Positions 1 through 63,506 of a stretch of DNA of 63,506 nt are shown here, piece after piece. A program made the translations under genes and the position numbers. Numbering within the stretch: the first letter of the stretch is position 1; every line of letters starts with the position of its first letter. Under the pieces are notes generated by a model. The model did no database searches. It was not told where the DNA came from and was given only the letters and a program-made list of their open reading frames with translations. The stretch comes from Mustelus asterias. Taxonomy: Eukaryota. The stretch lies in assembly GCF_964213995.1 (NCBI RefSeq), contig NW_027592097.1:1-63506 (forward strand). Reading direction: 5' to 3'.

Positions 1-2346
1 CCCTATCTCTTCATCCAATTACAACCACACCCTCTCCAGTTTGTTTTCCAGTATTTGAGTAACAGTAGTGATATTACCAAATTAAAATTATTATAATTCC
101 TTGTTTTCCTGCCTTTTCTTTAAATGGCCAATCGATCAGGAGTCTTTGGAACTTTCTTCCTGAAAAGGCAGTGGAAGACGAGTCTTTGAATATTTTTAAG
201 GCAGAGGTGGATAGATTCTTGGTAAGAAAGGAGGTTATAGGTTCCCGGAATCAAAGAATCTCGACAGTGCAGAAGACGCCATTCAACCCATCGAGCCTGC
301 ACTGATTCTCTGACAGAGTATCCCACCCAGGCCTGGAGCACCCGGAGGAAACCCACACAGACACAGGGAGAACATGCAAACTCCACACAGTCACCCAAGG
401 CCGAAATTGAACCCTGGGTCCCTGGAGCTATGAGGCAGCAATGCTAACCACTGTGCCACCATGCCGCCCAGGTTATGGTGTGAAAGTGGCATGCAGATTT
501 GAGGTGACTAAGAGGTCAGCCACGATCTTATTAAATGACAGCGCAAACTCGAGGGGCCAAATGGCCAACATTATATGTTGGTATAATTGAAGTCACCCAT
601 TATTATGGTTGTCACTTGTCCATATTTTCCAATTAATCTATATATTTCCTACTCCACCTGGAGCACAAGACAATGATGATACTTCACACGGTTCATCAGA
701 GATCTCATTCCCTGTCCACTAACCATTTAATAAAAAGTGGAATGGAATAAAATCCTTAAAATTAACCCAATGAACGTTAACAATCTCATGTTTCTTGGCA
801 ACAGAAAGTGATTGTCAACCATTTTAAACCATAAAACTGATGCAGTCAGTAAAATTATCAATTTATATTCAATATTTCTGGCAGTCCCATGGTATGATCT
901 TTAACCCACCTATATGTGATGCTATTGTCCACACCTGCATTCCAGTGCTTTGGTAAACCAGTTGCATGTCAAGTATTCATCCCACTAATTAAAAGCTAAA
1001 ATATATTCTAAATGTAGGTTAGGGGGATTCGCGGGGTAAATACATGGGGTTACGGGGATAGGGGCTTGGGTAGAATGCTCTGTCGGAGAGTCGGTGCAAA
1101 CCCGATGGGCCAAATGACCTCCTTCTGCACTGTAAGGATTCTATGATTCTACCAGTCCTGCTCTCTCTGTATGATACTGACCAATGTTCATTATATTGGA
1201 CATGAAGGCACATTAATAAAGAGCAATATTTTGCCATTACTGATTTCTCTGTCAAGAGTTCTGCTGGTCAAACCATAATCAAAAACTGCATATATGGGTC
1301 TGAATTTTCAGTAGGAGAGTCAGTGGAGGATGCATCCCTGCTGACTCTGACAGGCCCGTTGTCATATCACACTCAAGTGAGTCTTGATTGGCAGTAAGTT
1401 GGATTTCTGCCGCACATGGAAAGATTTCCTCCCTTGGAAGGCTGTTGGCCAATTAGATTGGCCAACAGCTCTCCAGCCCATCCAGGCACGGCGCTGCAGT
1501 GGCCAGAAGAGGTACTGCAGCGCCATGCCAGAGACTACAGCTGGAATTCTCCGGCCATTCATGCCCACCGCCGCTGCCAGAGTGGACTGAGAACTTGGCG
1601 CTCAGCCAAATCTCCGCTCATTGCAGTGGGACCAGAGAATCCCATCGGCATGAATGGCTGGAAAATTCCAGCTTAAGTCCTGGGAACCGTAGTTCTGGTA
1701 GGTGCCAGGGGTCCCAGAGAGGAGAATGTATAGATTGCCCTGGGTAGAGTGGTTGGGGGGGGGGGGGGGGGGGGCGGGAGGGGGGTGGCAATTTCGCTGT
1801 CAAGATGTAGGCTGGATGGGGGAAGTGCGGAGGGAGGGCCGAAGTCATCATTCAATTGAGGCTGGTGGGCAAAGGCCCTGAAGTGGCCATTAAGTGGTCA
1901 CTCAATGGGGCTTGGGTGGGCTTGCTATCCGAAGCCCTATCCAGTCCTACTGTAAAATGGTGTCCGGATCAGGGTGGGCGGGAATCCTGTCCGTGCTATT
2001 TTACATTCCCCTAGTCAGCCAATTTTAAGAAAAACATATGTGACTTTGCTTCATACAGCTGGAAGCCAAATCCATCTGATAGCTGTGATCAATTTACAGA
2101 ACTCAATCCCAAAACAGCGACAGAATACAGGACCTGGCATTTAACCCTGCCAATTTCAGTAAGTGATTGGACAAAGGACAAAGGCTTCCTTTGAAGGAAA
2201 CACAATCACCTGGCTTTTAATTCTGATTTGAAAGAATATTGCAAGTAGTTTTTCATAAGTAAAACAATACAATGCTCTCAATTGTGAAGCCAGACGGTCT
2301 ACGTGCTTTTGATTTATTGAGAGTAAATGGGCATGGGTTTGGTTTC

Positions 2347-4350
2347 CATAACATCACTGGAGACATGACAAGGAGGGACGGGCAAGCTCTGCATGATGGT
2401 ATCTGCCATGTTTGAGCCAGACTTTTCCATGCTCCTTAAGGGTGGTAAGTGGCAGCCTGGCAGACCAGCCTGTGCACCCAGCACCAAGGTGTGCATGCCC
2501 ATCAGAACTCTGCTGTCCCATCATGGTCTTCACCTGAATCCTCTGCGGCAGAACTCAACCGTGACCTCGCCTTCTGGTGAGCTTCATCAATCATCCTTTC
2601 CCCCTGGCCTGGCTGCATCCTACTCATGCCTGTTGACTCATCACTTATCGATCAATCTCAATACAGTGCAGTGCAGTGCCACTGTCTGAACTGGTGGCTG
2701 TGACCAAGTGATGGGGCCTCTTCGTCAAAGCTTTCCTGTTGCTCTCCCTCTTCATCCAGGGGCTGCCGTGACTGGGTTGCTGATAGTTCTTGGGTGTCCA
2801 AAAACGGAAAATCAGAAGGGAAGGGTTTGGTGCAAAGAAAGGGCGGCATGTGCCACCAGTGCTAACCATGGTGGCACAGTGGTTAGCACTGCTGCCTCAC
2901 AGCACCAGGAACTTCTGGCCTCGGGTCACTGTCTTGTGTGGAGTTTGTACGTTCTCCCCGTGTCTGTGTGTTCTGGTTTCCTCCCACAGTCCAAAGATGC
3001 GCGGGTTAGGTTGATTGGCCATGCTAAATTGCCACTTAGTGACAGGGGGAATTACCAGGGTTAAAATGTGGGGTTGCGGGAATAGGGCCTGGGTGGGATG
3101 GTGGTCGGTGCAGACTCGATGGGCAAAATGGCCTCCTTTTGCACTGTAGGGATTCTATGATTCTATAAAAGTGGAATGTGAAGGAAGATGTCTGTGGTCA
3201 CATCAGCAGCAACCTGCCCATCGTGCCAAATCTCAGGATGAGTGTCCACTAGAAGTTGAGAAGGGGCATAAGGCAGGAACACATCATTAGTCTCGATGTT
3301 CTCAGCGATAACTGTTGACATGGGCTCTGCGACAGCTTGCCTCACAATGCTGAGGGCCTTATCCTCCATAGGGTTCAGGAGATGCAGGTGGCCTTGACTC
3401 CTAACAATTCTGCTTTGCTCCATTCTATTGTGGTGCTACCTTGTCCTGCAAGAAAGATGGCACTGTATTTAGAACAAAGAACTAAGAGATGAAAGGAAAC
3501 TACAGCACAGGAACAGGCCCTTTGGCCCTCCAAGCCCGCACCGACCTCGCTGTCCATCTGAACTAAAAACCCCACTATCAGTGATGAGGGTGATGTGCCT
3601 ACCATAGCTGAATATGGTAGCCAATGAGTGGTGGGTGTGAGGTTGGCAGCATTGGTGGGTATGAGCCCTGGGTATCAAGAACTGCTGCTGGGTAAATATA
3701 GAAATTGTGGTGCTATGAATGGCCTGAGAGTTTGGTAGTGCGGTGGGAAGAGATGTCATGTGAAGTGGCATTCACTGGCATTGGCCATCCAAGTGAGTTC
3801 ATTAGACTTCTTGTGGCATCATTGCCTTAAGGATAGATGTTAAGAATTGACATCCCAAGCATTCTACCCACTCTCCATTCTGAGGATGTTCCGTGAAGTC
3901 TTCCTTCTTTCCATGACACCATGATATTTCTCCCTCTGTCCACCTCCACCATTAGTGCCTCCCGTGCCAAATCCATCATGACAGAACCCTGGTCTTCCAT
4001 TTTTTATGTTGTAAATTGTAGCCATATCATTCAGTGCAACTTTTTTAAAGAGAGACAGCGTGCCTTTAGAACAGAAGGCTGACTATACTATGTACTATTC
4101 ACACAATGTTGCACAGCCCCCACATGGTGCAGAGGCAGCCAGCACTGCACTGCTTGGCCCTGCACTGATATCGTGGCAATGAGATTGCAGCACCAAATCT
4201 ACACGAAGCTCACCTCCAATGAAACCAGCAGGGGCAAGTTGCAAACCGCAACCCCTGCTACCAAAAGCCGTGTAAGTCAAATCGCAGGTCACCATGTCTG
4301 CTGGTATCAAGGCTAATTGTGTCCATTCTCTATTATTTACTTCTACTAAC
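2347..4350 (-). mobile_element. Degenerate PIF/Harbinger-like element (Myb/SANT-like ORF remnants)
   Basis: Minus-strand fragments EALMVEVDR (about 3935-3960), *CHKKSNEL (about 3795-3822, compare QCxKKxNDL) and LNPMEDKALSIV (ORF 3163-3423). Confidence 0.45.
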
Positions 4351-5036
4351 TGGATTCCCACAAATCATAGAATCCCTACAGTGCAGAAGGAGGCCATTCG
4401 GCCCATTGGGTCTGTACCGAACACAATCCCATCCAGACCCTACTCCCGTAACCCCTTATATTGGGGCCAATCACCCTGGCACCAGGGTTGATTTAGCATA
4501 GCCAATCAACCTAACCCGCACATCTTTGGACTGTGTGAGGAAACCGGAACACCCGGAGGAAACCCACGCAGAATGGGGAGAATGTGCAAACTCTACACAG
4601 ACAGTTACCCGAGGCCGGAATCGAACCCGGGTCCCTGGCGCTGTGAGGCAGCAGTGCTAACCACTGTGCCACCGTGCTGCCTGGGTAGTTTGTTTCATTA
4701 CTCTAGAAGGGTTTATTCCTTTAGGTGATTTGCAGTCTTTGAAGATTTCTTGCTTGCTGTTAACTGGCCTATCACGGTTCACTTTCCTCCACATTTTGGA
4801 CAGTGCCCTTCGTCAGTAAAGACCGAGGGATTTACAAGTCTTTTCAATTGAAGTAGAAGAATGGGAGGGAACAAGAGAGGAGGAAAATGTAGGAGGACAG
4901 AGCGGTCCCCCCACCATGGCTCTCGCTTAACCTTGACACAAAATCACTCTTGCGGCATTAGTGAGATCAAACCAATTTCGAACTAAATTATCCACATTTA
5001 TTGATCTTGAACCTCTTGCCATTTTCCTCTTCTCAG

Positions 5037-5177
5037 GGGTGGTTTGCTGGAAGAAACTTGGCAGTTTCTCAGGTCACAACTGAATACCTCGTTTGGGTGG
5101 ATGAAGACTTTTTATTCACAAAGGATACAAAATTAGAAAAACTGTTGGCAGTATTGGAAAACACAAACTTGGACGTG
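5037..5177 (+). CDS. B4GALNT2: B4GALNT2-like copy A exon with DxD motif (WVDEDF)
   Basis: tctcag|GGGTGG...GACGTG|gtaagt; 141 bp, the same length as copy B exon 30099-30239. Confidence 0.92.
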
Positions 5178-8100
5178 GTAAGTGTGGAAGTGGAGATAGT
5201 GAAGGCACGTATTTCACATATCTCAGTCTGATGAACATTTCAGCTTCATACATTCCAAAAATGAATTATTATTTGTATAGAAAATTTGGGGGGGTGGAGG
5301 CGTTGGTCTAGTGGTATTATCGTTAGACTATTAATCCAGAAACTCAGCTAATGTTCTGGGGACCCGAGTTCAAATCCCGCAACAGCAGATGGTGGAATTT
5401 GAATTCAATAAAAAATATCTGGAATTAAGATTCTACTGATGACCATGAAACCATTGCCAATTGTTGGAAAAACCCATCTGGTTCACTAATGTCCTTTAGG
5501 GAAGGAAATTCCTGGTCTGGCCTACATGTGACTCCAGCACCACAGCAATGAGGTTGACTCTACACTGCCCTCCAAGGGCAACTAGGGATGGGCAATAAAT
5601 ACTGGCCAGCCTGTGATGCCCATGTCCCATGAATGAATTTAAAAAAAGATTTATCTATCGATGTTATGTTGATTTTTTTTGAGGCCACACAAATGATTTC
5701 CACCTATCGCCTTGCAGTTCAAAGTCATCCCTAGAATGAGATGTGAAAAGAATTTAATAAAAGTTACTTTTGCCTCCCGAAAACTGATGAGTTTATCCCA
5801 GCTACTAGGCTAAAAAGATGAAATTCCAAAACTGGAGCTCAGCCTGCCTCAAATCCACTTTATCTCTCAGCAGAGGTGGGACAAGGGACTTGGTACAGGT
5901 AACCAATTCTCCTCAGGAAGAGATTGGTTATCTAGAGTCATAGAGATAGAGAGCAGATGGGCCGAATGGTCTTTTTCTGTGTGTTAAAAGCTGGAATGAA
6001 AACAATGCTGGAAATACTCAGCAAATCAGGCAATGTCTGTGGAGAGAAGTCTCACAATACCAGGTTAAAGTCCAACAGGTTTATTTGGTAGCACCATCTT
6101 TTGGGAGCGTTGCTCCTTCTTCAGGTGAGTGAAGAGTTGTGTTCACAAACAGGGCATACATAGACACAGACTCAATTTACAAGATAATGGTTGGAATGCG
6201 AGTCTTTACAGGTAATCAAGTCTTTACAGGTACAGACAATGTGAGTGGAGAGAGGGTTAAGCAAAGGTTAAAGAGGTGTGAATTGTCTCAAGCCGGGGAT
6301 GTCCTTTTCGGACAAAGGTGGAGATTTTTTTCTCTCTGAGGGTCAAGCGATTTTGGAACTCTCTGCTTCAGAAGGCAGTGGAAGCGGGTCACTGAATATT
6401 TTTAAGTCGGAGGTAGATAGCTTCTTGTTAGGTAAGGGAATCAAAGGTTAATGGGGGGCCCAATGGGGGACGTGGAACTCAACACAAACAGAACAACCGT
6501 GATCTTATTGAATGAGCTCAAGGGACCAAATGGCCTACTATTTTGTGTGTTCGTATGTAAAAACATCTGTTTCTATAAACTTGCCCAAGAGAGGAGAAGA
6601 TAGACCCTGGTGTTCATTAAAAAAAAATAAAGAGACAATATACAACTTCTCAAATAACCAAGAAATATAATTTTTCATAGGTTGGTGCCTCAGTGAATGG
6701 TAATCGATTCCACTTTAGGCTGTGGCATGAAAAAGGAAATGAGGATGATGGAGAATGCTTATTTTCCAAGCCTGGTGGCTTTTATACACTGGATGGGTTT
6801 CCAAACTGTGTGATAACCAGTGGTGTGGTGAACTTCTTCATGGCCAGGACAGAAAAGATACTGAGTGTTGGATTCGATCCTCGATTGGCAAGGGTAGCTC
6901 ACTCCGGTAAATGAACCATTCAATTGTCCTGCCCCAATGTTAATGATGCTACTGGATGCTGATATTCAGGTTTTATTCAGATTTGTTAGTCTTCCAGTCT
7001 AGGTAACAATCTTAGGAATCTCAAAGGTACCATGAACTGGGGACAGGATTTCATGAAAAGTTGGGGGCGGTGGTGAACAGGAGAGGTTCAGGCCTGGAAT
7101 TTCCCGCCACTGACTGGCTAATGTGTTTGTTCTTGGCATGGTCCAGAGACCTGGACAACATCGGCATCTCCACATCTTTCACTAAGCCAGGTTGGGTCCA
7201 GAAAGTAAGCTGCCCACAAGCAGCAGGTAGACAATTGAGCCAGTTAAGAACCATATTGAGGCCTCTCTCCTGTACCGACTGGAAGTTTCCAGACAGTAAA
7301 CGGACCCCTACAGTAGCTAAAACACAGTCAGAGAAAGTAAGTGGCTTCCCAGCTGCAGACCAGGATCTAACTCTCTGGATTACTTTTAAGCCACCAGGCT
7401 CCCACCACCACCATCATATCTACACTACTGCCCAATGATGAAAAATGATCAAACCTGCAGCCTCAGCCCACTCTATCGAGGGGCTCCATCCCCCACATTG
7501 TGCTCATTTTTACTTCCATACGGTTTTAAAGTGCTCAGAGCGCCCGCCATATTGAGACACCTCTCTCTCACTTACCTGCAATGATAGTCTCATGGCTGCG
7601 GTCCCTTCTATTGGCCCTTCAGCATCACTCATTGTACTTAACTGGACAGGAAGCACACCCTCTCATCATCAAGTGACCAGTCCTACAAAAATTATTTATT
7701 TATTTTTCATGAGATGTGGGTGTTGCTGGCTAGAAAAAAAGGATAAACCCTGCAAATATAGTTTGATCAGTTTAGCATTTGTGGCGGGGAAACATGTAAG
7801 GACAACAATCTGGGACAAAATTAATTGACATTGAGAAAAGTTTGGTCTAAGAAATGAAAGTCAACACAGAATGGTGCATCGGAGGGGCTCTACTTAGGCT
7901 GAGTTGACTGACCAGGCCGAGCTTGCTTCATTCCCACTCTGCCTCATCCTTGATCACACACAGTGCAACCTCGGCCCCTGATTGGAGGAGATATTGGGGT
8001 CTTGAAAACATTAAGTAGACAAGTCCTCAGGTCTTGATGGGATATACCCCAGAATACTGGGAGAGGCAAGGGAGGAAATTGCTGGGGCCTTGAGAGAAAT

Positions 8101-10271
8101 CTTTAGATTCTTACTGGCGATAGGGGAGGTCCCTGAGGATTGGAGAAGAGCCAATGTTGTTCCTTTGTTTAAGAAGGGTAGCAAGGATAATCCAGGTAAT
8201 TACAGGTCGGTGAGCCTTATGTCAGTGGTAGGGAAATTATTGTAGAGGATTCTTCAAGACAGGATTTACACCCACTTGGAAATGAGTGGCCATATTAGCG
8301 AGAGGCAACATGGTTTTGTGAAGGGGAGGTCATGTCTCACTAACTTGATCGAGTTTTTCAAGGAAGTGACGAAAATGATTGATGAGGGTAGGGCAGTGGA
8401 TGCTGTCTACATGGACTTCAGTAAGGCCTTTGACAAGGTCCCTCAAGGCAGAAGGTGAAGTCGCATGGGACCAGAGGTGAGCTGGCAAGATGGATACTGG
8501 CTCGGTCATAGAAGACAGAGGATAGCAGTGGAAAGGTGCGTTTCTGAATGGAGGGCTGTGACCAGTAGCGTTCCTCAGGGATCAGCCTTTGCTATTTGTA
8601 ATATATATAAATGATTTGGAGGGCAATGTAACTGGTTTGATTCGTAAGTTTGCGAACGACACAAGGGTTGGTGGAATTGCAGAGAGCGATGAGGACCATC
8701 AGAGGATACAGCAGGATATAGATATAGATCGGTTGTAGACTTGGGCGGAGAGATGGTAGATGGAGTTTAATCCGGACAAATGTGAGTTAATGCATTTTAG
8801 AAGGTCTAGTACAGATGGGAAATTTACAGTAAATGGCAGAATCCTTAAGAGTATTGATAGGCAGAGGGATCTGGGTGTACAGGTACACAGGTCACTGAAA
8901 CTGGCAATGCAGGTGGAGAAGGTAGTCAAGAAGGCATACGGCATGCTTGCCTTCATCGGCCGGAGCATTGAGTTTAAAAATTGGCAAGTCATGTTGCAGC
9001 TTTATAGAACCTTATTTAGGCCGCACTTGGAATATAGTGTTCAATTCTGGTCAGAAGGATGTGTAGGCTTTGGAGAGGGTACAGAAAAGATTTACCAGGA
9101 TGTTGTCTGCTATGGAGGGCATTAGCTATGAGCAGAAGTTGGTGAAACTTGGTTTGATCTCACTGGAACGACAGAGGTTGAGGGGCGACCTGATAGAAGT
9201 CTATAAGATTATAGGGGGCATGGACAGGGTGGATAGTCAAAAGTTTTTTCCCAGGGTGGAAGAGTCAATTACTAGGGGGCATAGGTTTAAGGTGCAAGGA
9301 GCAATGTTTAAAGGAAATGTATGAGGCAAGATTTTTGCATAGAGAGTGGTGGGTACCTGGAATTCGCTGCCGTGGGAGGTAGTGGAAGCAGATACAATAG
9401 TGACTTTTAAAGGGCGTCTGGACAAATATATTAATAGGATGGGAATAGAAGGATATGGCCCCCGGAAGGATAGGGGGTTTTAGTTCAGATGGGCAGAATG
9501 GTCGGTGCAGGCTTGGAGGGCCGAAGGGCCTGTTCCTGTGTTGTAATTTTCTTTGTTCTTTGTTCTGATCGCCTCCAGTTGCCTCTTCCCACTGAATGCA
9601 GGGACTGTTGCTATGGGCCCAACCGAAAATGTCCAACTCCCAATCACAGACCAGCTGAGTGGACCTCACCGGGTGTCTGGCGGGGCTCTGGGAACCTTTA
9701 TACAAATGGGTTTGTGCTGTTAAGATCAGTCAGGTCCCCACACAACAGCCTGTTTGAGGCTCACACACACCATTCCACACATTTTAAAATCGGGAACAAC
9801 ATTTTAAAATACAAAAGGTGGATCACAGCCAAAACTAAAACTTAATGAAGTTAGCTTAGTATATATCTGACGATTGAGTTTATCAATAGGACATTTCCCA
9901 TAGGACATTTAATGGATGGAGATTTCATGACAGTATGGATTTATATGGGGTGTATGAGAAAACTGGGCTTGATGGATTGATTGTAATTTTATAACTAAGC
10001 TTCATTTTTATATCATATCAATGATTTTACCAACAAAATTGAATTTCAATTCTTCCTAGAGTTTTTCATTGATGGTCTTGGCAGACTGCTTGTGGGATCA
10101 TGCAATGATGTCACCGTCGGTCATCAGGCGAAGACAAAGCAAACAAATGATTCCGTGAAAGCAGTTGAACAAAAATATGCAAAGTTTAGACAGCCCACTA
10201 AACATGACAGAGAGTACAAACTTGCTCTACATTATTTCAAAAACCACTTGAAATGTTACACCCAGATTTAG
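5037..10271 (+). CDS. B4GALNT2: B4GALNT2-like beta-1,4-N-acetylgalactosaminyltransferase, copy A (3' part only; exons 5037-5177, 6681-6906, 10060-10271)
   Basis: Three AG/GT-bounded, phase-compatible exons translate to [25 protein letters not shown]... / [14 protein letters not shown]...TSGVVNFF...[12 protein letters not shown] / EFFIDGLG...[17 protein letters not shown]. This matches the recalled B4GALNT2 C-terminus ([13 protein letters not shown]) better than B4GALNT1. Upstream exons were not found in the window. Confidence 0.88.
5296..5645 (+). mobile_element. Third tRNA-derived SINE family
   Basis: A box tggtctagtgg, B box gagttcaaatcc, A-rich end; reverse copy at 24770-25113 and fragments near 22945, 29852 and 49826. 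Confidence 0.75.
6045..6296 (-). mobile_element. Penelope-like element family 1, terminal-repeat fragment with degenerate hammerhead
   Basis: Shares the arm sequence with the palindromic copies; 6185-6295 is the reverse complement of 63400-63506. Confidence 0.7.
6681..6906 (+). CDS. B4GALNT2: B4GALNT2-like copy A penultimate exon
   Basis: tttcatag|GTTGGT...CACTCCG|gtaaat; VGASVNG...RVAHS. Confidence 0.92.
7975..9566 (+). mobile_element. CR1-clade LINE, 5'-truncated degenerate RT and 3' tail
   Basis: [64 protein letters not shown]; (ttgttct)n tail; frameshifts. Confidence 0.92.
10060..10271 (+). CDS. B4GALNT2: B4GALNT2-like copy A last coding exon
   Basis: ttcctag|AGTTTTTC...; (E)[17 protein letters not shown]...[12 protein letters not shown], then TAG. 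Confidence 0.92.
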
Positions 10272-10398
10272 GGCGGGATTTTCCAGCCTCGCTCTTCCCG
10301 AAACTGGAAAATCCCGCCCCAGTTCAACGGACCTTTCCATGGTCCGCCCCTCGCCCACTCCGATTCCTATGGCGGGCGGGATGGTAATGTTCTGGCCC
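10271..10398. mobile_element. MITE (GGGCNGGATTTT-type TIR)
   Basis: TA|gggcgggattttcc...ctggccc|TA. Relatives at 15340-15466, 21812-21933, 30511-30638, 47451-47510 and 53037-53126; a related subfamily at about 1540-1672, 18429-18564, 24535-24650, 41785-41892 and 51527-51683. Confidence 0.75.
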
Positions 10399-10839
10399 TA
10401 ATGCCTGTGGTTGAACACTACCTCACAGTTCCCACGTACACTAATAACACTAAGGCATACTTCATCACTCCCTCTCTCACCTCTCCACTTCCTTTACTCC
10501 CTCTATGTTGTGACGTTACTCCTTTGACATCCACTCCTGGATGAAGTGAAATTCCCTGCAATTAAACTTTTTTCAACTTCTTTCACTGAATTTGGGCTTC
10601 ACTGGTAAGGTCAGCGTTGTGTTGCACATCTCTAATTGAGAAGCCAGTGGTGAACCGCCTTCCTGAACTGCTGCAGTCCATCTTGTAAACTTTGGGAAAA
10701 TTGAAACTTTGATTCCTGCCACGAACAGCACCGCCTAGCCACCACTACCAACATCACACCCCCCACCGCCAACCACCTCCAGCCCCCCACCACCCCCACC
10801 CTCCCCACCCCCACACTAGTCTCAACCAAACTGTCCACA

Positions 10840-11480
10840 GACTTGGTGTTCTACTTGACCATAAGCTGAGCTTCTGACTACATATCCTGTCCATCACCAA
10901 GACCACCTGTATCCACTTCTGCTGCTTCACCAGCTGCTAAAACTCTCATCCCTCTCTGTGCTACCTCCAGACTTAACTATTCAAATACTCTCCAGACTGA
11001 TCTCCCACCTTCCCTAAACTTGAGCTTATCTGAAACTCTGTTGGCCATATTCTAACGTATGCCACATCCTGTTTACCCACCATCCCTGTGCCCATAAACA
11101 TATATTAGCTCCCGGTCCACAAATGCTTTAATTTTAAAATTCTCATCTTTGTTTTAAAATACCTCCATGGCTTCACCCTTTCCTATCCCTGTAAGTTCCT
11201 CCATCTAAACAATCCTCCAAGAATTTGAAGTTTCTCCAGCTCTGCCCTCTTGTTCATCCCCCACTCCCTTCCCCTCAAATTAGCAGACGTGCTTCAACTT
11301 TCTTATCCATTAGTTCTGGCATTCACTCTCTAGATTTCTCCTCTTTTGCATGCTCCTTAAAAGTCACTTGCCCTGATGTCTCCTGCTTTAGACTGGAGTC
11401 ACCTTTTGTTGGATAAAGTTCTTGTGAAGTGCCTTTTACTACACAGGCTGCTATACAAATGAAAATTGTTGTTGATGTCT
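10840..11480 (+). mobile_element. Degenerate L2-like LINE 3' region
   Basis: SRLNYSN-like, PIP.L..L.WLP-like and FKIL-like remnants; ctatacaaat...ttgttgttg tail. Confidence 0.55.
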
Positions 11481-12711
11481 GAATGCACTTCTTTGAAGCA
11501 CGTTGGGATGTCTCATTATGCTAAAGACACAAGGTGCTGTTATATTTAATTACCTTTGCACTCCATGCCACTTGATGTACTTTATGTTTAGAAAAAGCAC
11601 AGTGAATATTGGAGCTCAGAAGGAACCCTCTCAATGTTTTTCCAATATTCACGTCCTCATATCCTCATGATCCACTGCCACAGACCAAGGAAAATCTCTC
11701 CAAAACCCCAAGGCTTCAATGGCTAACTGCATACTTCACTGGTAATTATTCACAGTTGATCCCAGGTTGGAAGTGCAAGCAAGCTATTTTGCCATGGAGT
11801 GCAACTCAACCAAGCCCAATAATATTTTTTAATTTAATGTTCAGAGAGAAGCACTTTCCAGCAGAGGGTCAATGCAGTTGATTGGTTTGGGGAGCCCACA
11901 CTGATATTTCCTTTGTCTTCAAAAGGAATATATCTCAGTGGTCACACCCAACTGCTGCCCGCATTGAAATAGATGATGAAAATAAGATTGAGATCTTGAG
12001 AAGATCAGACCTACAGGTCTGTGTAGCTAAGTATTAAATCAGCCAGTGTTTTTCCTCACCTGACCCATTGTGAAATCACTGATAAAGGATTCTGAAACAC
12101 TAAATTATTGAGCGGAAAAAGAGAAAATAATGGAGTAAATCCAAAGATGGGCAGGTTAGATGATTTGGCCATGGTAAATTGCCCCTTATCATCCAAAGAT
12201 GTGTAGGTTAGATGGTAAATGTGTAGGATTGCAGGAATAGGGCAGGGGAGAGGGCCAGGGTAAATGCTCTGTCAGAGAGTCAGTGCAGGTACGATGGGCC
12301 GAATGGCCTCTTCTGCACTGTCGGAATTCTATGTAAGACTCTGGCTGATCACGCCTTGTGTAGTTATGTCATAGAGACAGTTGTGTAGGTTTTGTCTATT
12401 TAGTTCTTCGATAAGATTCTAGATGGAGACCCAGAAGGATCCTTAGTTCCGGCTTTGTAGGGTCATCTGTAAGCTTTCTCTTTAGCCTGCCTGGAAATCA
12501 GTTTTAATGAATATTATGCAATTTTTTTCGTACATGTCAAAAATAATTTTATCATGGCTTATTTTTGGTATTACACATTATTTGGGCATTGGGTAATATA
12601 ATGTTATTGAATTCTGCTGTCCCTATTTACCAACTTTTGAAAATGATGTGGTTGTTGTGAAATGTAAATTTGCACAGTAGAAAATTAAAATATTGAAAAT
12701 CTATTCTTTCA

Positions 12712-12717
12712 AATAAA
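12712..12717 (+). terminator. Candidate poly(A) signal of copy A
   Basis: AATAAA at the end of an AT-rich stretch, followed by T-rich sequence; position is inferred. Confidence 0.35.
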
Positions 12718-13550
12718 GTCTTTTCATGGTCAATCCTATACATGTTTCGATTTGAATCAAGAGAATTATTTCTATGTCTATGTTCCTGTTGATTCTTAAT
12801 TTGAGTAGCTTCCTCAATCAGAAGACTCCAAAGGGATGGATTTTATTAAAACAGATGAAAAGTATTAAAAGCAAACTACTTTAGATGCTGGAATCTGAAA
12901 CCAACAGAGAAAATGCTGGAAAATCTCAGCAGGTCTGGCAGCATCTGCAAGGAGAGAAAAGAGCTGACATTTCGAGTCCAGATGACCCTTTAATGAAGTC
13001 ACTGTGAAAATCCCCTGGTCGCCACACTCCTGTTCGGGTACACTGAGGGAGAATTTAGCATGACCAATGCATCTAACCAGCATATCTTCGGACTGTGGGA
13101 GGAAACCGGAGCACCCGGAGGAAACCCACGCAGGCACGGGGAGAACATGCAGACTCCACACAGACAGTGACCCAAGCTAGGAATCGAACCCGGGTCCCTC
13201 CCTGGCACTATGAGGCAGCAGTGCTAACCCACTGTGCCACCGTGCCACCCAAAGATGAAAAGTATTTATTTATTTAACCTTTACTTAACCAGTTGAGTCA
13301 ATTAAGAACAAATTCTCATTTACAGTGACAACATGGACAAGAGGCTAAGGCCACAGCAGCAGAAATTACAAACAAATCAGAACGCCAAAGTATGTCCTTA
13401 GACCAATAATAAAATTACCATGACAAACACGACAAACAAACCAAAGCAACACTCTACATTGACAATACGCAATCAAGTGCAATTCACTGAGGTTTAATGA
13501 GCATTATTTCAGGTTTTGAAGTAATACTTGCTCTTAAACATCCAATTTTA

Positions 13551-13872
13551 CTGTAAGAAATCTCACAACACCAGGCTAAAGTCCAACAGGTTTATTTGGT
13601 AACCATGAGCTTTCGGAGCGCTACTCCTTCATCAGGTGAGTGCCATGATGTGGAGATGCCAATGCCAGCATCTCCACATCATGGCTACCACCGACACCAC
13701 AAACTGCCGGCTCAAAGTGGAGAGGATCTCCAAGAAGATTGCGCATATCGAGACTCACTTGATGAAGGAGCAGTGCTCCAAAAGCTCATGATACCAAATA
13801 AACCTGTTGGACTTTAACCTGGTGTTGTGAGACTTGTTACTGTGCCCACCCCAGTCCAACGCCGGCATCTCC
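13551..13872. mobile_element. Palindromic Penelope-like family 1 insertion with ORF-start fragment
   Basis: Inverted arms; flanking direct repeat acatccaatttta (13538-13550, 13873-13885); internal ATG at 13681 reads MATTDTTNCRLKVERISKKIAHIET. Confidence 0.75.
13604..13639 (-). ncRNA. Minimal type-I hammerhead ribozyme motif
   Basis: Minus strand: TCAC-CTGATGA-A-GGAGT/AGC/GCTCC-GAAA-GCTC-ATG. Confidence 0.6.
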
Positions 13873-16800
13873 ACATCCAATTTTAATGATTATCTTCTAT
13901 GTGAGATGGCACACTTTTTAATGCTACACAATGGGCACTCAATAGAATGGGAGTAATAATAATATCCACCATTTTTTGACCACTTTTTAACAATTATATG
14001 GAAACATTTAAAAGATTTAATTAGAAGGGAATACTTCTTTTTATATAGCACCTTTCACAAGCTCAGGGTATCTCAGAGCACTTTACGATTCAATATTTTG
14101 AAGTGTAGGTACCATTGTAATGTCGTAAATAGGGCAACTGGTTTAAAGTTAATTTATTAGTGTCACAAGTAGGCTGACATTAACACTGCAATGAAGTTAC
14201 CATGAAAATCCCCTAGTCGCCACACTCTGACACCTGTTTGGGTAGGACTGAGAGAGAAATTAGCATGGCCAATGCACCTAACCAGCACATCTTTCAGACT
14301 GTGGGAGGAAACCGGAACATCCGGAGGAAACCCACGCAGGCACAGGGAGAACGTGCAGATTCCGCACAGACAGTGACCCAAGCCAGGGATTGAACCTGGG
14401 TCCCTGGCGCTGTGAGGCAGCAGTGCTACCCACTGAGCCACCGCGCCGCTCAAAGATTGCCAATGCAATTACAAATTCTTCCACTTCTCCACTCTATCTA
14501 AGTGTGAAACAACAACTTACCTTTTACGTGATGTGATCACTGCTCCAGCCACAAACATGAATAATTGCAGAAAATCAAGTGGGAAACTTATTCCATAGAT
14601 TTATCCTCTGGGAAAAGAAAAACTGCCTAAAATCTAACCTGGCCTTACCCTTGGCACCTGGTTGTGCCCAATCTTTAAAGTAATCTATCAAATAATCTGA
14701 AAAAAATCTTTGTTTCCTTTTTCCCTAAATGCTTTGATGGGTTCCTTTACATACTAGGCACTATTGCAGGTACTATTTCTGTATAGTGTACAAATTGCTG
14801 TTGTGTTTATGGCATTGTGTTTGTCTGGATGGTGTTAAAGCATCATTGAACCATGTCACATTTTCACTGGTTCATTTTGAACCAATCATTACATCCAGAA
14901 CACCAGACTGAAGAATAGCACCAGTAAACTACATGCCATTTCAATTGTATCTGGCTTGGCTAAGGACTGTGCCAAAAGATCTGTAGAGAAGTTGCCTCAA
15001 TTCTAAGTTTCTATTTTGTCCTTCCTTCGTGAGTTGGTAAACTTTAAAAGATATCTTTTCTGCAGCCAGAACTCCTCTCTCGAAACAGGTTCAAGGTAAG
15101 ATTGTTTGCCTTCAGTTGTGTTGGGATGTTCCTCGTAATAAAATTGATTGTAACACAACATTGAAAAATGAAATAAATTTGTGTCCAATTAAAGTGGGTA
15201 TTAAGTCAACAAAAATTCCTGATTTGTTGGGCTCATTCACCATCTGCTTTGTTTTAAGACTGGACAACGTTATTCATTTAATACCTGATTTATAGATATC
15301 CTAATAGAGTTTATGGGGCCAATGGGATCACTAAGCCATGGGCCGGATTTTACCGCCCCGACCGCCATGGGAATCGGAGCGGGTGAGGGGCAGACCACAG
15401 AAAGGTCTGTTGACCTCAGGCAGGATTTTATGGTTTTGGGACGCGTGAGGTCGTAAAATCCTGCCCATGAATCCCAACTTGATCACAGTCATGGAGGAAA
15501 TCTCTGAGATTTATGTGGATTTGATTTACACAGGCGTTGAAACTGCCTGTGATGCTTCCATTTTGTTTTGCTGTAATTTTTTTTTTAAGTTCGAAAGCTA
15601 AATTTCGATTAAGCTTCAGCTTTCTGGGATGCTTCTTAACTTAGACTGACTCCACTTCCAGTGCGGCAGTCCCTCGTCAGCAGTCCTTGGTGACCCTTGG
15701 TGTCCAGGATTCTGCTGAATCAACCTATAGGGACAATGAGTCTCAATGCAGGAAGTTGGAGCAGATCTGGGGCAGTGGGTGGAGGGAAATTTGGGCCGTT
15801 GGGTCTTTGGATGATTCTAGCTACAGCCTCACTTCTTTGATCAGGGTTTGGAATGGGGAAATAGTGTTGCATGTTCAGTTAGTTCATGAAGGATTGGATT
15901 TTCAGTGTTGAGAACGAGTCTCTCTGGTCACAACTTGTCCTGTTAGGTAAGCTAAAATAATAGGATAGTAGAAAAAGAATATCTTCCCAACTTCTCTTAG
16001 ACGTGCTATTAATTATTAGCTCCACCAGCCTCACCCTGGCATTATTTGGCCCGGGAGCGACGTGGCAAGGGAGCATTTTTCTATTTTGCTTTACTGCGTA
16101 TGCGCAATTGAAGGCTTCGATCGGAGCTGCAGGGTTTCGGGCGCGATAAGCTCCGCCCACAGGCTTCTGCAGTGCGATTCAGAATCGCTACTATTTTTTC
16201 AGGCAGGGTGCGAATGGGGGTGCCGGAGAACGGGTCTAAAAGTCGGATCTGAAACACCCAGTTGCAAGTCTGCCCAGCACTTAGAATTAAAATGGTAAAA
16301 TAGGGCCCTGGGTGTCAATTTAACATGGCCAATCCACCTAACCCTCACATCTTTGGAGTGTGGGAAGAAACCGCAGCACCCGGAGGAAACCCACGCAGAC
16401 ACGGGAGAATGTGCAAACTCCACATAGACAGTGACCCGAGGCAGGAGTTGAACCCGGCTCCCTGGCGCTGTGAGGCAACAGTGCTAACCACTGTGCCACC
16501 GTGAAGCCCTCCTTGAGGAAGGAATTTGAATTTTGATTTGAGATCGAAAGGTGCCTGATGGGGAAAGGTTTGTTGTTGGCTTTGCAAAGCTCCTGGATGA
16601 ATGGAGCCAATATGAAAATTGAATGGCGCACAACCCGAAAGAAGCTGGTGAGACTCACAAAGAAATGGGTCTGTGATGCTGTGAGTGCCATAAAGATTTC
16701 ACTTGCTCTATTCAGAAGCACCATTACCAGTCAATAAAGTCCACTTCACGGTGACACAGTCGTTAGCACTGCTGCCTCACAGCACCAGGGACCCAGGTTC

Positions 16801-17253
16801 GATTCCTGGATTGGGTCACTGTCTGTGTGGAATTTGTACATTCTCCCCGTGTCTGCATGGGTTTCCTCCGGGTGCTCCCATAGTCTGAAAGATGTGCTGG
16901 TTAGGTGCATCAGCCATGCTAAATTCTCCTCAGTGTACCCAAACAGGTGCCAAAGTGTGGCGACTAGGGGATTTTCACAGTAACTTCATTGCAGTGTTAA
17001 TGTAAGCATACTTGTGACACTAATAAAATAATCTTTAAACTTCTCCATCCTGCCATGAAGCATCCAAATGAAATTACATTAGTCTTTCTTTGACTCTATT
17101 AGTTTTCAACCACTTTAACAGAACTAATCCTTTTGTTCACCTGGGTACAAGTAAAAATGTATCGCATAAAGGCAAAATATTGCGGATGCTGGAATCTGAA
17201 ACAAAAAACAGAAAATGCGGGAAAAACTCAGCAGATCTGACAGTATTTGTGCT

Positions 17254-17476
17254 AGCCATGATGTGGAGTTGCCGATGTTGGACTTGGTTGGACACAGTCA
17301 GAAGTCTCACAACACCAGGTTTAAGTCCAACAGGTTTATTTGGAATCACTAGCTTTCAGAGCGCTGGCTGCTCCTTCATCAGTGAATCCATTCACCTGAT
17401 GAAGGAGCAGTGCTCCAAAAGCTCGTGATTCCAAATAAACCTGTTGGACTTTAATTTGGTGTTGTGAGACTTCTTA
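17254..17476. mobile_element. Palindromic Penelope-like family 1 insertion nested in a family 2 palindrome
   Basis: Inverted arms; TSD cagtat(t/c)tgtgct at 17241-17253 and 17477-17489. Confidence 0.75.
17346..17428. ncRNA. Pair of hammerhead motifs (minus-strand core intact; plus-strand copy has GAAA changed to AAAA)
   Basis: Minus: CTGATGA AGGAGC...GCTCT GAAA GCTA GTGA. Plus: TCAC CTGATGA AGGAGCAGTGCTCC AAAA GCTC GTGA. Confidence 0.55.
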
Positions 17477-17851
17477 CAGTATCTGTGCTGTCAGATGCTG
17501 TCAGACCTGCTGAGTTTTTCCAGCATTTTCTGTAAAAACTTCTCATGTTAGTGGACTCTATATTTTGTATTTTTTTTAAGTTACTCTCATTTATTTTCAT
17601 ACCAGGGTCACACAAAGAGCCAAAGGTGCAAGGAGTAGCATCAACATAATCTAATTCTAAAGTAATCCCCTTTTCATTTTCCATTTAGCCGCTGACAATC
17701 CGGGTTTCCTTTTTTGTTGGTTGCCTAGTTTTCTGCCTAATTTATGATAACCATTTAACTCCATCATTTACCATCGGCTTGGCTGAGATCATCATTTAAC
17801 CAGTTTCATTCTCATTTGCTTTGAATTAATCCTGCCTGAGTATAAGCGATT

Positions 17852-18160
17852 GGGGGCGGCACGGTGGCACAGTGGTTAGCACTGCCGCCTCACAGCGCCA
17901 GGGACCTGGGTTCGATTCCTGGCCTCGAGTCACTGTCTGTGTGGAGTTTGCACGTTCTCCCCGTGTCTGTGGGGGTTTCCTCCCCCAGTCCAAAGAGATG
18001 TGGGTTAGGTTGATTGGCCATGCTAAATTGACCCTAGTGTCAGGGTGATTAGCAAGGTAAATGTGTGGGGTTACAGGAATAGGGATCTGGGTGGGATTGT
18101 GGTCGGTGCAGACTCGATAGGCCGAATGGCCTCCTCCTGCACTGTAGGGATCCTATGGTT
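17852..18160 (+). mobile_element. HE1/V-SINE-type tRNA SINE with CR1-like tail (representative full copy)
   Basis: A box tggcacagtgg, B box ggttcgattcc, central ctgtgtggagtttgca...ttcctccc, and a tail shared with CR1. Other copies: 247-468(-), 2868-3163(+), 4364-4680(-), 16285-16505(-), 23045-23475(-), 27058-27380(-), 33750-34078(-), 36978-37268(-), 44889-45192(-), 45609-45910(+), 57020-57342(+), 58610-58855(+). Confidence 0.88.
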
Positions 18161-19532
18161 TATATTAGACTTGATCTTTGATTCTCAGAGATCAGGGATA
18201 GACTTGTTCCTATATGTTTATAATAGGAACTGCAATAAGAGCAGTAAAGAAGTTACAATACAAAAGGTATACTTTCAAAATGGTGACTAAGATGTTGATT
18301 CTACAACCTGACTAACATCAAAAGCGAGATGTTGAGACTCGGATTCCCTTGTTTTCATTTGAGCAACCTTAGTTCCAATCCAAAAAAATGATCCAATAAC
18401 CTAAGCTTTAGACATTTCTTATGTCCATTGGCCGGGATTCTCGGGACTCGCATGCCCAACGACCGCTGCCAGCGAGAATGGGGAATCTGGCACTCAGCCA
18501 AAACTCCATTCACTGCAGCAGGACTGGAGAATCCCAGCTGCAGGCGAGGTCAGAGAATTCCGGCCATTTTAAAGGTATCCATGTTCCTAAATTCCTTTTG
18601 TCCCCCAACAGGCTTCTCATCAATATACTTGGTCCAGTTTCTCATCCTTGATAACACACACAAAGTGCTGACCTCTGATCCTCCATAATACATAATATAA
18701 ACATACAATAACAAAAATGAGAAGGTGCCTCCTGGCTTGGGATGCTCAAAAGTTTTAAGTTTGTTTATCAGTGTCACAAGTCAGCTTACATTAACCCTGC
18801 CACAAAGTTACTGTGAAAATCCTCTAGTCGCCACACTTCAGCGCCTGTTCGGGTGCACTGAGGGAGAATTTAGCATGGCCAACGCACCTAACCACAACGT
18901 CTTTCAGACTGTGGGAGGAAACCAGAGCACCCGGAGGAAATCCACGCAGACACGGGGGGAGAACATGCAGACTCCACACAGACAGTGACCCAAGCCAGGA
19001 ATCGAACCCAGGTCCCTGGCGCTGAGAGGCAGCAGTGCTAACCACCGTGCTGCCCCGGACAGGAGACAGAACTGACTCAACAAGTTTTCAATCTTTAGCT
19101 AGCTGATGGTTAATGGTGCAATATTCATATCGAAAGGCTTATTGTAAAATGATAGCCTTATTTTACAATGAATGCCCGCAACGGTGCTTTTCTTCCACTG
19201 ACTTAGCCTTTGTTTGTCACTCGGGAGTGAAGATTCTTTGCATTCCGCTCCAAGAATTCGGAAGGTCAATATCCTGTGGGTTGGTTCTGGCAGGACAACA
19301 GCAGAAAGATTTTTATAACTACATTGCAGCTCCAAGCCACTGAAGTCTGAGAAATACACAATAAACAACATTTTGTGAATGAGAACACAACAGGCGTGCT
19401 TAAAAGAAGATGCAACATCAGATCTGAGAGAAGGGGAAGTGTGGAGTGAGAAAGAATAGCATTAGTTACTTCAGTGGCAGAGCTAGATCAGGAAAGCGAA
19501 ATCAAGCATTGCAGCAGGGATAAGTTGGTTGA

Positions 19533-20165
19533 TTGAATTTGGAGTACTACGTACAATTCCGGTCGCATTCCAAGCCAAGAGGCACCTATTTATTCTTGTT
19601 ATTTTATGTTTATAGTATGAATTTGGAGTACTGCGAACAATTCTGGTCACTTGCTATAGGAAGGATGTTATTAAACTGGAAAGGGTGCAAAAAAAGATTT
19701 ACAAGGATGTTACCAGGACCGGAAGGCTTGAATTATAAGGAGAGGCTGGATAGGCTGGGACTTTTTTCCCTGGAGCATAGAAGGCTGAGGGGTGACCTTA
19801 TAGAGGTCTATAAAATCATGAGGGGCATCAATAAGGTGAATAGCCATGGTCTTTTCCCCAGGGTAGGGGAGTCCAAAACTAGAGGGCATTGGCTTAAGGT
19901 GAGAGGGGAAAGGTGTAAAAGGGACCTGAGGGGCAAGTTTTTCACACAGAGGGTAGTGCGAATATGGAATGAGCTGCTAGAGGAGGTGGTAGAGGCAGGT
20001 ACAATTACACCATTTAAAAGACATTTGGACAGGTACATGGATGGGAAACGTTTAGAGGGATATGGCCCAAACACAGGCAAATGGGGATAGTTCAGTTTAG
20101 GAAACCTGGTCGGCATGGACTAGTTGGGCTGAAGGGCCTGTTTCCATGCTGTATTTCTCTATGAC
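19533..20165 (+). mobile_element. CR1 LINE 3' fragment
   Basis: [22 protein letters not shown]...TRGH...FFTQRVVRIWNEL. Confidence 0.9.
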
Positions 20166-20659
20166 TCCATGTGGTAAATACTCTCAGCATCAAGCTACAT
20201 GCAAAGAATGCTCACGAATAATGACTGAGAAAGATGGATCTCATTCACAGTGAGATTTGTTGGATGGTATTCTACAAGAAGGCTGTGTGTGGAGACTGAT
20301 GCAGCATAGGAGTTAGAGCTGGAGGCTGCAAACTCATTAACGCACAAGTTCACGGTGGCTAAGTAAAGAGACGCCAATATTCAATGGAATGCTTACCATG
20401 AATAAAATCATTATGAGGAATGCCCGTCAGTTCTATTGATCAGGTGGATGGAGTTGGGCATCCTTTATGATCTTTGCACCATGGGTCAAATCTAGCACCA
20501 CGAGAACTACATGGAGCAACCACTTTCCAAACAGACCTGCTTCACTAAGTCTGAGCAGTGCTTTTGATGCCCCAGCCTTCTAGATTATGTTCTCGGGGAA
20601 CTGGTATCACCTGGTTTAGCATGGAAGCTATTTCCAGTTTGGTGAAAGTGAGACACACC

Positions 20660-21792
20660 AGCCAGGATTCTCCCAAAAAATTCTAAATGTTGAATTTGCA
20701 TACAAACTGGAGTAAATCACGCTGGTTTTTAACAGTGCGAGGTCAGAGAAGAATCTCCCACACTCTGTGCACTGCAGAGTGCGTCAGCGTGAATCATGCT
20801 GAAAATTAGAGGCGGGGCCTATTCCCACTGGAGAGGCTGGCAGCATAGCGCTGAGCGGGCCACTGCGCATACACCGATCTGTCTGCTCTGAGATCGGCAT
20901 CTGCATAATGGCTCCTGTCTGCCGGCCTTCCGATCGCTGGCCAGTTTGATCACTGGCCAGCCTCACGATCCCTGCAACACTGGCCCTCCGCACCCCCCCC
21001 AAGGCCTGATCACTGGCCCACTGAACATGCCCGAGCCAGCCCCAACCCCCCTCACTCCTGGCCCGCCCTGATCTCCAGCAGGCCCCTCCCACCCTCCTCC
21101 CCCCAATCCCCCTCACTGGCAGTCCCAACCCCCATTGCCCTCCACAGTACCGACAACACCCCCCCCCCGCAAACCTGACCCCCTCCCCCCAGCAGGCTGA
21201 CCCCCCTCACCCTCACCCCGATGGCGAGCCCCGATCGCTCCCTCCCTCCCCTCCCACCCCCACTGATCAACCCATCAGGCCCCGCCCCATCAGGCGCTTC
21301 CCGATGGTTGGTGGGTAGTGCAAAGTTGTCCCCTGGGCAGTGGCACTTTGCCGCTTGGGCAGTTCCAGGGGGCCCAGACTGGCACTGCCAAGGTGCCGAT
21401 ACCCATGGGGCACCATCCCCCTGCCGCCCTACTTCTAGGGGGTCCCACTGCCCTCCTTCACTCCAGCGGGGTTGGGCCGTCAGCTCCCCGAAGGTGGGCA
21501 GCTACTGTAGTTCCCGCTGGAGTGCAATACTCCTGGCGGGGGTGCGGAGAGAGACTTGTAGGCCCGTAGAATTCAGTCTCATGCCAGCTAATTACATTTA
21601 AAATATATTTAAATTACTGTGTGTGGGCATTCTGCAGCTCCGCACCTATTTCCGGCTCGGAGCTGATGGCGCCAGAAATCCAGCACTGGGAGACAATCTC
21701 GAGACCAGACACCCAGCGCGGATCCCGCAGATCAGACCTAAATTTCCCAGCTGCACTCAAACATTAGCGTAGCGGGATGGGAGAATCGCCCC
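20660..21792. mobile_element. GC-rich non-autonomous DNA transposon (about 1.1 kb)
   Basis: Ends ccaggattctccca...tgggagaatcgcccc; absent from the pre-insertion copy at 23069-23162. Confidence 0.65.
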
Positions 21793-22171
21793 CATCCTTT
21801 TCTGACTTGTAGGGTGGGGTTTTACAGCTTCGCTCGTCTGTCCTGAAACCGTAAAATCCCACCCAAGGTCAACATTGTCCACCCCTCACCCACTCCAATT
21901 CCTAAGGTGGGCAGGGCAGTAATATCGCAACCCCAGAAACTCTTTCGGTAATCCTAGCCTTCTGGCAATAGCAAATTGCATTTAACTACGGGCAAAATAC
22001 TGTGCAGCCAATGTCCTTCTCCCTCCATAGATGCTGTCAGACCTGCTGAGATTTTCCAGCATTTTCTGCTTTTGTACCAAATTGCACTAACCACTGGGCT
22101 AAGGCATTCTATTCTCTATCAAGATCAGAGGTGCATTCAGACTTAACTTGAACTTGAACCTATGGCTATGG

Positions 22172-22468
22172 GTGACATGGTGGCACAGTGGTTAGCACTG
22201 CTGCCTCACAGCGCCAGGGACCCGGTTCAATTCCCAGCTTGAGTCACTATCTGTGTGGAGTCTGCATGTTCTCCCTGTGGCTGCGTGGGTTTCCTCCGGG
22301 TGCCCTGGTTTCCTCCCACAGTCTAAAAGACGTGCTGGTTAGGTGCATTGGCCATGCTAAATTCTCCCTCAGTGTACCCGAAGAGGTGCCGGAGTGTGGC
22401 AACTAGGGGTTTTTCACAGTAACTTCATTGCAGTGTTAATATAAGCCTACTTGTGACACTAATAAATA
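22172..22468 (+). mobile_element. tRNA/V-SINE with an alternative 3' tail (representative copy)
   Basis: Same head and core, but the tail is ...cacagtaacttcattgcagtgttaat...cttgtgacactaataaa. Other copies: 12990-13250(-), 14146-14448(-), 16748-17035(+), 18755-19055(-), 25370-25660(-), 43552-43838(-), 46450-46750(-), 58886-59190(-), 61831-62085(+). Confidence 0.88.
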
Positions 22469-22651
22469 ACCAGTGGTCAGCTAACCGCAGGATCCTATCT
22501 GAATCCTACTGATCAATATGGTTAGTCTCTCACACAGTATATTAACACATTGAATTATCAGATGGCCTTACATTGCACGTATTCAAGATGGCTTGATCTC
22601 AATCTGATTAAGTTGCGAATTTAATTCACATTAATCACAATCTTTTTCAGA

Positions 22652-22851
22652 ATGCAGTACAAGACTTTCTGCCTGATCTTCATGTTAGCTGGATTGGAAG
22701 CATTTTTGATCAGTGTCATCATCAGCAGGGTCTTTATTGCATCGAGGAATTTACGCCCCATTAGGAAAATGAACAATCCTACTACTAATCTGCACTTAAA
22801 GCTCACGCCACTGGAGAAACTAACATTTCTGTCTCCATATGGAGGGAACTG
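22652..22851 (+). CDS. B4GALNT2: Copy B first coding exon (signal-anchor transmembrane segment)
   Basis: ttttcag|a[27 protein letters not shown]...; donor TG|gtaag. The acceptor 1 nt before the ATG implies an upstream exon. Confidence 0.75.
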
Positions 22852-25800
22852 GTAAGCTTTGTTAACTGTAATATTTATAGCTCCTTGTAATCCAGTTTTA
22901 GAATATTAAAATGATGGTCCTCATTTTCTTCATTGCACTGGGTGTAGGTGAGGATGGCAGATTTCCTTCGCTAAAGGACGGCAATTAAAGTGATGGTTTA
23001 TATGACAATTGACGATGGTATCATGGTCATCGTTAGACTTTTTCACAGATTCCCTACAGTGCAGAAGGGAATGCCTTAGCCCAGGCAAATGCAATTTGCT
23101 GTTGCCAGAAGGCTAGGATTATCAAAAGAGCATCTACATATCAGAAAAGGATGTGTCACACTGCCATTCGGCCCATTGAGACTGCACCGACTCTCCAACA
23201 GTGTGTCTTACCCAGACCCACCCCCCTCCTATCCCTGTAACCCCATGCACTTACCCCGCTAATCCCCCTAACCTACATATCTTGGGACACAAAGAGGCAA
23301 TTTAGCATGGCCAATGCACCTAACCAGCACATCTTTCAGACTGTGGGAGGAAACCAGAGCATCCAGAGGAAACCCAAACAGACACAGGGAGAATGTGCAA
23401 ACTCTACACAGACAGTGACCCAAAACAGAATTGAACCCGGGTCCCTGGCGCTGTGAGGCAGCAGTCACTGTGCCAAATTGTTGTTAGGTTGTATAGTCCA
23501 AGTGCGCTTGGTGCATTTAGGAAGGACATGAATGTTCTTCGCAGGGTCTGTTGAACCGGCTAATCTCAATTTTAAATGTTTCCGAGTTTTACAGGTCATA
23601 TGGTGATAATGAATGCAGCTGTAGAGCTTTGGAACCAGAAATGGTTTTGCATGATTTTGAAAAAGGTTTTATTCAGAAGGATATTTTGTCAGTCAAGAAA
23701 AGAAGAAAACTACAATACGAACAACACAAAAAAAGGTAATTTATAAATGACAACTCTTACTGCATTTACTCACCTTTCTCTGCTTTCTGCATCTCATTCC
23801 GGGAAAGAAGTTGACTTTTGGAGTGGAGGCAAAAAGATTTCCTACTACAGGATTAACAAACTTGGGTAATTGAGAAGGTCTATCGAGGAATCTGTAAAAG
23901 TCACTGCCCATTCAGTTCCTGCATACATTACATTTCAATAGGAATATCTGAACTTGAATATTAACTGGGGAAATGATCCAAGCTGTGTTGCTGTCTTAGT
24001 CATAGTCATAGAGGGTTACAGCATGGAAACAGGCGCTTCAGTGCAGGTTCAATGGGCTGAATGGCCTCATAGAATATGGATTCTATGGTTCTAGTACAAA
24101 TAAATATTCATACTCTTAAGATTCTGAGTTGTGTTAAGAAGAACTTACTTTTCTGAAATATAGGCTGAGAGCAGAGATGATTTTAAAAATTTTAAAAGAT
24201 GGAGGCATCACATAATATAGATTATTTTTTTCTCAGCTATACCACTTATAACCTCATCCCTCTCAGATTGTTATGAAAGGATCTTCTTCTTAGATGGTAA
24301 TCAACCACATTCCATTACACGTGACCACTGAAGCACCTCCCTGTATAATTGGTAAAGTAAGCTGTTCTACTCCAAAAAGGCAGAGGGTGAAGGATAGAAC
24401 TGGAGCCAATGTTGCATGCTTGTACTGCCTAACCCAAACACCCACAATTTTAGTCTGTGTCAGTGAATCCCCAGTTAATGCATACCATTTGGATACAATT
24501 AATGTACATTTAACATAAGCTGTTCGAAGAGTACGGCTGGAATTCTCCCACCTCGCCCACGACTGGGATTTTCCAGTCCCGCTGCAGTGAATGGAAATTT
24601 GGCTGTGCGCCAAATTCTCGCAGGCGGCGGGACATTGGAGAATTCCAGCCGATATTTCTGTTTTCTGCCCTGTTTGCTCTAGATTCTCCAGCGCTTTGGG
24701 AATTCAAGAGAAATTTTCTAGAGGTTTATTATTTCTCTCTGTGCTTTCTGACTTATGCTGGATTACATTTCTTTTATTCATTGATGGGACATGGGCATTA
24801 TTAGCTAACCAACATTTATTGCCCATCCCTAATTGCCCGAGGGCAGTTGAGAGTCAACCATATTGCTGTGGTTCTGGAGTCACATGTAGGTCAGAGCAGG
24901 TAAGGATGGCAGCTTTCCTTCCCTAAAGGACATTAGCGAGCCAAATGGGTTTTTCTGACAATGGTTTCATAGTCATCAGTAGATTATTAATTCCAGATAT
25001 TTTTTCATTGAATTCAAATTCCAACATCTGTCGTGGTGGGATTCGAACCCAGAACATTAGCTGAGTTTGTTGATTAATAGTCTAGTGATAGTACCACTAG
25101 GCCGTCGCCTCCCCTTGAATAATGAGGAGTTGGGTGCACAGTTGCAATATGTGCATTAGATGGGCTTGACAGGTGCTGTGTCTTTTCCCAGCCTTCTTTG
25201 CATATATTGTAACTTGTTTCAGTTGTGTAAAACAGTCATTTATTTGGGAATGTCTGTAAAGGATTCTTAGTTCTCACATTCCCCAAATCTATTGGCAATC
25301 TGATGTTTGCCCCTCCTGCACAATTGGCTTCCAAGGAACTGAGGACAACCTTGATCAATTTTAAAGTTTTTAAAGTGTATTTATTAGTGTCACAAGTAGG
25401 CCTACATTAACACTGCAATGAAGTTACTGTGGAAATCCCCTAGTCGCCACCTCCAGCACCTGTTCAGGTGCACCGAGGGAAAATTTAGCATGGCTAATGC
25501 ACCTAACCAGCACACCTTTCGGACTGTGGGAGGAAACTGGAGCACCCGATGGAAACCCACGCAGACATGGGGAGAATGTGCAGACTCCACACAGGCAGTG
25601 ACCCAAGTTGGGAATCAAACCCAGGTCCCTGGCACTGTGAGGCAGCAGTGTAAACCACTGGTCTTGGAAGCCATAGCACCATTTCTTTTATGAAGAGATT
25701 AGTGGGTGGAGTATCTCTCTGCAAATTAGAGTTATTTCTCATTCTTCACTGCATCTTTTCAGCTGCTGCAATTTTATTTATTGTGTCAGTGTGACTTCAA

Positions 25801-28800
25801 TGGGAAAATGCAGATTTTCAGCATTTTATTAATGATTGTAGAGAAAAATAAGTAAAAGTTTGTTCAATGTTGTATTGTTCTTCATACAATGCTTGTTTCT
25901 ACACAGGAGCGAATCAACCGTGAAGAAAATAATCATCGCACAACACAATTCTCCCCTAAGCTATCCTATTCAAGGTGTTGAGGTCATGCCACTATATTCT
26001 ATTCTTATCCCAGGTCTGTACATATATTTCATTTTCCAGTGAATAGAATTGAAAACAGACAGCTTTATTTTTCACCACAAAGAAATTAATCTTTCAAAAT
26101 GTCCCTGGCTTTAGGTTTAGGGGTACATGTCGCCCAAAGAGAGGACCATATGGTATGTACAACCTTATTGAACATCAGTCATTGACATACAGTCTACTTA
26201 CCTTATCAACACAATTTAATTGGAAATGTATTTTTAACTCTATCTGTTGTACTTATATTACAGAAGTTTTCCACTGAGGCTAGGGGAGAAAAAAACCAGA
26301 GGGCATGGGTTAAGGGTGAAAAGAGAAAAGTTTAAAGGGAATATTAGGGGGGGCTTCTTCACGCAGAGAGTGGTGGGAGCGTGTAATGAGCTGCCGGATA
26401 AAGTGGTAAATGCGGGGTCACTTTTAACATTTAAGAAAAGCTTGGACGGGTTCATGGATGAGAGGGATATGGTCCAAGTGCAGGTCAGTGGGACTAGGCA
26501 AAAAATGGTTCGGCACAGACAAGAAGGGCCAAAGGGTCTGTTTCTGAGCTGTAATTTTCTATGGTTCTATGGTTCTAAGTTCACCAAAGGTTTGGTAGGA
26601 TATTAAGTTATTTGTACTAACATTATATTATTTACTTTTTAGACCAAGGTCAAACTGAAAGCATCACAAGGAGTGTTCAACACAATTGTTGAAACTCCTG
26701 AAGGTGTGTTAAGTGGAACGGGCAAAAAAAAATTAACAATAATCAGCCCAAGCTTGGAAATGGTCAATGATATACTCAAACACGTTACGTATACAAGCAT
26801 AAGGTATCAGATTGATGCTGTTGATCTGGGTAAGCACAACACTTCCTATGTTGCCCTTAAAATACTTCTGTCTCCAGAATTAGGTTTTGTGTACCTGGCA
26901 AATGCTACCAAGTCCTAGTACATGGGTAGTCGGAGCTGTAGTGTGTGAACTCCCCACTTTCTGAGTCAGCTCATTCCCATTATTATTTGCAGCTTCCAAG
27001 GCACCGGTTTGCCTAATTCAGGAACAAGACTAAGAAAATCGTGGCACGTGAAATTTTCATAGAATCCCCTATAATCCCTACAGTGCAGAAGGAGGTCATT
27101 CGGCCCATCAAGTCTGCGCCAACCACAATCCCACCCAGGCTCTATTCCCGTAACCCCACATATTTACCCTGATAATCCCCCTAACACTAGGGTCAATTTA
27201 GCATGGCCAATCAAACTAACCCACATATCTTTGGACTGCAGGAGGAAACCGGAGCACCCGGGGGAAACCCATGCATACATGGGGAGAATGTGCAAACACC
27301 ACACAGATAGTGACCTGAGGCTGGAATTGAACCCGGGTCCCTGGCGCTGTGAGGCAGCAGTGCTAACTACTGTGCCACCACACGCCAGAGATACAGCCAC
27401 GTGAAGAAAATTGACTGGACAAAGTTCAAAGGTTCCTGTGGGCCCCTTAGAAAAGCTCAAAAGATACTTCAGTCCTTTGGCAGCTTACAGCTGTGGGTAA
27501 GGCTGAACGGGTAAGAGGCAGGAAAGAAGGTATCAGACCAAAAATGAAGTAAAAGGAAAATAAATGATACTGAAATGGAGGGTAAATGACCGAGCAGCCG
27601 AGAGCCTGACCCAGTGGCTGGAGAAGGGGGCATTAAGCTGCATGAAGTGAGTGTATCAGGTTTTTCTTATTAACAATCGAGGGCATCCACTCCAGGGCAG
27701 CTGTACATCGTTCCTGCAAATAATCCTGAGATATAAATGGTGGATTTATGCATTTGTACATTTATTCTATTCAATTCATTCAACTGTTGTTCTTTGTTTC
27801 TTTTTCATAAAAGTGCACTTTCAGTTTGAAGAACATACTGCCATTTTTCCAATCATCATCAGACAACCCCCAATGCCACGGTTATTTGATCCCGGACCAG
27901 GTAAAATAAATTGGAATTGAGGTTACAAAAGGAAGATTAGTGAGAAAAGCTGAAGATTAGCTAAATTTTTAAGGCAGAATTTAAATTACCTCTGCCGGCA
28001 ATAGGTACAGAGCTGGTTTGAAATGAATTTCAAATAATTTCAATCATTTTGTTAGATTTCTAACTGGCCTTCTTGAGACAAAATTTGATCAGCATGTCGA
28101 AGCAACTAATTTCAGTTTTCTTTCATCCTTTTTGCAGAGAGTGACATCAACTCCTTGGTTACCATTGTGACAAAGACATTCTTGAGATATCATAAGCTTC
28201 GGATCTTAATCAATAGCATCCGTAAATTTTATCCAAACATTACAATAATCATTGCAGATGACAGCGAAACTCCTGAAAAAATTGAAGGACCCCACATCGA
28301 ACAATACATGATGCCGTTTGCAAAAGTACAGGACTTTTTTTTTGGATGTTATGATGCGCAACATGGATAATGTAAACCGAAATTAAGTTCATGTCATTCT
28401 AGTTCCATTCATAGTTTCTAGCCTATATTGAAGAACTAAGCGTAACCAAAGTCTCGCATTGCCTGGATAAATATCTTGAATATTTAATGTGTAAACGCAT
28501 CACAGAAGCAAAATAAAGGAGTAAGAAAATAGACAAAGCAATTGGTCCCCTTACTTGAGGAGGGATGTAGTTGCCTTGGAGGCAGTTCAGAGAAGGTTCG
28601 CTAGATTGATTCCAGAGATGAGGAGTTTGTCATATGAAGAGAGATTGGGCAGTTTAGGCCTATACTCTCTAGAGTTCAGAAGAATGAGAGGAGATCTAAG
28701 TGAGGTTTATAAGATGCTAAAGGGGATTGACAGGGTTAGACGCAGAGAGGATATTTTCGACAGGGTTAGACGCAGAGAGGATATTTTCTCTCGTGGGGCA

Positions 28801-31800
28801 ATCTGGAATGAGAGGTCATAGTTTCAGGATTAGAGGAAGAAGATATACAACAGAAATTAGGAGAAATTACTTCTCTCAAAGGGTGGTGAATCTGTGGAAT
28901 GCACCACCTCAGAGTGTGGTGGATGTCAGGACATTTGAGGAGGAGGTAGACAGATTTTTAGTTAGAAATGTGTTGAATGGTTATGGTGAATGGACAGGAA
29001 AATGGAGTTGAGGCCACGACAAGATCAGCCATGATCGTATTGAATGGCGGAGCAGGCTCGAGGGGTTGAATTGCCTACTCCTGCTCTTACTTCTTATGTT
29101 CTTATGAAATTCAACAGGTTACAGGGGAATGAATCGTGGATATATTAAAAAAGTAATATTATAATAAAAAAGTAATGTTAAATTAAAATTATATAAAAAT
29201 TACAAATTAATATTCATTCCTACATTACAGGAATGGAATTACATATACATTGCGTACTTTAAGTATTGCATTAAAGACCCAGACAATGTAAGGTTTGGGG
29301 TTACATCAGTACCTTTCCATCCTGCCTCTTAAGTGTTGAATTTAGTTGGATTTCTGATTATTCTGGGCAGGGTGGTAGACAATCTTGCCAATTCAGAACT
29401 GGTTATCGAGGGATTTTCTGAGCTTAGTACCACTCGAACTTTGTGACATGGAAGGTGTCGTTGTTTAGGTCAAGCGTCATCATTTTTGTTAAATGTTCAT
29501 GACTTTGATGATAAGACTTGTCTGAAAACCTTGTTTTCGTGACCAACACTGCATCCATAGAATCATAGAATCCTACCAGTGCAGAGGAGGCCCTGTCCCA
29601 ATCGTTATCAGTGCAGTGCTTTTCAGGTTATGTTTTCCACTTCTGCCTTAAATCTCAAGAACAACCAAACAGATTCTGCTTAGCTGAGTCATAAATAACT
29701 TTTAGCTGTACAAAATCCTTTGTTCTTATTCATTTTACCAAAAAATAGAGGAATGTAAAGCAGAACACACGCTTTCATACACAATTCAATTTTAAAACTA
29801 AAATGGTCAACAATATCATCTATAAAATCTCAAATAAAAGTACTTTTATAAAGTTCATTTACAGGATGTGGGCATCGCTGGCTAGGCCAGCATTTATTGC
29901 CCATCCCTAATTGTCCTTGAGAAGGTGGTGGTGAGCTGCCTTCTTGAATCGCTGCAGTCCCTGAGGTGTAGGCCCACCCACAGTGCTGTTGGCCAGGGAG
30001 TTCCAATTCTTCAGCGATTTAACAAGCACAGAATGTAAGTCAGAGAAAACACATTGCCTTTATTGATAGCTATTCATTTTTGTTATTTTTCTCCCCAGGG
30101 ATGGTTTGCTGGGAGAAATCTGGCAGCTTCCCAGGTCACAACCAAATATCTCCTTTGGGTGGATGAGGACTTTCTATTCACAGAAGAAACGAAACTAGAA
30201 AAACTGGTGGATGTATTGGAAAAAACAAACTTGGATGTGGTAAGGGACCTGTCATGTCTCTGGTTTCCAGAATTCAGAATGATTACATAGAAACATAGAA
30301 GATAGGAGCAGGAGAAGGCCATATGGCCCTTCGAGCCTGCTCCGCCATTCATCACGATCATGGCTGATCATTCAACTCAATCGCCTAATACTGCTTTCTC
30401 CCCATAACCTTTGATCCCATTCACCTCAAGTGTAATATCTAGCCACCTCTTGAATGCATTACACCTAAATTCAAAATGCTGGAGCTTCATTAAGTATATT
30501 TAGAGTCATAGGGTGGAGTTTTCCGGTTGCGTTTGCCCCAAGGTCGTAAATTCCCATCTGAGGTCAATGGAACTTTACATGGTCCCCCCTCCCCGCCCGC
30601 TATGATTCCCATGGTGGGTGGGACAGGAAAATTCCACCATTAGAGTCACAGAGCAATACAGCACGGAAAGAGTCTCTTCAGCCCAGCCAGCCCATGCCAA
30701 CCATGGTGCCTCCCCAGCTAGTCCCAATTGGCCCACATCTCTCTAATCCTTTCCCATCCATGTACTTATCCAAATGCTTTTTTCTTGCATCTCTCCATGT
30801 GGCTGATAGGCTGATAGACCATTACACTGCTACACCGTACATGACTGCGGTGCAACAGTTAATTTTACCCTGAGATTAAAAAATCACTTAATTAGTTCCT
30901 AGCTCTCTAGGGTGGAGAGAAAGATCAACTTAATGCAAAGTAGGTCCATTCAAAAGTCTGACAGCAGCAGGGAAGAAGCTGTTCTTGAGTCGGTTGGTAC
31001 GTGACCTCAGACTTTTGAATCTTTTTCCCGACGGAAGAAGGTAGAAGAGAGAATGTCGGGGTGCGTGGGGTGCTTAATTATGCTGGTTTCTTTGCCGAGG
31101 CAGCAGAAGTGTAGACAGAGTCAATGGATGGGAGGCTGGTTTGCATGATGGATTGGGCTACATTCACGACCTTTTGTAATTCCTTGCGGTCTTGGTCAGA
31201 GCAGGAGCCACACCAAGCTGTGATACAACCAGAAAGAATGCTTTCTATAGTGCATCTCTAAAAGTTGGTGAGAGTCGTAGCTGCCATGCCAAATTTCCTT
31301 AGTCATCTGAGAAAGTGGAGGCGTTGGTGGGCTTTCTTAACTATAGTGTCGGCATGGGGGGACCAGGACAGGTTGTTGGTGATCTGGACACCTAAAAACT
31401 TGAAGCTCTCGACCCTTTCTACTTCGTCCCCATTGATGTAGACAGGGGCATGTTCTCCTTTACGCTTCCTGAAGTCGATGATAATCTCCTTCATTTTGTT
31501 GACATTGAGGGAGAGATTATTGTCACCGCACCAGTTCACCAGATTCTCTATCTCATTCCTGTACTCTGTCTCGTCATTGTTTGAGATCTGTCCCATTACA
31601 ATAGTGTCATCAGCAAACTTGAAAATTGAATTAGAGGGGAATTTGGCTACACAGTTACAGTATAAGTATAGTAGGGGGCTCAGCCTTGTGGGGCACCGGT
31701 GTTGAGGATGATCATGGAGGAGGTTTTGTTGCCTATCCTTACTGATTGTGGTCTGTGAGTTAGGAAGTTCAGGATCCAGTCACAGAGGGAGGTGCCGAGG

Positions 31801-34800
31801 CCCAGGCCACGGAATTTGGAGATGAGTTTCGTGGGGATAATGGTGTTGAAGGCTGAGCTGTAGTCAGTAAATAGGAGTCTGATATAAGTGTCTTTGTTAC
31901 CTAGGCGTTGCAGGGTTGAGTGCAGGGCCGGGGGATGGCGTCTGCTATGGGCCTGTTGCAGCGATAGGCAAACTGTAGTGGATCCAGGTAGTCTGGGAGG
32001 CTGGAATTGATTCGTGCCATGACTAGCCTCTCAAACACTTCATAATGATGGATGTCAGAGCCACCGGCCAATTGTCATTAAGGCACGCTGCTTGGTTTTT
32101 CTTAGGTACCGGGATGATGGTCGTCTTCTTAAAGCAGATAGGGACCTCAGATTTTTGTAAAGAGAGGGTGAAGATGTCTGTGAATACCCCCGCCAGCTGA
32201 TCCGCGCAGGATCTGAGTGCCCGTCCTGGTACCCCATCCAGGCCAGTCACTTCCCGTGGGTTGCCCTTCAAGCTCTGACATCTGCAATGGTGACCCCAGG
32301 TACAGGTTCATCCAGGGCTTCCAGGGTGGAGGGCATGCTCTCGCTAACATCTTGCTCAAAATGGGCATAGGATGCAATGAGCTCATCAGGGAGGGGTGCG
32401 TTGGAACCGACGATTTTACACACCTTCATCTTGTAGCCTGTTATGTCTTGCAGACCTTGCCATAGTCGGCGGGGGTCGGTGTGGCTAGCCTGGGACTCTA
32501 GCTTGGTCAGGTACTGTCTTTTGGCATCTTTGATGGATCTCCTTAGATCATATCTGGCTTTCTTGTATAAGTGAGGGTCGTCTGACTTGATCATCTCAGA
32601 CCTGGCCTTCGGCAAGCAGTGGATATCCCTGTTCATCCATGGTTTCCAGTTGGGGAACACACAGATTTGATTCTTTGGCACACAATCTTCTACACACTTG
32701 CTAATGAAGTCGGTTACTGTAGTGGCGTACTCGTTCAGGCTGGTCGCAGTTTTTAAATACTGACCAGTCCACTGACTCCAAGTAGGAGACTATCTGATTC
32801 CTCAGACCAACATTGCACGATTTTCTTTGATGGATTCTCCCGCTTCAGTTTTTGCTTGTAAGCCGGGGGCAGGAGCGCAGCCTTGTGGTCTGATTTGCTA
32901 AAGTGTGGGCGGGCGATGGAGCGATAGGCATGTTTGATATTTGTGTAGCAGAGGTCTAGGATGTTTGGGCCTTTGATGGAGCAGGAGACATGTTGGTGGC
33001 AACTTGGTAGAACGCTCTTGAGCTTGGCCTGATTAAAGTCCCCGGCCACGATGAACAAAGCTTTGGGATGTTTTGTCTCAAGGCTATTCGTAGTGGTGTA
33101 TATTTCGTCCAGCGCGATCTTCATGTTCGCATGGGGTGGGATGTAAACTGCCTTCAGGATAACGGAGGTGAACTCCCGCGGACGGTAGTAGAGGTGGCAT
33201 TTTAGCATCAGGTATTATGGATAACATAACAACGTTACAGGATCTCTTCTATTAACTGTATTGAGGTGGCTACTTTTCCAGTGTGGAGAAAACCATGGGC
33301 AGGATCCTTGTGTTCCGCCAAAGTCAACCTCTGCCGTGGGCCCCCGATGGCAGGACAGGCGAGGCAGGCAAATTGCCAATGACTTCGGTGGAACCAGAAG
33401 ATCCCGCCAGTGGCCATTGGCGAGCCGCTTCAGCCGCAGGAGATTCCGGACCATTCTTCCTCCCTGATAGATACAATTGTAATGCCACATTGCTACTTGT
33501 CATTACTATTTGCACCATTAACACCTTTATTTGTCAATGTGACACCTGTTTCTACAAATTAGCACATGTATATTTAAGGAGAAGGATGAACATATGACAA
33601 TCTTGTGGAGAATTTGTCAAGGCAAATTATAAGACAGAATGAGTTAACAATGATTGAAATGCTTTGATAAAGAAGAATGTTCAAAAAATCAGCCTGTTAA
33701 ACAAAGGCATGCCTTTCTTTAGAGGTACAGAACTGAGGTATTATTGCTGATCACAGAATCCCTATAGTGCAGAAGGAGGCCATTCGACCCATCGGCCAAC
33801 AGAGTATTGTACCCAGGTCCACTCCCCCGCCCCATCCATGTAACCCCAATCATTTACTCCACTAATTCCCCTGACCTACACATCTTGGGACACTTAAGGG
33901 GCAATTTAGCGTGGCCAACCCACCTAACCTGCACAACTTTAGACTGTGGGAGGAAACCGGAGCACCCAGAGGAAACCCACACAGACACGGGGAGAAAGGA
34001 GCACAGACAGTCACCCAAGGTCGGAATTGAACCCGGTTCCCTGGTGCTGTGAGGCAGCTGTTCTAACCGTGCCACCCATTAGTATGAATGCTTATCAAGC
34101 TTTTATAAAATTATTTTGTCTGCTATGTTAATGCAAACATTAACCTTCTTGTTTTAAATAAGAGCCACCATTAAAAATTGCAAAACATACATTATAATCA
34201 CACCATAATATCTAGACTATAATTAAATGAATATCTTCAAATCAACCTCATTGCATATGTGCCATTTTCTCAAACACCAAATACCAATGAATGTTATTTT
34301 CTGTAGGTTGGCGCCTCTGTGAGTGGGAGTCGATTCCAGTTTAAGCTGTGGTATGAGAAAGGAAGCGATGATGGGGACTGCCTATTTTCCCAGTTTGGTA
34401 GTTTCCACACACTGGATGGGTTTCCACGCTGCGTGGTAACCAGCCTTGTGGTGAACTTTTTTCTGGCCAGGACACAAAAGGTATGGAGTGTTGGATTTGA
34501 CCCACGATTGTCAAGGGTCGCTCATCCAGGTAATCTCACTCATGTAATTGTATGTTTGCACTAGTTCTGGTAACTAACCAGCTTTGATCAATTTTTGTCT
34601 ATGGATGCGCCTAGTTATCCTTGTAAAGCATAGCTCACGAGATTCTCCGGGTGGGATTCACTGCACCCATGGCCTGTTTTGGGGTGGCAGAGTCCTCTGT
34701 GAACATCATGACTGTTTTGGGGTGGCAGAGGCAGCCTGCCATTGGCCAGTGTGGGATCTCCCAGTCCTGCCCTGGTCAATGGGTTTTCCCATTGTTCACA

Positions 34801-36481
34801 CCCTCTGCCCCCAGGGGGCCCCTGACAGGAGTATTCAAGGGTGGGATCCGAAGAAACAACCAATTTACAGCTGCAAACCTCCTTTTTCCCCCCCGAGGGA
34901 AAGGAACTGCCTGACAAGGGCTCATCTGGTTAACCTTTCTATTATGACAAGTTCTCTCCATAGAATCCCAAGGGCAGTGGAGGTGAGTGTAATAGTGTAA
35001 GTGGGATGCCTCTAGAACATGGCTGTCATCAGCCTTGTCAAAGAGCGATGTCTTCATGCATTAGAGGAAGACTCACCCTTTGTCCCTCTGAAAGCATGGA
35101 GCACACGCGATCATTAAAACAACTGGCAGTGAGAATGAACCCAGGAAACTTCCAATCAGTGCAAGCTAACATACATTTACAAGTTGTCAAAACTGTATAC
35201 AATGATTCGACACCGTATCACCAATGTTAATTCAAAATTTCTTAATTTTCCTCACTCTACCACTTGGTCTGCCTGTGTTCCCAATATCCGCAGCAGAGGT
35301 GGAGGCAGTCTGCTAGCCACCATGCCCCCTTGTCTGTGATGACTTTGGCAGGCATTGTCTGGAAGTCTAAGGCTTGGAGGTCTCTGCACTGCTTTGGGGT
35401 CTCCTGCTCAGGTGCAGGCCCGTTCTCCCAGAACTCAGAAGCAGACGGGGTCACAGGCAGAGGGGATTGGGAAAGCCTTGTATTGTTCTGGGTGGATGCC
35501 CCCTGGGTGTCACCTGACACTCCTCCTCCCTTTGGGTGCCTGAGGGCCTGCCCTGACTCTTTGAGGTGAAAGGGCACATGGAGGGAGGTTAAGGGACCCC
35601 CATCCCGTTTAGCATAGCCCCTGCAGTGGCGCACTCTGGCCAGAGTGATGGATTACAGGTCTGGGCAAGTATCTGGCAGAAACTGTGTTCTGCTGGATCT
35701 CCATGGCCTCCACCATCTTCCCCATGGAAACTTCCATGTATTCACATTCCAGAGCCACAACATCAGTGAGAATGCTTATATATTTCTCCGTCTCTCTTGC
35801 CACTCTGTTGAGGACCTCTGATAGGATGTTCCCCTGCGTCTCCAGCAGTGTCTCCATGACCACTTCCAGGATCTCAACATCTGACTCAGACTTAGCAGGG
35901 GCCTCCTCTCCAGCGTTCAATTGAGTGCCAGAGATCTTGGCTGTCACTGCCTCCTCCTGCGTGGACATCCCTCTGTAAGGTGATCCTCTGTGAACCCAAA
36001 CCTAAACTAGATATATTACCCACTGAGGTGAGCATCTCCGGGCTACTGGAGGGTGCAAGTGAATGCAATGATGGCTGGACATGAGAGATGTAGATTTGGT
36101 CTTCCTCCAGTGTGCTGGGGGGCTGGGGCGTACTTCTGCCGTGGGGGGCTGCCACCCACTTTGGATGGATTATCTTTTTCTGTCCTACATTGTGGCAGAA
36201 AAAAAGTCAGAGGTTGAGATAAAGTAATGCTAATTACAAAAATTTCTTTTGAAACATTCCCAGAGTTTTTCATTGATGGCCTTGGTAGTTTGCTTGTGGG
36301 ATCATGCAACGATGTTCACATAGTTCACCAGAAGAAAGAAAAACAAACACAGGAATCACTGAAGGCAGTTGAAAGGAGATATGCAACTTTTAGACATGCA
36401 AATAAGAGCCAATTCAAATCCCGCCTTGCGTTGGTTCATTTCAAAAATTGGCTTAAATGTTACACCCAGTACAAACACTGA
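22652..36481 (+). CDS. B4GALNT2: B4GALNT2-like beta-1,4-N-acetylgalactosaminyltransferase, copy B (10 coding exons, 1530 nt, about 509 aa, type II Golgi membrane protein)
   Basis: Exons 22652-22851, 23595-23735, 25907-26013, 26115-26152, 26643-26829, 27814-27900, 28138-28325, 30099-30239, 34307-34529 and 36264-36481 all have AG/GT ends and consistent phases, with no internal stop. The product has an N-terminal hydrophobic anchor, a CSC stem motif, and [42 protein letters not shown] and GFDPRL. Confidence 0.9.
23595..23735 (+). CDS. B4GALNT2: Copy B stem exon
   Basis: ttttacag|G TCA...ECSC...[14 protein letters not shown]|gtaat; phase 2/2. Confidence 0.85.
25907..26013 (+). CDS. B4GALNT2: Copy B exon
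   Basis: acacag|G...[29 protein letters not shown]|gtctgt. Confidence 0.9.
26115..26152 (+). CDS. B4GALNT2: Copy B 38-bp micro-exon
   Basis: ctttag|GT TTA GGG...CAT ATG|gtatgt; (G)[12 protein letters not shown] bridges phase 1 to phase 0. Confidence 0.82.
26263..26577 (+). mobile_element. CR1 LINE 3' fragment
   Basis: KTRGH...FFTQRVV...; (atggttct)n tail. Confidence 0.85.
26643..26829 (+). CDS. B4GALNT2: Copy B exon (alternative in-frame acceptor at 26649)
   Basis: tttttag|ACCAAG|GTC; [12 protein letters not shown]...ILKHVTYTS...VDL G|gtaag. Confidence 0.88.
27814..27900 (+). CDS. B4GALNT2: Copy B exon
   Basis: aaag|TG CAC...[19 protein letters not shown]|gtaaa. Confidence 0.88.
28138..28325 (+). 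CDS. B4GALNT2: Copy B exon (start of GT-A domain)
   Basis: ttgcag|AG AGT; [20 protein letters not shown]...IADDS...MPFAK|gtacag. Confidence 0.92.
28543..29105 (+). mobile_element. CR1 LINE 3' fragment with an internal 30-bp tandem duplication (28729-28788)
   Basis: [13 protein letters not shown]...RMRGDL...[10 protein letters not shown]; cttatgttcttatg tail. Confidence 0.88.
30099..30239 (+). CDS. B4GALNT2: Copy B DxD exon
   Basis: ccccag|GGA TGG; [25 protein letters not shown]...LDV|gtaag. Confidence 0.93.
30911..33213 (-). mobile_element. Rex1/Babar-type LINE, frameshifted (APE endonuclease and RT)
   Basis: [14 protein letters not shown] and SDH (APE); [27 protein letters not shown] and [23 protein letters not shown]. 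Confidence 0.85.
34307..34529 (+). CDS. B4GALNT2: Copy B penultimate exon
   Basis: ctgtag|GTT GGC; [14 protein letters not shown]...[13 protein letters not shown]|gtaat. Confidence 0.92.
34636..36200 (-). mobile_element. Degenerate GC-richer DNA-transposon remnant, possibly the C-terminal part of a Harbinger Myb-like ORF
   Basis: Begins with a gattctcc TIR-like end; coiled-coil-like ORF at 35609-35968; family call is inferred. Confidence 0.35.
36264..36481 (+). CDS. B4GALNT2: Copy B last coding exon
   Basis: cccag|AG TTT; (E)[14 protein letters not shown]...[13 protein letters not shown], then TGA. Confidence 0.92.
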
Positions 36482-36731
36482 AGGACTGGATTGTCTTTAC
36501 ATTTCACCACCTATTGAAGATTTCCTCCTTTGTATACAAGCGAAGTTGCTTGAAGTAATCATTTTTATTTGAAAACAGGATTGAGCGCTTGGGCAACGAC
36601 CCACACAATCAAGTTTAACTTCTCATGGTGCAAGTCAAATCAGTAAAAATATTAATCTTGTTTATTCACCTATTGATCATGATTCACTGAACCAACTGCA
36701 GGTAGAAACTACACTTTTGCTTGAACTACAA

Positions 36732-36737
36732 AATAAA
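36732..36737 (+). terminator. Candidate poly(A) signal of copy B (alternative at 37773)
   Basis: AATAAA about 250 nt after the stop codon. Confidence 0.35.
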
Positions 36738-38771
36738 TTTTATTTCAAAGGGAAATTTTGAAATAAGCAGGTTCAATGTCATCAAAACTGGCTTCTGGAT
36801 ATGTATGCAATAGTACACTTCAAAGGAATTAAAGAAAGTCAGGAATAAGGAAATATCATTCAGCCTGTCAAAGCTTATCTTTCTAAATGTGCATGTATAC
36901 TAGAAGTGTGCTGTCATTGCAAAATGACTATTACTCAGTGCCAACATTAATCTTGTACAACATTAATCGTTTGTTAAGAATCATAGAATCCTACAGTGCA
37001 GAAGGCACATCGAGTCTATACCGACCACAATCCCACCCATGCCCTTACCCAAGCTAGTCCCCCTGACACTGAGAGACAATTTAACATGGCCAATCCACCT
37101 AACCCGCATATCTTTGCGGACTGTGGGAGGAAACCGGAGCACCTGGAGGAAACTCGCGCACATGGGGAGAATGTACAAACTCTACACAGACAGTGACCCA
37201 AGCCGGGAATCGAACCTGGGTCCCTGGCGCTGTGAGGCAGCAATGCTAACCACTTGCCACCATGCCACCTAACTGGACACCAAAGCAAGTTGAAGAGAGC
37301 CTCCTTTCTAGGAACATGTTAAAGTCACTGTTCATATACTGAGTAAAAGATGATCCTGGAGCCAGTCTTTTCCTTAATACAAGTTTATTCACAAAACTTA
37401 CAACCACCCGATTCCTCCCCTTACACCGGTGTAAACCAGTTCTTACATACTTAAGAATAATTCCCTAATCTTTCCCCATTTAGTAACAGACAAAAGCATG
37501 TGCTTCATTGTAACAGGATTCCAACATTAACAATGGGAACCTGTGGAACTCCTCCAGACAACCTCACTCATAGTCACACTGGTGTTGGTTTAGACCCCAA
37601 TCCCCGATGCTTTTAGTTACAGTGCTGGTACCAATCAAAACCAATTTAAACTGTCACACAGTTTGTAAACAATCACTAACCTGCCACCATTGTATTTAAT
37701 TGTCTTTCCAATGACCCTGATGTTTTTGACATTATTGCTTTGTTGACTATTTTAATCATTTACCATTGTTTGAATAAATGGAGTTTTTTGGCATATCCAT
37801 TCCATTTTTATTTGCAGACTTTTATTTATCAGTCGTCAATTTTCTTCTCTAATTTACATCAATTATGTGTAATTGATTTTTAAATATATTTTGATAAGAT
37901 CCTATCTAACTACTTTCCTTTATTATGTTAAATTTTAAACTTCACAGTTCTTTATATCATAGCGTATCCATTTTACACATGGGATTGGTTTTGTTACTGT
38001 TTTCTGGAATTCAACTTTTTGCCATTTGTTCACAGTAACTTCATTGCAGTGTTAATGTAAGTAAGCCTTACTTGTGACGAATAAATAAACTTTAAAATCT
38101 GGCTGCATGCATTGCCCATTCCTAGAGATGGAAGTCGTTCAAGTGAATTTGTTGTGGCATGGTGACCAAAACGGAGGACAGCGTGTTCTAACAAATGCCA
38201 GCACAAACTCTGCAAATTTCAGTCAGAGTAAGTTTTCAAAGACTCAACTGTCAAAGCAAACACACACATAGAAGGATGAAGCAGAAAATCAGATTAGGGA
38301 GACCTGCGCATCCAACATGCAACCCTCACAATTCTCCAGTTGCTGAAATTAATGACCTAAAAATCAGATATGCTGTAAATTGGGCATATAAGTTCAAATG
38401 TTATGATGCTGTCTCCTATTCTTCTGTAAAAAGCTCCAAATTAAGGGCACTTATTGTGATTTTATGTAAATAAATCTATGGTGCTACTTGGCAACACCCA
38501 AATTTGGACAAAATAAAGCAACATATATTTCTGTTACTATTAATGCAATAAGATGCTTAGAATTAGATGTCATTACTTCTTCCTCCATATCAGGTTTTGA
38601 ACAAAAGAAATTAGCTTTTTAAATGGTTATTGTTCCCGTGTTCAATATTGTTCCTGTATGGAATCAGCCGCTGTATTAGAATTGGGCTCTTCAGATCTTT
38701 AATCTCAATATGCAATGCTTTTTTCACAAAATCCATTCATTGAAACTAATGTTCGCTTTGACTACAATAAA

Positions 38772-38980
38772 AACAAAATACTGCGGATGCTGGAATCCGA
38801 AACAAAAACAGCTGGAAAAACACAGCAGGTCTGGCAGCAACTGCAGGGAGAGAAAACAGAAATTCCAGCTGGAGGACAATGGACATTTCTGTTGTCCACC
38901 CCTCGCCCGCTCCGAATCGGGCGAGGCAGTAGAATTATGGCAAATGTTTCGAGTCCGTATGACTTTTCATCAGAACGAAA
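38772..38980 (-). mobile_element. Penelope-like family 2 terminus with hammerhead motif (38940-38977), interrupted by a MITE
   Basis: Minus strand: GTT CTGATGA AAAGTC ATAC GGACTC GAAA CATT. Related pieces at about 5990-6044, 12867-12991, 17168-17250 with 17490-17535, 21990-22075, 45232-45365 and 63172-63223. Confidence 0.6.
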
Positions 38981-39254
38981 TAGAGAGAAAAGTATGTTGG
39001 ATTATATACTGTATAAGAGGAGGTGGATCAGCTGGAACAGTGTAGCACTTAGCGAGATTGCAACAAAGACGTAACTTAACAAGCGACAGATGACCCGGTG
39101 GGGTGGGGTTTGCGTAGGAATAAAAACGCTTGGAATATAAAAGTTCAGTTGAATATAAAAAAGTTGTTGAACTCAGTCCTGAGGGTTTCATTGGAATGTT
39201 GGAACATGCCAAGGATGGATATGTGGACATGAGAGCAAAATGCAGATTTCCTTC

Positions 39255-40150
39255 AGTCCCCCCACTCACTAAACCCCATGTTCCCCAAAATTTCTGGTAT
39301 GTAAAGTGTCCTCCTTTGTGAAGACAGAACTGAAGTATGTATTAGGTTGGTTAGCCATTTCTTTGTTCCCCATTATAGAACCCCATTTCTGACTTGCCTT
39401 CACCAATCTTTTTCTGGTTCTATAAGCATTTAGTCAGTTTTACATTCCCCGCAAGCTCTCGTTTTTTATTTTCTCCTTCTTAATCATTCCATTTATTCTC
39501 CTTTGCTGAATTCTAAACTGCGCCCAATCCTCAGGTCTGCTGGGTTTTTTTTCTGGCCAATTTGTATACCTCTTCTTTGGATCTAATACTATCCCTAATT
39601 TCCCTTGCAAGCCATGGTTTGTCACCTTTCCCATTTTATTTTTATGTCAGGCAGAATAGAATGATTGTTGCAGTTCATCCATGTACCTTTTGAATGTTTG
39701 CTATTGCCTATCCATCGTCAGCCCTTTAAGTAATGTTCCTCAATCTATTATAGCCAACTCACACTTCATACTATCGTAGTTTTCTTCATTTAGATTCAGG
39801 ACCCTAGTCTCAGAATCAACATCACTCTCCATCTGGATGAAGAATTCCATTTTAGTATGGTTGCTCATCCCTCAGGGACCTCGCACAACTGCATTATTCC
39901 TTTTTCATTACACAACGGCACGTCTAGGATAGCCTGTTCTCCAGTTGGTTCCTCAATGTATTGGTCCAGAAAACCATCCTGTACACACTCAGGAATTCCT
40001 CATCTATGGTATTGTACCACTAATTTGATTTGCCTAATCTATATGCAGATTAAAGTCACCCATAACTACAGATGTTCTTTTATCACATGCATCTCTAATT
40101 TCCTGTTTAATGCCATCCCCAACATCACCACTTGGGGTCTATATGCAACC
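39255..40150 (-). mobile_element. Degenerate CR1 LINE (region between endonuclease and RT)
   Basis: Resemblance to CR1 ORF2 (PEDWAQFR...KKEKI); many stops. Confidence 0.65.
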
Positions 40151-40225
40151 CCCACTAATATTTATCATGCAATTCCACAACACGGAGAATAAAGTCCATC
40201 ACTGTCAAACAAACTAAATAAAAAC

Positions 40226-40231
40226 TTTATT
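40226..40231 (-). terminator. Candidate distal TUT1 poly(A) signal (proximal candidate 42071-42076)
   Basis: TTTATT on + (AATAAA on -) at the end of about 2 kb of largely repeat-poor 3' sequence. Confidence 0.4.
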
Positions 40232-42263
40232 TTTAGAATTACCAGTTAAGCAATTTAAAACAAACCAACTTTGTAAAACTCGAATACAAATTCAAACTAT
40301 AAATATACACATATGTATAAAAGTTGAGAGTATCCGCCACATTTCAAATGGCACACTAGCAAGTCTTAAAAAGGGCGAGAGAAAGCGAGATTGAGATGTT
40401 CACGCTGTTTTATTCTGATGTAGTGCTGGAAAGATACAACCTCCTCCTGATCTGCAAACCGAACTTACCAACCAGTATTTAGATATTGTGCCCTTAGGCA
40501 AAAGCCATCTCCAAACATATTTTTGACAACAGAATTGTGCATTGCAAGGTGCAATCATTAACAGTTTAGCAGGAGCAATAACAGAGGACTTGTACTGGTA
40601 TATGGTCATTGTAGAACTAATTATTTCATTTTTAAAATGTATATATGATGGGACCTGGAATATTAAACACAAAGTTGATTACACATTCATCAGGTTTACA
40701 ATGTTCATTCTGAGGATGGGAAAGTCCAAAACTAAAACTGCAGAATTCCAGGAGATACATGATTAGATTCTCACTAAATTCAATTTCTCTTTCACACACT
40801 ACATATCAAAAGGCGTTAATTAGATTTGTTCCAATGTTTTCCCAACCGCACTTTTGCTGTTGCCAGGTGCAGAAACGGTGATAAATTATAATCTTCCAAA
40901 ACATTTAAAATTTAAAAATAATGGAGTGATAAAGCTCAGTGATTTTTCTCATCTTTCCTTCCACCATTGGCTGCCTGCATCCAACCCACCCCGTACCGCT
41001 CTGAAAGGAATTTCCCTCCCTCCTCTGGCACACACACAATAACTGCCTTCAAACTAGATTACTGTCCACTAAGTTTATTGCCCTTTTCATGGTGGCAGCA
41101 CTGTTTAATGTTTGATTATCCCACATTCCGATACAATGAAGAATTAATGACAGTGATACTTTTAATGTAAATTTATGAAATGCAGGGAAGACGGAAGGTC
41201 TTGCATCACTTGTGTCACCCTAATAGTTTGGTATGTATTACTAGAGTAGCTTCTTTTCTGCACTGCTGTCTTTGTGCATCAATATAAAATGCTCAATTAT
41301 GAATATCAGACAAATATCTGTGTATAGGCAAGATCCCAGATCAATTTTCTTCATAATAATGCTCAAAACTTACTTTTGATAACTATGCCTATGAACTTAT
41401 CAATTGATGAAGCAGGGTCAGAAAAACTCTTTGCCACATCAGTAGAAGAATAAAAGCAAATATATCTGTACAAAACAAACTACAGAATAAACGTGGAAGG
41501 CTAGTCATGAAAGAGCATTTATGGTGCGCAAAAGGAAACTCCACAAAGGCAGAATTCAATGTTGATGAATCCCTGAGTGCAGTGCCACAACCACATGTCT
41601 GTGTGTCAGAGAGATTCCGTTACCATTTTGTGATTTAGTCTCTCAAATGAGCTTGGAAGTCCAATTCAGCTCGAACTTGCCACATCAGTAAAATAAGCAA
41701 GTCAAGATCTTTTGTTCTCTGATGTTTCTTTCCATTCGAGAAAACGGCTGACCCCTATCCCACGGCTTTTGGATGACATCAATGAGAATTCCCATTGACA
41801 GCGGCGGGACCAGAGAACCCCACCACTAACAAACAACGTGCTACCTCCCGCCGACGGGAAACACGCGGCTGGGAGGCCAGAGAATCTCGGCCAACATGTC
41901 TACCGGACATGTTTCTCCCCAGATAATTCCAGTTTGTATCAGTTTAGGATGCAATAGAAGGCGGCAAATATCATTATTTTTTTGCTGCATAAGTTGGTTT
42001 AACAATGAGCTTCATCATCTATGTCACCCTCACTGCATTTTCACCTAATACAGATATTTTGGAACCCTCATTTATTGGTTACACTGTTTATACAATCGAT
42101 CCACTCCTATTCAGATTTACTCAATGCATTTCAAACGAAACACACATCTTCATGGCACATTTCAGAACAAAAGCTTTCAAGTAACATTCCAGAAGTCAAT
42201 TCATATTTTATACAAAAACTTTAAAAATATATATAACATCATCAATTCCACACCCGTGACATT

Positions 42264-43339
42264 TTAGTCAGATTTCTCAAAGCATTTTTCAGTCATCTTA
42301 GGAACAAATGATTCTAGGAAATGAAAGAATTCTATGAATAAAGCAGTTTGTTGAACGGGGGTAACTCTGATCACAGTCCTTGTGTCTTCATTACCTCCGA
42401 CCAGAAAGGCACTAAATGAAAATGTTATTAACGGGCTAGATTTATCGCTCTTCTCCTCCTGCTGCATTATACCTTCAGTAACCTTTTCTTCAATTTCCAA
42501 GGGACTGGCAACCACGTTAGTGTTTGCGTCAGATTCATTTGTTTTATAATGGAGCTGACGTCTCATTTTTCTCCGCCCAACCCATACTCTGTTCCAAACA
42601 GAACAGTGCCATGTCACCTCTCCCTGGTACTGCAGAGTCTCGATCCTTGCTTTTTTGGTGCCTGATGTTTCGGGTGCCTCTTCCACAGGACGTGCTCTCT
42701 TCAATCCAAAACTGTCCTCCTCTTTGCTCCCAGTTCCATCAAAGCTACCGATCTTTACATCACTGGTTTGTACATTACTCCCCTCAGTACATGAACAACT
42801 ACATTTAAGGACAGTCTCCATCACATAGAGGACAGCATGACACACCTTGTTAAACCAGATCTCCCTGAAGTCAGAAGATCCATGCAGTCTTTTCCTCGTT
42901 TGCTGTGACAGGCATGACAATTTGAAGGGAATAGTTAACATATTCCCACCAAGGCACAATTCTTTGCCTGGACTATAATCCACTGCTGGAGAATGTGCAG
43001 GGGAACAGTCCAAACTACTGAGAGGTTGAAACAATCTGACTATGCCCCAGATCTTCCCTTTGTTTGACTTCCTTTGATACTGTAGGCTGCGACAGTACTT
43101 GAAGGCTTCATCCAGTTGCCGTTTAAACTTCTGTCCTGTCCTTTCGTTGACGTTTCCAGAAACATTATGGCTCAGCTCAAAAGGATCCTGGATGTTAATT
43201 GGCCCAAGTCGGAGATTTCTGTCTGATTCAGGATCAATAAAATCAGTGACAAGATGAACTTTGCCTTTTCTCAGTGAAATGACTGTTCCAGCAAAGTCAA
43301 ACTGAGAATAAAATTTGTAGAACTCTGCAAGAAGCCCAC
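42264..43339 (-). CDS. TUT1: TUT1 last exon (PAP-associated domain, basic NLS-like segment, KA1-like region)
   Basis: acag|GT GGG CTT; LLAEFYKFY...[10 protein letters not shown]...[17 protein letters not shown]...RRKMRR...FFHFLESF. Confidence 0.95.
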
Positions 43340-46300
43340 CTGTCGTATATATAAAAAAAGTTAAGACTTCCAGGAACAGATTTACAAATTCAGCGCAACA
43401 TTTTAAATTATTTTTAAAAAATCTATGTGATTTTAAATGCTGGTGATTAAAATCTTTCCATTTCATGCACCCACTATCAACGAGTATCACAAAGTCTGGT
43501 GAAGCAGTTATGCAGAATGAAATGGCCTCTATTCTTGTTCAATTTCAGTTGAAGTTTATTTATTAGTGTCACAAGTAGTCTTACATTAACACTACAACGA
43601 AGTTACTGTGAAAATCCCCTCGTCGCCACACTCCGACGCCTTTTCGGATACACTGAGGGAGAATTTAGCATGGCCAATGTACCTAACCAGCAGAGTCTTT
43701 CAGACTGTGGGAGGAAACCGGAGCACCCAGAGGAAACCCACGCAGACATGGGGAGAACATGCAGACTCCGCACAGGCAGTGAACCAAGCCGGGAATCGAA
43801 CTGTGAAGCAGCAGAGCTAACCACTGTCCTACTGTGCTAATTGGCAATGAGTGCAAAATTTACAGTTTTATACTGGAGCTGCATATAGATTGCCTGAACA
43901 CATTTCATAGAGGATCCTAACAGCCTGCAGAACTTTATCCCACCTGTCCAGATTGCAGTCAAATCCAGGTCACGGTATTTAATACTATACCACCCAAGCC
44001 CCATAATTCCAAAGTTTCGAAATATAAGCAACACTTTTCATTAAATATGCACAGTTATATAATTACTGTATGCAACTAAAAAACAAAGATCAGTAAAAGC
44101 TAAATACTTACATAATCCCTCAGAATTTGCACTGCTTTCAATTTTAGAATGGTCACTTGGAAAAGTACAGTCCCAGCCATCAATTATACAATGGTCATCC
44201 TCATCTCAATAAAAAGACACAAAATTAATTTCCACTTCACCTCAAGGTTGTCCATAACTTAAACAAGGACATGAAAATACAATAATTAAAATTAAACCTT
44301 GCATTACCTACAAGTTAAGACAAGTTTGAAGATGCAATATACAGTTCTCCGAGGTCAGTTATCCACGGAAGCTATGGCTATCGACAGGACAACCCCACCA
44401 AGTAATAACCCTGCCTGTCAAAACAGAAGTGCTCCAGTTTGATATATTTCAACAGAGCCTGGACAATCACTTTGATTTTATTATCTACAAACATCTGATG
44501 AAGAAGCTACATAATTCATCAAGGCAATCGTGTAAGATTTAATTTTTGAATGCGTTACAAGCTATCCTGCCTCATCAAAATGGTCTACATACTTCATGGA
44601 GTAAGAAGCGTGCATCCGCCTCTGTAGACAACATTGTCTTTTACTCTCTCAACCAATTCTCAAGTAATGCATCTTCTATGGCTAAGAGGGCACGCTACAA
44701 CAATCAGTCAGCTTTCAGCTCATTGCGAATGCTATTCTTAGCTTTTGCTAAAGTGTTTAAGACAGCAGTCCAATGGAGAATTTCCATTAAGTTTCGAGTT
44801 GGCATCTTTCCCGCATGCAGAAAAAATAGTGAAGAGTAGCTCTGGAACGTGGAAAATCAGACTTGTGCCTTTCCACTTCACATCACTAAATCATAGAATC
44901 CTACAGTGCAGAAAGAGGCCATTCGGCCCATTGAGTCTGCACCGATCACAATTCCACCTAGGCCCTATTCCCATGCATTCACCCGAGCTAGTCCTCCTGA
45001 TACTAAGGGGCAATTTAGCATGGCCAATCCACCTAACCTGCACAACTTTGGATTGTGGGAGGAAACTGGAGCACGTGGAGGAAACCCACGCAGACATGGG
45101 GAGAATGTGCAAACTCCACACAGTCACCCAAGCAGGGAATCGAACCCAGGTCCCTGGCGCTGTGAGGCAGCAGTGCTAACCACTGTGCCACCCTTATAAG
45201 TGACACCTTGCATTTTGAGATCCAGTATGTGAGTTCTGATAAGACGTCATCGCCCTGATACGTTAACTGTGTCACTCTCTCCAGAGTAATTGTCTGACCT
45301 GCTGAGAGCTTCCGGCATTTTCTATTCTTAGTTCACATTTCCAGCATTTGTGGTATTTCGCTTTTATCTTTTGTACTTTTGTGTTTTTAGCTTTTTTGAA
45401 GATGCTAAATTTTGTGCTCGCAGTTAGGAGTGCTAAGTGTTGGGAAATACAAACTGTCTATTGTTTGATTGCAACAAGCTTCATCAAAGGTCAAGGAAAG
45501 CTCTCCCTGCGGTGCCCCAAAAATGTCTTATCCCAATTTCAGAAAACTCCCCACTGCTCCAGTGTGACATTTCTACTTCCATTACAACCATTCTAGATAT
45601 GACAGTTGACACGGTGGCACAGTAGTTAGCACTGCTGCCTGACAGCACCAGGGACCCGGGTTCAATTCCCACCTTGGATGATTGTGTGGAGTTTGCACAT
45701 TCTCCCCTTGTTTTGTGTGGGTTTCCTCCGGGTGCTCCGGTTTCCTTCCACAGTCCAAACATGTGCAGGTTAGGTGGACTGATCATGTGTGGGGGCTATG
45801 GAGATAGGATGGGAGAAAGGAACTGAGTAAGATACTCTGTTAGAGAGAGTCGGTGCAGGCTCGATGGGCTGAATGGCCTCCTTCTGCACTGGAGGAATTC
45901 TATGATTCTATAACTGCACAATTCAAAACTGTTAATGACATTTCACACTGGATTGAAACTGCTCAACTTTATTTTAAGAACATAAGAACATTAAGAACTA
46001 GGAGCAGGAGTAGCCCATCTGGCCCCTCGAGCCTGCTCTGCCATTCAACATGATCATGGCTGATCTTTTCGTGGACTCAGCTCCACTTACCCACCTGCTC
46101 ACCATACCCCTTAATTCCTTTACTGTTCAAAAATGTATCTATCCTTGCCTTAAAAACATTCAATGAGGTAGCCTCAAATGCTTCACTGGACAGGGAATTC
46201 CACAGATTCACAACCCTTTGTGTGAAGAAGTTCCTCCTCATATATCGGACTCTTATAGTCCATTAGTCTCGGCTGAATTCAAATCCATCCCAGACTGTCC

Positions 46301-49300
46301 CAAAAAAGGACAGTGCCAAACACAAATTTGTAAGCTTATAGTAGTGCTAAACGGTGACCAGAAAATAGCATTTTATGGTACTAAATGATACTTTATTTAA
46401 AAAAATGACTATAACTCAGCAAAACTATCAGAGTGCAAATATAAAGTTTAAAGTTTATTTGTTAGTGTCACGAGTAGGCTTACATTAACACCGCAATGAA
46501 GTTACTGTGAAAATCCCCTAGTTGCCACACTCTGGCACCTGTTCAGATACACTCAGGTAGAATTTAGCATGGTCAATGCATCTAACCAGTATGTCTTTCA
46601 GACTGTAGGAGCAAACCGGAGCATCCGAAGGAAACCCACGCAGATACGGGAGAATGTGCAGACTCTGCAGAGTGACCCAAGCTGGGAATCGAACCCAGGT
46701 CCCTGGCACTGTGAGACAGCAGTGCTAACCACTGGGCCACCGTGCCACCCCAAGCATAAAAAATTTGAAGCGGTTCTACTGGCTTATTGGAAGTATTAAA
46801 GAAAACAAAAGAGCATGTCTGCTCTCTTACAACTTCCAAAAGTTAAGAAATTTTGTAATTTCTCTGATTAACCTTCATTGAAAAATCTTTTGACAATTTT
46901 TGCAAAGTGTACAATATGTCTTTTAACTGTATTTTAGTAGAAAATTTAAAAAGCAAGGTTTCCTTTCTGATAGCCATACCTGCAAGCTCTTTTAAAAGGT
47001 TCACAGTAGGGAGAATTGGAGGTGTCCTGTTCTGAAGGAAGAACACAACCAAGAGAGTCACTGCATAATTATTCATCAATGGCCCCCCTCCAAAAGGATT
47101 TCCTGAGACAAAAGTGAAAAATAAGTCATATATGTCGAACGTGGTGTAAACATTTTTTATCAAACTACGATTTTAAAAGTTAAAAAGCAACCATAATATC
47201 CTAACAATGAAAAGTCGATGTTACAATGAAAACTGAAACAGCCGTTGTCCAGTATTCAATTGCAGAGTAATTCTGTGAATGTTCTGCTAGCACAAATAGC
47301 ACTTCTTCCGTATTTTTCTGGCACAACGGTTAGCACTGCTGCCTCACAGCATCAGGGACCCGGGTTCAATTCCCGGATTGGGTCACTGTCTGTGCAGATT
47401 CTGCACATTGTCCCAGTGTCTGCGTGGGTTTCCTCTGGGAAACACTCAATGGGCTGGATTTTAGGGCCTGACTCGACCCGAGTCTGGAAAATCCTGCCCA
47501 AGGTCAACTTTTAGAAGAATGAGAGGAGATCTAATTGAGGTGCGCAAGATGATTGGGGGGGGGGGGTTTGACAAGTAGACATGGAGAGGATGTTTCCTCT
47601 TGGAGGGAAATCTGATAGCAGATTTAAAACAGAGATGAGGAGAAATCACTTCTCTCAAAGGGTGGTGAGTCTGTGGAATTCACCACCCCAGAGGGGATGT
47701 TGGGACATTGAGTAAATTTAAGAAAGAGGTGGACAGATTTTTAATTAGTAAGAGTCTGAAGGACAACAGCGAGCGGGCAGGAAAGTGGAGTCGAGGCCAA
47801 GTTGAGATCAGCCCTGACCGTATTAACTGGTGGAGCAGGTTCGAGGGGTTAAATTGACCACTCCCGCTTCTAGTTCTTATGTCAAGACACCATGTTAGCA
47901 CAACCTGATCTCTTCCCCCAGTCTCCACTTCCGTCCTTCCTTATAATTGTGGTCCCTTTTGCTCAGGCTGGTAATTCAGAGAAGCAGCATAAAATTACAA
48001 GTAATCTTTTAGTGTGAACACTAAAGTGGGTTAGCACTTTGCAAACACATTTCAGAAAAGATATGCCCCATCATTTACGGTGGAATTCAAACCCATGTTA
48101 TAAAGGGTGGCAGGACAATGTCCAAGCCCACTATACCCTACAGGTCTCTTGTAAAGTTCTTTGCTGTCCCCAAGCTATTCTGAAAAGGGTTCTCTAATAA
48201 TGGGTACAGCAGATAGGAGTGAGTGAAATGAAGCAAGCAGCAGCATTTGCAATGGTGAAGAAAACCAAACCAGTCAATTTACAGCTTTTTAGAGTGCATT
48301 ATGCAAACCCTTCTATGCTATTGAACTTTACCTAGATCATGTTATTTTACAAACAAGTGTAATACATTCCTACTCTTACTTTCTGCAAGTTCATAAAATG
48401 GTATAACCCAGAAGGTCAATCAGTCCATTGTGCCATACCAACTCTTTGGTAGAATCATCCAACTAATTAATTGCCCTGCTCTTTCCTCTTAGTCCAGGAA
48501 TGTTTTTTCTCTCTTCAAGTATCAATCCAACTCTGTTTGAAATGTTACTGTTGAATCTGTTTCCACCAGCTTTTCATGTAGTGCATTCCAGTTCATCCAA
48601 AAGCTTGCTGTGCAAGAAGCTGGTTTATTCACACCACTTCTGGATCTTTTGCCAAGTTTCTTAAATTTGTGTCCTTTGTAAATCAACCTCATTGTCACTG
48701 GAAATGGCTTCTCCTTATTTACTCCACCAAAACCTTCTATCAAATATCCTTTGAACCTCTCTGGCTTTACGGAAAACGATTCCAATTTCTCCAGTCTCTT
48801 CATGGGACCATTCTAACAAATCTCTTCTACACCCTCTCCAACTGTAAGTTGTATATAGAGTGTGTTTAGTTCCATGCAGATGAAGAGCATTAATTGGGGT
48901 TTCACTTGAGCACATACAAAGAGGCACTTACTGAAACTGTGGTGTGGATGAGTTAAGAGATGTAGCTGGTATTGATTCACTGCATAAATAAACATAGACT
49001 TAATAAAGATTGGCTCCGCGTCATCCTTCACCAACTGGCTTTCTGGGATAGAACACCAAGGCCTTGACATTCTTCCTAAAGTGTAATGCCCAGAAATGGA
49101 CACAATACTCTGGCTGAGGCCGATGTTTGACGAAGATTTAGTATAACCCTTTTGCCTTTCTAATCTATTCCAATATTAAAAATGCCAAGCATCCAACAAC
49201 CTAGGAACATAGGAACAGGAGTAAGTCATTCAGCCCCTCGAGCCAGTGACACCACCATTCAATAAGATCATGGCTGATCTGTGGCCGAAATCCATGTACA

Positions 49301-52300
49301 TACCCGAGGCCCATATCCCTTGATAACCCTACTCAATAAAAATTTGTCTTCAAACCTTTTCTTCTGCAACCTTCAAAGATTTGTGTACACACACCACCAG
49401 ATTCCTCTGTTCTCTTTCTAATTGTACCATTTTGTTAATATTGTCTCTCTTAACTCTTGCTTTCAAAATGTATCACTTCACACTTCTGTGTTGAATTTCA
49501 TCTGTCCATTTCACCGGTATGTCTGAAGTCTTTTACTACCATCTTCATTGTTTGCAAGACTTCCAGGTTTCATGTTATCTGTAGACTTTGAACTTATGCT
49601 CTATATACCATAATCTGGTGGTCATTAACATGTATCAAAAAGAGCAGTGGCCCAACAAAGGCTTTTCGGTAAAACAACGCAGTATGCTTCCCCCAGATCT
49701 GAAAATCACTTGTCCACCAGGACTCTCTGCTTCCTGTGCATTCATCAATCTTGCATCCACACCCCTATAACTCAATGGTCCTTAACTTTGTTAACAACAT
49801 GTACTAAATATGTATCTTTGAGGTAGGTAAGGGAAGGACAATTAGGGATGGGGAATAAATGTTTGCCTAGCCAACAATGCCCATATCCCGTGAAAGAATA
49901 AAAAACATCAAAATCACTCAGAAGTAAAGAATTGTCAGACAAAAAAAAGCTTTAAATTTGGAGAAAAAATGGTCCAGCATAGTTTAACATTGCTAGATAT
50001 ATTGTGGATCGCTGTTCATTCAATCTGAAATCTTCACTCCCAATCAATTAATGAAAGGCATAGATAGGGTGAACGGTGGGAAGCTTTTTCCCAGGTCGGT
50101 GGTGACGTTCACGAGGGGTCATAGATTCAAGATGAGGCCGGGGGGGGGGGTTAACACGGATATCAGAAGGACGTATTTTACACAGAGGGTGGTGGGGGCC
50201 TGGAATGCGCTGCCGGGCAAGGTGGTGGAGGCGGACACACTGGGAACGTTTAAGACTTATCTAGATAGCCACATGAACGGAGTGGGAATGGAGGGATACA
50301 AAAGAATGGTCTAGTTTGGACCAGGGAGCGGCGTGGGCTTGGACGGCCGAAGGGCCTATTCCTGTGCTGTATTGTTCTTTGTTCTTTGTGGTTACCTGAT
50401 TACTCCACATGGAGAGTCCTTAAGGCTACATGAACTGAACAGCAGCTAAGACAGCTTTTCTTACCAGCTAGGTGCTTTTGTTTTGCCCAGTAGCGAACAG
50501 CATAAACTAGAGATCGCACTCTTTGATCCACTGATGCACACAATTGAAGAAACATTGTGTTACGTACAGCCAACCTATAAAAACAGATCATCCCATTATT
50601 CATGTAACTTCAAGCAAGTCATCAGAAACATGTTTTAGTTTATGTGTGGAAAATGCAAAAACTAACCATAAAGATAGCTAAAATTGTCATAAATTGTACT
50701 GAAGGATACTGAATAAGAGGTTCAACAAGGTGATACATAGTGAGTGTGCAAGAAAGATTGTATCATGTTACATCTAACGTGCACATTATGATCTGTATGT
50801 TTGTGAAAGATAAAAAAAAGGACAGGTAGAGAGAAGTACTCAGGGGCACTGAGACCAAACGTACAATCACACTGCTGTCTGTTAATTAAGAAAACATCCC
50901 AAGAAGCTTCACATGGACACATGCCATAGAAGGAGGAGATATTAGGAAAAGCAACGAGATTTTCCGTCTGCTGGCAGGATACAAAGTCAGGACTGCTTCT
51001 GAGTACTGATCCCACCCCAGGGAGAAACAGTAACTCATTGGGATTTTCACAGGGTACTCCCTTCATTGGCACAGAGACACGTTCTGGGAGCTAGGGTGGA
51101 CTCTCAAAACTGGAGGCTCAATCAGGGGCTTCCGGTTTGAAAGGAGCAGTAATAACGGAAGTGAAGTAAAAAAGAAGATTCTTTAAGATGGAGACATTTA
51201 ATGGGTTTTTGGGGAGGGGCAGGGAGAGGCTGGTAAGTTGGGACTTATAAAAGAATAGGAGTGGGGAGCGGAGATTTTGGTTATAGAGCATTACAGCTGA
51301 GAGCTGGTCTAGAAAAGCATTGGAGGCAGCAACGTTTGAGCAGCAGATTGATTAAGTTAGGATTGAAGTTGGCAATGTGATTAAAGCATAAACACAGCTT
51401 TTCTTTAGACGATCAAATAGGATGTTGTCAAAGTAGTTAACATTTTCGTTCAGCCTGAGGCAGTTGTCCCAGAGAGGAAAAGAAACAGAAGGGAACAGTC
51501 TGTGGTGAGGATGAAAGACAATGAGTGAGATTCTCCATCCTCCCAGCCATGTTTCTTGCCGGTGGTAGGTGGCGGCAGGATTCTCTGGTTCCACTGCTGT
51601 CAATGGGAATTCCCATTGATGTCACGCCATGCCGGCGGGACCAAGGAATCTTGCCGGTCTGAGGGTCCGGAGAATTCCAGCCAATGGCTTTGGTCTTCCC
51701 AAAGTTGGAAGAAGCTGCAGTTCAGTTACAAGACTGTTTTTTGGACAACACAGAGGCAGTGAAAGAGTCGAGAGAGGTAGAACTGGGTGTCGTCAGTGTA
51801 CATCATGAAGTTGAGCCCGTGAACATGGGTGTTGCCAACGGGGATTATGTAGATGAGGCAAAAGAGGAAGCCAAAGATGCATCTTTGGGTGACCACAGAG
51901 ACAGTGCTGCAGTGATAGGAAAATACGTCATTGCACTCTCTACGACTGGATAGGTAACAAAAGAAGCAAACCAGGGCAATCCCACTAAGAAAGACAATAA
52001 CAAGAGTTGCAGCAATTGAGAATGGTTTGTCAAAGCACGCAGAGGAGTCAGGGGAGATAATGCACCATGGTTAGAGTCACAGAGCATGCAACCATGACTT
52101 TGGCAAATGCCAATTCTGATGGTTACAGATTTGGAAGGCAACACCACATTCAAGAAACGTTGGAAAGAGATGTTGGAGCAGGGACAATAGCTGGCAAGGA
52201 AAGCAGGCTAGCTTTCTTTTGAAGATAGTAACCATGGAGACAGAGCCACTTACAATGTTAACTAGAATGAAGGTGGGGAACAGAGGTCAGCACTTTCCTG

Positions 52301-55300
52301 GTAATGAATTGCAGGGAGCAGGAGGCGGTGCTCATAATGAAGACAGAATCAGATGGGGATGGGACAAAAACTAGAGGGGGACTTGGGTTCCGGATTAGGG
52401 CACTGGGGAAGCGTCAAAGCCAACTGAATGAATGGTCTCAATCTTAGTGAGAGTGAAGTCCATGAACACCTCGGGCCTGTTGAAGGCGAAGGTGGAGAAT
52501 CAAAGAGGTTTACTGAGAATGTTACTAATGAAAGTTATCTTTGCTCTCCAGGGTAGTCCTGACATACACAATTTATAAATACCGACATTATTTCAGTTTG
52601 TTGGTTACAGTACCTATTATTAATAGAGATGTCTCCTTGCAAGCCTGATTCCTTATGGACAAATTTAACCACGGGTAGCCTGGCAGTAGTGACAGCTTGT
52701 ACTTTGTGTACACCTGGAACACATTTCTGCAACACAGTCGCTACAAGTTCAAGCACCTCAGCCGTTGTTGATGTTTCTAGGTCTATGTCAGACAAGATTG
52801 AATCCTCAGATTGAGTTTCAGACTTAGTATCCTGTTTTGTTCCATTAACCTCCTGTAATTGTACAAAGCATGTTATTGGGATGAGCGCATTACTGTTCTT
52901 AACGTCACCTTTTGTTTCTCATCCTTTCAACAAACTCGACAATTTTTAAAAACCACCGTGGATGGGATTTAGGGTGCATTTACCAGAACTTTACAGAGCT
53001 ACAAAGCAGACGTTGAAGTGGAAATCCAGAGACAGGGGGTGGGATTTTACGATCTCCCGCGGGAAAGATCGTAAAATCCCACCCAAGACAAACGGAGATT
53101 TCCGTTCTGCGGTAAAGTTCCGGCCTGGGACTCCAGAGCAAAGTGGAATGAATTCTGTCTTCTCAAAATCCACTTCACATCTAAATTAAGGTTACTCCAA
53201 GAGTTTCCAACAGAAAAAAGGCTTACAGTAGATAAGATTATACAGCTGGCACTGAGGAAATCTGTTGTTAAATAACAATGACAAAATCTGTCAATAAACG
53301 TGGATGCATTTGCCTCTTTACACCATTCAGAGGCTATTCTGGACCTGTTCTGGTAAAGCCAGGTAACTGTCTAAGACTGAAAAATGATTGTGCATCATTT
53401 CAAATCATCCTCATTCATCCAGTTCTAATTTAGGAAAACAGTACTAGAGTGGGCAGTCAAGTATCGTCAATTCCAAATATTCTCCCCAAAGGAAAAACTA
53501 CAAACTGACCACATTGCATCAAAAAATAATTTATGGTAGATGTTTGAGCCTGCTTTCCAACATCTTTCTTGAAATTTCTTTAATGCAAGTTCGAATTGAA
53601 ATGTTTGATATTCTTTTGGGGGTTCTCAGCTCTTTAAAACATGACACAGTATGTAAATGCAGACATATATACGTTATAATCTTCTGATATTTTTGAATGT
53701 TGTGCAGATGCTTTCCCAAGGGAAGAAATGTAACCCGTACTTCAGTTTCAGCCGCGCTTCTAGCATTAGCCTGAAAAGTCTTGGTGCGTTCAAGATCCAG
53801 AAACAAATCCATGTCGCAACCATGAATATCGAACGCATTCACTGATGATCCAAATGGCAAGATCCTGCAACCTAAAAACAAGACAGCATTAAGTCACATG
53901 TCAATATGGCCCCATGTTCCAACTAGCAGTAAGTTAAAAGAGAAGTTAAAAGACAAGATTGAATCCTCAGATTGAGTTTCAAAACTTAAAGCAAAAGCAT
54001 TCCCTTTCTGAAATAGGTTCCATCAATATATAATCATGATGTGGAGATGCCGGCGTTGGGACTGAGGTGGGCACAGTAAGAAGTCTCACAGCACCAGGTT
54101 AAAGTCCAACAGGTTTATTTGGTATTGCGAGCTTTCGGAGCGCTGCTCCTTCATCAGGTGAGTCCTGATGAAGGAGCAGTGCTCCGAAAGCTCGTGATAC
54201 CAAATTATAGGGTTATAGGGATCAGGCGGGTAAGTGGAACTGATCCACTTCAGATCAGCCATGATCTTATTGAATGGCAGGGCAGGCTCGAGGGGCTAGA
54301 TGGCCTACTCCTGCTCCTATTTCTTATGTTCTTACGTTCTTAAACCTGCTGGACTTTAACCTAGTGTTGTGAGACTTCATACAATATATAATAAATAGGG
54401 CAGGAATTTTCCAGTCTCATGCACGGTGGGAACTTTCGGTGCAGAAATGGAAAATTTGGAGGCAACCAAAAGTTCACTGGCCGCAGAGGAGATCAGAGAA
54501 TTCCACCGAGAAGAACCATAGCGCAGGGGGTTACCTACTAGCCTTTCAATTCCAACACTTAGTTTTGCAAGCACCCCAGCTGAATTGGATGAAAGTCTTC
54601 CCTGCCTATTGATTATAAGATTTCAATGAGAAACAAAATTGCTTATGAGCCCACGGTGTAATTACTGCCACTAATCAGGCACAATGTTGGGGCCCCTGAG
54701 TACAGGAAATTCTTGTGCAGGAGCAGGTGATCATCTAAGATTGAGGCTATGGTTAATGACAGTGAACCAGTGCTTCCCAACCTTTTATACATCACAGCGC
54801 ACCTTTATAACATTAAAAAACTTTGAGGCACACTCCCTGTTTTCTCTAACTGAATTCAATTTGGTTTATTATTGTCACATGTATTAGTATACAGTGAAAA
54901 GTATTGTTTCTTGCGCTATACAGGCAAAGCATACCGTTCGTAGAGAAGGAGAGAGTGCAGAATATAGTGTTTAGGGTGTAGAGAAAGATCAACTTAATAT
55001 AAGGTAGGTCCATTCAAAGCAGGGAAGAAGCTGTTCTTGAGTCTATTGCTACGTGACCTCAGACTTTTGTATCTTTTTCCCCGATGGAAGAAGGTGGAAG
55101 AGAGTATGTCCAGGGTGCGTGGGGTCCTTAATTATTACGCTGGCTGCTTTTCCGAGGCAGCGGGAAGTGTAGACAGAGTCAATGGATGGGGAGCTAGTTT
55201 GCGTGATGGATGGGCTTCATTCACGACCCTTTGTGGTTTCTTGCGGTCTTGGGCAGAGCAGGAGCCATACCAAGCTGTGATACAACCAGAAAGAATGCTT

Positions 55301-58300
55301 TCTATGGTGCATCTGTTAAAGTTGGTGAGAGTCGTATCTATGTCCTGCCCCTATCTATGTCCTGCTACGGCACACTGGTTGGGAACCACTGCAGCAGATG
55401 GAGCTTTGGGCATCGGCACTGGGTGCAGCGAGTGCTTGATGCTGATACCAGGTGCTCAAAGTGGGGAAAATGTTTAATTTCTCAGCGCTAATATTTAAAA
55501 TGATGAGCACAAAACTCAAAAATAGAAAATCTACTGAGCAGCATTTTACTAAAATTGTTAGTTTAAGTGAAAGTAGTCCACAACCTTAACAAGTTTGTCT
55601 ACTGGAAAATTGATATTGCAACAATATCCCAATGGCACAAAAGACATTGAGAGATTTTTTTGTTATTCTTAACATACATTTTGAACAGTGGGCCCTACTG
55701 TTAATATTGGTCCATTTCGTATCTACAGTGTAACAGAACTGGTAAAAATCAACCAATAACATATTACGTTATACATATAAAGGTATAAAGTATATAATTT
55801 TATAAAGTTATATAAACTAAGACCACTTACTTGGGAAAAATTCTAAGAAGACCTCCTGTAAAAGTGACACAATCAGCTTCCTGAGCATTTTCTCACTGTC
55901 TGTCAGCTCAAACAACCGTAACAACTGCTTCATTTGTTCATCCACCTGTCACATAATAAAATACTGTTATTGAACAAGAGAGGTCATCAAAAATGTTACT
56001 TTAATGTACAAAACCAAATGCTTTGATCCTTCGTGATGGGTGAACAATATGTTTTGCATGAGCAGTTGAAGAAAGAATAGAGTAGGTACTGAAGTTGTAT
56101 TTGCACCACCCCTCATATGGTTATGCAGGCAAGTTCAATTGGATTCATCATATAGAACATAGAACAGTACAGCACAGAACAGGCCCTTCGGCCCACGATG
56201 TTGTGCCGAGCTTTATCTGAAATCTGTTCTGGGTTGATGCCAGAGACAGGTTAGCCCTTATTGACATGAGGCATCTACATTTCCAGCTAAGAAGGGATTT
56301 AAAATGGAGTGGGAACTACAATAAAGCATTCAACTTAGTATAATTTCTCTCCAATGGTCCTTTTTCTAAACAAAACAATTTTAATTGTAGGGTACCCAAG
56401 AATCCCAATATCAACTCACTAATTCTGCAGGCATGCTAGTGAAGCGCAAGACAAATAGATGCACAACAGCTGCTCCATATCCCTGAAAATTGTTCTCTGA
56501 CAACTTTACTCCCAATCTAGAAAGTAGTTGCTAAGGTACACTTTTGAAAGCTGACTCTTGCTTTCTCTTATGATAATGAAAGCATGACTCACTTCTTTTT
56601 GTCTCAGCCTACATCACAAGAGTTCATTCGACATGGCTATCCGATTTCTTTGCATTTTCTCCAATGTACCGGTGAACAGTAATAAATAACATTTCATTAA
56701 AGAGGCATCAGCTAACTTACCTGTTTGTATTAAGATTGAAGTACTTTAATTAAAGTAAACTGCTTACTTAACTTTTGGAAAATGTACCATTCCCTCATAT
56801 AATTATACAGAAAGCAGCAAAGCAAAATTTACAACATTTATATTCCCAAGTCATCACCAAACTCACCGACGGAAGGGAAGGAATGCTGCTCTTGGCGGGC
56901 ACAGGCAATGTTACAATGAATTCTATTCTTCACATTATAGCTACAGATGTCACTGAACAGCAAAACAAAAGTATTTTGTTTGAACAACATCGTGATGGTA
57001 TTTAAAACAAACTGATTATGGGCAACACAGTGGCACAATGGTTAGCACTGCTGCCTCATAGCGCCAGGGACCCAGGTTCAATTCCGGCCACGGGTCACTG
57101 TCTGTGTGGAGTTTGCACATTCTCCCCATGTCTGCGTGGGTTTTCTCCTGTTTCCTCCCACAGTCCAAAGATGTGCAGGTTAGGCTGATTGGCCATGCTA
57201 AACTGATGCTAGTGTCAGGGGGATTAGCAGGGCAAATATGTGGGGTTACGGGAATAGAGCCTGGGTGGAATTGTGGTCGGTGCAGATTGAATGGGCCGAA
57301 TGGCCTCCTTCTGCACTGTAGGGATTCTATTCTGTTCTATGATTAAAAGATTTGGTTGCATAAACCACGGACAGACTTGTCAGTTCCGACGTATGATGTT
57401 TAGATACGTAGTTTCCAATTACAAAGGAACATGGTTTGAAATCAAGTGAATCTGATGGCAAGGTGTTCACAGCTCAGAGATAACAATCACTCATCATTCC
57501 TTTATATAAATGTCACTCTCAGAAAAATGATCAAAACTCTCAGACAAATAATCTAAATCTATATGCAGCATCACACCACAATAGCATTTACAGATTCACG
57601 AACATGGTCATCATCTAGTTTCCTGGCAGAAGTGCTGCAGTTGATCAGAATAGTAAGAAGTCTCACAACACCAGGTTAAAGTCCAACAGGCTTATTTGGT
57701 AGCACAAGCTTTCGGAGTGTCGCTCCATCTTCAGGTGAAGAAGGAGCGACACTCCAAAAGCTTGTGCTACCAAATAAACCTGTTGGACTTTAACCTGGTG
57801 TGGTGAGACTTCTTACTGTGCTTACCCCAGTCCAACGCCGGCATCTCCACATCATGTTGATCAGAACACCAGAGGAAATTCCTGGAGGACGATTTACACA
57901 ACTTTTTTTTTAGGGGGCTGTAGATTAACCTTCAAAACCTCCTTTAAAAATGCATTTTCCTCCCCACAAACAAGTCAGCATTTAGGCCACCCACTCTGAA
58001 GCCTTCGCTATTCGTAGATGAACAAGGGTATCGACTGTGACTTGCCTTGCAAATTATCTTCCACCCCCGAGCCTTCTTATGGCTTAGATGCAGGGAAAGA
58101 ATGATGGGAAAAATGTAGAAGGTTGGGGTGGAGGGGGGGGGAGAGGTTTTACATTAAAGCGCTCCATCACTACATGCGCCGCATCACTACATGTCAAAAA
58201 TCATGTTCTAATTACCTGGTAGCTAATCAACAAGGTGAAGTACTTACATCAACTGCTTGACAGAGAACTTGTGTCAGCTCTTCAAAATCAATCAACTGTT

Positions 58301-61300
58301 TTTTTCCAGGGTCCTGCTTCTTCTTTGGAATATATTTGAACTCCTTAGTCTCTTTGCGTTTCACTCGTAGTTTTTGACCATTCATACAGTGTTGTGCGAT
58401 AGACAGCACTTTTTCCACATCCTCAGTACTCTCCATTTCTATAATTGCATATATACCCTGCAACCATACACAAAACTAATAAATTACACAAAGCTTTAAT
58501 GAATAAAAAGTGGTGTTACGGTAACCTTACATGGAAACCGTGAATAAGTTCCACTCAAATCAGTGAATTAGTTCACTTGGTCTAATTTCTAATCAATCAC
58601 AATTATCGTGTCTACGTGGGTTTCCTCTGGGTGCTCTGGTTTCCTCCCACAGTCCAAAGATGTGCGGGTTAGGTTGATTGGCCATGCTAAAAAAAAAATT
58701 GCCCTTCGTGTCCTGAGATGCGTAGGTTAGAGGGATTAGTGGGTAAATATGTAGGGATATGGGGGTAGGGCCTGGGTGGGATTGTGGTCGGTGCAGACTC
58801 GATGGGCTGAATGGCCTCTTTCTGTACTGTAGGGTTTCTATGGTTCTTTCTATGATTATCTTAAATTGCCAACTATCACGTCATAAAGTTTATTTATTAG
58901 TGTCACAAGTAGGCTTACATTAACACTGCAATGAAGGTATTGTGAAAATCCCCACACTGAAAATCGCCACACTCCGGCGCCTGTTCGGGTACACTGAGGG
59001 AGAATTTAGCATGGTCAATAAACCTAACCAGCGCGTCTTTCAGACTGTGGGAGGAAACCGCAGCACCCGGAGGAAACGCAGGCAGACACGGGGAGAACAT
59101 ACAGACTCTGCACAGACAGTGACTCAATCCGGGAATTGAACCCGGATCCCTGGCGCTGTGAGGCAGCAGCGCTAGCCACTGTGCCGCCCCTCATCTGGTG
59201 GATCAAAACAAAGGAAGGTTATTAATAAAGGAATTCAGGGTCTGTCTAGTCTGCAGCAGCAGGTATAAGTACGAACTGTGAATCAAGAAAGACATCGTTC
59301 ATCTGTATGCTTAACCATTTACTAAATGGGTTTCCAGTCTCTGAGATTGCCCAGTTGTCGCCTTGAATGGGCATTTATCACTTCAACTTTGCTGCCATCT
59401 GACTGGTACACATTCATAAATTTAACTTCCTCCCAAAACAGACCCAGGGCTGTTCTGTGGCATCATTGCAACAGAGAGCTGTGGCCAGCTACTGTCCCAA
59501 GATCAATCAACAGTACAGTTGGGGGGACTCTCAGGAGTTGGGGAAAGAGACAGGAGTAGAGGCGCAGGGAGGTGAAAAAGAGGATGAGAGGTCAGGGAAA
59601 GGGGTCAGGTGTGGAGAGAGAAATCGGATGGGAAGGTGAATGGGGAGGGGAGGAGAGCACGAGACTGAGGAACAAGGTGCATCTGCAGGCTAGCATTTCC
59701 CGGTGAAAAAGGAGCAGCAACATAATGACCAGGAGCAGCGTCCAGTTGGCAGCAGTTGGTTAAGGGGTGAGTGAAATCTAGTGGGTAAACAATGAAAGAC
59801 TGTTTCCATCAGAGGATCCATGCAGAACATGGGAGTGGAGGCCAAAGACTCTCGAGGACCAGCCAAGAGACAAGCAAGGTTCTTGCTTGATGGGCTGTTA
59901 GACCACACAATGTTTAACCACTAATGGCTTTGAGTTGAGACTAGAACATTTTTAAAAACAGAACAGGATGTTTGAAAATGAGGAGTTGAAGATGATCTTA
60001 AGGAAATCGGCTTACAGGAGAGGGCACTAGTACCAGCACAGGCACTGAAGGAAAAGGATCTCCTCTAATGCTGGAATTTCTATCATTCTCAGTTGTATGA
60101 ACCCCAGAGCAGTTCAGAAATGTTGGTGCTCAGCTGGGTTTAGGAGCTCCCCCATGAGAATGTTCCAAACTAAAGGCACACTGCCCATAGTGCGGTCTCT
60201 TGGTTTTGACATGTAAAGTCCAAGTACAAGTTGTCTTCAGAGTTGTCGCCTTCTTGGAGTCCAAACCAGAATCCAAGGAGATAAGGAGAAAGATAAAAAC
60301 TGTCACTGACTAAGGAGCTGGACCACACCTCATTGAATCTAGGCAGATTCAACTGTGTTTTGGCGTGAATATCAGTGGGTTATGTATGTGAGGTGTTAGG
60401 GAATTATAAATTATTACTATTACTACCAGTTCCATAAAGACTATTAGTTAGTTCTTGTACATTGAGAAACAGTATTGTTAGTTCCCAGCGTAGGTTTGAT
60501 GAGTTAATAATGGTCATTGGTGGAATTAAAGCTCTTCCAGCCTCTAGTTATCCTTCTGTGAATCCCTTGCCTACCAACAGTTTCCCTATCTCACATGCTT
60601 ACCAGTAAACCCCACTCCCAACCCATTCTTGGGACTTCTCATGACAGCTGCTGCAGCAAAATCACAAGCAAAAATACTCAACCCAAATGTGAGGAGACCA
60701 ATGCAATAACGTATGCAAATATCACAGTATCAGGGAGGTCAACTGGCCAAAAGGTCAAGTGCTTAAAGCTCAAGAATGTCTCTGAGGTTGGTCATCCTGC
60801 TCAGTACATTAATCAGCTGAAGCATCAGAGAATCAGAGACCGAGTTTTGTTTACTGATCGCTCTAAACTATAGGTAGGCAAGAGATTCACAGAAGAGTAA
60901 CCAGAGGCTGGAAGAGCTTTGATTCCACTAGTAACCATTATTAACTCACCAAATCTACGCTGGGAACTAACAATGCTGTTTCTCAATATACAAACAATAG
61001 CCAAGTCATCCAATTAGATAGTCAGTTTCCCAAAGGTAGGGGAGTCTAAAACGAGAGGGCATAGGTTTAAGGTGAGAGGGGAGAGATACAAAATGGTGCA
61101 GAGAGGCAATTTTTTCCACACAGAGGGTGTTGAGTGTCTGGAACAAGGTAATAGTAGAGGCGGGTACAATTTTGTCTTTTAAAAAGCATTTAGACAGTTA
61201 CATGGGTACGATGGGTATAGAGGGATATGGGCCAAATGCGGGCAATTGGGACTAGCTTAGGGTTTTAAAAAAAAGAGCGGCCTGGACAAGTTGGGCTGAA

Positions 61301-62544
61301 GGGCCTGTTTCCATGCTATAAACCTCTATGACTCTGTAATTAGTTTGATTCATTTGCAGCCCTGAACAAGGCATTGAGCATTTCAGTGTAATTTCTGGAT
61401 GTGTTTGCTATTCTTCTTCAGTTCTCTGCCTGAAGGTAGGTTCAACCCAGAGCGCTGCGACCACCACCATGGGAAGGGCGAGGAAGTGAAACCACACCAG
61501 GCGGAATGGGGATCAAGCCCCTTGCTGTTGGCACCTATCTAACCCTCACCAGCCATCCATTCAACTGAGCCAAGCTGTCCCCAAGAAGTTTGCATTGCCA
61601 TGGCGTCATGGCATGGCATGCACTTTTACATGCATAATATAGTCCAGAGCAACGAATCGTGATGGTCAAGGCTTCAATTTTCTTTCCATCATATGGCTGA
61701 TCAGGAATCTCTCCCACTCTTACCGCCTGACATGTGTGTGCGTATTGAAAGGATCTTGCATGTTGATACTCAACCTGTTTGAGCGCGTTATGAACGCACC
61801 TTACTTGGCCATCAAGTCCTGCAGTGGGATGGGGCGGCACGATGGCACAGTGGTTAGCACTGCTGACTCACAGCGCCAGGGATCCGGGTTCAATTCCTGG
61901 CTTGGGGCACTGTCTGTGTGGAGTCTGCACGTTCCTCCGGATGCTCCGATTTCCTCCCAGTCTGAAAGACGTGCTGGTTCGGTGCATTGAGCCGAACATG
62001 CGCCGGAGTGTGGCGACTAGGGGAATTTCACAGTAACTTCATTACAGTGTTAATGTAAGCCTTACTTGTGGCTAATAAATAAACTTCAACTTTAAAAAAA
62101 CCTTCAGCTTCCGGTTCAGAGGCAGGGACGTTATCTGTTGCATCACTAGACCTCCACTGTTTGCTATTAGATGCATTGAGCCTCTAATAGCATTATGTAA
62201 TTCGAGCTCACTCTAGTGGCAGGACACTGTTATTGGCACTTGGCAATTTACTTCAAAAATTCCAATGCACTATTCTGTCTCCAAATCTTTAATCTGTTCC
62301 AGTCTTCCTAGTTAACTTAGGATCAGAGTGAATTTATCTGGCATTTGACTTACTTTGTCTTTGTCCATTATCACATTTGTCACTGTGCCAAAGGTCTGAA
62401 AGTAATCAGTGATCTCCAGATTGGATGTGCCTTTGTGAAAACCACTCACAAACAGGCTCTTCTCTTGCTGGGATTTCCTGGCAGTTCTCACACTTAGAAG
62501 TTTTTGATGTTTCTTTCCTTTAAGGTGATCATTTAAGGTGGGAC
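42264..62544 (-). CDS. TUT1: TUT1 / Star-PAP (speckle-targeted PIP5K1A-regulated poly(A) polymerase, U6 snRNA TUTase); 9 exons in the window, exon 1 outside
   Basis: Exons 62544-62354, 58457-58248, 55945-55831, 53871-53741, 52852-52614, 50574-50465, 47102-46980, 44204-44112 and 43339-42264 splice in frame. They encode the zinc-finger tail (HLKGKKH), an RRM (SLFVSGF...[15 protein letters not shown]), the nucleotidyltransferase motif [28 protein letters not shown], the PAP-associated [10 protein letters not shown], and a C-terminal KA1-like region. Confidence 0.95.
44112..44204 (-). CDS. TUT1: TUT1 exon
   Basis: (D)[30 protein letters not shown]; GAG acceptor, gtaagt donor. Confidence 0.88.
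45977..46240 (-). mobile_element. CR1 3' end
   Basis: (aagaacat)n tail and [11 protein letters not shown]-like sequence on minus. Similar pieces at about 100-580, 6297-6560, 30285-30460 and 47511-47880. Confidence 0.75.
46980..47102 (-). CDS. TUT1: TUT1 exon
   Basis: [33 protein letters not shown]... Confidence 0.92.
48395..49790 (-). mobile_element. Old degenerate CR1 LINE
   Basis: RLEKLESFS...KGHKFK...WNAL remnants. Confidence 0.6.
50051..50388 (+). mobile_element. CR1 3' fragment
   Basis: MKGIDRV...TRGH...[13 protein letters not shown]; ttgttct tail. Confidence 0.85.
50465..50574 (-). CDS. TUT1: TUT1 exon
   Basis: [12 protein letters not shown]...[16 protein letters not shown]|gtaag. 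Confidence 0.92.
51080..52500 (-). mobile_element. Degenerate L2-like LINE, interrupted by a MITE at about 51527-51683
   Basis: Purine-rich plus strand with RT-like remnants (YADDTQ-like reading at about 51780-51805 on minus). Confidence 0.5.
52614..52852 (-). CDS. TUT1: TUT1 exon (palm, third catalytic Asp)
   Basis: ...[21 protein letters not shown]...QGDISINNR; AG/GT ends. Confidence 0.92.
53741..53871 (-). CDS. TUT1: TUT1 exon (catalytic GSS...DxD)
   Basis: [26 protein letters not shown]...ETE|gtacgg. Confidence 0.93.
54125..54161 (-). ncRNA. Minimal type-I hammerhead ribozyme motif
   Basis: Minus strand: TCAC-CTGATGA-A-GGAGC/AGC/GCTCC-GAAA-GCTC-GCA. Confidence 0.65.
54161..54197 (+). 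ncRNA. Minimal type-I hammerhead ribozyme motif
   Basis: CTGATGA-A-GGAGC/AGT/GCTCC-GAAA-GCTC; core intact, helix I weak. Confidence 0.65.
54860..55335 (-). mobile_element. Rex1/Babar LINE 3' end
   Basis: Highly similar to 30915-31280 and extends to a 3' terminus ...tgtgacaataataaacc. Confidence 0.8.
55831..55945 (-). CDS. TUT1: TUT1 exon
   Basis: cag|[38 protein letters not shown]|gtaagt; not in the ORF track, read by hand. Confidence 0.9.
57651..57855. mobile_element. Palindromic Penelope-like family 1 insertion
   Basis: Near-perfect hairpin 57652-57817; TSD gttgatcagaa at 57640-57650 and 57856-57866. Confidence 0.78.
57703..57738 (-). ncRNA. Minimal type-I hammerhead ribozyme motif
   Basis: Minus strand: TCAC-CTGAAGA-T-GGAG/CGACA/CTCC-GAAA-GCTT-GTG; helix I CAC/GTG. 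Confidence 0.65.
58248..58457 (-). CDS. TUT1: TUT1 exon (RRM)
   Basis: cag|GIYAIIEM...[12 protein letters not shown]...CQAVD|gtaagt. Confidence 0.92.
60455..60993. repeat. Long inverted repeat (arms about 130 bp, 60455-60582 and 60865-60993); probable old DNA transposon or MITE
   Basis: The arms are clearly reverse-complementary by eye, with scattered mismatches. Confidence 0.75.
61022..61335 (+). mobile_element. CR1 3' fragment
   Basis: Closely similar to 19855-20165. Confidence 0.8.
62354..62544 (-). CDS. TUT1: TUT1 exon (zinc-finger end and RRM start)
   Basis: [16 protein letters not shown]...SLFVSGF...MDKDK|gtaagt. Confidence 0.93.
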
Positions 62545-63223
62545 CTAAAAGCATAAAAAGTCAAGACATATTAAAAGAGGGCAGCCACCTTGCTTTGCCA
62601 GCGTACACCTCAAACAAATTTGAAGTAAATAAATCTATTTTTGCGCTTGGCTCCTTTTTGATTGATGCCTTGTCAGAAGAAGCTTTTCAGAGGTTCTGGA
62701 ATTCAGATGCTAGCAGTCACCCAAAGCAGTGTTTTTATTCATAAAACATGAAAATCTGTACCACATTACTGCAGGGAAACAGGCCATTTGGCCCTTCAAT
62801 TAGGCACCGGCATCTTTCTCCACAGAATCACTGAAACAGACGAGAAACAATCAAAGGTGAAGATGCTCGCTGTAACTTCACTGAGGTGCAAAGGGTTTGG
62901 CCTGGGTGGATTGGAAATAAAAACTGGGAGTAAATCAGCAAAGGGACGTTTTCAACGAGGAGATGGTTCGAAAGCCAGAGCTCTCTGGCTGGCTGAAGAT
63001 GTAGAGGTTGAAATGAAACAGGCTGTTTATAACTGTGAGATAATCAACAGAATACAGAAGACCCAGAGGAAAACTGAAAAAGGAAATAGTTGAGAAAAGA
63101 TTTAATTTAAAAGAAAACACTAAAGTCTGCTGTAAACATGCAAATAGTAAAAGGATAGTCAAAGGAAGGGAACAAAAACAGAAAAATGCTGGAAAATCTC
63201 AGCAGGTCTGACAGCATCTGTGG

Positions 63224-63506
63224 ACCCAATATCCCGGTTGAGGCTGTCCTCATGTCTGCGGAACCTGGCTATCAGTTAGCCATCTGATAACCAGGTTCAG
63301 CACACATGAGGACGGACTCAACCGGGATATTGGGTTCATGTCACACTATCTGTAACCCCTACAACCTGCCTGGATGTGCAAAATCTCACTAGCTGTCCTG
63401 TCTGGAGACAATACACATCTCTTTAACCTGTGCTTAATGCTCCCTCCACTCACATTGTCTGTACCTTTAAGATTTGATTAGCTGTAATGACTCACATTCC
63501 AATCAT
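63224..63506 (+). mobile_element. Penelope-like family 1, 3' ORF end (GIY-YIG tail) with inverted 5' segment; runs off the window
   Basis: 63284-63355 reads LITRFSTHEDGLNRDIGFMSHYL*, with the GLN motif typical of PLE endonuclease ends; 63224-63275 is an inverted copy of 63284-63335. Confidence 0.75.

What the first reader, a model, noticed from the sequence alone, without database searches (positions are those of the whole stretch)
54035..54381. Palindromic mini-retroelements carrying back-to-back hammerhead ribozymes
Seen: four 200-350 bp insertions (13551-13872, 17254-17476, 54035-54381, 57651-57855), each an inverted repeat of the same arm with its own 11-13 bp flanking direct repeat. The arms contain CTGA(T/A)GA, a GGAG(C)/(G)CTCC stem, GAAA and GCT(C/T/A), often between CAC and GTG. 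Established: this is the minimal type-I hammerhead found in Penelope-like elements, where helix III shrinks to a palindromic tetramer (here AGCU) and cleavage is thought to need dimerisation. Inference: these are separate insertions of a ribozyme-bearing unit. They may be a non-autonomous, retrozyme-like family, or a stereotyped inverted-truncation product of PLE integration. Arm junctions differ between copies, which favours the second reading. The 54 kb copy has intact cores on both strands, so it could cleave whichever strand is transcribed.
Basis: partly seen in the sequence, partly recalled or inferred. Interest (0 to 1): 0.85.

Follow-up and report, generated by a model that had tools for sequence, protein, structure and literature searches.

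The report
Truncated palindromic Penelope-like retrotransposon insertions
These are short, mostly decayed scraps of a known shark-type retrotransposon, inserted as head-to-head pairs; their ribozymes are probably dead, but their fixed end points record how the element copies itself.

Summary
The four palindromic insertions are real, at the stated coordinates, with 11-14 bp target-site duplications. They are not a retrozyme family. Each is two extremely 5'-truncated copies of the terminal repeat (pLTR) of a shark Neptune-type Penelope-like element (PLE), joined head to head. The 13.5 kb copy carries that element's first 24 codons, and a copy at 63.3 kb carries its GIY-YIG C-terminus. In 4 of 4 copies one arm has the ~38-nt PLE 'tail' and the other lacks it, as published for PLEs. 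Opposite-strand minimal hammerheads 100-700 bp apart were reported in 2014. The claim that the 54 kb copy cleaves either strand fails: helix I is 1 bp on both strands, the antisense arm buries the core (45-48 kcal/mol), and no same-strand partner exists for dimerisation. Only 1 of 9 arms is a complete minimal hammerhead. What I did not find in print: 5 of 8 arms stop 6 nt upstream of the ribozyme core. This suggests run-off cDNAs primed from both target strands (inferred). Also, 3 of 6 insertions abut a second hammerhead-bearing repeat. Verdict: new member of a known kind.

The parts
54035..54381 (.). Palindromic PLE insertion 'C54' (head-to-head pLTR pair plus a nested repeat), in a TUT1 intron about 163 nt upstream of a splice acceptor at 53872
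   Evidence: host exons
54024..54034 (+). Left target-site duplication of C54 (11 bp; right copy 54382-54392)
54035..54163 (-). C54 long arm: starts 6 nt 5' of hammerhead C3, ends at +3 of the ORF ATG (tail included)
54126..54160 (-). C54 minus-strand minimal hammerhead: core intact, helix II 5 bp, helix I only 1 bp
54162..54196 (+). C54 plus-strand minimal hammerhead: core intact, 5' strand of helix I lost at the junction (1 bp)
54164..54381 (+). C54 short arm (no tail; ends 38 nt before the ATG position), interrupted by the nested repeat
54206..54341 (+). Nested 136-nt fragment of another repeat (LINE 3' end; the CR1-like label is recalled, not tested), no TSD
   Evidence: 8 other matches in the window, best 86% to 45973-46116
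13551..13872 (.). Palindromic insertion 'A13'; 13-bp TSD 13538-13550/13873-13885, with 5 nt shared between TSD and element end
13551..13641 (-). A13 short arm, 5' end at -6 (to -7), preceded on the same strand by an 18-19-nt tail/ATG piece (13642-13660)
13660..13752 (+). Tail piece plus ORF start (ATG at 13681, 24 codons) of the Neptune-type element
13753..13877 (+). A13 long arm, 5' end at -6, tail to -1; hammerhead dead (C3U, G12A)
17254..17475 (.). Palindromic insertion 'B17': long arm 17254-17387 (-), CC spacer, short arm 17390-17475 (+); both 5' ends at -6; 14-bp TSD (1 mismatch); sits in the centre of a palindromic family-B repeat
57651..57855 (.). Palindromic insertion 'D57': short arm (-) and long arm (+) joined through a 3-nt overlap; 11-bp TSD; in a TUT1 intron
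57703..57737 (-). The only complete minimal hammerhead of 9 arms (helix I 3 bp, helix II 4 bp, cleavage triplet CUU); buried in the hairpin in context
6045..6295 (-). Longer single arm 'E6' of the same family: about 165 nt of 3' UTR, decayed hammerhead, tail-less end (-41)
63284..63506 (+). 'F63': last 23 codons of the PLE ORF (GIY-YIG C-terminus, stop at 63353-63355) and 3' UTR shared with E6 (87% over 106 nt); runs off the window
63225..63275 (-). Inverted 5' partner of F63, ending at the ORF C-terminus rather than at the tail boundary

Best explanation
What it is (shown; about 0.93): four independent, decaying insertions of a chondrichthyan Neptune-type EN+ Penelope-like element. Each is reduced to two 5'-truncated pLTR copies joined head to head. 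The hammerhead is a passenger from the parent pLTR and is sequestered or broken in these copies. How it formed (inferred; about 0.55): the GIY-YIG/RT protein nicks both target strands 11-14 bp apart, giving the TSD. Both 3'-OH ends prime reverse transcription on element RNA, one at the outer start site (-1 to +11 of the ATG, with tail) and one at the inner site (-41 to -35, without tail). Many cDNAs run to a fixed template boundary 6-7 nt 5' of the hammerhead core, most simply the RNA 5' end (a start site inside the pLTR). That yields arms of about 85 and about 125 nt, comparable to LTR strong-stop DNA. The two cDNA 3' ends are then joined directly, through 1-3 nt of microhomology, or after a jump to another RNA position (13.5 kb copy). 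The template was not hammerhead-cleaved, because the core lies 5' of the cut site and was copied. Present-day effect: a long intronic dsRNA hairpin, not a ribozyme.
For: Family link: the 13681 peptide matches the N-terminus of shark PLE ORFs (27 of 43 identical to P0003; P0014 and P0019 named Heptranchias). The 63284 peptide matches their C-termini (18 of 23 to P0020; 9 hits at E<=0.001, of which 7 carry the motif and 2 are repetitive chance hits). P0015 (881 aa) spans an N-terminus of this type, DKG, RT (PF00078), a CX3-4CXXC linker, a GIY-YIG-type core and the same C-terminus. One long and one short arm in 4 of 4 copies; the 5 short ends fall at -41 to -35 and the 4 long ends at -1 to +11. 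This matches the published optional 30-40-nt tail (PMC8557442 passages; PMC3846280 passages). In vitro, the anole PLE nicks and extends both target strands, starts RT at two internal sites bounding the tail, and uses uncleaved RNA (PMC11167929 main text). 5 of 8 inner ends at -6/-7 (329 of 200000 simulations even if ends were uniform over only 31 nt). Both halves of A13 break at that same point and jump to different ORF positions. Decay: 16 of 54 CpG cells changed against 33 of 648 others; G12 lost in 4 of 9 arms; 0 compensatory changes.
Against: Only 8 arms from one window; no shark genome could be searched, and the -6 clustering was noticed after the fact. Counting the two longer copies, the two extra A13 pieces and the lone tail match, 5 of 13 family 5' ends are at -6. 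F63's inverted arm ends at the ORF C-terminus, not at an RT start site, which fits fold-back better. Arms within a copy are more alike (mean 0.083) than between copies (0.125), which fold-back also predicts. In D. virilis Penelope the start site lies well upstream of the hammerhead (an intron begins 46 bp after it and ends at helix I), so a start site at -6 is not the known arrangement. The extra C after -6 is clear in 2 junctions and ambiguous in 2. The in vitro work is on a Poseidon element, whose hammerhead and start sites lie differently relative to the ATG. Non-CpG core positions are not less conserved than the downstream arm (2 of 90 vs 12 of 378), so the copies are too young to exclude weak selection.
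Confidence: 0.55

Rival explanations
1. Same element, but the palindrome forms by fold-back (self-priming). One cDNA is primed at the tail start site, stops near the hammerhead's 5' side, snaps back and copies itself; the second arm is resolved about 38 nt short of the first junction, leaving the tail at one end only.
For: Arkhipova 2013 interprets PLE head-to-head junction palindromes as self-priming (PMC3846280 passages), and Craig 2021 ascribes the tail to EN-mediated resolution. The D57 centre uses a natural 3-bp palindrome and C54 could prime through CC/GG. F63 has a 50-nt inverted arm ending away from any tail boundary. Arms share private variants: D57 has 6 shared non-consensus sites, 3 not seen in any other arm.
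Against: The B17 centre has both arms complete to -6 with only CC between them, so there is no pairing to prime a snap-back. A13's two halves carry different upstream pieces yet both break at -6. The unpaired long copy E6 also ends at the inner boundary. The anole protein extends both strands and starts at both tail boundaries in vitro.
Confidence: 0.33
2. A non-autonomous palindromic mini-element family (retrozyme- or SINE-like) that is itself transcribed and re-mobilised in trans by the PLE protein.
For: Four similar-sized units in 63.5 kb, each with a TSD. pLTR sequences suffice for mobilisation in trans in a rotifer example. Animal non-LTR retrozymes derive from pLTRs (bioRxiv 10.64898/2026.07.22.740005).
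Against: All four centres differ. D57 groups with the long copy E6 by 3 shared variants, not with the other palindromes. No tandem units, which define non-LTR retrozymes. The hairpin would hide the hammerhead.
Confidence: 0.08
3. The back-to-back hammerheads are functional strand-independent RNA cleavage devices, for example in TUT1 pre-mRNA.
For: Core letters are intact in both C54 arms, and C54 and D57 lie in TUT1 introns. PLE hammerheads can be protein-assisted.
Against: Helix I is 1 bp in both C54 arms and only 1 of 9 arms is complete. P(helix II) is 0.0000 in all 8 strand/element cases and the opening penalty is 26-48 kcal/mol, also co-transcriptionally. A transcript holds one sense hammerhead only, and single minimal motifs showed no detectable cleavage (PMC4209133 passage).
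Confidence: 0.03

Closest known systems
EN+ Penelope-like elements of the Neptune type (Neptune/Nematis linker Zn-finger); named relatives in Heptranchias perlo, Scyliorhinus torazame and Chiloscyllium punctatum predicted proteins
   Same: ORF start and end match; pLTR with hammerhead; head-to-head inverted 5'-truncated partner; tail at one end; TSD; partial tandem in A13.
   Different: These copies are cut down to two arms of 85-125 nt with almost no ORF. The tail ends at the ATG and the hammerhead lies wholly upstream of it, unlike the anole Poseidon.
Poseidon_Ac (PAc) of Anolis carolinensis (PMC11167929, main text read)
   Same: Two RT start sites bounding a tail; both strands nicked and extended; hammerhead cleavage not needed for insertion.
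   Different: Poseidon clade; start sites 111-118 nt into the ORF and the hammerhead overlaps the ATG; a fixed 5' run-off point is not described in the parts read.
[quoted passage not shown]
   Same: CUGANGA/GAAA core, extra nucleotide before helix II, G10.1-C11.1 pair, short helix I, palindromic 15.2-16.2; dual motifs 100-700 bp apart on opposite strands ascribed to truncated PLEs.
   Different: Helix II is 5 bp here against 7-8 bp in the Schistosoma families; the word 'shark' does not occur in the paper's main text; insertion-level anatomy of the opposite-strand pairs is not given in the parts read.
Adineta vaga Penelope copies with inverted pLTRs (PMC3846280, passages read)
   Same: Head-to-head inverted pLTRs, junction palindromes, optional 31-bp tail, TSDs of 8-10 bp.
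   Different: Those flank ORFs or captured DNA; here the inverted pair is the whole insertion; TSDs are 11-14 bp.
Animal non-LTR retrozymes (bioRxiv 10.64898/2026.07.22.740005, part 1 of 5 and passages read)
   Same: Small, non-coding, pLTR-derived, with a type I hammerhead.
   Different: Retrozymes are head-to-tail tandems with a hammerhead in each unit on one strand; these are head-to-head with one per strand, buried in a hairpin.

Membership tests
EN+ Penelope-like element | Linked to a single ORF with PLE-type RT and C-terminal GIY-YIG endonuclease | tested here: met
   Window ORF start (13681) and ORF end (63284) match relatives with PF00078, DKG, YIDD and GIY-YIG-type motifs. PF01541 scored only E=0.0017, below cut-off, on P0011. 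The two window pieces are tied together by the shared UTR with E6; no full ORF is in the window.
EN+ Penelope-like element | pLTR bearing a hammerhead, 3' UTR upstream, ORF start downstream | tested here: met
   E6 joins the 3' UTR to the hammerhead arm; A13 joins the tail to the ATG and ORF
EN+ Penelope-like element | Inverted 5'-truncated partner and 30-40-nt tail at one end only | tested here: met
   4 of 4 palindromes; ends at -41..-35 versus -1..+11
EN+ Penelope-like element | Target-site duplication of variable length | tested here: met
   11, 11, 13 and 14 bp; none identified for E6; F63 runs off the window
Neptune clade | CX2-5CXXC Zn-finger-like linker between RT and EN (shared with Nematis, absent in Penelope/Poseidon) | tested here: met
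   Present in 4 of 4 relatives checked, P0015, P0020, P0024 and P0025; definition. Tested on relatives, not on window sequence.
Neptune clade | Placement in an RT phylogeny (Neptune versus Nematis) | not tested
   No reference PLE set was available; 'Neptune-type' rests on the linker motif and on Neptune being reported in vertebrates
Minimal type I hammerhead | Core CUGANGA and GAAA, U16.1-H17, palindromic tetramer, helix II with G10.1-C11.1 | tested here: met
   5 of 9 arms; 1 hit in 200 control windows; helix II forms in isolated arms, P 0.64-0.995
Minimal type I hammerhead | Helix I of about 4-5 bp closing the core | tested here: not met
   For the 54 kb copy: 1 bp on each strand. At least 3 bp together with an intact core in 1 of 9 arms; up to 4 bp in the family pattern.
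Minimal type I hammerhead | Covariation supporting the helices | tested here: inconclusive
   0 of 9 pairs with a two-sided change among 8 closely related arms (C54 right arm and family B not in that alignment). Family B shows different helix I, helix II and tetramer letters in the same layout, by eye.
Minimal type I hammerhead | Rfam hammerhead family match | tested here: not met
   None among 7 matches at E<=1
Minimal type I hammerhead | Self-cleavage as a dimer | not testable with these tools
   Needs a bench assay; homodimer folding did not give the hammerhead dimer as the minimum-energy state for the 3 arms tried
Non-LTR retrozyme | Head-to-tail tandem units, each with a complete hammerhead on the same strand | tested here: not met
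   Arms are inverted, one hammerhead per strand; definition
Non-LTR retrozyme | Circular RNA intermediate; copies descend from a common unit | tested here: inconclusive
   RNA not testable; the four centres differ and D57 groups with E6, which argues against a common unit

The most novel reading that the evidence does not exclude
Neptune-type PLEs make 'strong-stop'-like cDNAs. The RNA begins 6-7 nt 5' of the hammerhead, RT starts at the two tail boundaries only 90-130 nt from the RNA's 5' end, and both nicked target strands are primed, so the shortest insertions are paired run-off products. Shark genomes would then hold a very large in vivo record of both priming events and of the RNA 5' end in single 200-bp units, making the unresolved PLE integration cycle (two primings versus self-priming) countable. 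In addition, this family may preferentially hit, or template-switch with, a second hammerhead-bearing family at one site (3 of 6 insertions).
Probability: 0.35. Interest if true: 0.6.

Novelty: new member of a known kind. Interest (0 to 1): 0.3.

Why it matters
As an object it is ordinary for a PLE-rich vertebrate genome: inverted truncated pLTR pairs with a one-sided tail and opposite-strand minimal hammerheads are published. It does not add a new ribozyme, retrozyme class or gene switch. Its value is as evidence on mechanism. How PLEs make pLTRs, inversions and tails is described as undefined in PMC8557442 and only partly reconstituted in PMC11167929. These minimal copies show both outer ends, the TSD and the joint within about 200 bp. 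If the -6 boundary holds genome-wide, it would locate the template's 5' end and separate two-priming from fold-back models. A side effect worth noting: such insertions put long dsRNA hairpins into host introns, here two in TUT1.

Tried and rejected
Rfam at E<=1: no hammerhead family; the miRNA-family matches (mir-1597, MIR5048, mir-2188) are far below their gathering scores and reflect the palindromes. Pfam on the two short window peptides: nothing. PDB sequence search with the full-length relative P0015: 0 hits at E<=0.01. A protein search with a reading frame crossing the 17 kb palindrome centre, meant to find the same junction in other sharks: 8 candidates, none at E<=1, so junctions in other genomes remain unchecked. 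Covariation count: no two-sided changes. A sense-strand intron ending at -6, as in D. virilis where the intron ends at helix I: rejected, because E6 shows no AG at that place. Template processed by hammerhead cleavage: rejected, because 9 of 9 arms extend 5' across the cut site into the core. MITE/DNA transposon: rejected, because the arms are unequal, TSD length varies and there is a PLE ORF link. Literature searches that turned up no description of these shark units or of a fixed 5' run-off point: (listings only; open-licence PMC and bioRxiv only). Repbase/Dfam entries and subscription papers (Arkhipova 2006; Evgen'ev and Arkhipova 2005) could not be seen and may well describe this family. 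Supplements of PMC4209133 and PMC11167929 were not opened and may bear on novelty. No eukaryotic genome collection was available; the bacterial/archaeal scan was not used, and the viral and metagenome collections stayed unchecked.
Full report
Setting. The window is repeat-rich animal DNA. It carries exons of TUT1/Star-PAP on the minus strand, matched to solved human structures at 62315-62560, 58230-58475, 55820-55948 and 42267-43538, with palm-domain exons at 53534-53893 and 52538-52918. The 54 kb and 57.6 kb insertions are therefore intronic in TUT1; the 13.5 and 17.3 kb copies lie 3' of the gene. Every relative of the element with an organism name came from a shark (12 of 19 hits named; Heptranchias, Scyliorhinus, Chiloscyllium), so the host is probably a shark (inference).

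Observation. Their flanking repeats are 13, 14 (one mismatch), 11 and 11 bp; an exact repeat of 11 bp or more arose in 9 of 5000 random pairs. Each insertion folds into a long hairpin far below shuffled controls. A descriptor for core, helix II and palindromic tetramer hit 5 sites, all in these arms, against 1 hit in 200 Markov controls. Rfam gave no hammerhead family among 7 matches. The geometry is head to head: the 5' sides of the two hammerheads meet at the centre. The arms are unequal. 136 nt of the 54 kb copy is a nested unrelated repeat (54206-54341; the CR1-like label is recalled). Two more family members exist, a longer single arm at 6045-6295 and a copy at 63225-63506 that runs off the window.

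Identity. The centre of the 13.5 kb copy contains an ATG directly after the long-arm sequence, followed by 24 codons. This peptide found one relative (27 of 43 identical), and that relative found 19 longer proteins. The 37-residue frame at 63242-63352 found 9 proteins among 1.84 billion; 7 carry the same C-terminal motif and 2 are repetitive chance hits. The longest relative, P0015 (881 aa), has this type of N-terminus, DKG, an RT with YIDD (PF00078), a CX3-4CXXC linker, a GIY-YIG-type core and the same C-terminus. The linker marks Neptune/Nematis and is absent from Penelope/Poseidon (PMC8557442 passages); no tree was built. The sequence after the stop codon at 63355 is 87% identical over 106 nt to the region upstream of the hammerhead in the 6 kb copy. 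The element therefore reads ORF end, 3' UTR, hammerhead, about 50 nt, tail, ATG, which is a pLTR. A Chiloscyllium gene model (P0021) also reads through an inverted tail-plus-hammerhead arm into RT sequence, weak evidence that the inversion occurs in other sharks.

Outer ends. Measured from the ATG, the five short ends align to -35, -35, -38, -37 and -41, and the four long ends to -1, +11, +3 and +3; these figures include bases shared with the TSD. Each of the four palindromes has one of each. [quoted passage not shown] It was also described in rotifer Penelopes, with head-to-head junctions and 8-10-bp TSDs (PMC3846280 passages). The purified anole element nicks and extends both target strands, starts RT at two internal sites that bound the tail, and inserts equally well with a dead hammerhead (PMC11167929, parts 1-2 of 4). 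Dual minimal hammerheads 100-700 bp apart on opposite strands, ascribed to truncated PLEs, are reported in PMC4209133 (section 5). The architecture is thus known.

Inner ends. Five of eight arms begin 6-7 nt 5' of C3 (both A13 arms, both B17 arms allowing a 1-nt deletion in one, and the C54 long arm). The other three begin at -4, -1 and +2, at junctions with short overlaps. Five of eight in a 2-nt window arose in 329 of 200000 simulations over a 31-nt range and 0 of 200000 over 166 nt. The pattern was noticed after the fact, and 5 other family 5' ends in the window lie elsewhere. In A13 both halves break at this point and continue in different pieces: tail to +5 on one strand, tail to about +72 on the other. 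An extra C follows the boundary on the cDNA strand in B17 and apparently in A13-right, where the window has Glu and 0 of 5 relatives do; C54 and A13-left are compatible but ambiguous. That RTs add C opposite a cap is recalled, not tested. The simplest reading is a template 5' end there. Against this, the D. virilis start site is further upstream (PMC2377424 abstract and passages).

Mechanism. Shown: PLE identity, TSDs, bimodal outer ends, clustered inner ends, template copied across the hammerhead cut site. Taken from the anole work: two nicks, two primings, two start sites. Inferred: run-off to the RNA 5' end and joining of the two cDNA ends (about 0.55). The main rival is fold-back of one cDNA with resolution 38 nt short (about 0.33). 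It is favoured by the 63.2 kb inversion ending at the ORF C-terminus and by arms sharing private variants (within-copy 0.083 vs between-copy 0.125). It is disfavoured by the B17 and A13 centres. A re-mobilised mini-family is unlikely (about 0.08): the four centres differ, D57 shares three variants with the long 6 kb copy, and retrozymes are defined as same-strand tandems (bioRxiv 10.64898/2026.07.22.740005).

Ribozyme status. Core letters are intact in 5 of 9 arms, but only the 57734 minus-strand arm also has a helix I of 3 bp or more; both 54 kb arms have 1 bp. G12 sits in a CpG and is lost in 4 of 9 arms. CpG cells differ from the majority in 16 of 54 cases against 33 of 648 elsewhere, and no pair shows a two-sided change. 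Non-CpG core sites are no less conserved than the rest (2 of 90 vs 12 of 378), so selection is not excluded by divergence alone. In context P(helix II) is 0.0000 on both strands of all four elements and opening the core costs 26-48 kcal/mol. Because the antisense arm is transcribed first, the block exists as the core emerges, whereas isolated arms form helix II (P 0.64-0.995). Single minimal motifs did not cleave in published tests, and a transcript here has one sense motif. The two-way cleavage idea is very unlikely (about 0.03); these are computed equilibria, not assays.

A second family. Another repeat with the same hammerhead layout but different helix letters and an ACGU-type tetramer occurs as decayed copies at 12866, 38768 and 45232, and as shorter arms elsewhere. 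Around 17.2-17.5 kb it is itself head to head with one longer arm. Three of six family-A insertions (6045, 17254, 63225) abut it at nearly the same site, although it covers 916 of 63506 nt (binomial 6e-5, after the fact). Whether this is targeting or chimeric cDNA could not be settled, and its PLE identity was not tested at the protein level.

Verdict. Real, correctly spotted, and a new instance of a known kind: minimal head-to-head insertions of a shark Neptune-type PLE with passenger, mostly dead hammerheads. I found no description of the fixed inner boundary (listings), or in passages of PMC6431247 and PMC8969392. Repbase, subscription papers and supplements were not seen. Interest 0.3; 0.6 if the run-off model holds genome-wide.

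Noticed in passing
window 12866-12990 (-), 38768-38975 (-), 45232-45366 (+), 5990-6047, 17166-17249, 17492-17533, 22016-22071, 63171-63224: Second repeat family ('B') with a decayed minimal-hammerhead layout (ACGU-type tetramer, GUU/AAC-type helix I); at 17.2-17.5 kb it is itself head to head with one longer arm. Probably another PLE; no protein link tested.
   Followed up: partly
window 6045, 17254, 63225: 3 of 6 family-A insertions abut family B at nearly the same site though B covers 1.4% of the window: targeting of B or chimeric cDNA, unexplained.
   Followed up: partly
window 42267-62560 (-): Host gene TUT1/Star-PAP; C54 lies about 163 nt upstream of the acceptor at 53872, and C54 and D57 would form long dsRNA hairpins in its pre-mRNA.
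   Followed up: partly
window 13633-13641, 54155-54163, 6122-6130 (+): The antisense of the arm reads CAG|GTGAGT, a consensus 5' splice donor (consensus recalled), ending exactly at the -6 boundary; possible cryptic donor or coincidence.
   Followed up: no
window 6296-6560: The 5' end of the 6 kb arm runs straight into a LINE-like 3' fragment in the opposite orientation; no TSD found for the composite.
   Followed up: partly
window 7156-7176 (+): Lone 21-nt match to the end of the tail (19 of 21), with no hammerhead seen upstream; a related family or chance.
   Followed up: no
window 60444-60583 and 60865-61004: 140-nt inverted arms (86% complementary) 281 nt apart, unrelated to the PLE arm.
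   Followed up: no
window 53037-53084: 48-nt palindrome in a TUT1 intron.
   Followed up: no
window 4794-4816 (-): Isolated weak hammerhead-like motif lacking G12; context viewed, no family evident.
   Followed up: partly
window-wide (e.g. 4480-4680, 13042-13240, 16747-16930, 57026-57340): Very abundant ~300-400-nt SINE-like repeat with a tRNA-like head in both orientations (more than 20 copies), and decayed LINE RT/endonuclease frames at 31303-33214 (-).
   Followed up: no
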